Shown here in pieces: positions 1 through 64,000 of a DNA stretch of 64,000 bases. Both the position numbers and the translations under genes were made by a program. The DNA is taken from contig NCBJ01000003.1 in NCBI GenBank assembly GCA_002255585.1, positions 21,571 to 85,570 on the forward strand. Reading direction: 5' to 3'. The notes beneath the pieces are model-generated. The model did not search any database and was not told the DNA's origin. It saw only the letters and a program-made list of their open reading frames with translations. The DNA comes from Parcubacteria group bacterium 21-54-25 (GTDB taxonomy: Bacteria > Patescibacteriota > Minisyncoccia > Phycocordibacterales > Phycocordibacteraceae). Each line of letters opens with the position of its first letter. Positions within the stretch are counted from its first letter, which is position 1.

Positions 1-3
1 AGC

Positions 4-1038
4 GTGACCGTCGCCACCAGCACGTTGGGTGATTTGACGGCGATCGGTGGGTCTGTCACCACATCTTCCTTTGTGGGAGGTGACGCACTATTAGCTGGCG
101 GATCGATATTATTGCAAGGCCGGGTTGTCGGAGATGCCCGGCTGGTGGGCGGCCAGGTGACCGTGAGCGCCCCGGTGGGTGGCGATTTGGCCGTCGCCGC
201 GGCCTCCATCGAGGACACTGCCGCTCACGCAAGGCGAATATTTGCGGTAGGGGGGACCGTTCGATTGGAGTCCGGGTCGCGCGGTGCGGTAACGGTATAC
301 GGGAATGATGTCTATTTGTCTGGTACGTTTGATGGAAACGTGCATATTAGCGCCCTGAATACGCTCACGCTCGCACCGCATACCGTTATTCACGGTACGT
401 TGCGTTACGAAGCTTCTGAAGTAGCACTAATTCCCGATTCTGCGTCGGTTGATGGTGGAGTGACATACACGGGCGCGTCATTCCTTCCCACGTCACAGGA
501 GGCAGCAGCATTCGCGCTTGCGGGCATCGGTATCTTCTTCCTCGTGCGTATTTTAGGGGCGCTTATCATTGCTGGTCTTTTGGCCGGACTCTTCCCAGTT
601 TTTACTAACCGTGTCGCCAATGACGTGCTCAAAAAGTCGGCGCGACATGTATTGCTCCTCCTTCTCCTTGGTTTCGGTGTCCTAGTTGCTACACCGGTAT
701 TGATTATCCTGCTTGCACTCACGTTCGTTGGGCTTGGCATTGCGTTTATTCTCGGCGCGGCATATGCACTACTTATTATCTTGGCGATTGCGTACGCTGG
801 CATCATTTCTGGGGCCGCACTTTCTCGTGCACTTATGAAGCGTCCATACACCACATGGCGGGATGCTATCTTTGGTATGTTAGTGCTTATGCTCGTCGGT
901 ATCATTCCATTCGTCGGAGGCATCGTGACCATACTTCTTACCTGTCTTGCTGCAGGTGCGCTCGTCTCGCTATTTTACACTGCCGCTTTCACCCGCACTG
1001 ATGCGGGGGAAGGATCGGTGACGTATACCAACAAATAA
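4..1038 (+). CDS. Membrane protein with an N-terminal bactofilin-like (DUF583/polymer-forming) repeat region and a C-terminal multi-TM domain. It may be 5'-truncated by the window edge.
   Basis: Repeated G-x-V-x-GD/V-x-A patterns (VGGDALLAGGSILLQGRVVGDARLVGGQVTV...) followed by 5-6 hydrophobic helices. The ORF starts at a GTG at position 4. Confidence 0.4.
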   Translation: MTVATSTLGDLTAIGGSVTTSSFVGGDALLAGGSILLQGRVVGDARLVGGQVTVSAPVGGDLAVAAASIEDTAAHARRIFAVGGTVRLESGSRGAVTVYGNDVYLSGTFDGNVHISALNTLTLAPHTVIHGTLRYEASEVALIPDSASVDGGVTYTGASFLPTSQEAAAFALAGIGIFFLVRILGALIIAGLLAGLFPVFTNRVANDVLKKSARHVLLLLLLGFGVLVATPVLIILLALTFVGLGIAFILGAAYALLIILAIAYAGIISGAALSRALMKRPYTTWRDAIFGMLVLMLVGIIPFVGGIVTILLTCLAAGALVSLFYTAAFTRTDAGEGSVTYTNK

Positions 1039-1050
1039 TTTCTTCTATCT

Positions 1051-2493
1051 ATGAAAAATAAAACACCCACTCCCTACACAGCCCCACCAACCATTCTGGT
1101 CATCTTTGGCATAACCGGCGACTTGAGTCGCCGCAAGCTCCTGCCCGCACTTTGGCACCTTTTCTATACTAACCAGCTATCTGCGCCATTTCGGGTCATT
1201 GGTTTTGCTCGTCGTGATTTTAGTACTGACGAAATCCGTGCGTTTGTCCGAGAAACGCTTGATGATCTACTCGCCGCGGCAGACAAGAACACCGCACAGC
1301 GTTTTCTGGATAACTTTTTCTACCAGCAAGGACAATTTGATGCTGCCGCACCATATGATGCGTTAGCCGCTCGAATCAAGGATGCTGAGCAGGCACTTGG
1401 CGCTCCTGCTACTACTATCTTTTATTTATCGATTGCACCAGTGCACTACGAGACCGTTTTTCAAGCGCTGCATGATTCCGGGGTCGTTGACGTCGCAACT
1501 GATACGCGCACTCAATCACGTATTCTGGTTGAAAAGCCTTTTGGTCGAGACACAGAAACTGCGCAGGCACTCGATGAAAAACTCGGACATCTTTTTCGAG
1601 AAGAACAGATTTATCGCATCGATCACTACTTAGCGAAAGAGACCGTACAAAATATTCTCAATTTCCGCTTTTCGAATTTTATTTTTGAACCCATTTGGAA
1701 CAAGGATGGTATCGAGAAGGTACATATCGAGCTCTTAGAGACGCTTGGCATGGAGGGGCGCGGTGCGTTCTATAGCGATACGGGGGCTCTGCGTGACGTA
1801 GGGCAAAATCACCTACTACAGCTCTTGGCAATGGTGGCGATGGAGAACCCGGGGCAGTACGAGGCTGCGCACGTTCGCGTAAAACGCGCCGAGGTGCTCG
1901 CGCGGCTTCGTGCCGTATCAGAAACAGACCTTGCGCGCAGTGTCGTACGCGGCCAGTACGAAGGGTTTGCAAAAGAGCCTGGCGTTACACACGATCCCCA
2001 GACTGAAACATATTTCAAGCTGCGCGTTTTCCTGGATGACCCGGTGTGGGAGGGCGTGCCTTTTATTCTGGAAAGTGGTAAGCGCATGCGAAAAGATTTG
2101 ACGCGAGTCACCATTTACTTCAAACACGCCAGTCGCACGCTTTGTCCTTTGGACGATGATCATCCATGCCAAAATACGTTAACATTTGAGATAAAACCAA
2201 CTGAAGGCATCACCGTATCTTTTTGGGCAAAGAAGCCAGGATTTTCCAACGAAATCGAACAGCGCGCTCTACACTTTGACTACCGTGCCCGTTCGACAGA
2301 CGAACGGCTACCCGACGCATACGAACGCGTGCTCTACGACGCCATTCGAGGCGACCAAACACTTTTTGCCAGTACCGAGGAAGTGCATGCTGCGTGGCGC
2401 TACATCACACCGATACTTAAAGAATGGCAGAAGGTACCTCTTGAACCATACGCGCCTGGTGGTGACGGCCCTGAGTCACGCGCAACACTATGA
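1051..2493 (+). CDS. zwf: Glucose-6-phosphate 1-dehydrogenase
   Basis: N-terminal ILVIFGITGDLSRRKLLPAL NADP-binding motif and the RIDHYLAKE active-site motif. Length is 480 aa. Confidence 0.9.
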   Translation: MKNKTPTPYTAPPTILVIFGITGDLSRRKLLPALWHLFYTNQLSAPFRVIGFARRDFSTDEIRAFVRETLDDLLAAADKNTAQRFLDNFFYQQGQFDAAAPYDALAARIKDAEQALGAPATTIFYLSIAPVHYETVFQALHDSGVVDVATDTRTQSRILVEKPFGRDTETAQALDEKLGHLFREEQIYRIDHYLAKETVQNILNFRFSNFIFEPIWNKDGIEKVHIELLETLGMEGRGAFYSDTGALRDVGQNHLLQLLAMVAMENPGQYEAAHVRVKRAEVLARLRAVSETDLARSVVRGQYEGFAKEPGVTHDPQTETYFKLRVFLDDPVWEGVPFILESGKRMRKDLTRVTIYFKHASRTLCPLDDDHPCQNTLTFEIKPTEGITVSFWAKKPGFSNEIEQRALHFDYRARSTDERLPDAYERVLYDAIRGDQTLFASTEEVHAAWRYITPILKEWQKVPLEPYAPGGDGPESRATL

Positions 2494-3155
2494 CAAGTAG
2501 CGCAGCCGATCGCGCTCTGCGCATAAAGAAAATTGTTTCGTATCTAAAAAAAACATACCCCAACCCCAAGAGCGAACTTACCCACCGCACTCCGTTTCAG
2601 TTTGTTGCAGCGGTAATTCTTTCAGCCCAGTGCACCGACAAGAACGTGAACCGGCTCACCGAAACGCTTTTTAAGAAATACAAAACGGTAAGCGATTTTG
2701 CAGGTGCCGACTGTGCCATGTTTACGAAGGAGATTTCATCCATTCCATTTTTTCGTAACAAAGCAAAGAACATCATCGGCGCAGCGAAGGTGGTGCGCGA
2801 CAACTTTGGTGGGAAGGTGCCGCGTACCGAAAAAGAACTCATAACGCTCCCCGGCGTCGCATATAAGACCGCGCATGTCGTGCTCGGGGAGCTCTACTCA
2901 ACATGGGAGGGTATCGCTACCGATACGCATGTACGGCGGTTCGCGCTTCGGTTTGATCTCACGAATAACACCGACCTGACCAAGATTTCTAAAGACCTAG
3001 AGGCACTCATACCGAAAAAAGACTGGAAATATGTCAACAACGGTCTCGTGCTCTATGGCCGCTACGTGTGTCCAGCACGTCCACACGACTGCACAGAGCA
3101 CCCGCTCACACAGATCTGGCCGCCTGCCGCCTCGCGCTGGCCGAAGGCAAAGTAG
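2490..3155 (+). CDS. nth: Endonuclease III-like HhH-GPD DNA glycosylase
   Basis: FQFVAAVILSAQCTDKNVN and LPGVAYKTAHVVL (HhH) and THVRRF motifs, colinear with E. coli Nth. The C-terminus shows only C-x6-C-x2-H, not the full Cys4 cluster. Confidence 0.8.
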   Translation: MTSSAADRALRIKKIVSYLKKTYPNPKSELTHRTPFQFVAAVILSAQCTDKNVNRLTETLFKKYKTVSDFAGADCAMFTKEISSIPFFRNKAKNIIGAAKVVRDNFGGKVPRTEKELITLPGVAYKTAHVVLGELYSTWEGIATDTHVRRFALRFDLTNNTDLTKISKDLEALIPKKDWKYVNNGLVLYGRYVCPARPHDCTEHPLTQIWPPAASRWPKAK

Positions 3156-3401
3156 GACGCGAACACCCGCCTGGCTGTGATTTCTGGGTACGGAATATTT
3201 TTCTGCTGAAAAATTTTCTCCTGCTCGGCCCGTCGGCCTGTGCAGAACCCCGAAAATCACAGCCAAGCGGCGTGCGCGTAACCCCTAATCAGTTAGGTAG
3301 CATGTAACGTACTATTATGGACTGACAGGTAGTGTTCGACGTTTTTGTGGCTATTTCTTACGTACGAGACACCACTGAAGAGAGTAGTGTAGGATAGGGG
3401 C

Positions 3402-4094
3402 ATGTCAGGGAAACGGCCGGTAGCAGCGTTTGATATTGACGGAACGATTTTCCGCTCATCGCTTCTCATTGAGCTTGTGGAACGACTCATTGAAAAAGGT
3501 GTGTTTCCGCGCGAAACGCGTGCCGTCTACGCAAAAGAGCATCGGGAATGGCTTGACCGCAAAGGCGACTACGCCTCCTATATCCGTAAAGTCATCGACG
3601 CCTTCGGTGCGCAACTCAAGGGCGTACCATACGGCGACGTGGCGGATGCCGCGGGCGAGGTGATTGAAGAAATGAAGGACCGTGTATATCGCTACACGCG
3701 CGATCTGGTGAAAGACCTCAAGAGGCGCGGATATTATCTGCTCGCAATTTCCCACTCGCCAAAGTTCATTGTTGATGGTTTTGGATACGAAATGGGCTTT
3801 GATAAAACATATGGTATTTTTTACGCGACGGGTGCTTCGAGTGCCTTTACAGGTGCTATTGAAGACGAGGAACTTATCATGAACAAGGGTACTATATTGC
3901 AGCGCGCCGTCCACAAAGAAAATCTGACGCTTGATCAATCCGTCGCTGTTGGCGATACCGAGAGCGATTTGCCGATGCTCGAGCTCGTCACTACGCCAAT
4001 CGCGTTTAATCCAAACCAATTGCTCTATCGTGAGGCAAAGAGAAATAGTTGGAAGATCGTTGCGGAGCGCAAGGACGTGGTGTATGAGTTTTAA
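3402..4094 (+). CDS. HAD-superfamily hydrolase (subfamily IB, phosphoserine-phosphatase-like)
   Basis: AAFDIDGTI motif I (DxDGT), a downstream S/T and K, and GD motifs. Confidence 0.7.
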   Translation: MSGKRPVAAFDIDGTIFRSSLLIELVERLIEKGVFPRETRAVYAKEHREWLDRKGDYASYIRKVIDAFGAQLKGVPYGDVADAAGEVIEEMKDRVYRYTRDLVKDLKRRGYYLLAISHSPKFIVDGFGYEMGFDKTYGIFYATGASSAFTGAIEDEELIMNKGTILQRAVHKENLTLDQSVAVGDTESDLPMLELVTTPIAFNPNQLLYREAKRNSWKIVAERKDVVYEF

Positions 4095-5079
4095 GCAGTC
4101 TGGGTTCACAGCGACGCGTAAGAAACCATCTCGAGAGTACACGTCGCCTCGCCCAGCCGCTCGGCGCGATCACTCTCGGCTCGCAAATTCCGGCGCAGCT
4201 CCAAAACGGCGCCAGAATTACCATGCTGCTTCGCCTGCGAGAGTCTCTCGCGATGGTTTCTTACGCGCGCCGTACAAGGGCACTGTGGCGGCATTCCGCC
4301 GCGCGGTGTGGGTGTATTATCGAAAACATGGGCGACACAACCTACCTTGGCGAAAGACCACAAATCCCTACCGTCTCCTCGTATCGGAAGTGATGCTTCA
4401 GCAGACGCAGGTGGAGCGAGTCGTGCCGTTCTATCGCGCATTTTTGAAACAGTTCCCAACAGCGCAAGCGCTCGCAGAGGCGCCGCTCGCTCGTGTGCTC
4501 TTAGCCTGGCAGGGGCTCGGGTACAACCGTCGGGCAAAGATGCTCCAGGCGGCAGCACGTGCCATTGCTGTTCACGGAGTGCCGCGTAGTGTGGCGGCGC
4601 TCGAGGAATTGTCTGGTGTGGGGCCGTACACTGCACGCGCCGTCGCAGCGTTTGCGTGGAATACAGACGAAGTGCTTATCGAGACAAACATTCGCACCGC
4701 GGGTATCCATCATTTTTTTCCGCAGCGCCAGGACGTATCCGATACAGAAATCAAAGCCGTGCTCACGCGTGCCTTGCCGCCGGGCCGCTCACGCGAGTGG
4801 CACTGGGCACTTATGGACTACGGTGCGTATCTAAAACATTCAGGCATTTCTTACAATACGCACAGTCGTCACTACACCAAACAATCAAAGTTTACCGGTT
4901 CTTTTCGTGAGGCACGTGGAGTGGTGCTTCGTACGCTTGCTGCGGGACCCATGAGTGCGCAGCCGCTCTATTTCGTGCTTGGCAAGGACCGTGCCATACA
5001 AGTGAAAAGCGCGTGCAGGGCACTTATGTCTGAAGCACTTATCAAGAAAGTGAATCGTCGCTACCAGCTCCCAACCTAA
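4084..5079 (+). CDS. MutY/EndoIII-family HhH-GPD glycosylase (A/G-specific adenine glycosylase-like). It has no recognisable Cys4 Fe-S loop and no NUDIX-like C-domain.
   Basis: NLPWRKTTNPYRLLVSEVMLQQTQVERVVPFY...WQGLGYNRRAKML...LSGVGPYTARAV aligns to the MutY N-terminus. I moved the start to the ATG at 4084 (the track ORF starts at 3931 inside the upstream gene). Confidence 0.7.
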   Translation: MSFKQSGFTATRKKPSREYTSPRPAARRDHSRLANSGAAPKRRQNYHAASPARVSRDGFLRAPYKGTVAAFRRAVWVYYRKHGRHNLPWRKTTNPYRLLVSEVMLQQTQVERVVPFYRAFLKQFPTAQALAEAPLARVLLAWQGLGYNRRAKMLQAAARAIAVHGVPRSVAALEELSGVGPYTARAVAAFAWNTDEVLIETNIRTAGIHHFFPQRQDVSDTEIKAVLTRALPPGRSREWHWALMDYGAYLKHSGISYNTHSRHYTKQSKFTGSFREARGVVLRTLAAGPMSAQPLYFVLGKDRAIQVKSACRALMSEALIKKVNRRYQLPT

Positions 5080-6230
5080 CGGAAATCACGAATAGAAAGT
5101 GCCGCTGTCACGCCAATGATCCCGATGAGCACCCCAGTAATGAGGAAGAGGGCAAAGAAACCATCAATAAACAGCAGCATACTACCAATGAGTGGCGCAA
5201 TGAGACCCGAAAGCGGCCAGAGGATTCGATAGAACGCAATGGTCTCGATGTCGGTTTCTGACACACGCCGAAAGAAATGCGCTTCGGTCATGGACTCCAC
5301 AAGCGCTGCGCCAACGCGCGAAAGTAACAGGATGCCCACAATGAATGCGATAGACGAGGTACTCGTGATGAGTGAAACTGCTGCGAGCGCGCTGCCCATA
5401 ATAACAAAACCAAGCACCATGAGCTCTTTATCGCCCAGGTAGTTGTCTGCAATAAATCCAGCAGGATATTCGATAAATATAAACGGCAACAGAATGATTG
5501 CGAATATCCACCCGAGTGTGCTCCACGGAATATGCAGCGTGTCATGTAGATACAATGGCACATAGAGGGGTGCCCATATATAAAAGAGATATAGCAACAG
5601 GTGCCCCACCGAAACTGCCGTGAGATCGCGGTCGTGCAGTATGGTGAGAAATGTCTCTTTTGCGTGCGCGAGGCGAGGCGGTTTCCCGGCAGGGAGCGTG
5701 CGTGTAGCAAAAATAACAATCACCGGTATAAGCGCCACAGCTGCTGCCAGAAATACTCGCCCGTACGCATTGCTCGTGTCAAGTACTGCGCCAAGCACGA
5801 GTGGTGCGCCAAGTTCGGCAACATTCCACGCGGTAAGGAAGAGGGTACGTACACGCCCCGTTACGGTCTCCTCTTTTACTGTGGCTTCAAGGAGGAGATC
5901 GAGCGTGTAGCCAAGAAATGGTTGTAGCGCGACGGCAAGTGCGACCAATGGCACGACAGCAAATTTGTTTGGGCCTGCCGCAAGGGCAAAGAGTACAAAC
6001 ATTTGTGCAACCGTGAGCAGGATTGCTGCCTGTTGGGCACCGATGCGCGCGACAAGTTTAGGTAGAGCAAAGAAAGCTCCACTGGCGAGTGCCGCGCCAG
6101 CGGCGATTACCAGGCCAGTGTATTGTACGGGCATGAAGTTCGCCAAGTAGGGAAGGAGAACGTATACCACAATTGCGACCGAAAACCCAAAGAAGAAATT
6201 TGTGACGGAGAGCGTTATGCGTGGATGCAT
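5076..6230 (-). CDS. MFS-type transporter (12 predicted TM helices)
   Basis: 384 aa, almost entirely hydrophobic helices in a 6+6 arrangement with a central loop (HDRDLTAVSVG). Confidence 0.6.
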   Translation of the reverse strand: MHPRITLSVTNFFFGFSVAIVVYVLLPYLANFMPVQYTGLVIAAGAALASGAFFALPKLVARIGAQQAAILLTVAQMFVLFALAAGPNKFAVVPLVALAVALQPFLGYTLDLLLEATVKEETVTGRVRTLFLTAWNVAELGAPLVLGAVLDTSNAYGRVFLAAAVALIPVIVIFATRTLPAGKPPRLAHAKETFLTILHDRDLTAVSVGHLLLYLFYIWAPLYVPLYLHDTLHIPWSTLGWIFAIILLPFIFIEYPAGFIADNYLGDKELMVLGFVIMGSALAAVSLITSTSSIAFIVGILLLSRVGAALVESMTEAHFFRRVSETDIETIAFYRILWPLSGLIAPLIGSMLLFIDGFFALFLITGVLIGIIGVTAALSIRDFR

Positions 6231-6253
6231 TGTGGCTTTTACTGTAGCATACG

Positions 6254-6282
6254 AAAAACGCGCGCCCGCGGCGCGCGTTTTT
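6254..6282. terminator. Bidirectional rho-independent terminator (A5-CGCGCGCC-cgc-GGCGCGCG-T5) downstream of rnj
   Basis: Perfect 8-bp GC stem flanked by A5 and T5 between the rnj stop and the MFS start. Confidence 0.6.
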
Positions 6283-6300
6283 GTCGCACAGAAGGAGTGA

Positions 6301-8220
6301 CTACACCCCGATTAGCACTGGAATGACCATCGGTGCCTTGTTAGTACGAGTAAACAAGAAGCTGGCGACTGTGTCAGTGAGCACGTTCTTTACATAGTCG
6401 AGATCGACCGGATTCATACCGCGCGTTGAGTCCTCCACCGTCTTTTTGATGAGGAGTCGTGCTTGATTTAGAAGGTCTTGCGATTCACGCAAGTAGATGA
6501 ATCCGCGGGAAATAATGTCGGGCGATTTTCGAAGCCGACCAGTTTTTAGCTGCACCGTTGCGATGATGACGAACATGCCATCTTTGGCAAGCATCTGGCG
6601 ATCGCGAATGACGACTTCCTGCATATCGCCAATAGCGAACCCATCTACGACGAGGGGCGCAGAAGGCACTTTTTCTTTGTGTACTAGCATCTCTGTGCCG
6701 TTCACGATGTCGATGACGGTGCCGTTGTCCGGAATGATAATCGTGTCTCTCGGGCGACCTGCTTGCTCAACCGCTTTGGCGTGACATGTTGTCATGGAGC
6801 GGTAGCCGTAGCCCGGCATGAAGAAGTTTGCATGAACTTGCTGGTTAATCCACACCAGTTCACCGGAGTTTCCGTGGCCAGTTGAGTGCACATCTGAAGA
6901 ACGGTAGTGGATAATCGTCACATTGTGGCGGTACAGGTTATCTTTCAGTTTCTGCACCGCAATCTCGTTTCCTGGAATCACTGAGGACGAGAGCACAATC
7001 GTATCGCGTTCCGACAGCTGGATAAATTTGTGCTGCTTGGTCGCGATGCGCATGAGTGCCGCAAACTCTTCACCCTGAGCGCCAGTCGAAAGCACCACAA
7101 TCTTGTCGGGCGGGTAGTCGGCAATTTCTTGTGCCGGAATGATTGTGTCTTTCTTGACCTCAAGGAGGCCAGTTTTCTGGGCAATCTCAATGTTCGTGCG
7201 AATAGAGCGCCCTTCAGTAACGACTTTCTTACCAAGCGATTCAGCAATCTGAATAATGCGGATGATGCGCTCGAATTGTGACGCGAACGTGCCAATGATA
7301 AGGCGGCCGGAAACAGTCCGCACGATGTCTTCGAGCGTTTGGTGGACGCGTTTTTCCGGGATGGAGAAACCGTCTTTCTCTGCATTTGTGGAATCAGCAA
7401 TAAAGAAGATATTGTTGTCTTTGCTGATCTCTCCCCAGGTCTTCTTTTCGTGATCAGCCGGTACGCCATCGTCGTGATCGAGTTTGAGATCGCCGGTAAC
7501 GACGACGTTACCTTGCGGCGTTGAAAGCGAGACCCCCATGGAATCAGGAATCGAGTGCGTGACTGGAAAGAAACGAACTTTCGTGTTGCCAATGGTACGC
7601 TCAGTGCCGGTTTCTACCACAACAATCTCGGGCTTGGGGACATCAGGGTATTCTTCCTGGCGTTTGGCGATCATGACTGCCGTAAGATTTTGGGTATAAA
7701 TTGGTGGATTACCAAACCGATTCAAGACAAACGGAATGCCGCCGATGTGGTCGAGGTGGCCGTGTGTCACAATTGCACCGCGTATGCGGCTCTTATTTTT
7801 TTCAAGGTATTTCGTATTTGGCAGGATGTAGTCCACACCAGGTGAGGTGTCTTCGGAGACAAACTGGAAACCGACATCCATAACGAAAATATCGCCATTT
7901 ACGTCGATTGCCACCATGTTGCGGCCCACTTCTTCGACACCGCCGAGCGGCACAATGCGCGCGACGTTTGCCGCAGGTGCCTCTGGGAAATAATCAACGG
8001 CCCGTTTTGCTCGTGGTGTGTTCGCTGCGGGACGGCGTAACATGCGTTGGATACGTCGAGTGGCGCCGCCTGGTCGCGGTGGGCGCGCAGAACGTGCGCC
8101 GCTGCGCGCGCCCGGGCGCGCAGTACCACGAAATGGCATTCGATGCGCTCCTTGGTTTCCGGTAGAACGTTTGTTTGAATTCGGTGCTGGCGCTGGTGCT
8201 GGCGCTGGGGTAAAGGTCAT
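6301..8220 (-). CDS. rnj: Ribonuclease J (metallo-beta-lactamase/beta-CASP) with an Arg/Pro-rich N-terminal extension
   Basis: HGHLDHIGG motif plus beta-CASP region and C-terminal domain. N-terminal low-complexity tail (PAPAPAPAP...RSGARSARPPRPGG). Confidence 0.9.
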   Translation of the reverse strand: MTFTPAPAPAPAPNSNKRSTGNQGAHRMPFRGTARPGARSGARSARPPRPGGATRRIQRMLRRPAANTPRAKRAVDYFPEAPAANVARIVPLGGVEEVGRNMVAIDVNGDIFVMDVGFQFVSEDTSPGVDYILPNTKYLEKNKSRIRGAIVTHGHLDHIGGIPFVLNRFGNPPIYTQNLTAVMIAKRQEEYPDVPKPEIVVVETGTERTIGNTKVRFFPVTHSIPDSMGVSLSTPQGNVVVTGDLKLDHDDGVPADHEKKTWGEISKDNNIFFIADSTNAEKDGFSIPEKRVHQTLEDIVRTVSGRLIIGTFASQFERIIRIIQIAESLGKKVVTEGRSIRTNIEIAQKTGLLEVKKDTIIPAQEIADYPPDKIVVLSTGAQGEEFAALMRIATKQHKFIQLSERDTIVLSSSVIPGNEIAVQKLKDNLYRHNVTIIHYRSSDVHSTGHGNSGELVWINQQVHANFFMPGYGYRSMTTCHAKAVEQAGRPRDTIIIPDNGTVIDIVNGTEMLVHKEKVPSAPLVVDGFAIGDMQEVVIRDRQMLAKDGMFVIIATVQLKTGRLRKSPDIISRGFIYLRESQDLLNQARLLIKKTVEDSTRGMNPVDLDYVKNVLTDTVASFLFTRTNKAPMVIPVLIGV

Positions 8221-8315
8221 GGTGTATTGTTTAATGAATAGGTTATTAAGCTAAGATGATTAAGGGCAAGGCCCGTACGGAAAAACGAAATACTATAGGT
8301 CGTGGTCTTGTGTAC

Positions 8316-10103
8316 TTACTGGTAGCGAGTCAAAAAAGGCCACACGAGGTCGGTTTGCTCGTACCACGAAGCGATTGAGGCGAACCGATCCGATGGAACG
8401 GCGATGGGTGGCAGTACAACGCCCTTGAGAGAAGTAGGGAGTGTATACGTGAAGCGTGGTGTGTACAGGAACGCTGCAGGGTAGTCAGCACTCACTGCCT
8501 TCTCGATGCCGTTGAGGTCCGCGAGACGTTGTTTGGGGCTGCTGGTTGCGCGCGCATCTGCCAAAAGACTATCCACAGTCTTATTGGCGTACATCGCGAT
8601 ATTCAGGCCCGGGTCGTTGCGCTCAGACGAATGCCAAAACGGATACAGATCTTGATCATGTCCGATTACCATGCCGAACAAAAGGGCGGAATATTTACGC
8701 GGCCGAATCACGTTGGTGTTCAAGTCTCCTGGCTCGTATAGTTCAATGGAGACGGCGATACCGAGTTTCTCCCAGTCGTTTCGAACCGCAGAGGCGACCA
8801 ATTTTAGCTCCGGCGCGTTTGACGTTTTAATAGTAATCGAACCGAATGAGAGTTTCAGACGAGCGTTCTTCCATTGCCGAGCATTGCCGTCATACGTCCA
8901 GCCGGCGTTTTCAAGCACAGCTGCCGCATTGCGAATGGTATCGGTGCTGCTTGGCGGCGGTGTTTGTGTGACGCCTGTGCCGGGCGGTATTGGCCCGCCA
9001 AGTGTCGTCGCATATCCGCTAAGAATGTTGTTCACGATATATTTTCGATCGATTGCCACTGAAAGCGCTTGGCGAATTTCTTTATGCGTCAGAATAGGAT
9101 CCTCATTAGCATTGAAGAATACGCCGAAAACGCTTGACAATGGCGCGGTCACCATTCGTGCTCCGTTCCCGGGGGTATCGTACGCGCTTTGTATCGCACC
9201 GTTTGCGAGTGCCGCAGCAAGAGCTGCGCGGTTCGAATAGAATTTTATGTTCATACCGTCCAGATAGGGCTGCCCAAGTACGTAATTGTTTGAAGCCGAA
9301 AGATCGTACTCGGTGATAATGCCGTTTGAACGTATCGTGTTGCGCACAATAAACGGTCCTGCGCCTACCGGATCTATCTCAAGGTTCACAAACGGAAATT
9401 GCGCGTCAGAAACGTTGCGCCATAGGTGCGCAGGCAGGATGCCAAGCGTTGCGTTTTCCAGAAAAGGCGCATAGGGTGTTGGCAAGATAAAACGCACTGT
9501 GTGCGAATCAACTGCAGTAACCGTGACGCCGCTCCAATTAGCAAACTGCGGACTTTTGAGCGCAGGATCCTGTGCTTTCTCAACCGTAAAGACCACATCT
9601 TCGGCAGTAACCGGTGTACCGTCTGAGAAGCGTGCATTTTGTCGGATGGTAAACGTGTAGGTTTTTCCATCAGGCGATACGGTATAACTTTTAGCAAGTA
9701 CGGGAACCAACGTGCCGTTGTTTGAGAGCCCCATGAGGCCCGCGTAGGTGAGCGCCGTGATGTCGCGATCTGCGTCTGAGATTGCGAGCAACGGATTCAC
9801 GTAGCGTGGCGAGCCGAGATCGCCTTCGACGAGCGTGCCACCGTGTGCCGGAACCGAAACAAGAAACGTACGCTCAAGCGCGCGTAGCCCGACCATGCTG
9901 GTAACGATTATTGCTAGCGCAAAGATGGTGAGAAGCGCCTGATCACCCCTGGTAAGGGTGCGCGTATAGGCATCTAGGCGTGTGAGCGGTCTCCACGATC
10001 GGTGTCGCGTTGCGGCATTAATCAGCTCCGTCCAGCGGCCGGTCGCTTTGTCTGGTCTCGAAGAAGGTATCGGATCAGCATCCTTTTTTCTGAATAGTCT
10101 CAT
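8316..10103 (-). CDS. ABC transporter substrate-binding protein, family 5 (oligopeptide/nickel type), membrane-anchored
   Basis: SBP_bac_5-like motifs (YTFTIRQNARFSDGTPVTAEDVVFTVE) and an N-terminal TM anchor. Confidence 0.8.
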   Translation of the reverse strand: MRLFRKKDADPIPSSRPDKATGRWTELINAATRHRSWRPLTRLDAYTRTLTRGDQALLTIFALAIIVTSMVGLRALERTFLVSVPAHGGTLVEGDLGSPRYVNPLLAISDADRDITALTYAGLMGLSNNGTLVPVLAKSYTVSPDGKTYTFTIRQNARFSDGTPVTAEDVVFTVEKAQDPALKSPQFANWSGVTVTAVDSHTVRFILPTPYAPFLENATLGILPAHLWRNVSDAQFPFVNLEIDPVGAGPFIVRNTIRSNGIITEYDLSASNNYVLGQPYLDGMNIKFYSNRAALAAALANGAIQSAYDTPGNGARMVTAPLSSVFGVFFNANEDPILTHKEIRQALSVAIDRKYIVNNILSGYATTLGGPIPPGTGVTQTPPPSSTDTIRNAAAVLENAGWTYDGNARQWKNARLKLSFGSITIKTSNAPELKLVASAVRNDWEKLGIAVSIELYEPGDLNTNVIRPRKYSALLFGMVIGHDQDLYPFWHSSERNDPGLNIAMYANKTVDSLLADARATSSPKQRLADLNGIEKAVSADYPAAFLYTPRFTYTLPTSLKGVVLPPIAVPSDRFASIASWYEQTDLVWPFLTRYQ

Positions 10104-10156
10104 GTGCGGTTACTTGCCGGAAGCCGGCCCACGTATGCGGTCTGCTTTTTACAGCA

Positions 10157-10393
10157 CTACGCCCCTTGCAGAAGGAAACTCGCAATAGCCGTGCCGACGA
10201 GGAGAACAGAAAGCGCAATCGTCGCGCGGAAAAGAAAAAGTTCCGCACCACGGCGCTTGTAGAACGTCGACGCAAAATTGTCACCTCCGAAGGCGCCGCC
10301 AAGGCTGGCACCGCGCTGCTGAAGAACGATAGCGAGGATAATCAGCAGTGAGAGGACGATTTCTGCGTACGGCAAAATAGTGAGTCCATCCAT
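10157..10393 (-). CDS. secG: Preprotein translocase subunit SecG
   Basis: 78-aa two-TM protein with a GGAFGG glycine-rich loop. The start is moved to an internal ATG (the track ORF runs to 10465). Confidence 0.6.
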   Translation of the reverse strand: MDGLTILPYAEIVLSLLIILAIVLQQRGASLGGAFGGDNFASTFYKRRGAELFLFRATIALSVLLVGTAIASFLLQGA

Positions 10394-10485
10394 CTGTGCT
10401 TGCGAGGATAGCATGGTCTGCCAGTGTCGCGCAAGCGTCGCGCAGTGTATTGCGTAGTCGCGCAATATTCTCTATAGTAGCGGGG

Positions 10486-10516
10486 TAGCGCACCAGCGCG
10501 AGCAAGGGTGCGCGCT
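10486..10516 (+). promoter_or_regulatory. CIRCE-like inverted repeat (TAGCGCACC-N12-GGTGCGCGCT) upstream of groES. It is a putative HrcA operator and is followed by an AT-rich promoter region.
   Basis: Inverted repeat seen directly. Its position 45-75 bp upstream of groES is typical for CIRCE, but the sequence diverges from the TTAGCACTC-N9-GAGTGCTAA consensus. Confidence 0.35.
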
Positions 10517-10560
10517 CTGTATTATTATCAGCATATCTGTGCGATATTTATTTATTACCT

Positions 10561-12518
<1,958 letters not shown>

Positions 12519-12540
12519 TGCTCATTCATATTTTTCTACA

Positions 12541-12580
12541 CAGCCCCGGCCACAGAGCGGCCGGGGCTGTGTCTTTTGTG
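12541..12580 (+). terminator. Rho-independent terminator after groEL
   Basis: CAGCCCCGGCC-acagagc-GGCCGGGGCTG followed by TGTCTTTTGTG. Confidence 0.7.
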
Positions 12581-12618
12581 CTACACTGCAGGTTATAAAC
12601 CATAACGTCATATATGCC

Positions 12619-13182
12619 ATGTCAACTACTCTGATCATTGTGCTTGGTATCATCGCCGTTCTTTTGGTCTGGATGGTGTTCATGTACAACGGCTTCATTT
12701 CGCGCATGAATCGTGCCAAAGAAGCATGGTCTGATATCGAAGTACAGATGAAGCGTCGCTACGACCTCATCCCCAATCTTATTGAGACCGTAAAGGGTTA
12801 CGCTGCGCACGAGAAGACAGTATTTGAGGACGTGACCAAAGCACGCACCGCTGCGATGGGCGCCTCGGGCACAGCAGGAAAGGCGCAGGCAGAGAACATG
12901 CTTTCGGGCACGCTTAAATCGCTCTTTGCGGTTGCGGAAAATTATCCCGATCTCAAGGCGAATCAGAATTTCTTGCAGCTGCAAGCAGAGCTCACCGATA
13001 CGGAAGACAAGATTCAGGCCGCGCGCCGTTTTTACAACGGCAACGTACGCGACTTCAACACCGCCATCGAACAATTTCCAGGGAACGCCATGGCGAGCAT
13101 GTTCCACTTCCAGCCGATGGACCTCTTTGAGCTCGACGAAGCAGACGCCGCTGCCAAAGCGCCAGTGGAGGTGCAATTCTAA
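12619..13182 (+). CDS. lemA: LemA family protein
   Basis: N-terminal TM then NGFISRMNRAKEAWSDIEVQMKRRYDLIPNL, typical of LemA. The start is moved to the ATG at 12619. Confidence 0.85.
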   Translation: MSTTLIIVLGIIAVLLVWMVFMYNGFISRMNRAKEAWSDIEVQMKRRYDLIPNLIETVKGYAAHEKTVFEDVTKARTAAMGASGTAGKAQAENMLSGTLKSLFAVAENYPDLKANQNFLQLQAELTDTEDKIQAARRFYNGNVRDFNTAIEQFPGNAMASMFHFQPMDLFELDEADAAAKAPVEVQF

Positions 13183-13218
13183 ATGATTGCCCCTAATCTG
13201 CGGTTCGAGTAATACGAC

Positions 13219-14109
13219 ATGGCCACGCTCTACACGACACAATCCGCAAACGTACGACGCACATGGCTACTCATGGGCGGGTTTCTCGTATTGGTCATTG
13301 TGGTGGGATTTGCTATCTCGTATATCTACAATTCACCCCTCATTCTCTACGTTGCCGTTGCGTTTGCGCTCCTTATGAACGTCTGGAGCTATTGGTATAG
13401 CGACCGTGTGGTACTTCGCATGACCAATGCACACCCGGCCACGCGTGAGCAATACTTTGATTTCTACACAGTGACCGAGAACCTCGCCATCACCGCCGGT
13501 CTGCCCATGCCAAAGCTCTACGTCATAGACGACCCGGCGCCAAACGCGTTTGCTACCGGCCGCGACCAAGAACATGCCGTAGTATGCGCAACGAGCGGCC
13601 TGCTCTCCATGATGGACCGCACCGAGCTTGAGGGCGTGGCGGCGCACGAGCTCTCGCACGTGAAAAACCGCGACATTCTCCTCATGACGGTGGCGGTCGT
13701 GCTCGCGGGGTTCCTTGCTATCCTCGCCGACATTTTCCTGCGTATGACGTTTTGGGGTGGGGGAGATCGCGAGCGTGGTGGAAATCAGATCGCATTCGTT
13801 CTTGCCATCGTCGGCATTATCCTCGCGCCCTTTGCCGCGCAGCTCATTCAGCTTGCCATTTCGCGTAAGCGCGAGTACTTGGCCGACGCTTCCGGTGCGC
13901 TTCTCACGCGCTATCCGGAGGGCCTGGCTTCTGCACTGCAGAAAATAGGCAGCTACAACAAACCGATGCGAAAGCCAAGCCACGCCACCGCGCATCTGTT
14001 CATCGGCGACCCATTCGGCGCCAAACCCACTGATTGGATTGAACGGCTTTTCTCTACGCATCCGCCCATTAAGGATCGCGTCGCTGCACTTCTAGGGAAC
14101 GCGCAGTAA
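13219..14109 (+). CDS. htpX: Zinc metalloprotease HtpX (M48)
   Basis: HELSHVKNRD HExxH motif, multiple TM helices, conserved lemA-htpX pair. Confidence 0.9.
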   Translation: MATLYTTQSANVRRTWLLMGGFLVLVIVVGFAISYIYNSPLILYVAVAFALLMNVWSYWYSDRVVLRMTNAHPATREQYFDFYTVTENLAITAGLPMPKLYVIDDPAPNAFATGRDQEHAVVCATSGLLSMMDRTELEGVAAHELSHVKNRDILLMTVAVVLAGFLAILADIFLRMTFWGGGDRERGGNQIAFVLAIVGIILAPFAAQLIQLAISRKREYLADASGALLTRYPEGLASALQKIGSYNKPMRKPSHATAHLFIGDPFGAKPTDWIERLFSTHPPIKDRVAALLGNAQ

Positions 14110-14118
14110 AATTATTTT

Positions 14119-14913
14119 ATGGAAAAACGGCCCGACGTTTCGCATGAGCGCAAGAAGGACTCGCGTGAGTCTGTGGCGGAAGGAGGGGTGCTTCGCATGG
14201 TAAGTGAATCTGTGCAGGACCTGATTATCGATGTGGAGAGAGGTCGCTCTGTTTCTCTGGAAACGCTGCAGCTTGTGCAGGCGCAGCTCGAGTACGCGCG
14301 CGAACAAGTCGCAAAACGAGAACAAGCTCTCGAAGAGGCCGAGCGCACTGCACACGAGCACCGCGAAGAAGCCACAAAAGATTCGTTGACCCATCTTTTC
14401 AACCGTCGCGGTTTCATGGAAGCCCTCAGTATGAAAATAGAACGCACGAAGGAATCGCCTACGGATCTGCTCTATGCTTTTTTTATCGATCTCGATAAGT
14501 TCAAATTTGTAAACGACACGTATGGGCACGAGATGGGTGATCGCTATTTAACAATAGTTACCGCACACTTACACAAAGCCCTGCGTCCGGACGATACTCT
14601 CGCGCGTTTCGGCGGTGACGAGTTCACTGCGCTATGTTTTGTGCGTTATAAAGGCGAACAGGCAGAAGAAAGTCACGATGTGGGAGCTTCTCACATAGCC
14701 CTCCGCATTCAATATGCCCTCGACGCTGCGCGTCAAGAATTGAACGAAGAAATTAAAAGAATATTTCCCGATGCTCCACTAGCACACGATGTCGGGAGCG
14801 TCGGATATGCTTTTTATGACCCCACCGAATCTGTCGACGCCGCAGCATTTATCAGGCAAGCTGATAGACGTATGTATGAACAAAAACAAAAAGACAGTGC
14901 TGACAAGCGCTGA
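14119..14913 (+). CDS. GGDEF-domain diguanylate cyclase with an N-terminal coiled-coil
   Basis: [27 protein letters not shown], and RFGGDEF motifs. Confidence 0.8.
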
Positions 14914-16507
14914 GGGATGGTGAGAGAGTATGGTATACCGATAGGGCACGTACGTGCATGGAGAGGTGGCTGAGCGGTCGAAGGCACCGCCTTGGAAAGG
15001 CGGCGTACGGGAAACTGTACCAAGGGTTCGAATCCCTTCCTCTCCGCAGAGTCGGACGGTCAGCACTTTTCGAGAAGCATAGGAAGGGCTTCTTGGCCTC
15101 AATGCTGAGGATCCTGCCCTTTAGAGTGGGGTTCGAACCGACCGTGCTTATGATTCGCCTCTTCAGCGCGTCATCGCCCTCGGTGTACCATTTCGCGGCC
15201 CTACTGCTAAACGAGATCAGAGCCTTGGCGGGTTCGAACCATTTGCCGTCGGAGTTCGATAGCGCTTCCTGAAGACGGGCTTGTTCTTGCTGGAGCGCGG
15301 CGCGTTGTGCCGTAAATTCCTCGTCCCCGATCAAATCTCGAATCCTCAGCGTCGTCAAATTTACGAGTGCTCTCCCCGCTTCATCAGCTGCATGCTGATG
15401 TGACGCCTTTTGCTGCGCAGACACCTCTTGCTCGGCTCTGCGTGCCTTCGCCACTTGCTCGATTCCCCAGATGTGTAGGGGATCCGGTATGCGTAGCGTG
15501 GCGAGAAACTCGCGAAAGGCTTGGTCGAGCTGGGCGGCCGACAAGGAGCGCTGCCGGCAGCGGTAATCGAGTCGACGCCTACTGCAGTGGTAGTACGTAT
15601 AATGCCGGCCGTGGCGGTTGACTTTGTGTTCTGCAGTGACCATGAAGCCGCATTCACCGCAGCGTATAAGGCCGGTAAAGGGAAAGGAGTGGCGGATCGA
15701 TTGCGGTTTCCCCGGCTTGGCGAGAAGTGCCCGCACGCGATCGTGCTCGTCGAGCGTAATCATTCGGGCGTGAGCGCCAGGGTAGATTTGTCCGCCCCAG
15801 ACGAGCACGCCCGCGTAGAACGAGTTGTGCAGGATTCGATGGATACCGCCAATGGTGAGATATTTCCCACCAATACGCTTATGCTGCCGGGTTCGCAGTC
15901 CCCACGCACGGGAATGCTCCATGAGGTCACGGAGTGAATAGGTCCCGGTGAGCGCTAGGTCGAAGAGCTTCCTCACCAAAGCGAATCGGTCAGGATCTTT
16001 GACGATTGTGCGTGACGCGGGGTCATTGAGATAGCCGATCGGCGCGCCGTTGGGGCGCCATCCACGGGCTACCTTTGCGCGATTTCCGCGCTTTACATTT
16101 TCGCTCAGGTTGTCCACGTAGTACTTCGAGTACCCGAAGATGATCGAGAGCATGAACTTCCCCTGGGAGTTGTTTTCGAAGCTGAACGTGGAGAACTTGA
16201 GGTCTTTAAGCGAGCGGCGGTCGAGGAGGTAGATGATCTTCCCGCCATCCACCGAATTGCGTGCCAGGCGATCTGGGTGCCACGTGATGATCCCGTCGGC
16301 TTCCCCGCGCTCAATCCGCTCGAGCATCACGTTGAATATCGGCCGCCCCGGGGCCTTCGCGCTATACGACTCCCGTAGGACTTCAACGACCTCCACTTCC
16401 GGGCGACCCTCAAACGCCCGTTTCAACTCCGCCTCTTGCGAGTCAATGGAAAGTACTTGGCGGTCTTCCGCTTCGCTGGATTTTCGGCAATACACAAAAT
16501 ATTTCAT
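14852..16507 (-). CDS. Large serine recombinase (resolvase/invertase-type catalytic domain plus recombinase, zinc-ribbon and coiled-coil domains). The true 3' end is uncertain because the ORF reads across tRNA-Ser on the opposite strand.
   Basis: N-terminal [19 protein letters not shown]...[13 protein letters not shown] catalytic-Ser domain. Cys cluster (CGECGF...YYHC). C-terminal tail contains GRDSNPW, which is the translation of the tRNA T-arm. Confidence 0.8.
14960..15046 (+). tRNA. tRNA-Ser (anticodon GGA), type II with a long variable arm. No CCA is encoded.
   Basis: Acceptor GGAGAGG/CCTCTCC, D arm GCTGAGCGGTCGAAGGC, anticodon stem CCGCC/GGCGG with loop TTGGAAA, variable stem GTAC/GTAC, T arm AAGGG-TTCGAAT-CCCTT. 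Confidence 0.8.
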
Positions 16508-16936
16508 AGGGTTGTGAGTAACGACGATTAAACAGTACCACGCTTCTGGCGACCGCCCGAGCCACGGGGTCGGGAGGGCGCGGCGACATGTACCCAGGCC
16601 AATCAAGGGAGGCGATCACCCCCCCGGGGGGGCGAGTGAGCGTGCAGAGCCTTTCCAGGGCGCATTTGTTGACGCAATTTGTAGCGGAGCCCGCACGGCA
16701 GTAGCGGGGCGGACGGTATAGCGCCGAAATCCAGATCCGTGCGATAGAGCGTACGGACCGTAACCCAAAGGAGCTAGGGAGGGACACGAGCCGCCCGGGT
16801 GCAATTCGCCCGTATCGGTTTGCCCGACGAGAGCGTATCCCCCGGCGGCCGGAAAACGCCGCGGGGCGGGAATACGGATGCCCTCGGCAGTGTACGGCGC
16901 CTTTCTCACGTTCGCTTCTCCAGGTACCGTGGCGGC

Positions 16937-18268
16937 ATGTCTGAAGGACAACAACCGGCGAACCATATCAACCCGCCAAGCGACAACAAAGAGCGTGTCG
17001 GCAGCGCCCGCCCGAGGGCGACGGCCGCCGCGATCGCAGACGGGAAGGTCCTTGTTGAACTGGTATACGACGCAGAGCGGGAGCGTACGGGGTTCGCGCG
17101 CTTTGAGGAGGGCCACTGGCGCCTCGTATCCGAGTACACGTCGAGCAAAGGGCGGCGCCTCGTGCCGTACGCGGCCCAGAACAACCTCATCAGCAATCGT
17201 GTCGTCCTGCTGCCGTCGGCACCGGAGGAGTACGGCACGCACGGACAACTTTTAGGCGAGATCGAAGCTTTCATCCACCGCTATGTGGATGTCAGCCCGA
17301 CGTTTGAGAAGATCGCGAGCCACTACGTGCTTCTCTCCTGGCTCTATGACGGCTTTAATGAGCTGCCGTACCTGCGCCTCCGAGGCGACTACGGAAGCGG
17401 CAAGACCCGTTTCCTCCTTACCGTCGGCGCCCTTTGCTATAAGCCCATCTTTGCGAGCGGGGCGTCGACCATATCGCCCATCTTCCACATCCTCGACGCC
17501 TTTCAAGGCACGCTCGTGATCGACGAGGCGGACTTTCGCTTCAGCGACGAGAAAGCGGACATGGTGAAGATTTTGAATAACGGCAATGTGCGGGGGATCC
17601 CCATCCTCCGCAATGAGCTTTCGCCGACCAAAGAGTACAACCCCCGGGCCTTCCAGGTCTTCGGCCCTAAAATCGTCGCCACCCGTGGCTACTACCAAGA
17701 CCGCGCCCTCGAAAGCCGGTTCATCACCGAGGAGATGGGCACGACGGCCCTGCGCGACGAGATCCCGATCAACCTGCCGACGGCATACCAAACGGAAGCC
17801 CTGGCGCTCAGGAACAAGCTTCTCCTGTATCGTTTCCACCGCTATGGGCGGGCGTACGCGGCACAGCCGGATCTCGATCGCACGATCGAGCCGCGACTTC
17901 GCCAAATTCTCGCCCCGCTTATGAGCGTGGGCGATGAGTCCCTCAAGGAGGATCTGCGCCTCCTCGCCCGTCAATATCACCGCGACATGCTCGCCGAGCG
18001 CGGCATGGACACGGAAGCGCGCGTCCTTGAGGCGATCCGGGAGCTCGCAACGGAATCGTCTGCCGAGCCGCTCACCGTTAAGGCCGTCACGGAGCGATTC
18101 ACGGCACGCTTCGGCGGCGAGGCCGACCGCCCTCCAACGAACAAATGGATTGGTGGGGTCATCCGCAGACGCCTCAACCTGCACACCCAAAAGAGCCACG
18201 GAAACTTCATCATCCCGCGGCACGAACAGGAAAAGCTCGCCCGCCTCTACGAGCGCTACGGCCTCTAG
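16937..18268 (+). CDS. P-loop NTPase (Walker A GDYGSGKT, Walker B VIDEADF), probably a replication/primase-associated ATPase of the integrated element
   Basis: Walker motifs seen directly. It is divergently transcribed from the recombinase. The family assignment is an inference. Confidence 0.5.
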   Translation: MSEGQQPANHINPPSDNKERVGSARPRATAAAIADGKVLVELVYDAERERTGFARFEEGHWRLVSEYTSSKGRRLVPYAAQNNLISNRVVLLPSAPEEYGTHGQLLGEIEAFIHRYVDVSPTFEKIASHYVLLSWLYDGFNELPYLRLRGDYGSGKTRFLLTVGALCYKPIFASGASTISPIFHILDAFQGTLVIDEADFRFSDEKADMVKILNNGNVRGIPILRNELSPTKEYNPRAFQVFGPKIVATRGYYQDRALESRFITEEMGTTALRDEIPINLPTAYQTEALALRNKLLLYRFHRYGRAYAAQPDLDRTIEPRLRQILAPLMSVGDESLKEDLRLLARQYHRDMLAERGMDTEARVLEAIRELATESSAEPLTVKAVTERFTARFGGEADRPPTNKWIGGVIRRRLNLHTQKSHGNFIIPRHEQEKLARLYERYGL

Positions 18269-18629
18269 CGGGTGGACATGGGGGATGTGGGGACATATAG
18301 CGACGTGGATACGAGTCGCCGTGCCGGGCCAAAAGCAAAGGAAACGCCTAGTGGGTATCCGCTAGCGCACCCGAGGGAACGTCCCCAACATCCCCAACGC
18401 CCCCATTGTCTACCCGACCCGGAGTCCGCCGCCCCCTTCCCGCACCGTCGGCATACATTGACAAATCGGCAACTCCATGTTGTTCTTATACCCCACTTGC
18501 CGATGTGCCTTGCCGATTCGCGCGACCTGCCGTGGGCGGCAAGTTTCCCTTTCTTTCCCCGAGCGTCTCGGCGCCTATGCTTGTCCTTGCGACACGACCC
18601 GACGTGGCCGTGTCGATCCCGACTTGCTT

Positions 18630-19004
18630 ATGTATCGACGAACGCACAACTACATTCGCGCATACCGCAAGCGCGCGGGCTTAAGCCAAGACGAGCTGGC
18701 GCTTTTGCTCGGATGCCGTAGCGGCACCAAGGTGTCTCGCTACGAACGGCACGCCCGTACGCCAACACTTGAAACCGCACTTGCGTGCCAGGCGATATTC
18801 GGCGTTCCGGTGCATGAGCTCTTTCCGGGCATGTATAGGGAGGTCGAACAAGTAACACACGCACGGGCACAGACGCTTGCGCGACAGCTTCGCTCCACGC
18901 CCGGCACGCCGCTGCCGGAGCGTAAGGCGCAGCTACTCGACATGATGGGTGCGCCGCGCGACGTCATCGCCCACCCAAGGAACTATGAAGCATACACGAG
19001 ATGA
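18630..19004 (+). CDS. XRE-family helix-turn-helix transcriptional regulator
   Basis: RAYRKRAGLSQDELALLLGCRSGTKVSRYERHARTP matches the Cro/C1 HTH pattern. The start is moved to the ATG at 18630. Confidence 0.6.
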   Translation: MYRRTHNYIRAYRKRAGLSQDELALLLGCRSGTKVSRYERHARTPTLETALACQAIFGVPVHELFPGMYREVEQVTHARAQTLARQLRSTPGTPLPERKAQLLDMMGAPRDVIAHPRNYEAYTR

Positions 19005-19506
19005 TGCCCTCGTCCTTGGCATCCACCCCGCTTCACGAGGCATCGGGTATACGGTCTTTGAGGGACCGCTCCGCCTCGTCGACTGGGGCGTCAAGGAGAC
19101 GCGGGAAAACAAAAACCGCGCGGGTATACAGAAAATCGGGGAACTCCTCGCGCTCTACCATCCTTCGGTACTTGTCATAGAAGCGTATCGGGGCGAGGGC
19201 TCGCGGCGCGCGAAGCGCATCCAGGCGCTTCTGGATAGCGTTACGGCATTGGCGAGAGCACGCAGGGTGCCGCTCCGGCGCTATTCCCGCGGCCACGTGC
19301 GCGCGTTCTTTTCGAACTACGACGCGACAACCAAGTACCAGATTGCGACGGCGATCGCGGCGTGGCTCCCCGAGCTCGAACCGCGCCTGCCGCCCGTCCG
19401 TAAGCCATGGATGAGCGAAGACTACCGCATGGCGATCTTCGACGCGGCGTCTTTGTCGCTCACGCACTTCCACCACAGCCGTGGCGAGGAGCGGGGCGCG
19501 GCGTAG
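18985..19506 (+). CDS. RuvC/YqgF-like (RNase H fold) resolvase-like protein. The first catalytic Asp is replaced (LGIHPASR instead of LGIDPGSR).
   Basis: N-terminus LVLGIHPASRGIGYTVFEG is colinear with the RuvC ILGIDPGSRVTGYGV motif. VIEAY (Glu) and FDAASLSLTHF (Asp) occur at the expected positions. Confidence 0.45.
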   Translation: MKHTRDDALVLGIHPASRGIGYTVFEGPLRLVDWGVKETRENKNRAGIQKIGELLALYHPSVLVIEAYRGEGSRRAKRIQALLDSVTALARARRVPLRRYSRGHVRAFFSNYDATTKYQIATAIAAWLPELEPRLPPVRKPWMSEDYRMAIFDAASLSLTHFHHSRGEERGAA

Positions 19507-19624
19507 AGGGCACCCGATTGTTCTTTGTCGGGCGGGCACGCGCGCGTGCCCGCCCGAGCCAACGTCTCCCTGCTACTGAGGAGCACCGAATCCCCGGTGT
19601 TCCTGGCGTGGCAAGGAGATACCC

Positions 19625-20536
19625 ATGGATACCGACCGTTCTTTCAAGAAGTCCGACCTCTATGCCCGGGTGACCGACCACATCATCCAGGCGATCGAAG
19701 CGGGAGCCACGGACTATGTCATGCCCTGGCATGAGCAGTCCGGGGCGGGCCTCCCCCGAAACGCCTCGACCGGAAACCTCTACCACGGGGTCAACACCGT
19801 ATCGCTCTGGACAAGTGCGTCGCGCCACGGATACGGCGTGCCGTACTGGGCGACGCTCCGACAGTGGGGTGCGCTCGGGGCCCGCGTCCTGCGCGGCGAG
19901 AAAGCCTCGCTCGTGGTCTTCTACAAGCGGGAGGAGGCGCCGGCCGACACAGAAACGAGCGAGAGCGTGGGGAAGAGGCGGGGCGTTCTCCGGGCCTCCT
20001 TCGTCTTCAATGCCCTCCAGGTTGACGGTTGGTCGCCGCCGGTACCCGAGAAGACCGATCGCACCGAGCGGCTCCAGGCGGCAGACGACCTCATCGAGGC
20101 GCTCGGGGCCGAGATCCTCTACGGGAGCACCCGCGCCTGCTACAGCCCGACCCTCGACCGCATCTTTATGCCCGGGCGTCCCCAGTTCATTGATGGAAGC
20201 ACGAGCACCGCGACCGAAGGATTCTATTCGGTCTTGCTCCATGAGCACATTCATTGGTCGGGGTACCGCACGCGGCTCAATCGAGACCTCACGGGGCGCT
20301 TCGGCGATAGCGCCTACGCCATGGAGGAGCTCGTCGCAGAACTGGGCGCGGCGTTCCTCTGCGCCGAGCTTGGCATCGAAGATCACCCGCGGCACGACCA
20401 CGCCGCGTACGTGGCAAGCTGGCTGGAGGTCCTTCGCCGGCAGAAGTCGGCAATCTTCACGGCGGCCAGTACCGCAACGGCGGCTTGCCGCTACCTCTCG
20501 GAGGTGGCAAGCCGGGTGGCCCAATCGTCCCTGTGA
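19625..20536 (+). CDS. ardC: ArdC-like antirestriction protein (N-terminal ssDNA-binding DUF1738 domain plus C-terminal zinc metalloprotease)
   Basis: ArdC_N-like N-terminus (DLYARVTDHIIQAIEAG...MPW). C-terminal LLHEHIHWSGY HExxH motif. Confidence 0.75.
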   Translation: MDTDRSFKKSDLYARVTDHIIQAIEAGATDYVMPWHEQSGAGLPRNASTGNLYHGVNTVSLWTSASRHGYGVPYWATLRQWGALGARVLRGEKASLVVFYKREEAPADTETSESVGKRRGVLRASFVFNALQVDGWSPPVPEKTDRTERLQAADDLIEALGAEILYGSTRACYSPTLDRIFMPGRPQFIDGSTSTATEGFYSVLLHEHIHWSGYRTRLNRDLTGRFGDSAYAMEELVAELGAAFLCAELGIEDHPRHDHAAYVASWLEVLRRQKSAIFTAASTATAACRYLSEVASRVAQSSL

Positions 20537-20949
20537 CCCTCCTCACCGCTGTCCTTTCCGTAGCCCGGCCGCGTGGCCGGGCTTTTTCTATCCATTCGCT
20601 TGAAGCGCCGCCGCAGCGGCAGGGTGCCGGCGTGGCAACTTTCCCCGTCTTTTTGGCGGCCTTCGTATCCGTATGCTACGGGCACGCCGCAGCCGTAGGG
20701 TGAGCGGCGTACAGATCCCACACGTTCCCACGCTCGTCCTCGTTTGGACGGGTAGCCCCCGGGAAGCCGGGGGGAAGTCGCCTGCCGTGTTGTACCACGG
20801 GGGAAAGCGTATCCATCGCATGGGCGCCACCGTTTCAACCTTCACACGGTTCCCCCCCCCTCCAGAGTGCATTGACCCCCGCTCGGGGGTCGCCCGAAGC
20901 CCGGTTCGGCGAAGCGGGCTTCCAAACGGCAACCGAGCGGAGGTGTGCA

Positions 20950-21453
20950 ATGAGCGATAAACAAGATGTACTGAGGGTCGTCGAGATGAACGGGCCGTAT
21001 GTAGCCGTCCGCGACCTTTCCCCCGACGACGTGATCGAAGCCGCCAAGAAGATCCTCAGGGCGCGTTTCCAGCGCGGGAAGAAACTTGATTGTTCCGCCG
21101 ACGCCAAGGATTATGTGATCCTCACCCTCGGCGACCGGGATCACGAGGCGTTTGCCTGCCTGTTTCTTGACACGCGCCATCGGGTGATTCGCTGCGACCT
21201 TATGGCCACCGGCTCGCTTGCGGAGGCGCGGGTGTACCCGCGGGAGGTCGTGAAGCGGGCACTACTCTACAACGCAGCCGCGGTGATTTTCGCCCACAAC
21301 CATCCCTCGGGCGTCGCCGAGCCGAGCAAGGGCGACAAGGCGCTCACGGACCGGCTCGCAAGCGCTTTGCAGCTCATCGACGTACAGGTACTCGACCACC
21401 TTGTCGTGGGCGGTGACGAGACCGTGAGCTTTGCCGATCGCGGGATGTTATGA
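20950..21453 (+). CDS. radC: RadC-like JAB/MPN domain protein
   Basis: HNHPSGVAEPSKGDKALT JAMM motif with an upstream E and S. The start is moved to the ATG at 20950. Confidence 0.85.
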   Translation: MSDKQDVLRVVEMNGPYVAVRDLSPDDVIEAAKKILRARFQRGKKLDCSADAKDYVILTLGDRDHEAFACLFLDTRHRVIRCDLMATGSLAEARVYPREVVKRALLYNAAAVIFAHNHPSGVAEPSKGDKALTDRLASALQLIDVQVLDHLVVGGDETVSFADRGML

Positions 21454-21461
21454 GGTCTTCG

Positions 21462-21488
21462 GTCGCTCCTTCGGGGGCGACTTTTTTA
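21462..21488 (+). terminator. Rho-independent terminator after radC copy A
   Basis: GTCGCTCC-ttcg-GGGGGCGAC followed by TTTTTTAT. Confidence 0.6.
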
Positions 21489-21624
21489 TGCAAAGCGGCC
21501 GTGACGCGTCTGGTGCCATCCCGCCTTCGAGGGTGTATAATCCCCACATTTCCCGTGTTAGGGCACCCACGACCAGTCGGGGCCAACACACGAGCGCGTT
21601 TCTGCGCGCTACGGTAGGCGTACC

Positions 21625-21930
21625 ATGCCCGCATCGATCAGCGAAATCATCGCGAATTTCGTGGCCTTCATCAATGAGCACGGCGGCGCGGGCGACTCGT
21701 GGTACGTCGGAATCGCATCCGACCCGCGCGATCGGCTCGTGCGTACCCACGGTGTCCAGGAGGACGTCGACATCTGGCTTTTCCGCGGAGCGCCTACGGT
21801 CACCGCCGCTCGCGGTGTCCTGTATTATTTTGTGAACGAGTTTGGTGTTGATGGGGGGCACCCCGACGACGGCACGGATGAGGGACCGTTTGTCTACCTA
21901 TACAAGAAGGCGGTCACTACGCGGCCGTAG
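21625..21930 (+). CDS. Hypothetical small protein
   Basis: 101-aa ORF in a GC-rich segment with no recognised motif. Confidence 0.3.
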   Translation: MPASISEIIANFVAFINEHGGAGDSWYVGIASDPRDRLVRTHGVQEDVDIWLFRGAPTVTAARGVLYYFVNEFGVDGGHPDDGTDEGPFVYLYKKAVTTRP

Positions 21931-22066
21931 TGAGCGCGTGTCGCCTACCGGATGTACAGGTAGCCAAACTAATCAGTATAGGCTGGTCATAAAGATTCGT
22001 GACACCCAGGACTGATCGCTACGCGTTCTTTTTCATGCATACTCTCCAACCATCCTCGGGGTCCAA

Positions 22067-22090
22067 CCGACCCTTCCGGTCGGGTTTTTT
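22067..22090 (+). terminator. Rho-independent terminator (CCGACC-cttcc-GGTCGG-T6). A convergent minus-strand hairpin plus T-run at ~22107-22140 probably terminates the Dcd-like gene.
   Basis: Hairpins with U-runs seen on both strands between convergent genes. Confidence 0.5.
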
Positions 22091-22207
22091 GTGCAGTAAA
22101 TACTATGCGCACAAAAACCGGCCACCTAAAACTAGGTAACCGGTAAGCAACCAGGAGTCCTTGGCCACGAAGCGCTCTCAATTCGGCCTTCGTATCGTAC
22201 AACTTGC

Positions 22208-23104
22208 TCACAACCAGTGCCGGAGTCCTAACAGCACCGCGCTAACCACTACCGTAACGAGAGCACCAATGACGGCGGCAAAAATCGCAATCTTAACAGT
22301 TCGGCGGTGATCTTTCTGTTGCTCCAACTGACCGAATCTGGATTCGATTTTGACGAAGTCTCGATGAAGGTCTTGGTCGCCGCTGACTCTAAGACTTTTT
22401 TCGTTCTCGAGACCGTCTGTTAGTTTCTTCACCTCTTCCTTCAGGGCCCGGATACCTTGCAACACATTTCCAAGGTCTTCCCTGAATTCCTTCTTCCAGT
22501 CGTCTTGCTCTCGGACCTCGTTCTTAAGAGAGGTAACTTCTTGTTGCGTAGCCCGGATGGCGTCTCGGAGCCCCTCTAGCCTGATCGGCTGATAGTTCTG
22601 CATGAGACGCACGACGTCGTCCGGGAAGTCCGAGATTGATTCCGGCTGAGGAAACGTATCGATCTCCCCCTCCTCAAGGACATAGAAGACGGCCGCGATG
22701 AGTTTTTTGCGCGGCCGTAATGGCCATCGTGTCGTTGAGAAGTTGTAAAGGCCGACGAGCAGATTCCCCCGGTAGAGCGGATCGATGAAAAATCCCCCGA
22801 GAACAAGGATCCCTTCGTGGCTGAGTTTCCGCTTGGGGCTCAGCATTGCAGCCATGGTGTTTGGCAGATTAAGGACTTCTTCCGTAAGGACAAACGCGAC
22901 TTCGCCTGGATCAATGAAGAGCGCGCTGCGCTGCGTCTCGGTTAGTTTCATCACATCAATCGGTCCACCTCCCGCTTTGAGGAGCCGATTGCCCATCCTA
23001 AGGTCGTACTTCGCTCCTTCTACGCACGTCTCCTCGCCGCCTCGAATGAAAGTTTGGTCCCGGACCGCCGCAAGAAGACGTTGTCCCGTGACTATTGTTG
23101 GCAT
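22208..23104 (-). CDS. dCTP deaminase/dUTPase-fold (Dcd-like) domain fused to a ~70-aa coiled-coil and a C-terminal transmembrane anchor
   Basis: GAKYDLRMGN...IDPGEVAFVLTEEVLNLP...SPKRKLSHEGILVLGGFFIDPLYRGNLLVGLYNFS is colinear with Dcd motifs. Then heptad-rich KNEVREQDDWKKEFREDLGNVLQGIRALKEEVKKL and a terminal hydrophobic helix. The start is moved to the ATG at 23104. Confidence 0.6.
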   Translation of the reverse strand: MPTIVTGQRLLAAVRDQTFIRGGEETCVEGAKYDLRMGNRLLKAGGGPIDVMKLTETQRSALFIDPGEVAFVLTEEVLNLPNTMAAMLSPKRKLSHEGILVLGGFFIDPLYRGNLLVGLYNFSTTRWPLRPRKKLIAAVFYVLEEGEIDTFPQPESISDFPDDVVRLMQNYQPIRLEGLRDAIRATQQEVTSLKNEVREQDDWKKEFREDLGNVLQGIRALKEEVKKLTDGLENEKSLRVSGDQDLHRDFVKIESRFGQLEQQKDHRRTVKIAIFAAVIGALVTVVVSAVLLGLRHWL

Positions 23105-23340
23105 TGTAATGGCGCCTCCCGTGTCTTGGACGTGCTGCGGAGTACCGTCGACCCGTCCATCGGTTTGTTTGCGTGGGGTCATGGCTTTTTCCTCCTTGTT
23201 GAACTGACCGGCAGAACACCACGAGAACCGTGCCGTGCTGCCGGCAGTTCGCAAGAAGAACCACCCCGCGATCTTTCCGCGTCAAAGAGCTACCCAAGAA
23301 CCAGTATATCAGGTAAAAAATTTCAGGAACGCAACCGGAC

Positions 23341-23883
23341 ATGAAGGATGCTGCGGCCAATTCAGTCCTCGTGCTTGCCGTGAGTCCCGTGGCCCGTGGG
23401 TTTGCGTATGCCGCTTTCGAGGGTCCGCAGACGCTTCTTGACTGGGGACGAAAGGAGGCGCGCGTCAACCGCTACGCGTACGCGCGCCGGGAGCTTGCGG
23501 TTCTAGTCGGCTGGTACCGGCCGGAGCTCGTGGTGCTTGAGGGGGCTCGGCGCCACGAGGTCGAAGCGTTCGTCGATCAGTTTGAGCGGCATGCGCGCGC
23601 GGGCTATTCGCACCGAGCGGTTTGGCCAGCAGCGGGTTGCGGAGGTGTTCTCGGAGTTTGGCGCCACCCGGAAGTTCCAGCGCGACCGACTGCTCGGGCA
23701 ATGGTTCCCGGAGCTTGCGGGCGTGGTCAGAATGCGCCCGCCAACCTCGACGACAGAGCGCTGCGCCGCGAATGCATTCGACACCATCGCTCTCGCGCTC
23801 GTCCACTTCTACCTCGCCGCCTGATCGGGCAGGCCCGCTCGGGGACCGAACGAAGTCCAGTTCGAAGGAACCGGGCTTCGTGA
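23341..23883 (+). CDS. RuvC/YqgF-like resolvase-like protein, paralog of 18985..19506. The first catalytic Asp is replaced (LVLAVSPVARG).
   Basis: AFEGPQTLLDWGRKEARVNRYAYARRELAVLVGWYRPELVVLE parallels VFEGPLRLVDWGVKETRENKNRAGIQKIGELLALYHPSVLVIE in copy A. Confidence 0.4.
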   Translation: MKDAAANSVLVLAVSPVARGFAYAAFEGPQTLLDWGRKEARVNRYAYARRELAVLVGWYRPELVVLEGARRHEVEAFVDQFERHARAGYSHRAVWPAAGCGGVLGVWRHPEVPARPTARAMVPGACGRGQNAPANLDDRALRRECIRHHRSRARPLLPRRLIGQARSGTERSPVRRNRAS

Positions 23884-23909
23884 CGGCAACGGAGCAGGAG
23901 ATAGGCACG

Positions 23910-24413
23910 ATGAGCGAGAAACGGGAAGTGTTCCGTCGTGTGGAGACCGATGGCCCCTGCACGGCCATACGCGAGCTCACGCCCGACGAGGTGATCGGGG
24001 AAGCGAAGCGGATCATCAAGGCGCGCTTCCGGCGCGGGCGCAGGATCGCCCAGCCCAGGGACGCCGAGGATTACCTCATCCTCACCCTTGGCGACCGCGA
24101 GCAGGAGGTCTTCTCCTGCCTCTATCTCGACCAGCGCCACCGGGTAATCAGCTGCGACCTCATGGCCTTCGGCACCCTGGCCGAGGCCCGAGTCTACCCG
24201 CGGGAGATCGTCAAACGAGCCATCCTTTACAACGCGAGTTCGATCATCTTCGCCCACAACCATCCCTCGGGCGTCGCCGAGCCCAGTAAGGACGACGAGG
24301 CGCTCACGCGCCGACTTTCCGACGCCCTTCGCCTCATCGACGTCCGCGTACTCGACCACTTCGTCGTAGGGGGAGGCGAGACGGTGACCTTCGCCGAGCG
24401 CGGGTTGCTGTGA
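23910..24413 (+). CDS. radC: RadC-like JAB/MPN domain protein (second copy, ~70% identical to 20950..21453)
   Basis: HNHPSGVAEPSKDDEALT motif and the same length (167 aa). Confidence 0.85.
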   Translation: MSEKREVFRRVETDGPCTAIRELTPDEVIGEAKRIIKARFRRGRRIAQPRDAEDYLILTLGDREQEVFSCLYLDQRHRVISCDLMAFGTLAEARVYPREIVKRAILYNASSIIFAHNHPSGVAEPSKDDEALTRRLSDALRLIDVRVLDHFVVGGGETVTFAERGLL

Positions 24414-24420
24414 GGCATTT

Positions 24421-24447
24421 GGTCGCCCTTTTAGGGCGGCCTTTTTT
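24421..24447 (+). terminator. Rho-independent terminator after radC copy B
   Basis: GGTCGCCC-ttttag-GGCGGCC followed by TTTTTTG. Confidence 0.6.
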
Positions 24448-24530
24448 GTCATTGGATGACCGATGGTCGGAGGATGCCGATTTGACAGATAAGCATAAAC
24501 TTAGTATATTACTTATACAGGAGCTTAGTT

Positions 24531-24800
24531 ATGACACCCAGCGAAATTGTAAATGTTCGGCGTGCCTTGGGGCTTTCCCAGGTTGAGTTTGCGCGCTTAT
24601 TGGACGTTCATTCTATGACCGTGAGTAAATGGGAGCGCGGCCTCGTTCCACCGACCCCATATCAGGTTGCACTTATGGACCAGTTTCGTCGCGCGACCCA
24701 AGCGCAACAGGCCAAGGTCGACGAGCAGCTAAAGCATCTGCTGGTCAGTGCCGGCGTCATAGCGGCCCTGTTTTTCCTCCTCAAATCCGCTAACGAGTGA
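24531..24800 (+). CDS. XRE-family HTH protein with a C-terminal transmembrane helix
   Basis: RRALGLSQVEFARLLDVHSMTVSKWERG HTH. C-terminal LLVSAGVIAALFFLL helix. Confidence 0.6.
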   Translation: MTPSEIVNVRRALGLSQVEFARLLDVHSMTVSKWERGLVPPTPYQVALMDQFRRATQAQQAKVDEQLKHLLVSAGVIAALFFLLKSANE

Positions 24801-24806
24801 GGCGGT

Positions 24807-25187
24807 ATGTCTCCATTTAACCCCTTCGCCATTCTTGTACTCTCCCGTCCAAAGCTCACCGGTCTCGGTGAACATTGGGGGGTCCGACTTCCCGATGGTC
24901 GCGTAGCGCATTGTATGCCTGTGATTGGGGTCTGCATTAGCTCATTTGAAGACTTTTCGGCAGGCAAGGACGTCGTGGTGCGACGTGAGGTGTCTCCGGC
25001 GCTACTTAGCGAAGTGTATCGTCGACTGAACGTGGCCCTTTTTTATCCGCGGCCATACGACTTGCTCTCGTGGAACTGCGAGAGCTTCGCGAACTGGCTA
25101 ACTTGTGGGGAGCCCGAAAGCGCGCAAGTCGCCGGCATCGGCATCCTTTTCTTCCTAACTTTAGTAGTGGCTGGGCTTTCCAGGTGA
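24807..25187 (+). CDS. LRAT/NlpC-P60-superfamily (H-box ... NCE-x-F catalytic Cys) domain protein with a C-terminal TM helix
   Basis: HWGV (His) and LSWNCESFANWL (catalytic Cys motif NCExF), as in LRAT/PPPDE-type domains. Confidence 0.45.
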   Translation: MSPFNPFAILVLSRPKLTGLGEHWGVRLPDGRVAHCMPVIGVCISSFEDFSAGKDVVVRREVSPALLSEVYRRLNVALFYPRPYDLLSWNCESFANWLTCGEPESAQVAGIGILFFLTLVVAGLSR

Positions 25188-25444
25188 AGCGCCCCAGTCT
25201 TTACGCACCCTTCGGCCTTACACAACGGCCCGGACCATTGGCCACACGTCATACCATTGTGGTCAACACGGGGATAACGAGACACGGGTGTTGTACCTTC
25301 TTGATACCTGAATAGGTGTGCGTACGGTGAGGAGGGGAGGAGCGAGGCGCAGCCTCGTGGGCAAGGACCTGTTAGGATCTAGCCACATCGAACAATGCAG
25401 TAGGACTGGAGGAACGGCGTGCTATCATTAGCGCATTCAGTAGG

Positions 25445-27220
25445 ATGCGCGCGCAGAATATGAGTATGAGCTTAACTCGCCAACACGTGCTCGATTTGGA
25501 AGACTACAAGGTGCGACCGGCGTTATCCCCGATCGTGCAAAATGCCGTTGATGTCTTGGCCAGCGCGCATGGGACAGAGCGTGGGGCTATCTACACCCGC
25601 CAGGAAGTCGTGGAGTTTATTCTCGATCTCGTTGGGTACACAACGGATCATCCACTTCATGAGGCGCGATTGCTGGAACCCTCGGTGGGCGAGGGCGACT
25701 TTCTCGTTCCAGCGGTTAAGCGTCTGCTGGCTTCCTACGCAACCAGCCGTCGTCCGCACTCGGCGCTTGTGGATGACCTCGCTCCCGCGCTCACGGCGGT
25801 CGAGCTGCATTCCGACAGTTTGACGCTAGTCAAGGAGAAGGTTCTTGGCGTGCTCGGCGAATTTGACGTTACGGGGCCTTCGGCGCGCCAGTTGCTCGAT
25901 GCTTGGCTGAGTAACGGCGACTTCCTCCTTACAAACCTTCCCCGTCCATTCACGCATGTTGTGGGTAATCCGCCGTATGTCCGGCAGGAGCTCGTCCCCG
26001 ACGCGCTCCTGCAAGAGTACCGGCGGCGATACGAAAGCATCTATGATCGGGCGGATCTGTATGTGCCATTCATCGAGCGCTCGCTAACGTCCCTTGAGCC
26101 GGGTGGCGTTGTGGGCTTTATATGTACAGATCGATGGATGAAGAATCGGTACGGAAAGCGGCTTCGGCAGATCATTTCTGAGGGCTACCACCTCCGCAGC
26201 TATGTCGACATGGTTGGGACGGACGCATTCCATTCCGATGTCACGACCTATCCGGCAATTACCGTGATCGCGCGCGAGAAGGCGGGCCCCACGCGGCTTG
26301 CAGGGCAGCCTAAGATCGATCGGGACTCGTTGCGTCAGCTCGCCGAGCTGATGAATGCAAGGCAAATCGCACCCGACGGCCCTGTCGCTGAACTAGCGGG
26401 GGTCGTCGACGGCGCAGATCCCTGGCTGCTGCAATCTGCCGATCAGCTCCAGGTGGTCCGGCGCCTAGAGCAGGAGTTTCCGATGCTCGAAGAAACGGGT
26501 TGCCAGGTAGGTATTGGCGTTGCAACTGGTGCCGATCGGGTGTTCGTAGCCCCGTTCGAGGAGCTGGACGTTGAGCCATCCCGCAAGCTGCCACTGGTGA
26601 TGACGAAGGACATTGCTTCGGGAGTGGTGAAGTGGCGGGGGTTCGGCGTCGTGAATCCCTTTGAGGCGGACGGCCAGCTGGTGGATCTTGCGGCTTACCC
26701 GCGGCTACGGCGGTATCTTGAGCACCACCGGGACACGGTCGCGCGTCGTAATTGCGCGACGAGACATCCGAATGGCTGGTACCGGACGATTGACCGGATT
26801 TACCCTGAGCTAGCCACGACGCCAAAACTCCTAATTCCAGATATCAAGGGTGAAGCGAACGTAGTATACGAGAGCGGGAAGCTCTATCCTCACCACAACC
26901 TGTATCACGTGACCTCGAAAGCGTGGGATCTTCGGGCGCTTCAGGCAGTCCTGCGCTCCTCGGTTGCGAAGCTCTTCGTGTCGACGTACTCAACCCGGAT
27001 GCGCGGAGGCTATTTGCGGTTTCAGGCGCAGTACCTTCGCCGTATTCGGATCCCTCAGTGGGATGAGGTACCAGACGACCTCCGGAGGAGTCTCACTGAG
27101 GCCGCAAAGTCGGGTGATACCGAAGCATGCAACCGCGCGGTATTTGTGCTCTATAGGCTGACACAAGAAGAACAAGCCGCAATTGGTGGCAGCGGAGCCC
27201 AAGATCGATATGACAATTGA
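25445..27220 (+). CDS. N6-adenine DNA methyltransferase (gamma class, Eco57I/TaqI-like family), the modification subunit of a Type II R-M system
   Basis: Motif [11 protein letters not shown]-terminal AdoMet-binding region. 591 aa with a C-terminal target-recognition region. Confidence 0.8.
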
Positions 27221-27947
27221 CCTCGCGGATTTCGATACCAAGGCACGGGAGGCGATTAAGGCGTTCTGGGGAAACCGCGAGGCGGCGCGCCAGCGGCAGA
27301 TCGCACAAGGAAAAGCGGACCAAGGAGAGCGGGCGGGTGTCACGGCGGGCAAGAACATGGACGGTTTCGTGTTGCTCGCGCAGGACATCGTACGCCAAAA
27401 CGGCTTACCGCACGCCGACATTTTCCTTAAGCGACGTGTCCTCACCCTCCCAGGCTATTTTCGTCCGACTAAGCAATGGGACATGCTCGTGATGAACCAA
27501 GGCCGCCTTGTGGCTGCCATTGAATTCAAGAGCCAGGTGGGGCCCTCTTTCGGGAATAACTTTAACAATAGGACAGAGGAGGCGATTGGCACCGCTCTCG
27601 ACCTACGAACCGCGTTCCGAGAAGGTGCCTTTGGGGATAGCCAGGCTCCATTCGTCGGTTGGTTGATGTTGGTCGAAGACTGTGAAGGTTCTCGATCTCC
27701 GGTGCGGGATCGCTCCCCCCACTTCCCGGTATTCGCAGATTTCCAAGGCTCCTCGTACGCGGATCGCTATAACATCCTGTGCAGGAAGCTTGTCCAGGAA
27801 CAGCTGTATACGGCAGCGTCGGTGATTATCTCCAGCCGATCCGCGGTTGACACCGGAGCCTTCGCAGAGCTGCTACCGTTGACTGGCTTGCGGACGTTCG
27901 TAGCAAGCTTGGGAGGACACGTTGCGGCCGAGGCGGCTCGGGGCTGA
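27210..27947 (+). CDS. Type II restriction endonuclease (PD-(D/E)xK). Its start overlaps the MTase stop by 11 nt.
   Basis: [21 protein letters not shown] carries D...ExK. The M-then-R layout and sizes (~590/245 aa) resemble PaeR7I/XhoI-type systems. The family is not confirmed. Confidence 0.5.
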
Positions 27948-28279
27948 GCCGAAATCAATCGTCCCGGGACCGTTTTTCCCGAGGCCATTTCACTCAAGAA
28001 TGCGAAAATGGTGGCGGCGTTGGGTCCGATGGCGGGCTACGGCGGCGGAGGATGCGGCCTGGGGGCGCGCGCGTCTACCAAAGATATACAAGCTTGCTCT
28101 GAGTGGCTGGGTACGGCATATGGTGGCGAGAAAGCGGAGCCAGGTCTGCGGAAACGTTACGAGACAGTATTGCAGTGGCCAGTTTAGGCCGAGCATAGAT
28201 TTGGGACATAGTCAGTCCCGGCGGACTCTTGCCCAAAGTGACGTGAGTGGGCGGCGCTCATGAGACATAGGTAAATTTT

Positions 28280-28570
28280 ATGGTCAAAGTTCTCAGTCCT
28301 CTACAAATCGTGGGCCTGGTTTGGTTCTGCGCATCCATTATATTGGCGCTTAGCACCACAGTTTATTTCAGATTCTGGTTGCGTAGGCGCGACGTAAAGG
28401 TAATGCTGGGTTTGGCGGCGGTTCCCGGCTATCTAGAGATGCTCTATATGAAATGGTGTCGAGAACACTCGCAGAGCGGGACGGTAGTTCTTTCGCTCCG
28501 TTTCGTGCTGCTTGTTAATGTATTGTTGTCAGCACTGATCGTGGTTCCGTTTGTAATCATGAAAAATTGA
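28280..28570 (+). CDS. Small membrane protein (3 predicted TM helices) upstream of the SIR2-like gene
   Basis: 96 aa, hydrophobic, low-GC segment. Confidence 0.35.
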   Translation: MVKVLSPLQIVGLVWFCASIILALSTTVYFRFWLRRRDVKVMLGLAAVPGYLEMLYMKWCREHSQSGTVVLSLRFVLLVNVLLSALIVVPFVIMKN

Positions 28571-28716
28571 TGACTCGTGAATTATTTTTCACGGCTACCC
28601 AAAGACCCCTACCCCGTCGGCGTGGTTTGCGGCATTCAGCGGGATCCCATAGAAAAGAACGAGGCAAGAATATCACAATGCTGCATTATTTATGGCGTCG
28701 TGTTTAGAAACGCACT

Positions 28717-30486
28717 ATGGAAGACCCGCTCATGCAAATGCCCGTTGCCTCTACTGTCGAGTCGCAGAAAAACCAAGTCGCTTTCCTATTTGGCGCGGGG
28801 GCGTCAATGGAAGCGGGCGTTCCTGATACCGTGTCGCTAATCAACGAATTCCGTGTGAAAGATGACGATGCTAATGTCAGCGAATTTCTGGAACTGCTTG
28901 GCAGATGGGCTAAGCAGCAGGATCGTCCTCTTGATATAGAACTCGTCCTCGAAACACTCCAGCGTCTGGCCGACTGGAAAGAAGACCCGTTGTCAGGGTT
29001 TGCGGACAAACCAATCAAGATCGACGGGCTGGATGCCCAAACGCTTCTCAACCGACTACGGGATTTCATAAAAAATAAGGTCTTGGTCGATGCCGAGCAT
29101 ATTACCTATCTGGAACCGCTCCGCGGCTTCATCGACGCATACCGACCCCTCCATCTCTACTCCGCGAACTACGATACCGCTATCGAGGTGCTCTGCGCCG
29201 AGCACAAACTGAAATACCGGGACGGATTTGATGAGGCATGGAATCCCGCTCTCTTAGATGAGCCGAACGTTGATCTCCGTCTATTCAAGCTTCATGGCTC
29301 GGTGACGTGGTATCGAAGCAACCGTGGGCGATTTTTGAAAATCCCGGTCCTGCTCCACGACAGCTCCGTCGAATTGGTGACTAAGGAACGCGCTGAAGCC
29401 CTAATGCTTTACCCCGCACAGAAATTCGAGTATGTGGAGCCACTGTTTGAACTGTTGCTGGCCGCCAAGCGGCGGTTAGCGGAGAGTCAGGTGTTAATCG
29501 TGGTCGGCTACTCATTTCGGGACGAGCATATTCGTCAGTTGCTATGGGATATAGCCCGCGAATCGCCCAGGTTCATCGTCATTCTGATCGGACCCAAGGC
29601 ACGAGATATTTATCAAGAGCGACTCAAATGGTACGAACGAGACAGGATCCCCTCGGCGCTCCAGGGGCGGGTGCTCTGCCTCCCTTTTTTGTTCGGGAGG
29701 GTCTTTCCCGCGCTGCAACCGGAATTGTTACCACGGGTGCTCCAGTTTCGCGAGGACTTGGAGCAACAGTTAGCACAGGAGCGACGAGGTCATCCTGGGA
29801 TTTGGGAGGGTGCTGTGCTGAATGCGGCTCGCGGCGGAGATTACGAAGTAGTCCGCAGAATCCTAGAAAAGCCGCAGGTGTTAGCGCAACAGCTCAACTA
29901 TGCGCAACAATTTGATTGCCTGGTTCTAAGCCTTTTCCATGCGGCTGCAAACAGCGATGTTGTCGCAGGAAGATATTTCTGGGACAAGCTGCATGATACG
30001 TTGCGAGAGATCATTGACCGTATCACTCTCAACGTACAATTCGGCGGATCTTCCAGCTGGCTCGTAGTGTCCGTTAATAAAAACAACCGAAGCGAGAATT
30101 TTCAGAATCTTATCCGCGGGCTTGCGGCTCCGCATCAGGAGATAGATCGGCGGCGTCGGTGGATGGGTGATGCCGAGTCCTCATCAGAATACCTGCGGGC
30201 GGTGAATCGGGTCTTAACGGATCTACAGAGTGCGATGCAGATCTGGTCCAACGTAGGGCAAGTCGCGCCGAGCGACTATGCGGCAGCACGCCAACAGGAA
30301 ATTCCAGGGGATCTAAAGGGGGAGATTCTGGATAAACTTGATCGGTTGCGGGAAAAAAATTCCGAGTCCTGGTCGGACGTCGACGAGCGGCAACTAGAGC
30401 AGGGGCTCAGGGGAACCGAACAAGCCGTCATTAACAAGGTGTTTCAGGAGTTAGACCAGTTGTGGGGCGAGAATAGGGAATTGTAA
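28717..30486 (+). CDS. SIR2_2-family (defence-type sirtuin-like NADase fold) protein with a ~300-aa helical C-terminal domain
   Basis: VAFLFGAGASMEAGVP (Rossmann Gly-rich), LYSANYDTAIE (catalytic Asn), FKLHGSVTW (catalytic His), VVGYSFRDEHI, as in ThsA/DSR SIR2 domains. Confidence 0.75.
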   Translation: MEDPLMQMPVASTVESQKNQVAFLFGAGASMEAGVPDTVSLINEFRVKDDDANVSEFLELLGRWAKQQDRPLDIELVLETLQRLADWKEDPLSGFADKPIKIDGLDAQTLLNRLRDFIKNKVLVDAEHITYLEPLRGFIDAYRPLHLYSANYDTAIEVLCAEHKLKYRDGFDEAWNPALLDEPNVDLRLFKLHGSVTWYRSNRGRFLKIPVLLHDSSVELVTKERAEALMLYPAQKFEYVEPLFELLLAAKRRLAESQVLIVVGYSFRDEHIRQLLWDIARESPRFIVILIGPKARDIYQERLKWYERDRIPSALQGRVLCLPFLFGRVFPALQPELLPRVLQFREDLEQQLAQERRGHPGIWEGAVLNAARGGDYEVVRRILEKPQVLAQQLNYAQQFDCLVLSLFHAAANSDVVAGRYFWDKLHDTLREIIDRITLNVQFGGSSSWLVVSVNKNNRSENFQNLIRGLAAPHQEIDRRRRWMGDAESSSEYLRAVNRVLTDLQSAMQIWSNVGQVAPSDYAAARQQEIPGDLKGEILDKLDRLREKNSESWSDVDERQLEQGLRGTEQAVINKVFQELDQLWGENREL

Positions 30487-30859
30487 CGCTTCCGTCACCT
30501 GTAGGAACGCGGAGCTCGAAGCGATGCCGAGGAAGGCCAGTTTGGGCTGGAAGGCATCGTTCAGGTACGGCGAACCATGGTCATGAGGTAAGGACGGACC
30601 GTCGGTTCTTTCCTCGGCAAAGTCGTCAACGCACAAGTTCCTGCCCGGGGAGGACCGATCACAGGATCTCGATTGGGCAGTCGCCGTGTCAGTGTTGATG
30701 CGAGTGGGGATGTTGCCGGGATCGGACGGGATTGCATCACAATCCCATCACAGTCACCGAGTGATGGATCCGGTAACATCCTGAAAAATAATGTGATGGA
30801 ATGTGATGAAAACCGCCCCAACCAGATCGACTAAAAACTACTTAACTGCTTGTTTAAAT

Positions 30860-30891
30860 TGGCGCCCCGGTCAGGATTCGAACCTGAGACC
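30860..30891 (-). other. Partial tRNA 3' end (T arm plus acceptor 3' strand plus CCA). It is a putative att site remnant next to the tyrosine integrase.
   Basis: The minus strand reads GGTCTCAGG-TTCGAAT-CCTGACC-GGGGCG-CCA. No matching 5' half is present upstream. Confidence 0.5.
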
Positions 30892-30986
30892 TTCCCCTTA
30901 GGAGTGGAAAGGTCGCTGTGCAACCTATTGAACTCGTGATGGATAAATGGCACCATCACAAAACCATCACACGAGAACCGGCACTC

Positions 30987-31997
30987 ATGGCCACCTTCCG
31001 GAAAATGGCATCCGGCCACTGGCAAGCGATCGTGCGGCGCAAGGGCTACCCGCACGCCGCGCGTACCTTCCGCACCAAGGCGCTCGCAGAGCGCTGGGCA
31101 CGCGGTATCGAGAACAGCATCGACGAGGGCGAGTATGCGGCCGCCTCCCGCATATCCGTTGGCGAACTTCTCGCTCGCTACGAGGAGCGCTTCACGCCAG
31201 CCAAGCGATCCCGCGTGAAGGAGAGGTCCCGAATCAAGACACTGACCCGGCACCTCGGCGAACTGCCGCTCTCCGTCCTCACGCCAGAGGCCATCGTCTC
31301 CTACATTGAGGACCGGTTGGAAGAGGTGGCTTCCGATACAGCGCGCAAGGAGCTGCACACGCTCTCCGTCATCGTGGACACCGGCATGGCGCTTTGGGAG
31401 ATCGGCCTGCGCGTGAATCCGGTGGTGGTCGCCAAGGCCATCCTGCACGCCACGAAACTCCTCAAGCCCGGGGTGAAGCGCGAGCGCCGGCCGACCCCCA
31501 AGGAGCTTGCGGCACTGGCGAAATCGAGCCACTGGCCGCTGTGGGAGTATGCCATCGAGACGGCCATGCGCCGCGGCGAGATCGCAGTGCAGCGGCGCGA
31601 ACACCGATCCGGAAACGTGCTGCATATTCCGCAGACGAAGACCGACCAGCCCCGTACCATTCCTCTGTCGCGGCGGGCCATGGAGATCCTCGACGGCCTG
31701 CTGGAGCGCGGCGACGGCGCGGTTTGGGGCATTACGGCCGACGCCATGACCCGCGCGTTCGCGCGCGAGTGCCGGGCGGCCAACATCGCCGACCTGCGCC
31801 TGCACGACCTGCGGCACGAAGGAACGTCACGGCTGTTCGAGAAGGGATGGACCATCCCGCAGGTGGCGGCGGTCACCGGCCATTCGGACTGGTCCTCCCT
31901 GAAGCGCTACACCAAGCTGAACCCGTCGCGGCTGGCGGCGAAGCTGGGTCGACGTGGCAAACGCCGCCAGGCCCGGGCCGACCTCTCGGATGGTTAA
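30987..31997 (+). CDS. int: Tyrosine recombinase/phage-type integrase
   Basis: C-terminal LHDLRHEGTSRLFEKGWTIPQVAAVTGHSDWSSLKRYTKL (R...HxxR...Y catalytic box). N-terminal SAM-like arm. Adjacent to the tRNA fragment. Confidence 0.85.
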   Translation: MATFRKMASGHWQAIVRRKGYPHAARTFRTKALAERWARGIENSIDEGEYAAASRISVGELLARYEERFTPAKRSRVKERSRIKTLTRHLGELPLSVLTPEAIVSYIEDRLEEVASDTARKELHTLSVIVDTGMALWEIGLRVNPVVVAKAILHATKLLKPGVKRERRPTPKELAALAKSSHWPLWEYAIETAMRRGEIAVQRREHRSGNVLHIPQTKTDQPRTIPLSRRAMEILDGLLERGDGAVWGITADAMTRAFARECRAANIADLRLHDLRHEGTSRLFEKGWTIPQVAAVTGHSDWSSLKRYTKLNPSRLAAKLGRRGKRRQARADLSDG

Positions 31998-32226
31998 CCT
32001 ACACCCCGATGAACAGGGAGGCCGACTGCGGCGCGAGCGTGGGTTTACTCATGGAACAGTGCGGCTAACGGGCCGCAGAGTGAGTGTGGCACTGTGTAGA
32101 ATGCAGGTATGCACCAAGACGGCCTGTGCCTTGCCCATGCATCTGAGCCCCGTTATTGGGGCACGTGAAGACAGCTAACGGCCGGGACCATCCTGGCGGT
32201 TAACGCAAACAAAGGACGGAGAACGC

Positions 32227-33399
32227 ATGAACAACACCGAGGATTCGAATTGGTTCGATGACTACGCCGAGGGTGTAGATGACCTCCAAGTCGAGGAGTA
32301 CGACATAACGGCTTCTCCAAACGATTTCAATGTCATGACCCTTCATAGCTTCGTTGAGTCTGGAGCAGTACGCATCCCTGGCTTTCAGCGCAACTTCGTT
32401 TGGGACCTCGGGCGAGCGTCAAAACTCATAGAATCCCTGATCCTGGGTTTGCCGGTGCCGCAGCTCTTCCTCTACGAGCAGGCACGCAACAGGTTCCTGG
32501 TTATCGACGGACAACAACGGCTCATGTCCATCTACTACTTCATCAAGAAACGCTTCCCTCGGAAGGAGAAGCGGGTTGAGCTTCGCGCGATCTTCGATCG
32601 TGAGGGCCGGATTCCTGACGAGATACTTCATGAAGATGAGTACTTCCAGACCTTCAACTTAAGGCTACCGGAGCGGCTGCCAAATCACGAGAACAAGTTC
32701 AAGGGCCTGAACTATGCAACACTCGGCGAATACAAGGCGCAGTTTGATCTTAGGCCAATCCGGAACATAGTGGTGAAGCAGAATGCTCCTTCAGGAGATG
32801 ATTCATCAATGTATGAGGTCTTCAACCGACTCAATTCTGGCGGCATCAACCTGCGGCCGCAGGAGATCCGCACCAGCATGTATCATTCTGCATTCTATGA
32901 AATGCTGTACCACATCAACGCGGAGCCGGGGTGGCGGAAGATACTGCAGTGGTCTGAACCGGACCTACATATGAAGGACATCGAGATCCTTCTGCGCGGT
33001 TTCGCTATGCTCATCGATGGCGAGCACTACGCGCCATCGATGGTGAAGTTCCTGAATCAGTTCTCAAAGAAATGCGAAACGCACGATGCACAGCAGAACA
33101 CCTATCTCCGTGATCTGTTCTTTTCGTTCCTCGGCGCGTGTCACGATCTTCCGGACGACGCGTTCGTGAACAAGAAGAACAAGCGGTTCAATATCGCTCT
33201 TTTCGAGGCTATCTTCTCGGCCTCATGCGAACGCGCATTCGGCGAACGACGCCCGGTCGCGGGTGAACTACAGCGTGAGGCCATCGAAGCGCTCGAGACA
33301 GATGAGGAGTTTCTCGAAGCGGCACTTGAAGGAACAACGCGAACGGTCAATGTACAGAAACGCCTCAGCCGAGCACGGGAAATCGTGGGCGCAATGTAG
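32227..33399 (+). CDS. DUF262 (ParB-like/GmrSD N-terminal-type) domain protein
   Basis: IPGFQRNFVWDLGRASKLIESLILGLPVPQLFLYE...FLVIDGQQRL (DGQQR motif). Confidence 0.8.
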   Translation: MNNTEDSNWFDDYAEGVDDLQVEEYDITASPNDFNVMTLHSFVESGAVRIPGFQRNFVWDLGRASKLIESLILGLPVPQLFLYEQARNRFLVIDGQQRLMSIYYFIKKRFPRKEKRVELRAIFDREGRIPDEILHEDEYFQTFNLRLPERLPNHENKFKGLNYATLGEYKAQFDLRPIRNIVVKQNAPSGDDSSMYEVFNRLNSGGINLRPQEIRTSMYHSAFYEMLYHINAEPGWRKILQWSEPDLHMKDIEILLRGFAMLIDGEHYAPSMVKFLNQFSKKCETHDAQQNTYLRDLFFSFLGACHDLPDDAFVNKKNKRFNIALFEAIFSASCERAFGERRPVAGELQREAIEALETDEEFLEAALEGTTRTVNVQKRLSRAREIVGAM

Positions 33400-33404
33400 G
33401 GAAA

Positions 33405-33974
33405 GTGGAGATGAGCCCAACCGTTGTCGACCGTCTACACGGTGAGTATTCTGCCCTCCTTGAGCTCCCCCAACTCGCCGGAGAGCCCTCCCTGCGCAGT
33501 GCCGCTGACGATAGTTTCCGCAAGGCGTTGCTGATGGCCGCTGCGAGCCACTTCGAGCAGCGCATGACTGATGCAGTACTCCAGTTCACAGCAGAAGCAA
33601 CGGCTAACAATCATGTCCTGACGTGGCTTGTAAGGAACCGTGTGGTCAGGAGGCAATATCACACGTGGTTCGATTGGGATGGGAAGAACGCCAACAGCTT
33701 CTTTGGGATGTTCGGCGACGAGTTTCGCAAGGCCATGAATGCTTCTGTCGCTCAGGATGACGACATTAAGGCATCCATTCAGGCGTTTTTGGAAGTCGGT
33801 CGCGAGCGAAATCGTCTGGTCCACCAGGATTTTGGGAGCTTCACGCTGGAAAAGACCTCGGAAGAGATCTATATACTCTATGGAACGGCGCTTCGCTTCG
33901 TTGATTGGTTCCCGGGAGCAATCAAGAGGTACGATGGTGAGCAGAGTTTGACGACAGAAAGCTCGGACGGATGA
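33405..33974 (+). CDS. HEPN-like (Rx4-6H) domain protein. It is the partner of the DUF262 gene, separated by a 5-nt gap.
   Basis: A conserved RERNRLVHQDF (R-x4-H) motif near the C-terminus with a helical context. The assignment is tentative. Confidence 0.4.
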   Translation: MEMSPTVVDRLHGEYSALLELPQLAGEPSLRSAADDSFRKALLMAAASHFEQRMTDAVLQFTAEATANNHVLTWLVRNRVVRRQYHTWFDWDGKNANSFFGMFGDEFRKAMNASVAQDDDIKASIQAFLEVGRERNRLVHQDFGSFTLEKTSEEIYILYGTALRFVDWFPGAIKRYDGEQSLTTESSDG

Positions 33975-34033
33975 AGGCCAACAACCGGAAGGACCCGGGC
34001 ACTCCCTTGCCCGGACCCGGGGACGACACCCCT

Positions 34034-34279
34034 TCAGGCCATCTCGTACCGCGAAAGCGCTCTGGCGCGGCGGGTGTCGATGTACTCCGCGATGTCCCGA
34101 ACGTCGGCGACCCGTGCCTTCCCGATCTTGAAGGTCCGCACGGGACAGGTCTCCGCCGAAACCGCGTTCAGGAGAACGCGGGTCGTTTTGTAGTGCAATA
34201 CCTCGGCCAGTTGCCTCGTCGTCAAGGTCAGCGAGCCGTACTTCTCGTAGAGCAGTTGGGCAGTGTCACTCAGGTTCAT
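34034..34279 (-). CDS. xis: Excisionase/AlpA-like HTH (MerR-type HTH_17) DNA-binding protein
   Basis: LTTRQLAEVLHYKTTRVLLNAVSAETCPVRTFKIGKARVADVRDIAEYI pattern. The start is moved to the ATG at 34279. Confidence 0.5.
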   Translation of the reverse strand: MNLSDTAQLLYEKYGSLTLTTRQLAEVLHYKTTRVLLNAVSAETCPVRTFKIGKARVADVRDIAEYIDTRRARALSRYEMA

Positions 34280-34774
34280 GGCAGTATCCCGTAGGCCATG
34301 ACCCAAGTCCCAACGCATGTCGTCCTGGAGGTCCCGAGTCAGCGACCTCACGCCGGGAAGGGCGATCGGTACGTGAGCAGCGGCCCGTCCAGAGACGGTA
34401 CTTCTTGCCGTATGCCTCACTTGCACCATGACCGCAGGTCATGGGGCGTTGGTGCATACAGCCACCCCAGTATAGATCCCTACCCCCGTCCCTGCGGAGT
34501 CCCTAGAGGGTAGGGAAGGGCGTAGGGACAGGGTGGGGTCCGTAACCCATTGTTTGGGAATGGCGAGAAGCTCTGGGGCAGGGAGGCCGATCACCCCCCG
34601 CCTTAGGGCCTCGTTTCCACTTGTCCCCCCAGCCCCGCCACCCCTCCGGCGCCGCTGGTGTACCACCCATCCTCCCCGCGTGGCAGGATAGATCGCAGCC
34701 GCGGGAGAGGGGATGCCCCGTCGGCAGGATGGGTACCCCATAACAATCAACAAAACAGCAGGGGGAAAAGACCA

Positions 34775-35155
34775 ATGAAACTGCTTCTGCGCCGGAACCA
34801 GAAGTCGGGCCTGATCGGCAAGGTCAGCTTTACCCTCGACGTGCGAGCGGAACTCTCCGCGGACGAGCAGCGCAACATCGCCAAGTACAAGCTCGGGGGT
34901 ACCATGCTCTATGAGCGCGAGAAGATCCTTGACCCAGGCAAGGGGCTCCTCGGGGCGGCCTCCCGGCTTGCCTTCAAGATGATGAACCTCTCGATCTCGG
35001 TCGATGACCTTGCCAAGGGCAAGCAGGTCGAGTGCAAGGACATCGTCGAGATGCTTGCCGTCGAGGACCAGATCAAGGAGGCCTGCGAGACCTTCGCCGC
35101 GGTCCTCCGGGCCGCCGCGACCTTCGGCGGCGAGGAGGTGATCGAGTTCGCATAG
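34775..35155 (+). CDS. Conserved hypothetical protein upstream of the T4CP-like ATPase. A truncated homolog occurs at 41279-41386.
   Basis: ATG with a GGGGGAAAAG RBS. MKLLLRRNQKSGLIGKVSFTLDVRAELSADEQRN is repeated as a fragment elsewhere. Confidence 0.45.
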   Translation: MKLLLRRNQKSGLIGKVSFTLDVRAELSADEQRNIAKYKLGGTMLYEREKILDPGKGLLGAASRLAFKMMNLSISVDDLAKGKQVECKDIVEMLAVEDQIKEACETFAAVLRAAATFGGEEVIEFA

Positions 35156-37216
35156 GTGTCCTCGAACTGGCGGAATTGGTTTCGGACGCCCGGGGCCCTC
35201 GGGGAGGCGAAGGACACCGAGCGGCTATACGCTGAGGTGCAGGAGGCCTCCGCGCGATCCCCCCTTGCCGATGAGCATGCCCTGGACACGTTCCTGCTCG
35301 AATTGATCGATGAGATCTGCGCCCGGCACGACCTCACCCCCTCCATACCCCTCGGCGAGGCCCTCTGGGCCGCGATCCGGGGCCTCCTCTATGCCGAGGG
35401 CTTCCTCCTCGACCTGCCCGACCGGGCGTCGCTTGCACGGCTCACGGTGGAGGAGGGCGTGCTCCTGCGCGCCGCCCTTACGCGCCACCTGCGGTTCCTC
35501 ACCGACCATGCGCGCCTCCTTTCCATCTGGCGCGAGAAGCTCGTCTGGCTCTTCTCCGGCATCCTGGGATCCCTCCCGGTATCGGCCCTCCGGGAACCCA
35601 CGGAGGGCGCAGATGACACTCTGGTGTTCCCAGAGGCCCCGATCGCCGCGCTCCTGGAGAACCTGCCGGAGGCCCTCGACCGCACCATCGCGACCTTCTT
35701 CGACGAGGACATCGCAAACGCCCACCTCTTCGAGCGGATGCGGGAGCGCCTGGAGGACAACGCCCTTGTCGCCTCCGGCATCCCGCGGGAGCGCGGGAAC
35801 GCCCCCTCGGGCAAGGCCCTGCTCCCGAGCGAACGCCACGACAAGTCGGGTGACTACCTGGTCGAGGCATACTTCCGCGGGACCCCGCTCCTCGACTTCT
35901 TCCGGAGCCCTCTCCCGTTTGCCATCCCCGCGCCGGTACGCCTTGAGCACATGCATATCCTCGGCGGTACCGGACACGGCAAGACCCAGTTGATCCAGTA
36001 CCTCCTCACGAGGGAGCAGGGCGGGTTCTGCGTCATCGATTCCCAGGGCGACATGATCGAGAAGATCGCCAGGCGCTTTCCGGACGTGATCCTCCTTGAC
36101 CCCACGGACGTGGCCCATCCGCTTGCCCTCAACATGTTCGACATGAAGACCAAGGACGAGGCGGAGTTGAACGCCACCATCGCCCTCTACGAGTACATCT
36201 TCAGCGGTCTGTTGGGCGCCGAGCTCACCCAGCGGCAGAGCCTCCTCTTCGGGTCGATCGCTCGCCTCATGCTCCTGGTCCCTGACGCGACCATCCATAC
36301 GCTGATCGACGTCATGGAGCATGGGGAGCGGTTCAAGCCGTACATGGAGCGCCTCGGCGGCACCGCCGCCCGGTTCTTCGAGGAGCAGTTCTTCCAGAAG
36401 TCGTTCCAGGCCAACAAGCAACAGATCCTTGCCCGCCTCTATGGCGTCCTGGAGAACCGGACCTTCGACCGGATCTTCTCGGCACCCAGGAACAAGATCG
36501 ACTTCTTCGAGGCGATGAACGCGGGCAAGATCGTGCTCGTCAACACCGCCAAGTCGTTCTTCCAGGCGGAGCGCTCCTCGATCTTCGGCCGGTTCGTGAT
36601 CGCGATGATCGCGCAGGCCGCAGTCCGGCGGGCGTCCATCCCTGAGTCGAAACGCACCCCCTGGTTCGTCTACATCGACGAGTTCCACGAGTACGTGCGC
36701 GGTGGTGACCGCCAGGTTGAGGACCTCTTCAACCAGGCGCGCAAGTACCGGGTGGGACTCATCTGCTCACACCAGAACCTGGGCCAGCTCGAGGACAAGC
36801 TCCGGGCCACCATCATGGCCTCGACCGCGATCAAGATCGCGGGCGGCGTCTCGGCCAAGGATGCGCAGTTCCTCGCCCAGGAGATGCGCTGCCAGAAGGA
36901 GGCGATCCTGAATACCCGCAAGCGCGAGCGCGGCGCCGAGTGGATCTGCGCGGTGCGCAACCTCGGCACCCAGAAGGTGACCTGCCCGTTCGGAGCGCTC
37001 GAAGCCATGCCCGAGCGCCCCGACTATGATGCATTCCTCGAAGAGAACCGCCGCCGGTATGCGATGCAGCCCGAAGAGCGCACCAAGCACCACGAGGAAG
37101 AGCAAGTACAACCGCGGGAGAGCGAATCAAAATCAGCAACAGGATCAGGTGGGCAAAAACCAGTACAACCGGACCAACGGGAACGGGATGATTCGAATGA
37201 CGACATCTGGGGATAG
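35156..37216 (+). CDS. Type IV coupling protein-like (TraD/TraG/VirD4-family) P-loop ATPase
   Basis: Walker A HILGGTGHGKTQL, Walker B FVYIDEFHEY, SHQNLGQL motif, acidic C-terminal tail. GTG start. Confidence 0.55.
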   Translation: MSSNWRNWFRTPGALGEAKDTERLYAEVQEASARSPLADEHALDTFLLELIDEICARHDLTPSIPLGEALWAAIRGLLYAEGFLLDLPDRASLARLTVEEGVLLRAALTRHLRFLTDHARLLSIWREKLVWLFSGILGSLPVSALREPTEGADDTLVFPEAPIAALLENLPEALDRTIATFFDEDIANAHLFERMRERLEDNALVASGIPRERGNAPSGKALLPSERHDKSGDYLVEAYFRGTPLLDFFRSPLPFAIPAPVRLEHMHILGGTGHGKTQLIQYLLTREQGGFCVIDSQGDMIEKIARRFPDVILLDPTDVAHPLALNMFDMKTKDEAELNATIALYEYIFSGLLGAELTQRQSLLFGSIARLMLLVPDATIHTLIDVMEHGERFKPYMERLGGTAARFFEEQFFQKSFQANKQQILARLYGVLENRTFDRIFSAPRNKIDFFEAMNAGKIVLVNTAKSFFQAERSSIFGRFVIAMIAQAAVRRASIPESKRTPWFVYIDEFHEYVRGGDRQVEDLFNQARKYRVGLICSHQNLGQLEDKLRATIMASTAIKIAGGVSAKDAQFLAQEMRCQKEAILNTRKRERGAEWICAVRNLGTQKVTCPFGALEAMPERPDYDAFLEENRRRYAMQPEERTKHHEEEQVQPRESESKSATGSGGQKPVQPDQRERDDSNDDIWG

Positions 37217-38183
37217 CGGCTATGCTCTTTACCCAATGGGCGCTCTCCGACAATCGAAGTTCACACGCTCCGCGGCTAGGTCCTCGGTCCGCATCGGCGC
37301 GTACCAGATCGACATCGTCGATGCCGTCTACCGCTTCCGCTACCTCACGGCGCCCCAGATCGCCGCGGTCCTTGATCGCCATCCCGACTCGGTGAAGCGC
37401 GCGGTGCGGGGGCTATACGACGCGCGATACCTGCTTCGCCCTCGCTGCCAGCGCGATCCCGCACCCTGGCAGACCACCCCCATCTATCACGCCATCTCCG
37501 CAAAGGGCGCGGAACTCCTGAGGGAAGAGCGCGGCTACAACGTGCCGAAGAACGGCTTCGACGCCAAAGAAAGTCAGGAGCACATCGCTAACTGGAGGCA
37601 TGACACCGCGCTCTCTGAGTTCCTGGTGAAGCTGCTCGTCGACGTTAGAAAAGAGGGCCAGCTTGAACTCTTGTTCCCGCGGGACCTATTGGAGCGGGGT
37701 ATCATCGCACCCGACGTGCCTTGGCAGCCCTACGCTTGGAAGCCGCTTCAATGGAGCACGGCCAAAGGCACGGTGGTGCCGGACCAAGCGGTCATGTTCC
37801 AGGATCCCGGCCGGCCCGAAGGGCAGAACCGCTCGCTCCTCCTCATTGAACTAGATCGAGGTACCGAGGCCATGGAGCGGGTTCGCAACGATAGCAACAC
37901 GATCCGAGGCAAACTGGAGAAGTACATCGCGGCGTATGGGGAAGGCAAACACACCGAGACCTTTGGCGTCCGGAACATGCGGGTCGCGTTTGTCACGACT
38001 TCTCAGCAGCGTATTCACGGTATGCAGAGACTCCTGTACGATATGGGTGTTGAGCGGCGCATGTTCCTGTTCTCAACGATCAAGGAGACGCGGGAGTGCG
38101 TGAGCCTGCTTGCTCTTTCGTGGGCGGACAACCGGGGCGATGTCGCCTATCTTACACGCATTGATAGGCGAGGAAGCGGCTAG
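37188..38183 (+). CDS. Replication-relaxation (Replic_Relax) family protein
   Basis: Winged-helix N-terminus (YRFRYLTAPQIAAVL) and LLLIELDRGTE region, typical of this ICE/plasmid family. The start is uncertain (ATG at 37188). Confidence 0.5.
   Translation: MIRMTTSGDSGYALYPMGALRQSKFTRSAARSSVRIGAYQIDIVDAVYRFRYLTAPQIAAVLDRHPDSVKRAVRGLYDARYLLRPRCQRDPAPWQTTPIYHAISAKGAELLREERGYNVPKNGFDAKESQEHIANWRHDTALSEFLVKLLVDVRKEGQLELLFPRDLLERGIIAPDVPWQPYAWKPLQWSTAKGTVVPDQAVMFQDPGRPEGQNRSLLLIELDRGTEAMERVRNDSNTIRGKLEKYIAAYGEGKHTETFGVRNMRVAFVTTSQQRIHGMQRLLYDMGVERRMFLFSTIKETRECVSLLALSWADNRGDVAYLTRIDRRGSG
37660..37757 (+). repeat. ~98-bp imperfect direct repeat (about 88% identity) with 39390-39487
   Basis: ttgttcccgcgggacc..ttggagcgggg..atcatcgca..ccgacgtgccttggcagccctacgc..agccgcttcaatggagc occurs at both loci. 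Confidence 0.7.
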
Positions 38184-38449
38184 CGTGCCTGAGGGCGGTG
38201 AGCCCCAACCTCTGATAGGAAGATGCGTGGCCTTCTGGATACGTGTCTGCCGGTTATTCTCCGGTTTCCGGGTATTGCCCGATACAATCTCGCAAACGCA
38301 GGGAGTCCGGTTGACGGTTCGACGCTGGTTGCAGGCGTGGTCGACCAAACACGCGGAACGATGTCTCCGAGTGGACCCGATCGACGCGAGCGGCCTAGGA
38401 AACTCGTAGGCCAGTGCCGGGAAGGCGCCTGAGCTGCATAGTGTGACGT

Positions 38450-38615
38450 TATGGCACTAGTCATCTGAGACTAGAGGCTCGCTTTAGTTCTCTTTGCGTT
38501 CTGCGGTTCAGTTATATCCTGCTCATAGTCATACTTATTTATCGGTCGCGTGAGACCACTGCTACACGTCGGAAGGGACTATGGGCTATAGTCTCTCAAG
38601 ACTAGTGGTGTCTCC
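38450..38615. promoter_or_regulatory. Putative origin/iteron region. Repeated GAGACTAG/GACTAGTGG motifs flank an AT-rich stretch, upstream of the RepA-like gene.
   Basis: cactagtcatctgagactagagg and tatagtctctcaagactagtggtg around the AT-rich cagttatatcctgctcatagtcatacttatttatc. Confidence 0.3.
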
Positions 38616-38669
38616 TTGTTTGGGCTGGTGGTTCTCTATATGGTTAGCCTATCGTTGTTCCGGAGGACC

Positions 38670-39176
38670 ATGAAAATGACGGAAGGTCAGAATACCGCGA
38701 TCGCGGAAGTCATCTCGCTCCCAAAGAAGGATTCCTCACGGGCGTCCACGAAGAAATGGGGCGCGGCGGTGATGCAGCTTGGCTTCAGTGTCCTCCCATC
38801 CCTCGTTTTCCGCGCGCAGGCACGCCTTGGGCTAAGCCCGACACAGCTAGCAATCCTGCTCCAGTTGGCCGACTACTGGTGGGACCATCAGCGCAAGCCC
38901 TATCCGAGCAAGAGAGCGCTCAGCGAACGTCTCGGCCTGGGTCCCCGCCAAATTCAGCGTCACATCGCTGAGCTCGAGGCTGCGGAATTGGTGCGGCGGA
39001 TTGAACGGCGAGCCGCGCATCGGGGTAAGCTCAGCAATGAGTACGATCTCAGTGGACTTGTGGAGCGCCTGAAGAAGCTTGAGCCCGAGTTTCGCGAAGC
39101 GGGTCAATCGAAACGCCGCGCGAGCCGTCGTGGCGGTCTCGGGAAGCATGGGTTGTCCGGTAGCAAGAAGCGTTAA
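38670..39176 (+). CDS. Winged-helix DNA-binding protein (RepA/HTH_36-like, putative replication initiator or regulator)
   Basis: LSPTQLAILLQLADYWWDHQRKPYPSKRALSERLGLGPRQIQRHIAELEAAELVRR, basic C-terminal tail, GGAGGA RBS. Confidence 0.45.
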   Translation: MKMTEGQNTAIAEVISLPKKDSSRASTKKWGAAVMQLGFSVLPSLVFRAQARLGLSPTQLAILLQLADYWWDHQRKPYPSKRALSERLGLGPRQIQRHIAELEAAELVRRIERRAAHRGKLSNEYDLSGLVERLKKLEPEFREAGQSKRRASRRGGLGKHGLSGSKKR

Positions 39177-39183
39177 TCGTAGA

Positions 39184-39293
39184 AGCGGCGTAGCTCAGCG
39201 GGAAGAGCGTCCCTGCTTTCGACATCCACTGAAGCCAACATCTCCAGTGTATGGGCGGGAAGGTCACAGGTTCAAGTCCTGTCGCCGCTACCA
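39184..39293 (+). tRNA. tRNA gene with a ~30-35-nt intervening sequence in the anticodon region. The probable anticodon is UCG (Arg), uncertain. CCA is encoded.
   Basis: Perfect acceptor (AGCGGCG/CGCCGCT), D arm (GCTC-AGCGGGAA-GAGC) and T arm (ACAGG-TTCAAGT-CCTGT), then A-CCA. The anticodon stem CCTGC/GCGGG encloses loop TTTCGAC plus an insert with its own hairpin (CCACTG..CAGTG). Confidence 0.55.
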
Positions 39294-39393
39294 AATTCCC
39301 GTGTGTCGAGCGCGACGATGCCCTCGGCGGTTGCGTGTAAACCATGGGTTCCGAGCGAAGCGGAGGCCCATCTTATACCACTAAGGAACCTCT

Positions 39394-39487
39394 GAGCTGT
39401 TGTTCCCGCGGGACCGATTGGAGCGGGGCCTCATCGCATCCGACGTGCCTTGGCAGCCCTACGCCTGAGAGCCGCTTCAATGGAGCC
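39394..39487 (+). pseudogene. Relic fragment of a Replic_Relax-family gene
   Basis: Translates to LLFPRDRLERGLIASDVPWQPYA*, matching LLFPRDLLERGIIAPDVPWQPYAW of 37188..38183, with TGG changed to TGA. Confidence 0.5.
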
Positions 39488-39714
39488 ATGATAAGTGGTA
39501 AGTATCAGAGTGCTCGGCCCGCTGGTTGCACTCTACTAAAATCAATTCCTACACTCTAGGCGGTAGCGGTTCTACGGGAACGTAAAGACGCGCAAGGAAG
39601 ACGGCGCTATGCGTGTCAAGTGGCAATCTAGGAAAGCCTTTCCATTTGAGACGCTGTAATATTCTCAGCCACCCAATGCTGGGTCGCAGTAGCACCCAGA
39701 GTCCAGGCCCCCAA

Positions 39715-40374
39715 TTAGTAAGTAAACACATCTCCTATACCCTGTATATCGAGTTTTACACGTGTCGGAAGATATTCGAAGGAGGCAAGTGCCTGATCCC
39801 ATCTAGCCTTCTCCTCTAGGCGGCTCTGCAGTGCAGCCAACAGAGACGGCAAATAAATTACATCGTCCACAGCATACTGTAGTTGATTCTGCGATAGCTC
39901 ATGCGAAAACCAATCTGACCGCGCGTACCCCTTGGGAATGCCTATTCCAAGGTGGTAATTGAGGATATCTTTCAAGCTGTGAGAGCCAATCGGATTGTCA
40001 TTCAGAATCTTTGAGGCGACCTTTGTGCAGGAAATATTCTTGATGTCACACTTCCAATGGGCGGCCATGAAACGCAAATCAAAAACAGCGTGGTGAAATA
40101 TCTTTTTTACATTCTGGCTCGCTATTAGCTTGGCAAGATTAATTGGCGGCCGCTCTTTCTGGATACGCACAATCACCGCTATCCCGTTAGGCCTGTATAG
40201 CTGACAGGTGGCAATGTCATCGTGCTCCCAACTCAAGCCAGTGGTTTCAATATCCAAGGCAACGACCTTTCCATCTACGAAAGATAGAAACAAGTCATCA
40301 CTGATGTCAGCGCCGACGACCTTCACCCCAACAGTGCCATCAACACTAGGAAGTATCGTATCAATTTCGGACAT
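39715..40374 (-). CDS. DEDDy-type 3'-5' exonuclease (RNase D/WRN-exo-like)
   Basis: VALDIETTGL (Exo I), HHAVFDLRF (Exo II), YAVDDV (Exo III, Y-x3-D). Confidence 0.8.
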   Translation of the reverse strand: MSEIDTILPSVDGTVGVKVVGADISDDLFLSFVDGKVVALDIETTGLSWEHDDIATCQLYRPNGIAVIVRIQKERPPINLAKLIASQNVKKIFHHAVFDLRFMAAHWKCDIKNISCTKVASKILNDNPIGSHSLKDILNYHLGIGIPKGYARSDWFSHELSQNQLQYAVDDVIYLPSLLAALQSRLEEKARWDQALASFEYLPTRVKLDIQGIGDVFTY

Positions 40375-40398
40375 TGTTTAAATACTAACACGCAATTG

Positions 40399-41256
40399 TT
40401 ATGTAGGTTGGGATCCTTCTTCCAACGTTCTAATCTGCTTTTCTAGGAAGTGCCAGAGAAATCCACCTTTTTTAAACGTGACTACGATAATGCCACCTCG
40501 CCCAGAATTGTACTTTGGCAAACTAAATAACGCGATATCTTTAAAGCGGTAAAACGGAAGAGATGGCGCTACACTAACAACATCGACTGACAAATGTGCT
40601 GTCCCGTCTTGAAATATCTGCTTAATATCACGAATTGCACCAGCCACCCTCTCCTTAACACTCCCCGGGTCCGTTGCGTACATATTAGCCAACTGCCCCA
40701 TGAGCGTCTCGTCTTCCGGGTTAGGCAATAGGAACTTCACGTCGGCACCCGGAGTTTTTGCGAGCTTTACGAAACTCTGCTCTCGGGAATGTCTCCAGGA
40801 GCTGGCATACCCAAAAAAGAACCGATAAGGGCCGCCACTCTCAAATAACACATCCCAATCGATCTCGCCTTGAAAATCGTCTACGCTGGAGATTGATACA
40901 AGTCCCGCCTCCTTGATCGCCAGCGACACGCCTACATGAGATAGGAGCTCGCGAGTCAGTCGTCTCTTAAGCAAGAGATCCCAGAATGCGGCCAGTACCG
41001 ACGAGGTCGAAATTACTGCGCCGCCCTCGCGCATGAGCGCCGAATACCAGTGTGGGTTCTTAGGGCTATCCGTCAAGTGTGCGAGATACATGAGGAACAG
41101 CCCGAAAAAAAATGCGACAAGTACCCACACGATTGTCCAAGCGGTTGTCAATTCCTTTTCTGGCATCCATTGTTTTTGTTTGTTCACGTTGTCCTCCCAT
41201 GACATCGACGCCCCCCACGGACTTGAGTGGCGCGCCGATTTAGAGTCCAATCCCAC
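40399..41256 (-). CDS. Membrane-anchored protein of unknown function, co-oriented with and 25 nt upstream of the exonuclease gene
   Basis: N-terminal TM helix (TTAWTIVWVLVAFFFGLFLMYLAHL) and a ~230-aa soluble domain with no recognised motif. Confidence 0.45.
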   Translation of the reverse strand: MGLDSKSARHSSPWGASMSWEDNVNKQKQWMPEKELTTAWTIVWVLVAFFFGLFLMYLAHLTDSPKNPHWYSALMREGGAVISTSSVLAAFWDLLLKRRLTRELLSHVGVSLAIKEAGLVSISSVDDFQGEIDWDVLFESGGPYRFFFGYASSWRHSREQSFVKLAKTPGADVKFLLPNPEDETLMGQLANMYATDPGSVKERVAGAIRDIKQIFQDGTAHLSVDVVSVAPSLPFYRFKDIALFSLPKYNSGRGGIIVVTFKKGGFLWHFLEKQIRTLEEGSQPT

Positions 41257-41278
41257 ACGGAGAGGAGATTAGGCATTG

Positions 41279-41386
41279 CGCCTCTCGTCTGCCGAGAGCT
41301 CTGCTTGCACATCGAGGACAAAGGCGACCTTTTCGATGAGCCCGGATTTCTGATTCTTGCGCAGCAACAGCTTCATGGCGTTCCTC
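41279..41386 (-). pseudogene. Truncated homolog (36 codons then stop) of the 34775..35155 small protein
   Basis: MKLLLRKNQKSGLIEKVAFVLDVQAELSADERRNA* against MKLLLRRNQKSGLIGKVSFTLDVRAELSADEQRNIAKYK. Confidence 0.5.
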
Positions 41387-41418
41387 CCGTGAATTGGTGA
41401 TGCCCCAATCCCATCCGA

Positions 41419-42630
41419 TTATTGTCCCAAAGTGCCGCCAGCCTCAAGCTCCCCGGGATGAAGCGTCCGGGCGCTAAAGGGCCGCGAGGGTGTCCCGTCG
41501 ATCATAAGGCGCAGGTATATATGGTGGTTGGGGAGGTTCACGAGATCCTCCGTGGAGAACGTCGGCGCGAACTCCCGGGCAAGGAATGGCGCGTCGTGGG
41601 GCCCCACCCGAAAGGAGATCACCGTGCCCACGTTCCCCAAGACTGCGTGACGGATCTCCGGCGCAAGCTGGTCGAGGTACTGGTGCACAAGCACCATGCC
41701 GACCCCGTACTTCCTGAGTTCCGAGGCCATGGTGACCAGGGCGAGCGTGGTGAAGTGCTGGAACTCGTCGAGATAGAGGAAGAAAGGGCGGCGCTCGCGC
41801 TCCGGCACCTCCGCCCGGCTAAAGGCCGCAAGCCCGATCGTGGTCACGAGGAGACCCCCAAGGAGGTGCGCTGCGTCCTCGCCAAGCCTTCCTTTTGAGA
41901 GGTTCACAAGGAGGACGACGCCGCCCTCGTCCATGAGCCGCCGGACCCCGATCGGTTTCTCGGGAGCGCAGAGAATCCGACGAAGGGTCGGATCGGCGAG
42001 AAACGCCCCCACCTTGTTCTGGATCGGGGCGATCGCCTCGGAGCGCATCCGGGGCGTATATCGCTCGTATTCGCGAAGCAGGAACTCGGCCACCTGCGGG
42101 TTCGTCGTGGTCCGCCCCACCCGACGCCGGAATTCGCGTTCGTCAAGCAGCCGGGGCAGGTCGAGGAGTGTTGCGTCCGGATAGTCCAGGAGCGCGAGGA
42201 GCGCGTTGCGGAGGATGTGCTCCATCCTGGGGCCCCAGGCGTCTTCCCACATCTTCTTGAACACCTCAAGCATCCCGGCGGCCGCAAGCGGCCGCTTCTC
42301 GGGCGCCACCTGTTTGAGAGGATTGTATCCATAGGGCTGATGCGGATCCGGAGCGTCCATGTATATGCACGTCTCCCGGCGGGCCGGGGGAACCTGAGCC
42401 GCAAGTCGCTCGACGAGATCGCCGTGGGGGTCAAGGAGAGCGAGTCCACGGCCCGCAGCGAGATCCTGGCGGATGAGCGTCTCTAGGAGCGTGCTCTTTC
42501 CGGTTCCGGTTTGACCGATCGCGTACAGGTGCAGCAACCGATCACGCTCTTTGATGCCAAAGCGGGTACGCTGGTTGCGGAAGTCGGTTTTGGCGAGGTA
42601 CGTAACCTGATGTCTTTCAGTGCGGGGCAT
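41419..42630 (-). CDS. T4SS coupling-protein-like/HerA-FtsK-like P-loop ATPase (TraD/TraG_D_C-type), shorter paralog of the family seen at 35156..37216
   Basis: Walker A YAIGQTGTGKSTLL, Walker B FFLYLDEFQHF, LVHQYLDQL motif. It lies in an isolated GC-rich 1.2-kb patch. Confidence 0.55.
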   Translation of the reverse strand: MPRTERHQVTYLAKTDFRNQRTRFGIKERDRLLHLYAIGQTGTGKSTLLETLIRQDLAAGRGLALLDPHGDLVERLAAQVPPARRETCIYMDAPDPHQPYGYNPLKQVAPEKRPLAAAGMLEVFKKMWEDAWGPRMEHILRNALLALLDYPDATLLDLPRLLDEREFRRRVGRTTTNPQVAEFLLREYERYTPRMRSEAIAPIQNKVGAFLADPTLRRILCAPEKPIGVRRLMDEGGVVLLVNLSKGRLGEDAAHLLGGLLVTTIGLAAFSRAEVPERERRPFFLYLDEFQHFTTLALVTMASELRKYGVGMVLVHQYLDQLAPEIRHAVLGNVGTVISFRVGPHDAPFLAREFAPTFSTEDLVNLPNHHIYLRLMIDGTPSRPFSARTLHPGELEAGGTLGQ

Positions 42631-43007
42631 CGTTACTCAATGGTGTATGAGCCGCGTTCACGTGGGTAGAGGGGGAATGCTGCCTTGTACAAGTACCGAA
42701 CGACCACATGGTAAACATCGACAGGTCACGGTATCACCATGCGCCGCGTCTCGCTGCCGGCCGGCGCGCGTTCGCTTAACTTACTGGCAGTCCCAGTAGT
42801 AGGGAAATCTCAGCTGAATACAGGCTCCTCTGATGCCCCGGCTTTGACAAGACCGCCCCATGAGCGTATATACTCGCGGGCAATGCCATTCTTGGACAAC
42901 GGGTCGACTGACGACCCGCGGTGGCGGCCAGACCAAAGAATAATGTGCCTCGCCCTGCGCACGAACGCGCAGCTAGATGGTAAGAGGGCATAGAGGGCAA
43001 ATGTCGG

Positions 43008-43379
43008 ATGGACAGCCACTCATCAGATCATGCCGCTGGCGAGCGCGCTGATCTAGAGACCACGAGAACCGTCCTCAGATATCAACTCGCTGCCCTTATT
43101 GCGAAGCTCCTCGGAGTGGCATTATGGATATTTTTTGCGGTGGTTTGGCCGTTAAAGATAACCGCGGGTAAGACCACTATCGTTAATGTCCTTTTCCATA
43201 TGATCGCGAACGTACACGCATCGGTAGCGATCTCGTGGGCAACGACAGCGGGGTTCGGATATCTCTGGGTTCGTGAACGACGTATTCGTAAGAAGAGTGT
43301 AAGGCGTGAACACGTCCGCATAGTGGAATTAGAGCAACTTCTAGATCCGAATCGATCCTCAAGTGGAATCGACGAATGA
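43008..43379 (+). CDS. Hypothetical membrane protein
   Basis: 123 aa with 3 hydrophobic helices. Confidence 0.35.
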   Translation: MDSHSSDHAAGERADLETTRTVLRYQLAALIAKLLGVALWIFFAVVWPLKITAGKTTIVNVLFHMIANVHASVAISWATTAGFGYLWVRERRIRKKSVRREHVRIVELEQLLDPNRSSSGIDE

Positions 43380-43529
43380 GTTCGACGGTACTGTGGATAA
43401 CGCGCTTGCCAAGAACGCACGCATCTGCTTCCCTGGTATTGGAAGCATCGATGTCCCAATTCGAAAATTTGGACATCCGCGGTCAGCCTCAGCCTTGCCA
43501 CCATGTACAGAATATAGGAGCGCACGACG

Positions 43530-44141
43530 ATGAGCGTGTCTGATCATGTGCTCATTGTGGAGGTATGCGTTAGCGTTGCGTTGCTGTGGTTTGCGTATTC
43601 CTTCATGTTCCAGAAAACCCGCACCGACGCATTCCAAGAAGATTTATTTACCATCCGCGATGAGCTCTTCGATTATATGTCGAGGTACAATGTACCATTC
43701 GACCTTCCCGCGTACCGTGCGATGCGTGACCTGCTTAACGGAGCTATCCGCGTTGCGCATTTCCTCAGCCTTTTCTCGATCGTGTACGCAGGCGTTGTGC
43801 GGTCTAGGAGTGCCGTATCTCCAAACACCGTCCAACTCGCAATAGGCAACATTGACGATACCGATGTGAGGGAACACTACCAGTACGTATATCTGAAGGT
43901 TCAGAAGCGCTTTTTGCAGTACTTCTTTCTGGAAGGGCTGCGTAGTCTCATCTTTACGCCTCTGTATCGCTATATGAAGCGACTAGGAATGAGGCCGCGC
44001 GTGCGCGCATTCGTTAGTGGTATGCGAAACGAACTCCTGGAGGAATTCGTCCAGTTCGGCAAAAAGGATTCGCTGGGGGCGCATATCTTACTGGCCGTGA
44101 CACGTGGCCAACGTCATCGTAAATCGTCAAAGGCAGCCTAA
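43530..44141 (+). CDS. Hypothetical protein with an N-terminal TM helix
   Basis: 203 aa with no recognised motif. A terminator-like GCCAACC-agggatg-GGTTGGC lies downstream. Confidence 0.4.
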   Translation: MSVSDHVLIVEVCVSVALLWFAYSFMFQKTRTDAFQEDLFTIRDELFDYMSRYNVPFDLPAYRAMRDLLNGAIRVAHFLSLFSIVYAGVVRSRSAVSPNTVQLAIGNIDDTDVREHYQYVYLKVQKRFLQYFFLEGLRSLIFTPLYRYMKRLGMRPRVRAFVSGMRNELLEEFVQFGKKDSLGAHILLAVTRGQRHRKSSKAA

Positions 44142-44362
44142 TGAGCCAACCAGGGATGGTTGGCTTCTCTATACTATCGGCTATATTTTGTCGCCTATTC
44201 GAATCCGGTGGCTACACGGGCCTGATTTGGTGCAGAAAGTGACATAGCACATCTATATACACTTCTGGTGTTTCCCTTTCTGCTCGACTGTGCTTATAAT
44301 ACTATAAGTTAATTGTTCTTTATAACATACTGATTCAACGGTGGTTATGTAGGAGATCAGAA

Positions 44363-44869
44363 ATGATTAACGCTGCTCTGCTCGAAACGGTCAGTGACGA
44401 GAGCGATGCGCGGCCTCCGGTATTTTGGGCTCTAGACCCGCGCCTACCACGGATCGCAGCCCAAGCAGCAGTTGAATTTGACTGGCTTGTGCAACAGAAG
44501 ACCGGTAACAATCTTCCGCATGTCTCTCGCGAAGCAATCAATGCACTTCACTTGCTATTGAGCGAGTCTACGGGGACCGCTCAGCCGGGTGGTCCAGACA
44601 ACAAGGGGTTCGTCGATACGCTAGGGCTAAATCTATTTGCCAAAGCGTATAACGCGTCGCACACGGGCCATCCTGTACGCACCCGAGACGAGTTGGATAC
44701 CGCAATGCGGCAGCTCGTAGACTCACTTTATCGGGCTGGGGAGAATAACGAGCTTGCCGAGAACATCTTGGCCGATATGCGGGATTTTTGTGCGAAACTT
44801 TCTGACTATGGTTCCGCCTATCGCAAGATGATTTACGGTAGCCGACAAGAACATCCTTACAGGAAGTAG
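44363..44869 (+). CDS. Hypothetical protein
   Basis: 168 aa, low-GC, immediately upstream of the HExxH/Dcd-like pair. Confidence 0.4.
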   Translation: MINAALLETVSDESDARPPVFWALDPRLPRIAAQAAVEFDWLVQQKTGNNLPHVSREAINALHLLLSESTGTAQPGGPDNKGFVDTLGLNLFAKAYNASHTGHPVRTRDELDTAMRQLVDSLYRAGENNELAENILADMRDFCAKLSDYGSAYRKMIYGSRQEHPYRK

Positions 44870-44949
44870 TGCTCGGCGCGCACATAACACACAATCAGCA
44901 GCCAATGTTTACGACTGAAGAACTGGATTAGAAGGTCCAGTTCTTTTTT

Positions 44950-46233
44950 ATGTTGGACTGGAGTTCGGAGCAGGAGGGCCGGCTGATGACGCCAGTCGAC
45001 TGTGCGAAGCAGAAGGTCAGTGCTGTAATTGATACCATCAATTCTGTACGCGAGCTCGATTTTCCGTACGAGCCTCCGCGCGAAGCGGTAGATTTTATTC
45101 GTAACATTTTCAGCGACCATCTCCAGCACCTAGACGGTATTTCAGCGGGGGGAACAGCCGCTCGCACCATGTGCAGGCAGGTTTCCGAAGATATTGATAA
45201 TTTCCTACTTGCTGTCGGCTTCATGGTGCGCGCCTGTGACAACCATGGCGCACTTGAGTTGCAAAGGCCACTGATGAGGCTGACACATCGAGCGATCGCC
45301 CCCCAGATAAAACTCATCATCTCTTCAGACTGGCGTTTTTCACCCTTCACTCTCTTATATCCCGGAGAATTCGGGGATAAGTTTGTCCTGGTTGGTCTTC
45401 CGATTTCCGAGGCGAGTAATCCACTCATAGCTCCCCTTGCCGGACACGAGCTAGGGCACAACATTTGGCGACGTCTGCCAGCATTCAATGTTCATATAAG
45501 CGAACAAGTAAAAAGCAAAGTGACCGAAACGATCAAGTCAGGCTTATGGGAGGAGTTTTCGAAGGCGTTCAACTTGAAGAACAAGGAAGACATAGATCAG
45601 GACGATCTCTTTGGAGCTATTTCTCCGTGGCAGCTAGCGAAAGTTTGGGCGCTATCACATTGCGAAGAGATGTTCTGCGATTTTATCGCGCTTACGATAT
45701 TTGGAGAAGGCTATCTGCATGCCTTCCAATACTTAATATCACCCGGCGGCGGCTTCCGAAATCCCACCTATCCCAGCATGCGAGATCGTATCGCTGCGTT
45801 AGTCGTGGCGTGTCAGGGGATCGGACTTACCGTTTCGAGAGGGTTTAGCGAGGAGTTTGATGAGTCGGACGTAAGCTCCGACCATCGGCAGCAGCTTCTC
45901 CTGCAAGTAAGTGACGATGTGTCACGAAGCCTGACAACCGACCTCGCCGAAGCAGCCAAGACTTGGTGCGAACAGCGGGGCGTAATCAATCGAAATCCCA
46001 ACGATGTCAATCGTATTGTATCGCTATTCAAGCGCGTCATTCCGGCCACCGGTGCTGAGAGTTTGGCAGATATAATCAATGCAGCTTGGTGCATTTATCT
46101 AGATCCCGTGAATCCGTGGGAGCACGACTACCCAATTACGAATAAACCGGAACGGCGAGCGTCGCTTACTCGCGAGCTTGCCCTGAAAAGCTTCGAGGTG
46201 TTTGAGATCGAAAGAACGCAGGAGGATACGTAA
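44950..46233 (+). CDS. HExxH zincin-like metallopeptidase-domain protein (AGHELGHNIW plus downstream Glu)
   Basis: A single HELGH motif at ~residue 165 with acidic residues ~50 aa later (HCEEMFCDF). Its stop overlaps the start of the Dcd-like gene (ATGA at 46231-46234). Confidence 0.45.
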   Translation: MLDWSSEQEGRLMTPVDCAKQKVSAVIDTINSVRELDFPYEPPREAVDFIRNIFSDHLQHLDGISAGGTAARTMCRQVSEDIDNFLLAVGFMVRACDNHGALELQRPLMRLTHRAIAPQIKLIISSDWRFSPFTLLYPGEFGDKFVLVGLPISEASNPLIAPLAGHELGHNIWRRLPAFNVHISEQVKSKVTETIKSGLWEEFSKAFNLKNKEDIDQDDLFGAISPWQLAKVWALSHCEEMFCDFIALTIFGEGYLHAFQYLISPGGGFRNPTYPSMRDRIAALVVACQGIGLTVSRGFSEEFDESDVSSDHRQQLLLQVSDDVSRSLTTDLAEAAKTWCEQRGVINRNPNDVNRIVSLFKRVIPATGAESLADIINAAWCIYLDPVNPWEHDYPITNKPERRASLTRELALKSFEVFEIERTQEDT

Positions 46234-46907
46234 TGCCTCTATCCGCAAACGAGATTGCGAGACATCTAGATGGCGCCCCTGACCTGGCTGTCGAGGAACA
46301 ATTTGTGTTGGCGCCACGGCCGAGTACCACTAACATACGCGAAAAAGGGGCGGCGTCCGTAGATCTGAGGTTAGGCACATGGTTTGTTACGACTAAAGCC
46401 AGCCGTCACTCTCTACTCGATATTTACGCAGACGAAGCGCAACAGCCTCCTGAGCACAACCTAACGGATAGGCACTACATACCGCTTGGGAGTTACTTTA
46501 TTTTGCATCCACATTCATTTGTTCTAGCGGGAACGTTGGAGTGGATAAAGATGCCCAAAGGTTTGTGTGGGTACATTACGGGAAAGTCATCATGGGGCAG
46601 AAGAGGCCTTATCATCGAGACAGCACCCGGTATCCATCCTGGCTTCGCGGGCTGCCTCACGCTCGAGCTTGCGAATGTCGGAGAAATACCGATAAAGCTT
46701 GTTACTGGTACTGCTGTGTGCCAGCTGTTCTTGCACGAGATGGTCGGCCAAGTAAATAATGTAGATCCAAGTAGTTTCCTCGGACAAAGGCAGCCGACGC
46801 TCGGCAGGGTAACACCAGATGAGTTCGTATTGAGGCTGATGCGTGCATCAACATCGGCGACCAGTCACAACACAAAAACTGCCGATACATCAGGCTCACA
46901 ATCTTGA
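46233..46907 (+). CDS. dCTP deaminase/dUTPase-fold (Dcd-like) protein
   Basis: SVDLRLG...FILHPHSFVLAGTLEWIKMP...GKSSWGRRGLIIETAPGIHPGFAGCLTLELANVGEIPIKLVTGTAVCQLFLHEM is colinear with E. coli Dcd motifs. Confidence 0.75.
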   Translation: MPLSANEIARHLDGAPDLAVEEQFVLAPRPSTTNIREKGAASVDLRLGTWFVTTKASRHSLLDIYADEAQQPPEHNLTDRHYIPLGSYFILHPHSFVLAGTLEWIKMPKGLCGYITGKSSWGRRGLIIETAPGIHPGFAGCLTLELANVGEIPIKLVTGTAVCQLFLHEMVGQVNNVDPSSFLGQRQPTLGRVTPDEFVLRLMRASTSATSHNTKTADTSGSQS

Positions 46908-47063
46908 ATTTTGGTCGACTTTGTACCATCTGTTCATAATATGACGTGCTTATGCGTGACCCGCTGCGCGCGGGGCTTGAACAGACCGGTCTATCGTCGT
47001 GGCCTGCAAACCGCTCGCGCCGCTTGAGTAGCAGACCAGTCACACGAGTCCTATGGTAATCCG

Positions 47064-47843
47064 CTACGGCCTTCGAAGTACCTTCGCTGCTGACGAGCCC
47101 ACCTTGCGCGGGAGCAGATCAGAGAGCGCCGCTTTTGCAAAATCGAGAGTGATCGGCGCGCCGACAAAGTGCGCGTTCGCCGCCAGCCGCCGAAGGGCGC
47201 CGTCGAGTTCGCCGCCACCAGAACGCAAGTGCTTGGCCATGTAGCGGGCCACGTCGCCCGGCAACTCCACCCGTGCCGCCTGCGCCTTGCTACGGAGGAT
47301 GGCCACGCGGGTTTCAAGCTCGGGCGCCGCAAGGGCGACCGTGAGCCCCCAATTGAAGCGCGAGCGGAGGCGCGCCTCCAGCCCATCGAGCTCTTTAGGA
47401 AACCGGTCGCAGGTAACGACGACCTGCTGGTCGTTTTCAAGCAGCCACATGAAGGTGTGAAAAAACTCCTCCTGGGGCTGCTCCCTGCCGGCGAAGCACT
47501 GAATGTCATCGATCAGGAGGGCATCGGCTGAACGGTAGGAGGGGGTCTTGTCACGAAGGGTGTTGTGCTGCAGCGCGTCGTCTACCTCTGCCACAAAGCG
47601 CTCCGCGTGCCGATAGAGCACGCTGGCACCCGGGCGCTCCTGCAGCATCCCATTACCTATCGCATGGAGGAGGTGGGTCTTGCCACAGCCGGCACCCCCG
47701 TAGATAAAGAGCGGGTTGTGCGCATGCCCGGGGCACTTCGCTACCTGATGGGCAGCGGCGTACGCACGCTCACTCGATTTTCCAGTAACAAAGCGCTCGA
47801 ACGTGAGGTCGGGGTTGACGTCGCCACCTGGGGTAAATTCCAC
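47064..47843 (-). CDS. DnaA domain-III-only AAA+ protein. It lacks DnaA domains I/II and the C-terminal DNA-binding domain IV.
   Basis: LTFERFVTGKSSERAYAAAHQVAKCPGHAHNPLFIYGGAGCGKTHLLHAIGN and ALLIDDIQCFAGREQPQEEFFHTFMWLLENDQQVVVTCDRFPKEL...LRSRFNWGLTVALAAPELETRVAIL are colinear with DnaA domain III. GC-rich patch. Confidence 0.75.
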   Translation of the reverse strand: MEFTPGGDVNPDLTFERFVTGKSSERAYAAAHQVAKCPGHAHNPLFIYGGAGCGKTHLLHAIGNGMLQERPGASVLYRHAERFVAEVDDALQHNTLRDKTPSYRSADALLIDDIQCFAGREQPQEEFFHTFMWLLENDQQVVVTCDRFPKELDGLEARLRSRFNWGLTVALAAPELETRVAILRSKAQAARVELPGDVARYMAKHLRSGGGELDGALRRLAANAHFVGAPITLDFAKAALSDLLPRKVGSSAAKVLRRP

Positions 47844-48583
47844 GGAGAAATCCCTCGCTCACTTTGTCGGCTGATGCAACGGGTGCTCAGGGAGGACAAA
47901 CAGTCTACGGCGTACGCTCTCCCCGCGCCACGTCCACATACGTAGCGAGAGGATTCCTCATCCCGACCGCGGAGGCAGCGCGGTAGCGACTTCCCGCGGG
48001 GCCGCCTCGGATATCGCCGTCGTTCCGGGCTCGCGCTTCATAATCGCTGCTGCGGGGCTCTAATTTGGCGCCGCGCGAGCGCGATCCGGCCGTGAGCGGC
48101 AGAAAAGCATCGCTCACCCCCAGACAGTGTCCGTTTTCTTTACACCGGATCTTCGCCTGAAATCTCTATATTGCGCAGGCGGTTGCCTGCGCCACCTTCT
48201 TGGCCTGCCCGCTTCACTACTACCCGCCCTATCGCTGGTGGAACTACTATGGGCGGATTACTTCCCGATGCGGTATCTCTCCCACAACTACCGGTTATTC
48301 CGATTGTTTGTGAGATTCTTCGAGCCATAGGCGTCCCCGATCATGTCACGTTTTTTTACATTTTAAATTCGTTCTAGCCAGATCGTAGCCACCACCGCGC
48401 TTCAACTTATTGTTTTAACGCCAGGCGCTACGCATTGGCCCGCATATTGCTGCGGGATTGGGCCATTGATTGAGAGGATGCACGAGCCCCGATTGGACGT
48501 AACACGGAACCGCACAGGCTCGATTCGGGTCGTCAGACCGACCCGAGTACCACAAGTGACGAAAGCGTGGCTCAGGAGGAGGC

Positions 48584-48953
48584 ATGAGACAGTTTGGTAC
48601 ATACGTGAGTTCTGCGACCTTGCTTGCCTTTGTTGTCACGTGGCCATCCCTCCTATACGTAACAGATTTCGTCGCAGGCGATATTTTTATCGGCGTGAAT
48701 GGCGGGACCTATTACCATTACGACTCCAATGGCCACCTCTCTCGAAACGCTGAGTGACGGTCTTGGCGGGTATACAACAGGCTGTGCATTCGATGCGAAC
48801 GGAAATCTCTATACGACCAACTTTAGTAATACCTTTGCGATTAGAGACGCAAGAGATCAGCGCACCGAGTCGTGGATTGCAAGTGGAACGCTGTCCCAGT
48901 TACCTCGCCGATCTGTCAATGGGATTGTTCGACTGCGCGGGAGAAGGCCATGA
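48584..48953 (+). pseudogene. Possible frameshifted NHL/SMP30-like beta-propeller gene fragment with an N-terminal signal peptide
   Basis: ATG with a GGAGGAGG RBS gives MRQFGTYVSSATLLAFVV...GDIFIGVNGGTYYHYDSNGH, then a stop. Related repeats (GGYTTGCAFDANGNLYTTNFSNTFAIRD) continue in another frame. Confidence 0.25.
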
Positions 48954-50311
48954 ACCACCAGATTAGCGCTACGACCACAGCGGGACTAATGCTCGGGATA
49001 CTCTCGTTCTTCGTAGTCCAAGCTAGCGCCGGGGTTTGTCCTCCGATTGGCAACGACAGTGGTTGTGGCGTTGTCATCAATGTGACAAACACCGGCGGGG
49101 CTCTTTCATTTAATCAGAACCAGGGACCTTATGACGGCATTGACGACACCTTGGTGGGGATCACCAATAACAGCAGTCAATCGCTCCATGATATCGGCTT
49201 GGCATCCACTAACTCCATTTTCGGCTTCGACTTTGACGGCATCGATGCCTATGGATCGCAGGGTAACCCTTCCGACGCAAACGGATATGGCGGCCCCAAC
49301 GCCTACTACTCCCACATCAACGCTACGCAAACATCAGGAACGGTAAATTTTGTGAGCCCGATACCTCCTGGCGGGGTGGGGTATTTTTCGTTAGAGAACG
49401 CGTTAACGGCTCCGACGCCCTGTCAGCAGATTGTCAATAACGCCGTCTCCGGACCGATCCTCGGTGGCCGACTTGGCAGCTTCCTTGCTGAACCGACCGA
49501 CATCGGGAGTAGCTTTACACCGAACCTCGGTCTCGGCCTCTCTCAAGCCGCCGCAGATTGCGGCTTTACGAACTTTGACTGGGTGCAGACCATTACAAAT
49601 GAGCCAGATCCGAGCCCCTTCTATGCAGTCAATGCTCAGGATCCGTCCTCGCCTATCCACATGACGAACGCGCGTACCCCCTTCAACGATCCACCCCCCG
49701 GTGGCTATACGTATTGTCTGCCGAGCTTTGGCTACACCTGTAACGATGCGCCTTTTTATTACAGCGTGACTGCTCCAAGCACAAACGGGTTTGCGCTGCA
49801 AAATCATGAGACGACGAACGTACTTTCCTTCTTCGACGCCCCCAAAGATCCGTGTTTAGGAATCCAGGGCCTATTGCTAGCTGAGTGTGATTACAGCATG
49901 GCTCCAATAGGCAGCAAGGAAGCATTCACGACCGATCTGGCTGGGGTACTTCCAGACGGTTCTGCCCTTGATCTAGGAATAGGCTTTAGCTGGACAGATG
50001 ATTTCAACGATATTAGTGGAGGGATCGCGACTACGTTGAATAACATGCCGGTCGATCCGGGTAGCGGAACTGGTGGAATCACCGTTACCCATATACAGCC
50101 CACTACGGATTACCAGTTTCAGCTACCTCCCGTAACCGTGACGACTGTCAACGGGGTTCCGACGGTGGCCGAGCCGCCGACTCTTTGCCTAGTTGCGCTA
50201 GGGCTGCTCCTGATGTGGGGGATGAGTACCGCTCACCTGCGTCACCAGCGGCTGCGGTCTTCCCAAACCGCTTTGTGGCCGCGGCACTCAGGATCGGATA
50301 GGCAATGCTGA
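48950..50311 (+). CDS. Secreted protein with an N-terminal signal peptide and a PEP-CTERM-like C-terminal sorting signal
   Basis: MNHQISATTTAGLMLGILSFFVVQASAG signal. The C-terminus VAEPPTLCLVALGLLLMWG plus an R/H-rich tail resembles a PEP-CTERM variant. Confidence 0.5.
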   Translation: MNHQISATTTAGLMLGILSFFVVQASAGVCPPIGNDSGCGVVINVTNTGGALSFNQNQGPYDGIDDTLVGITNNSSQSLHDIGLASTNSIFGFDFDGIDAYGSQGNPSDANGYGGPNAYYSHINATQTSGTVNFVSPIPPGGVGYFSLENALTAPTPCQQIVNNAVSGPILGGRLGSFLAEPTDIGSSFTPNLGLGLSQAAADCGFTNFDWVQTITNEPDPSPFYAVNAQDPSSPIHMTNARTPFNDPPPGGYTYCLPSFGYTCNDAPFYYSVTAPSTNGFALQNHETTNVLSFFDAPKDPCLGIQGLLLAECDYSMAPIGSKEAFTTDLAGVLPDGSALDLGIGFSWTDDFNDISGGIATTLNNMPVDPGSGTGGITVTHIQPTTDYQFQLPPVTVTTVNGVPTVAEPPTLCLVALGLLLMWGMSTAHLRHQRLRSSQTALWPRHSGSDRQC

Positions 50312-50732
50312 TGATAAACGCAAGGACGAGGCCGACGGCTGCGTGTGGCCCGGGTGCTATCGGGACAGCTAAGCTGATAATGCCCCAAAACCCGCCAAGC
50401 ACGCCAAGCAACATAAGGATGCCCGCTGCAGCGGTGATAAGGCGTGGAGGCACGTATTTATAGTAGCAGATCCAGGCGACAAGTACTTTGACACGCACCG
50501 CGCACGAGTGGGTCCATCCTCGATGGAGATCCCGCTACACCGACGACCAGATCTGGCAGTATGCGCGGATAATTGGCATAGAAAGCGTGACGCGCAACCC
50601 CCCTTTCGCAGGTACTCTACGTAAACATTCGATACGCTCCGTACGTCTATAACAGGGGATATAATATAGGAGTCGTTTCGCGATAGCGCCACCCCCTCTC
50701 CAAGAGCCAGTGGGTATCAAGCTCAAGCACTA

Positions 50733-51207
50733 TTGGCGAACGGAACCAACAGCTGTATCGTTCCGGTGGTCCCTGCCAAAATTAATAACAGGTATCAATT
50801 TACCTTTACGGCACAACCAAACAAGTTGTACTGGGTTGACCCCACAATCGCAACCGGCTACGACTATCAGGTTCTGTCCGGGCCGAACTTCGCTTCGGTC
50901 GTATTGCCATACGAAGGGGGCGGTTTATACAACCTATCGCTGTTCGATTCAATGAGCGCTACCTACATATTTGACACCACCGTTACGGCCGGCATTTTAC
51001 AGCGCTCCGGGAACTGCTGTTCCGGAGCCAAATTCATTTGCTTTGGTGGGTCTCGGACTGGCGATCTTATTCATGTATAGGCGCCGTCGCCATCGACGTG
51101 CTCGCCTTGCCAATCAGAAGGGAGACGGTCCAGGTACCAGCGCTCCTCCGGAGGAACAGGACGTATGGTGGTACTCCCCGAGAAGGGGCTCTTTTGTTGG
51201 CCAGTGA
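50733..51207 (+). pseudogene. Frameshifted PEP-CTERM protein. The body is in one frame and a canonical VPEP-TM-RRRRHRR anchor in another.
   Basis: The frame starting at 50733 encodes 115 aa. The frame starting at 50971 encodes AVPEPNSFALVGLGLAILFMYRRRRHRR. Confidence 0.4.
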
Positions 51208-52010
51208 GTGAAGCCGGTGCACATTGGGTCAGTGCACTCATAGCCAATGAGTAGAAGGGTGACTGTTGGAGTTGATGCGCAAGCAGACATCTGACCGATC
51301 TCTTTGGTCCAACGAACGGTCTGATTCTTGAGGTCTATGAAAAGGGTATAGTTGTCGCTGCCGCAGTCAGCGACACAGGTTGGCAAGGATTGTTCGCCAC
51401 CAGTACCATGCGCAACCACGGTCGTTTTGCTCCAGCTATCGATCGTAAACGAACCAAGGGATACGTGTGCGCTCAAGGGCTCAGGAGGCGTACTCGCACC
51501 AGGTTGCAGATACGTTGTGGTGGTGGACACATACGCAATGTCTATGTCACAGGTCATTGAGGTCTTCCAGCACCATACCTGGGCCACGTTGTCCTCGGGT
51601 TGCCAGCCTCCGGCCCAGTCAACCGTTTTCTCGGCGACAAATGCGCCCGATGCATATAGCTCCACTACTCCCGGCCCGAGATCATGATAATAGACGCCAT
51701 TGCCGGGTGAGGTTTCCTGAGGCGTCCCGTTGTCGAAGATGAAATCGTAAGGAGGAAGTTCTATCAAATGTGCCGTGCCTCTGATAGAGGAAGCGATGTT
51801 CGTATTGGGCGTTCTCTGTGAATTAATGTTTGTGTTTTTGCCGTTTCGGAAGACCGGAGTGGAAGAGCTGACGGGTGTCGTTGTTGAGGCGGCATCGGTT
51901 CGGTGCGGATATGCGGACGAGTACCGCAGCAATACTGTCCCCACCACAACAACTACAAGCAGTGCGAGCGCAATAGCAAGTGCAACGAGCCAACTTCTCT
52001 GGGCGGGCAT
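51114..52010 (-). CDS. Membrane-anchored secreted/surface protein (N-terminal TM, Thr/Ser-rich, several Cys)
   Basis: LVALAIALALLVVVVVGTVLL anchor, 298 aa, no recognised domain. Confidence 0.45.
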   Translation of the reverse strand: MPAQRSWLVALAIALALLVVVVVGTVLLRYSSAYPHRTDAASTTTPVSSSTPVFRNGKNTNINSQRTPNTNIASSIRGTAHLIELPPYDFIFDNGTPQETSPGNGVYYHDLGPGVVELYASGAFVAEKTVDWAGGWQPEDNVAQVWCWKTSMTCDIDIAYVSTTTTYLQPGASTPPEPLSAHVSLGSFTIDSWSKTTVVAHGTGGEQSLPTCVADCGSDNYTLFIDLKNQTVRWTKEIGQMSACASTPTVTLLLIGYECTDPMCTGFTHWPTKEPLLGEYHHTSCSSGGALVPGPSPF

Positions 52011-52595
52011 AGAATTCGTGATGGACGTACACCAAGCGTACCATTCCGGGAAACACGGTCAAGGCGACCGTGGTGGATAGATCGGGAAGAAAAAAGGGTG
52101 CTTACGTACGTTTGTGTCCCCACGCTGGTTCTGAAGAGCGATCCGCCCCGGTTATCGTGAAGGGACTCTGCGAGCCAAGAACCGGAGCTTCGGCTTCACA
52201 ACGCGCCTCTCACCCGGCAGGCTACCACTCTTTGTTCGCAGCCTCGGCGGACGTAAAGTACCGCCTAAGCTTGGTGACGAGTTTGTCGAGTGTTTGACGA
52301 CCGGTTCGAGGGTTGTCTCGTTGTACTGCACCAGTAGCCCAAAGCGGCAGGTTTTCCGCCGAGACGCATGTAGTCCCGTAGGTGCGGGCTATATTTTGTC
52401 TGCGGGAGCTGGCACGTCCGGTAGAAAACAACCCCATCCCATGGAGACTCGAACGCCACAATCGCTCGCTCGTGCCTATCAAACAGCGGGGACTTGTAGA
52501 AACTGCCACGTGTTGTAGGTTATGCAGTATGAGGAAAGCTCGGACAGCCTCTCGTCGAAGTTTGACCAACCTAGCGCAGCCATCATTAGGAAACT

Positions 52596-53282
52596 TTGGT
52601 ATACGGATTCTGTAAAGCAATGAACGATAACGATCTCAGTCAATATTATAAGGACATCATTGAAGGCAATTTTCGCTTCCTGAGAAGCGGGGATGGCGAG
52701 TCCATCCTCAACGCGGCTCTGGAACTTGCAAACGCAGTCTCGGAGAAATTCCGGGACCATGTGCGGTCACCGAAGGACTATATGGAGGAACCGGAGGGGC
52801 TATACCTCACCCTTTTCCACTCGCCTTACAGCTACGGCCTCATAAAGGACCTGTTTACGGGCGATCTCTCAGGGTGCTACTGCAAGCTACGAATCATGCT
52901 TGAAGGTCTGGCCTACTGCTGCGAAATCAAGAGTCGGGGAAAGCCGGAGCCCGGGATGAACTATGAGAAGCTCCTTCATTACGTCGAGTCAAAACGTCAA
53001 TCCAGAGATTCAACCACGAAGGTGATGAAGAAGCTCGACAATAACTTTCATCTGAAAGGCTGCGCGTCCTTCGCGCACCTATGGAGGGAGACTTCCAATG
53101 ACTATCTGCACCCCGCGGGACCAGTGAGGAGATTCGTGTCCAGCATGGACGATAGGGGCACCATCCCGGTTGGCGCTCTTATTCTCCCGGCGCAATACGT
53201 GTCAGCGGACTTGGGCGATCTACAGACCCTGGGTTTGTACCTGAGCGCGTTTCGACGACTGCTCGATGTTGTGATGCCTTGA
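52596..53282 (+). CDS. Hypothetical protein
   Basis: 228-aa ORF with normal composition and no recognised motif. Confidence 0.35.
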   Translation: MVYGFCKAMNDNDLSQYYKDIIEGNFRFLRSGDGESILNAALELANAVSEKFRDHVRSPKDYMEEPEGLYLTLFHSPYSYGLIKDLFTGDLSGCYCKLRIMLEGLAYCCEIKSRGKPEPGMNYEKLLHYVESKRQSRDSTTKVMKKLDNNFHLKGCASFAHLWRETSNDYLHPAGPVRRFVSSMDDRGTIPVGALILPAQYVSADLGDLQTLGLYLSAFRRLLDVVMP

Positions 53283-54426
53283 TCCGTGATGCGTGCTCGG
53301 TGTCTATGAGATCAAATAGAGAAGCGTCTAGAGGACTGTGGATTGTTCACGGTCTGGAGATCCAGCCGGATCGGGAGCGCTGGGGGGATGGAGGGGATCC
53401 CATCGCACCTACGACCCAAACGGATCCAGAGGATCAAGATTCGCGGGCCGGATTGGCGTGGTTACTCCCTTTGTTGTGGTCCGCGGTGCAACGCCGGATG
53501 AAAGGACGTAATAACCTGCGCAACCCCGCGCAGGGTGCAGGTCAGTTCTCCCTAGATCCTTCCAATCGTAGAGATCCAACGCGAACATACACATCCAGGG
53601 ACCTTGATTGCCGGCCTGATACCACACGTATTCATATCGTAACCAATGCTGGTTCACGGTAATTCGATCCTAAAGCTATTCCGTGCGGCTGAAAAGTACG
53701 ATAGCCATGAGCCTCAGTTTTTGCTCAGGTTAACCGCCCCGGAGTCTCCAGGTGCAAAACGGGGTCGCGAATACCGTCCACGCCGCCAAGGCAGGGAAGT
53801 GTCAGAATTGCGATATTTGCCGATATGGGAAACTATGCCAGTCTCGATGATTCGGTGCGCCGGCGGTACCTTCTATGAATGCTTATTAGTGACGCAGATC
53901 TCGAGGAATTCAGGAGGCGTTACAAAGCGGAATTCGGCGTAGCGTTGTTTCAGGCGGATGCCAGTGAAGCGGCCCACAATCTAGTCGAGCTCTACTTGCT
54001 CCTGTCTCAACCGCTACCGAGCGAACGGGGGACGCGCGCTACGCCGCACGCAGCAGATCGCGATCCTCCATCTGGGCCGTAATCTCGTTCACTTGCTCGA
54101 GCGTCGTTAGGAATTCGGAATCACGCTTGCGGTAAAGGGTGCGAACGGCATTGAGGCCCGCCCGCCCGAAGTATTTAGTATCGGCAGACCCGGACACATA
54201 GAAACCCAGCTCCTTGCGACTATGCCGGATCGCGAGCATAATTCTTCGATGGAGACACCCTCATTTAGAAGTCCATCCGAGGCTGCATTTGAAGCATTCG
54301 AGGCACTCGTAAGAGACGATGCTTTGCTTGAAACCGAAGACAAGTCGGGAGTTTTGGCGGATGTGAGATCGGACGACCCCGCGAAACTTTTGAGTCTTCA
54401 GGCGGCCATGGCCGCCAAAGCGCGAC

Positions 54427-55175
54427 ATGAAAATAAAGACATTAAAGATAAGTAGTGTTCGCGGCATTCCTCGGGAGTGGCCTACGTTAGACGTGGGTGA
54501 AAAAGGAATGGTCATCTACGGCCCAAACGGCGTTGGTAAAAGTTCCGTAATAGACGCAGTCGAGTTTGCTCTTACAGGCGCCTCGTCATTATTTCCTGAG
54601 ACCCGCTCGGTGTAAATTGGGATTCGGCCTCACCACACATTTCTCACGGCGATGGCTATGTAGTCATTGGTCTTCAAGATGGATCGAGCCTGGAAAATAT
54701 CGACACACGCAAGGCCCGTTCCGAACAGGACGCGCTTGCCGCGGCTTGGTTAGATCTCGCCGAACAACCGAACTTCGTTCTTCGGCGCCACATGCTGCTC
54801 CGGTTCATCCAGGAGCAGCCGCGTGGACGTTATGACTTGCTTGCGCCATTTTGTAATCTCGGGAAATTTGCTGCTTTTGAGTTTGCTCTGAAAACGGTCT
54901 CTGACCGAGCGGAAAGCGATCGTGTTAATCGTGTTTCCGAAAAGGATTCTCAGGAGCAGAGGGCCCGACGAGTATTCAGGATGGCGCCCGACCAATCTGT
55001 AGAAGAAAGCGCACTGCTTGCGAAACTTAACGCAACGCTTGCTCAGGTTGATTTGAAGAGCAGCTCGATGGACGATCTTGAAACTCGGTCTAAAGAGATT
55101 GCCGACCGATTGGGTGGCAGCGATAGATCTAGCCGCATCGCCAATTTGGGCGGTTTGAAGGGGCAGGGCGACTAG
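54427..55175 (+). pseudogene. Decayed SMC/RecF/OLD-type AAA ATPase gene. The Walker A-bearing N-terminus (62 aa) is followed by stops and frameshifts.
   Basis: MKIKTLKISSVRGIPREWPTLDVGEKGMVIYGPNGVGKSSVIDAVEFALTG then a stop. Coiled-coil-like continuation lies in two other frames (54566..54835, 54792..55175). Confidence 0.45.
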
Positions 55176-55218
55176 TGCTTCTGGTTACGCTATTAATTTT
55201 GATTGTTCAAATTGCGAC

Positions 55219-55626
55219 GTGGAGACTTCTTGGCGTCCTGTGTCAGCCACTACCAACACCACGTCAGCACCCTCCGGCGGCTTCGTTCCGGTATTCGTTG
55301 CCGCACCACAGCAGACACCATCTGCGGCACCTGGCCCTACGTCTTCGGCCCGCACTCTCTCGCCACAGTCTTCATTACTGCCCACGCCGTCTCTTTCTGG
55401 ATCAGTGTTGTATATTCCCAGGTATAGTACATTTAGGACACGGCGTGTCCTAAATGGTGGTGCGCCGTCCAGTGCGTCTATTACTCCCACTGCATCTACC
55501 ACTCCCACGACATCTGTGACCAGCACTTCTTCTTCTGCGCACACAGCACTGTCTCTAGTAGCTCTGGGCGCGTTCGTTCTCGTTGCGCTCGTGGCGCTGT
55601 TCTTCCTGCTCCGCTACCTACTCTGA
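55219..55626 (+). CDS. Ser/Thr/Pro-rich low-complexity surface protein with a C-terminal TM anchor
   Basis: TSS/TPT-rich sequence ending in LSLVALGAFVLVALVALFFLLRYLL. Confidence 0.35.
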   Translation: METSWRPVSATTNTTSAPSGGFVPVFVAAPQQTPSAAPGPTSSARTLSPQSSLLPTPSLSGSVLYIPRYSTFRTRRVLNGGAPSSASITPTASTTPTTSVTSTSSSAHTALSLVALGAFVLVALVALFFLLRYLL

Positions 55627-55739
55627 TTGCATCTTAAAATAGCTTTTAGGCTATCCACAGCCTCCATCTGTGTTGCCTGTTCACGAACGCGCCGTATGCT
55701 ACAATACTCATATTGCTATAAACATGAGAATATATTCAT

Positions 55740-56240
55740 ATGCACAATAGACATCTATCGACAAAAGAAACTTGGCTCGCACTGTTGGTAGGAGTTTTGA
55801 CGGGCGCAGTGCTGTTCGTTATTGCAATCCTACAGGTACGCTTCGGTATTTCGCCATTCCCTAAACTTCCAGCACTCGCGTTTGCTAGCACGCTGCTCGG
55901 TGCGCCGCAGCCGCCTCTCGTGGGGCTACTGTTTCATCTGGTCTATGTGACTTTCTGGAGCTACATCTTTGTAGCGTTCTTTCGTTCGCGTAGTTTCCTG
56001 AACGCCCTGTGGCTTGCGCTTGCGCTTGCGATCTTGGTATTTATTATTTTCTTCCCCTACATTGGTTGGGGTTTCTTTGGCCTTGCTATTGGCAAAAAGC
56101 TCATCGTGGGTGCTCTTGTTTCGCACCTGCTTTTTGCCATCGTGCTGTGGCTACTTGTTCGCCTATTCTTCGGGCGCGACAATGTGTCGACGCCGACTAT
56201 TCACGCAGATGAAACACCCGCCCCACAAGTCGTATCGTAA
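55740..56240 (+). CDS. Integral membrane protein (4-5 TM)
   Basis: 166-aa hydrophobic protein. Confidence 0.5.
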   Translation: MHNRHLSTKETWLALLVGVLTGAVLFVIAILQVRFGISPFPKLPALAFASTLLGAPQPPLVGLLFHLVYVTFWSYIFVAFFRSRSFLNALWLALALAILVFIIFFPYIGWGFFGLAIGKKLIVGALVSHLLFAIVLWLLVRLFFGRDNVSTPTIHADETPAPQVVS

Positions 56241-56520
56241 GATACGCTGTACACAGACGCTGGTACAGCGCGCGCGCGTGCTTGCGCTATCGGGCGACGA
56301 GACGCGCATTCGTATTCTTTGCTTCTTATCCGAATATCACGAGGCGTGCGTTTCGGACATCGCTGAAAGTTTGGAGACGTCAATTAATACGGTTTCGCAC
56401 CACCTGCGGATGATGCGCGACAACGGCCTTCTCGCCTCTGAGCGCACCGGCACGCGTATCTGCTACAAACTTGTTCCGAATGACTTTGTCGAGCAGGTGT
56501 GCCATGCTATTTGTGTATAG
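56209..56520 (+). CDS. ArsR/SmtB-family transcriptional regulator
   Basis: RILCFLSEYHEACVSDIAESLETSINTVSHHLRMMRDNGLL HTH. The start is moved to the ATG at 56209. Confidence 0.75.
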   Translation: MKHPPHKSYRKIRCTQTLVQRARVLALSGDETRIRILCFLSEYHEACVSDIAESLETSINTVSHHLRMMRDNGLLASERTGTRICYKLVPNDFVEQVCHAICV

Positions 56521-56557
56521 TGATGCGCATTACCCATTAATCCAAACCAATACTCGT

Positions 56558-57013
56558 ATGACAAAACGTATATTCACGGTCGGTATCATCACCAGCATCG
56601 CAATGGCGATGATTGAAATGATTTATGAAGGACTTTTCGGTGTTGGGTTTTGGTCGGCACCAGTCTTTATCGCTGCAGTTCTGTTGCGAAATCTCCAGGC
56701 GGTGGCGCTCCCGGTTCCGTTTGGCGTGGTGCCAGTCGTTGTTGGTCTCATGGGCCACATGATGAATTCCATTATTTTTACGTTCGTGTTCATGGTGTTT
56801 ATTGCTAAGCGATTTACATCACGCGCCACGGCGATAACGGGAGGTATCGTCTATGCGCTCATGATCTTCTTCATCATGTGGTTCTTGGTGCTCCCCGCAA
56901 TTGATCCCGTAATGCTTAACCTGAATCCGTACGTCTTTGCCTTTGCGCATATTGTGTGGGGTACGGTTCTTGGTCTCATGGCGCGCATTGCGGTCACTTC
57001 GAAGAGTGCATAA
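56558..57013 (+). CDS. Integral membrane protein (4 TM)
   Basis: Hydrophobic 151-aa protein. The start is moved to the ATG at 56558. Confidence 0.5.
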   Translation: MTKRIFTVGIITSIAMAMIEMIYEGLFGVGFWSAPVFIAAVLLRNLQAVALPVPFGVVPVVVGLMGHMMNSIIFTFVFMVFIAKRFTSRATAITGGIVYALMIFFIMWFLVLPAIDPVMLNLNPYVFAFAHIVWGTVLGLMARIAVTSKSA

Positions 57014-57026
57014 TTTCTAGCGCGGT

Positions 57027-57308
57027 ATGAAAGCGTCATGGAATAACAGGATTATTGCCGAAAGCAACGACACGCGGATCGTTGAGAACAATCACTACTT
57101 CCCATCGGAGTCTGTGCACAGGGAATATCTGAAGAAAAGCAAGGACACGTACACCTGTCCCTGGAAAGGGTTGGCCGAATATTATGACGTGACGGTCGAT
57201 GGAGAAACAGTAACGAATGGCGCGTTTAGTTACCCCGACCCAACGCCAGCTGCAAAAGAAATTCAAGGACGCTTCGCGTTTTGGAATGGTGTAGACGTAG
57301 CACCATGA
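57027..57308 (+). CDS. DUF427-family small protein
   Basis: NHYFPSESVHREYL...YTCPWKGLAEYYDVTVDGE...FSYPDPTPAAKEIQGRFAFWNGV matches the conserved DUF427 pattern. Confidence 0.6.
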   Translation: MKASWNNRIIAESNDTRIVENNHYFPSESVHREYLKKSKDTYTCPWKGLAEYYDVTVDGETVTNGAFSYPDPTPAAKEIQGRFAFWNGVDVAP

Positions 57309-57871
57309 GCAAGACGCACGACGCCGCTGGTACGAAACACCCACGCGGCCGACGTGTTTTGTCGATGCGCCGAGTCCGCACACTGCTTCGCGCCGGGAGG
57401 GATGTATTTGGTCGTCCAGCGTACTTTGGCATTGCCGTTGTGGGCGCGTTGATATTTTTCGGTCTATACCTGTTTGTGCCTGTGTGGTTGGTGCCGAGCA
57501 ACACAGTCACTTTTGAGCTGTTGAACATAACGCCGTTACAATACGGCCTCCTCTCTCTACTTGCGCTCATGACGGGTATGCTCGTTTCGTTTGAAGTGTT
57601 CGCTTTTCGATCTACTCGTACACAAAAATTGCGAGCGGCGGGTGAAGGCGGTGTTGGGTTGGTGGCTTCTCTTTTCGGCGGCATTATCGCTGCTGCTTCG
57701 TGCGGATGTGGCATCGGCATCTTGCTCGGTGTCGTTGGTTTTGGGGGCGGCGCACTGTTCGTGGCGGAAAACCAAACCAGCATTGTTCTCGTCATGCTCG
57801 GCGTGGTTGCCATTGGAGTATATTTCTCTGCAACGCGCGCTGCAGGACTGTGTGCTACGTGCCGTGTATGA
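57305..57871 (+). CDS. Integral membrane protein, translationally coupled to the neighbouring genes (ATGA overlaps at both ends)
   Basis: 4-5 hydrophobic helices and a CGCG motif (AASCGCGIGI). Confidence 0.5.
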   Translation: MSKTHDAAGTKHPRGRRVLSMRRVRTLLRAGRDVFGRPAYFGIAVVGALIFFGLYLFVPVWLVPSNTVTFELLNITPLQYGLLSLLALMTGMLVSFEVFAFRSTRTQKLRAAGEGGVGLVASLFGGIIAAASCGCGIGILLGVVGFGGGALFVAENQTSIVLVMLGVVAIGVYFSATRAAGLCATCRV

Positions 57872-59298
57872 ATGCAAAACGTACCCAGGATCTATACGAT
57901 GTCATTGTGCTCGGGGCGGGTTCTGGTGGACTTAATATCGCATCATTTATAAATCGTGTTGGGCTGCGCGTGCTATTGGTTGATCGATCGGCCGAAGCAA
58001 TTGGCGGCGATTGTCTTAATTACGGCTGCGTTCCCTCAAAAGCACTTATCCACGTCGCGCGTGAAGTGGCTGCCGCTCGGCGCGCAACGCGTTTCGGCCT
58101 CTCTGTTTCTAGCGCAGTGGACATGGCAGCGGTACGCGCGTATGTCCGCGAGAAACAAGACGTATTTCGTGCCAACGAGAATCCAGACTATTTGCGCAGT
58201 ACCGGCGTCACGGTTGCGCTTGGTGCGGCAGCTTTTGTCGGTCCGGACACGGTACGAGTGGGGGACACACACTATCGCGGCAAGCATATCGTGATTGCGA
58301 CGGGTTCGCGCCCGCGGCCGTACACGCTTCCGGGTGCTGAAAATATGGTAATTCACTCAAATGAAACCATATTCGATATTGAAACTATTCCCGATACGTT
58401 AGTACTTATCGGCGGAGGACCTATTTCGCTTGAAATCGGCCAAGCGTTCCACATGCTCGGTTCGAACGTACATGTCATACAGACAGGACCTGAAATACTC
58501 GGGAAAGAGGATCCCGTCGTTGCGATGCGTTTACGGGAAAAGATGTCAGCAGACGGCATGATATTCCATTTGAATACCAAGCCGGTGCGTGTCGAGAAAG
58601 GCAACGCGCTTGTTGTTTCGAACAACGGTGCCGAAGAAATCATTCCTTTCGATGCACTTTTTGCGGCGGTTGGGAGAATCCCTAACATCGATGCGCTCAA
58701 CCTCGAAGCCGCGCACGTTATGGTGAAGGACGGGAAAATTGTCTCAGACGCCTTTCTCCGTACCACCAACCATCGTGTGTATGTCTGCGGGGACGCGGTA
58801 GGTGGCTATCAGTTTACGCACGCAGCGGAGCTCCATGCGAGCGTGTTACTGCGCAACTTCTTCGCACCATTTCGACAGCGGGTAGGGTATGCGGGTATAT
58901 CCTGGGTTACGTACACGGACCCCGAGCTCGCTACATTTGGCGCATCTGAGCAGGAACTCACGAAAGCGGGGGTAAACCATTCAGTCATAGAGACCTCATT
59001 TACCGAAGACGATCGAGCGATACTCGATGAGTATGAACAAGGGCTGGTACGATTATTCATCTCTTCGAAAGGACTTCTTCTTGGCGGTACCATGCTTGCG
59101 CCAAATGCTGGTGAGCTCGTACAGGAACTGACGCTAGCCATGGCGCAAGGTATCCCACTCACGGCTCTTTCAGAGAAGGTATACCCGTACCCAACCGCCG
59201 GTCGCATGAATCGACGGACTGCGCTTTTGCTCCGCGCGCAGAAACTCTCGCCCTTTGCAAAGAAAGTGTTGCGTACTATCTTTTCGTTTCGCTCGTGA
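57868..59298 (+). CDS. FAD-dependent pyridine nucleotide-disulfide oxidoreductase (dihydrolipoamide dehydrogenase/MerA-like class I flavoprotein disulfide reductase)
   Basis: YDVIVLGAGSGGLNIA (FAD GxGxxG), redox-active GGDCLNYGCVPSK (CxxxxC), NAD-binding and dimerisation regions. No C-terminal Cys pair. Confidence 0.8.
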   Translation: MNAKRTQDLYDVIVLGAGSGGLNIASFINRVGLRVLLVDRSAEAIGGDCLNYGCVPSKALIHVAREVAAARRATRFGLSVSSAVDMAAVRAYVREKQDVFRANENPDYLRSTGVTVALGAAAFVGPDTVRVGDTHYRGKHIVIATGSRPRPYTLPGAENMVIHSNETIFDIETIPDTLVLIGGGPISLEIGQAFHMLGSNVHVIQTGPEILGKEDPVVAMRLREKMSADGMIFHLNTKPVRVEKGNALVVSNNGAEEIIPFDALFAAVGRIPNIDALNLEAAHVMVKDGKIVSDAFLRTTNHRVYVCGDAVGGYQFTHAAELHASVLLRNFFAPFRQRVGYAGISWVTYTDPELATFGASEQELTKAGVNHSVIETSFTEDDRAILDEYEQGLVRLFISSKGLLLGGTMLAPNAGELVQELTLAMAQGIPLTALSEKVYPYPTAGRMNRRTALLLRAQKLSPFAKKVLRTIFSFRS

Positions 59299-59499
59299 TG
59301 TTGCGAAAACACCTGTGGATATTGGAGCACTTGCGTATTGTGCGAGGAGCTGTTAGACTCCATGTACCAGAGTAAGATTGAGTGGCGGGGGGAGTGTCTG
59401 GGGGTTAAGGAAAATTTATTATGAGCGTCTGAGAAAGCGCGAGGCGCTCTTGTCGTCGTTGGTACGCGTATATTATTTCTTATTTTCACATCACCTCAC

Positions 59500-62400
59500 A
59501 TGCATACAAAACTCCCGCAAAAAACGTTTGGTGCGTACCGGGCTCCGAAAGTAGCGTTTCCTGATCTCGTCGCCCATCAGCGCGATTCTTTCGCCTGGCT
59601 CGTGAAGAACGGTCTCGGCGAGCTCTTTAAAGAATTTTCTCCTATTTCGGATTACTCGGGGAAAAAATTCGAACTGAAATTCGAAGGGTTCGAAATAGGT
59701 GCACCGAAATACGACGAAGAATTTGCGCGTGAGAATATGCGTACCTACGAAGCGCCGATTAAAATTTCTGTGCGGCTCATCAACAAAACGCTTGGCTCGG
59801 AGAAAACACAGGACGTATTTCTCGCGGACATGCCGATTATGACGCCGCACGGCAGTTTTATTGTTTCAGGAGTGGAGCGGGTTATTGTGCCGCAACTCGC
59901 ACGATCCTTTGGCGCATTCTTCATCGCTGAGTCCATTAAAGGTAAAAATTGGTTTGGCGCTAAAATTATTCCCGCACGTGGCGTGTGGATTGAAATTGAC
60001 TCGGAAGCAGATGGCGCTATTTATGTGAAGATTGATCGCAAACGCAAGTTTCCTATCACACAACTCCTCGCCATATTCGGTGCAGGCCTTCGTGAGGAAG
60101 TGTTGAAAGCCTTTAAGGGAGACGAGACCGCCATTGCTGCGCTTCAGGCGACCTTGGCGCACGACACCGCGGAATCACTTGATGACACGTATGTTGAAGT
60201 TCACCGCCGCATGCGTGACGGTGATTTGGCAACGCCGGAAAATGCAAAAGAATATGTGAAGTCGCTTTTTTCTTCTGAACGATATGACTTGTCTCGCGTT
60301 GGTCGCTACCGCCTGAATCAACGTTTTGGCCTCTCGACAGAGAGCAAGGCGCTCGCCGAGCGCGCGCTATCACTCGCAGATTTGGTGCGCATTACTCGTG
60401 AAGTGGCGCGATTAAACGTTGACCCTACAGCAGTACCGGATGATATTGATCACCTCGGTTTTCGTCGCGTGCGTTTTGTGGGAGAGCTATTGCAATCTCG
60501 TATGCGTGTGGGCATGAGCCGCATGAAGCGCAATATTCAAGACCGCATGTCGACCATCGAAAGCGAAACCTCGCTCCCTATGGCGCTGGTGAATCCGCGC
60601 CCATTCCAAGCATCAGTGCGCGAATTTTTTACTGCAAACCAGCTATCGCAATTTATGGATCAGCAGAATATCCTTGCCGAACTGGAGAACCTCCGTACGC
60701 TCTCGGCGCTTGGCCCGGGGGGTCTCACTCGTGAGCGTGCTGGTTTTGAAGTGCGTGACGTACATCCCAGTCACTTCGGTCGCCTTTGTCCTATCCACAC
60801 GCCAGAAGGGCAAAACATTGGTCTTATTCTGCACCTTGCGCTCCACGCACGCACCAATGAGTTTGGTGTTATTGAAACGCCATATGCGCAAGTAAAGAAA
60901 GGTATCGTGACAGATAACATTGTATACCTGAACGCCCTTGAAGAGGCTGACGAAGTCATCGCACATAGTGCAACTCTCCTCGACGAGAAAGGGCATATCC
61001 AAGCCGACGTGGTTGAGGTGCGTCGTGGTGGAGAACCAGCCATTGTTCCACGCGAGGAAGTGACACTTATGGACTCCTCGGCGTATCAAATGTTTTCCGT
61101 TGCGCCGTCACTTATCCCATTCGTCGACCATGATGACGCGAACCGCGCCTTGATGGGTTCGAACATGCAGAAACAGGCAACCCCTGTGTTGATTCCCGAA
61201 GCACCGCTGGTCGCAACCGGCATTGAAGAGCACGCAGCGCGCAACACTGGCCGCCTCATCGTTGCCGAAGAATCTGGTGAAGTGAGCTATGTCGATGCGC
61301 GTACGGTTACGATTACTCCAAAAGAAGGGAAGCCGCATACGTACCGGCTGCAGGGGTTGACTCAAACGAACCAAAACTCGGCGTTTGCACAACGACCAAT
61401 CGTGCGTATCAACGACAAGGTGAAGAAGGGTGATGTGCTGGCTGATGCAACGTCTTCCGACCGTGGGCAATTGGCACTTGGGCAGAATGTACGCGTTGCT
61501 TTTATGAGCTGGTCGGGCGCCAACTATGAAGATGCCATTATCATCTCTGAGCGTCTCGTTGAAGAGGCAAAGTTCACGACGGTGCACATCGAAGATTTCG
61601 AATGTGCGGTGCGCGACACAAAACTCGGGCCGGAAGTAACGACGCACGACATTCCAAACGTGGGTGAGCTGCGTCTTAAAAATCTTGATGAAGAAGGCGT
61701 CGTACGCATCGGCGCGGAAGTGCGCTCGGGGGACATTCTCGTAGGGAAAGTAACGCCAAAGGGCGAGACACAATTGACGCCCGAGGAGCGTCTCCTGCGC
61801 TCTATCTTTGGGGATAAGGCAAAGGACGTGAAGGACTCGTCGCTCCGTATGGAGGGCGGGAAGCGTGGTCGTATTATCGGCGTGCGGGTATTTAGCCGCG
61901 AAAATGGCGACCAGCTTGAAACCGGCATTATCAAAAAAATTGTCGTGACCGTCGCGCAGGTGCGCAACGTGTCGGTGGGGGACAAGCTCGCTGGGCGTCA
62001 CGGCAATAAAGGTGTCATCAGCCGCGTGTTGCCGGCGGAAGACATGCCCTACGACAAAGACGGTAACCCGGTCGATGTCATCCTTACGCCGCTTGGCGTG
62101 CCAAGCCGTATGAATCTTGGGCAAATTTTGGAAATGCATCTTGGTCTTGCTGCGCACGCCCTCGGCTATCAAGCAATCGTGCCGCCGTTTGCTGGCGCAT
62201 CGCCAGATGAAATTCGTAACGAACTTGTTGCGGCTGGCTTTGATCGCTCTGGCAAAATGACGCTCTTTGACGGTCGTACAGGCGAAGCGTTCGCGCAACC
62301 GATTGCTGTCGGCTACATGTATATTTTGAAACTGCACCACATGGTTGAGGACAAGATCCACATGCGTTCAATTGGTCCGTACTCGCTCATCACACAGCAA

Positions 62401-62679
62401 CCGCTCGGTGGCAAGGCACAAAATGGCGGACAACGTTTTGGAGAAATGGAGGTATGGGCACTGTTGGGTTATGGCGCAGCGTATATGCTGCGCGAGATGC
62501 TCACCATCAAGTCAGACGACATTCAAGGCCGCTCCGCTGCCTTCGACGCGATCGTGAAAGGAGACCCGATCAGCCACACCGGCACCCCGGCTTCATTCTC
62601 TGTCCTTACTAATCAAATACGCGGTCTCGCGCTCGACGTCGAGCCGGTAGAACTTCCGCCTGGCGCTGAAGTCGAATAA
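59500..62679 (+). CDS. rpoB: DNA-directed RNA polymerase subunit beta
   Basis: 1059 aa with canonical rpoB blocks (e.g. [21 protein letters not shown]). Confidence 0.97.
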
Positions 62680-62690
62680 CCTTATCTCGT

Positions 62691-64000
62691 ATGCCAACAT
62701 CATTCTCTCAACGAAAACCGTTTATCCCGCGCGCTGATTGGAACGCACTACGACTTTCGCTCGCGTCTCCTGAGCGCATTCTTTCGTGGTCGAGCGGCGA
62801 GGTGACCAAACCGGAAACAATCAATTACCGTACCCAGCGTTCTGAAAAACACGGGCTCTTCGACGAGAAGATTTTTGGTCCGGAAAAAGACTACGAATGT
62901 TACTGCGGTAAATTTAAAGGCATCCGCTATAAAGGCATTGTGTGTGACAAGTGCGGAGTCGAGATTACTCGTTCTATCGTGCGACGCGAGCGTATGGGGC
63001 ACATTGAGCTTGTTACGCCCGTTGCCCATATTTGGTTTCTGCGCTCAGTTCCTTCGCGTATGGCACTTGTGCTCGGTATCTCCGGTGCCGATCTTGAAAA
63101 GGTGGTCTATTTCGCTGGCTACATTGTTACGAAAGTGTCTGAGGATGTGAAGAAGCGCCTTATGGGCGAACTCGATGCCGAGTACAAGAGCAAGTACCAA
63201 CAGGCAAAGAATGACGAGGCACGCGACGCGCTTAAGGAGCGCATGACGCAAGCAAAAAACGAGATAGACGGCATTGCAGTAGGCCGTGTTCTTGACGAGC
63301 TTGCCTACCACCGCTTCTCGGTCAAATACGGCGCCCTCTTCGAGGCGCGTATCGGGGCTGAAGCAATTTATGACATTCTCCATGCACTTGACATTAAAGA
63401 GCTTCGCGACACGCTCCAGGTACGCTATGCGACCGCCGGCGTTGCTGAGCGCGAAAAGCTGGCCAAGCGTCTCCTACTTATTAACGGCATGCTCGCTGCC
63501 GGCGTGCGTCCTGAGTGGATGTTCCTTACGCGTATCCCCATTATCCCCCCAGCACTGCGGCCGATGGTCGCACTTGAAGGCGGTCGCCATGCCACGAGTG
63601 ACGTGAATGATTTGTATCGTCGCGTTATCAACCGTAATAACCGCTTGAAAAAGCTGCTCGACATTCATGCGCCGGAAGTAATTTTGCGTAACGAACGGCG
63701 CATTCTTCAAGAAGCGGTGGATGCACTTCTCGACAATTCTATTCGCAAGGGGGGAGCAAACGCAGGTGCCCTAACGCCTTCGCAGCGTCGACCATTGAAG
63801 TCTCTCGCCGACTATCTCAAGGGCAAGCAAGGATATTTCCGCCAAAACCTGCTTGGTAAGCGCGTGGATTATTCGGGTCGTTCGGTAATCGTCGTTGGTC
63901 CAGATCTGGAGCTTGATGAGTGCGGGCTTCCGAAACACATGGCGCTCGAACTCTTCCGCCCGTTTGTTATCGCCGGGCTGCTTTCTCGCGAACTTGCGTT
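62691..64000 (+). CDS. rpoC: DNA-directed RNA polymerase subunit beta' (5' part, continues past the window end)
   Basis: The ATG at 62691 gives [11 protein letters not shown]... with the [23 protein letters not shown] zinc finger and NADFDGD-proximal blocks. No stop before position 64000, which is why it is absent from the ORF track. Confidence 0.95.

Follow-up and report, generated by a model that had tools for sequence, protein, structure and literature searches.

The locus described here lies in the window, the 64-kb stretch of DNA that was analysed as a whole. An ORF of 259 codons on the minus strand covers domain III of DnaA, a short out-of-frame piece of domain IV adjoins it, and both lie in a GC-rich patch next to a three-gene module. 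The place and size of the ORF, which starts with GTG, agree with what the earlier note had given. The features are as follows, in window coordinates.

47064..47843, minus strand: 259-aa ORF, GTG start at 47843-47841, TAG stop at 47066-47064; residues 8-246 are DnaA domain III and residues 247-259 a new tail, product of the frameshift
47112..47837, minus strand: in-frame DnaA domain III homology, profile positions 106-347 of 447
47107..47111, minus strand: frameshift site, five nucleotides where relatives have two codons
46966..47106, minus strand: out-of-frame start of DnaA domain IV, relative residues ~357 to ~392-402 of ~450
47844..48100, minus strand: GC-rich DNA upstream of the ORF, no detectable DnaA domain I/II homology
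46960..48100, no strand: compositionally foreign patch, ~1.15 kb, 55-75% GC in 60-nt windows
44363-46907, plus strand: three-gene module, 168 aa, 427 aa and DCD (dCTP-deaminase-like)

Domain content of the ORF and its out-of-frame continuation

The ORF had been described as DnaA domain III alone, and this description holds. Pfam Bac_DnaA matches residues 10-169 (E = 2e-58), and residues 8-246 correspond to positions 103-341 of the 437 positions of the NCBIfam DnaA equivalog model TIGR00362, with a score of 311.3 bits that is under the cutoff of 343.9. DnaA_N and Bac_DnaA_C are both missing from the 259-aa ORF according to Pfam. The Walker A string GGAGCGKTHLLHAIGN and box VII (RLRSRFNWGL), both of which had been pointed out before, were found, and the AAA+ features of DnaA domain III comprise Walker A and B, sensor I and the box VII arginine finger, with equivalents of K178, D235/D236, D269, R281 and R285. 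The alignment of domain III with individual relatives is gapless, at 64-66% identity in tblastn, and the closest solved structures are those of DnaA (8btg, E = 1e-68; 8bv3, E = 6e-68). An SD-like GAGGGA at 47856-47851 stands seven nt ahead of the GTG, and an in-frame TGA (47861-47859) lies five codons upstream of that start. A promoter scan with a sigma-70 consensus, which may not suit a CPR host, returned no sigma-70-like promoter for the ORF, the terminator scan returned none on its strand, and DnaA boxes were not clustered nearby (1 match, 0.99 expected).

With regard to the C-terminus, the earlier note had seen no remnant in neighbouring frames, which proved wrong: domain IV homology continues in a second frame directly after the homology of the ORF. 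A profile built from 60 full-length relatives was searched in all six frames of the 64-kb window, and its positions 350-382 matched 47008-47106 (QGGLVSSEGTSKAVADYHRTRVTGLLLKRRERF); in tblastn, individual relatives showed 47-50% identity to this segment over 32 aa. Frameshift-aware alignment of the stub scored 73, compared with 34 +/- 5.6 for shuffled DNA, and extended the homology to ~46966-46994, which is residue ~392-402 of the ~450 in the relatives. The five nucleotides that stand in place of two codons point to a one-base deletion at the domain III/IV junction, after which translation stops 13 codons on. A second frameshift inside the stub, near 47030, is possible. What survives of domain IV is its first ~35-45 residues, out of frame, and the homology stops at the drop in GC.

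No frame of the 64-kb window contains the final ~55 residues of domain IV (profile positions 383-447), nor was further DnaA-like sequence found in any of them. An N-terminal remnant had likewise not been seen in the earlier note, and the upstream region 47838-48400 gave nothing beyond shuffled controls: frameshift-aware alignments for domain I/II with five relatives scored 30-49, against 31-37 +/- 4-5 for shuffled DNA, and each relative placed its match at a different spot. Domain I (DnaA_N) and the linker gave neither a Pfam match nor a profile match. Of the ~450 residues of a DnaA, the DnaA-derived DNA covers no more than ~106 to ~395-400. The truncation is shown by the adjacent stub to be secondary and not an old architecture.

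The earlier note had raised the case of in-frame domain I/II or IV sequence beside the ORF, that is, a simple assembly frameshift; the neighbouring stub is out of frame and domain IV is incomplete. Since the end of domain IV is absent from every frame of the window, a DnaA is not regained by repairing the frameshift, and a simple assembly error does not explain the locus. More generally, we regard it as highly improbable that the locus is an artefact of assembly or binning, whether through gammaproteobacterial DNA joined to a contig of Paceibacterota or through a frameshift introduced by sequencing error into an otherwise intact dnaA. The exact 259-aa protein has one database record, labelled DnaA of a Candidatus Paceibacterota MAG, and occurs in three assemblies (two from NCBI and one from Logan, SRR5352536) that are 100% identical to the window over 37064-50366, both junctions of the patch included. 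The three assemblies are probably from one sample and are thus not independent, and the concordance is imperfect, with a 236-nt segment at ~50436 that distinguishes the two NCBI assemblies from the window. However, frameshift correction restores no gene, as the homology covers only the first ~35-45 residues of domain IV and domains I/II are absent. The patch measures only ~1.15 kb and has DNA of ~51-54% GC on both sides, and there are many such alternations in the window, which argues against an end-to-end chimera. Furthermore, an identity of 59-66% to any known DnaA indicates that this is not the stray normal dnaA of a co-assembled gammaproteobacterium.

The 236 nt are present at ~50435/50437 in both NCBI assemblies (L001, L002 7171-7406), are missing from the window and have no match elsewhere in it; they reflect a difference between assemblies or an indel in the population.

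Relatives and divergence of the fragment

Apart from the protein itself, the best 120 word-index matches are essentially all full-length DnaAs (~445 aa) with 61-66% identity. The few partial calls among them still contain domain IV, and the named relatives in this set are Gammaproteobacteria, for example Steroidobacteraceae, Thioalkalivibrio and Thiohalomonadaceae. An exhaustive HMMER search over 1.84 billion cluster representatives found no closer relative, the best single-stretch match being 61%, and none was found in JGI metagenome contigs, plasmids and phages; the phage families gave only weak DnaC-like matches. Homologs with the same truncation, which the earlier note had proposed to look for, did not appear in any of these searches, nor did anything above 66% identity. 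The short matches were either gene calls that are partial or frameshifted or derivatives that arose independently and are unrelated, and no ortholog of the 259-aa protein was found among 15 billion proteins. The fragment is truncated at both ends with respect to all relatives, and there are no orthologs with the same architecture. DNA identity between the ORF and its relatives is ~69%, with synonymous sites saturated.

The best-scoring proteins of the exhaustive search (P0121-P0126, P0128, P0131) each have two DnaA-domain-III stretches. Lengths in this group of tandem DnaA-like AAA+ proteins are 560-700 aa, except for two of about 1900 aa.

Domain III of the fragment is 59-66% identical to 116 DnaAs, which are themselves 78-98% identical to each other; E. 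coli DnaA, for comparison, is 73-81% identical to the same 116. The NJ terminal branch of the fragment is 0.275, against a median of 0.008 (~30 times) and a maximum of 0.084. The fragment is changed in 34/153 of the columns that are >=95% conserved among gammaproteobacterial relatives and in 7/54 of those >=90% conserved across diverse bacterial DnaAs; in genuine DnaAs, the same 54 columns show a median of 2 changes, a 95th percentile of 6 and a maximum of 11. The only 100%-invariant column among the 54, R334, is one of those changed: the sensor-II arginine is replaced by glycine at residue 211 of the ORF (R334G in E. coli numbering), in a column that is Arg in 100% of 108 diverse DnaAs. This arginine is needed for ATP hydrolysis, RIDA and DDAH (PMC5742627). 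Both ssDUE-binding residues, V211 and R245 of the H/B motifs (PMC5716108), are changed as well (V211D and R245Q), as are L176C, F222K, F239C and K243R. The fragment retains the Walker A lysine, Walker B, sensor I, box VII R281, the arginine finger R285, AID-1 R227 and AID-2 L290. Where conserved sites are replaced, the mean BLOSUM62 is 0.12, compared with -0.25 +/- 0.26 for random single-base mutation (P = 0.08), the replacements being hardly more conservative than those expected at random.

The 237 codons of domain III contain no stop and no indel. In a substitution-only simulation, the probability of finding no stop over domain III was ~0.11-0.18. Bacterial pseudogenes have a deletional bias, and neutral decay is expected to bring indels too, so the chance survival of 237 intact codons is still less likely than simulated. 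The stub has kept 11/21 conserved positions and domain III 119/153 (Fisher p = 0.017).

These features bear on an expressed stand-alone DnaA AAA+ domain III module that is kept by selection, which we consider unlikely but worth weighing. Such a module could dock on ATP-DnaA, cap or poison DnaA filaments, or modulate replication of the host or of the element, which would be an Hda-like outcome and not Hda ancestry. The intact ORF and its gapless 237-aa alignment despite a long branch, with ~20% more amino-acid divergence than the relatives show, would speak for the module and against a relic, and the greater loss of conserved positions in the stub than in domain III is the outcome to be expected from selection on the ORF. 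The SD-like motif before the GTG, the preservation of ATP-binding and interface residues (roles from PMC5742627) and the recurrence elsewhere of domain III-only DnaA-like ORFs that look maintained would point in the same direction. In contrast, the ORF is confined to one sample, has no ortholog in the protein searches above and is unrelated to the other short forms, to which it is 44-49% identical. The replacements at conserved sites are near-random, with radical changes at the universally conserved positions L176C, F222K, F239C and R334G. There was no promoter in the sigma-70 scan, with the reservation already given for a CPR host, the ORF is not conserved beside its neighbours, and the adjacent stub marks the truncation as secondary. 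In addition, the CPR host's own DnaA should be distant from a gammaproteobacterial domain III. The intact ORF, the decay of the stub and the SD-like motif would fit either selection on the ORF or an already-divergent donor paralog that was broken recently.

The GC-rich patch and the island

The GC-rich setting that had been reported for the gene was confirmed, with 63.5% GC and a GC3 of 0.74 in the ORF compared with 51-55% GC and a GC3 of 0.51-0.60 in the flanking genes. The patch is limited on the left by the dCTP-deaminase-like gene, which ends at 46907, and on the right by DNA of ~54% GC. The GC3 of the fragment matches that of the island's T4CP, relaxase-like and TrwB2 genes, which is 0.74-0.87. 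In searches for repeats of transposon or att type, either flanking the patch or matching the tRNA-Ser, only short matches at chance level came up.

The host backbone is that of Paceibacterota: rpoB (59500-62679) is 81-84% identical to that of Paceibacterota/Adlerbacteria-type MAGs, and the left flank (1-14.9 kb) is housekeeping DNA. From the tRNA-Ser (14960-15047) onward, a mosaic island of the integrative/conjugative type extends over ~32 kb (~15000-47000), which is an unusual cargo for a small CPR genome. Its genes are arranged in the following order.

First: large serine recombinase (next to the tRNA-Ser), ArdC, then a DCD-like gene
Second: Eco57I-type methylase, XhoI endonuclease, then a SIR2-like gene and a tyrosine integrase
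Third: T4CP, Replic_Relax protein, HTH_36/DnaD_N protein
Fourth: 3'-5' exonuclease, second TrwB/DUF87 ATPase, then the 168-aa, 427-aa and DCD module

The best plasmid matches of the conjugation genes are proteobacterial (Sulfitobacter, 36% and 49%; Methylomagnum, 43%). The fragment follows the last recognisable mobile-element module, which makes the proposed location at an island border plausible. The context of the fragment is not rpmH-dnaA-dnaN, unlike that of its relatives.

Several further observations concern the island itself. Its GC content swings between 47% and 67%, a second DCD-like gene is located at 22208-23254, and a direct repeat of 300 nt with 78% identity (21100-21399 and 24060-24359) lies in a GC-rich part. 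A tRNA was called at 39184-39290 on the plus strand, directly after the HTH_36/DnaD_N gene, by Rfam (51 bits; 43 nt are inserted in the anticodon region) and was not called by ARAGORN; this element may represent a tRNA that contains an intron or has been disrupted, or else a former attachment site. Just past it, at 39393-39486, sits a copy of a 94-nt piece of the Replic_Relax (relaxase-like) gene (37664-37757; 90% identity, 1.7 kb downstream), which is another gene fragment in the island. On the other side of the patch, the ORFs at 48872-50311 and 50971-51207 (plus strand) have PEP-CTERM-like tails, for example VPEPNSFALVGLGLAILFMYRRRRHRR, as read from the translations only. One would not expect the PEP-CTERM sorting signal, which is linked to the exosortase systems of diderm bacteria, in Paceibacterota.

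The DCD module at 44363-46907 adjoins the ORF directly, and an AAA+ partner of a defence system would be one conceivable role for the ORF, as third component of this module. A weak PADLOC match to mad8 (18 bits) would favour this role; it is a generic P-loop match that covers ORF residues 44-89 only. The ORF is convergent to the module, across a sharp GC break, and the module recurs in four independent relatives (L090, L091, L092, L093), in mobile or defence contexts, with different downstream genes that are never DnaA-like. These four relatives largely refute the ORF as a partner of the module, and we regard the idea as scarcely credible.

With respect to the module (~167 aa, ~420 aa and DCD), its recurrences in unrelated metagenomes adjoin TrwB/DUF87, ArdC, RadC, Bil-like and HigB genes. 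The ~420-aa module protein carries an HELGH motif and is fused to DCD in one relative (P0382, 665 aa). PADLOC gave no match for the three module proteins, which may constitute an undescribed defence module.

Comparison with known systems and origin of the fragment

Compared with gammaproteobacterial DnaA, the fragment corresponds residue for residue and without gaps in domain III, and catalytic and interface residues are kept. It differs in lacking domains I/II, in having domain IV as an out-of-frame stub, in its TIGR00362 score below the cutoff, and in the residues at R334 (Gly) and at V211 and R245 (Asp and Gln).

Hda and HdaA (TIGR03420) resemble the ORF in their similar size, in consisting of an AAA+ domain only, in their relationship to DnaA domain III and in the arginine finger, and the ORF has a weak match to Hda_lid (E = 0.0013). 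Nevertheless, it scores 111.5 bits with TIGR03420, whose cutoff is 194.8, 63.5 with NF005982 (cutoff 268) and 21 with the HdaA model NF051883 (cutoff 300), and Hda structures match it at E = 6.6e-13 or weaker. A further feature of Hda is an N-terminal beta-clamp-binding motif (PMC5742627), which the N-terminus of the ORF (MEFTPGGDVNPDL / MEFTPGGDVNPDLTFERF) does not contain. All of its best matches are DnaA, with no Hda among the relatives, and the ORF is derived from a recently broken DnaA and not from the Hda lineage. The Hda-like modulator proposed in the earlier note is therefore unsupported as a family membership, given the score below the cutoff, the lack of a clamp motif and the lack of close relatives with a similar truncation. 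A function of this general kind is possible.

The stand-alone domain III ORFs found elsewhere (P0203, P0245 and P0195) resemble the window protein in having a Met shortly before TF..FV, a stop soon after DLL, and degraded conserved motifs. Unlike it, each is 54-59% identical to some genuine DnaA, and their identity of 44-49% to the window protein indicates independent derivatives and not one family. P0203 (250 aa), beside DnaB, occurs in at least four samples with conserved neighbours, which the window protein does not have; P0245 (255 aa) lies beside a WYL regulator in GCA_000300995.1, and P0195 has 272 aa. P0203 and P0245 look maintained.

P0203 (L004 2773-4377; also L005-L007) is flanked by conserved ORFs of 156 aa and 126 aa without Pfam matches, next to a split DnaB helicase, and may belong to a replication module, as an initiator that has been split or remodelled.

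Helper ATPases of the DnaC/IstB type belong to the same AAA+ initiator/loader clade and give weak matches to the ORF (IstB_IS21, 28.7 bits; IS21 helper, 50.6 bits; PHROG DnaC-like loaders, 46 bits). These scores are an order of magnitude under the DnaA match, and the ORF has no adjoining transposase or helicase partner.

On its domains, its sensor-II arginine, its model score and its context, the ORF does not qualify as a DnaA, and on its model scores, its N-terminus and its relatives it does not qualify as an Hda; as a probable foreign gene remnant in a genomic island, it is a known kind of thing. We consider it probable, if well short of certain, that the ORF is a non-functional remnant of a foreign dnaA, or of a dnaA paralog, of gammaproteobacterial type. 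Of the two alternatives in the earlier note, the decayed foreign dnaA is the better supported. Its foreign origin is indicated by the gammaproteobacterial DnaAs that are its nearest relatives and by its GC content, set against the Paceibacterota rpoB of the backbone. Its broken state is indicated by the frameshift and stub at the domain III/IV junction, the 3' truncation, the missing domain I/II and the upstream in-frame stop. Taken together, the stub, the truncation at both ends, the foreign composition, the occurrence as a singleton and the damage to invariant residues point to a relic of a horizontally acquired dnaA or paralog. The fragment would have come with mobile DNA of a GC-rich proteobacterial source, or stayed behind from it, and would no longer be an initiator or a regulator, the 259-codon ORF being what stays readable.

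Any product of the ORF could presumably bind ATP, as the Walker A lysine, Walker B and sensor I are kept. It would not be expected to hydrolyse ATP normally, owing to the change of the sensor-II arginine to glycine, to bind single-stranded origin DNA, owing to V211D and R245Q, or to bind DnaA boxes, as domain IV is missing. On residues alone, the prediction for a product, if one is made, is an ATP-binding, hydrolysis-defective protein with no DNA binding that could present an arginine finger to ATP-DnaA. A more specific version, which we regard as quite improbable, is an expressed, island-encoded mimic of the proteobacterial DnaA AAA+ domain, ATP-locked through R334G and with no DNA binding and a preserved arginine finger, that would cap DnaA filaments and hamper initiation in a proteobacterial cell; this cell would be an alternative host of the element, or a bacterium carrying the episymbiont.

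If the ORF were functional, it would represent an independently evolved Hda-like or dominant-negative DnaA module on a mobile element, and a new route by which an element or an episymbiont could disturb replication initiation. The preservation of the arginine finger combined with the loss of sensor II and of DNA binding would then be a directly testable prediction. The public record annotates the ORF as chromosomal replication initiator protein DnaA, which is misleading, since it cannot be that protein. If it is a relic, as we think probable, the fragment is a marker of the flow of DNA from GC-rich Proteobacteria into a CPR genome through an island of the conjugative type.
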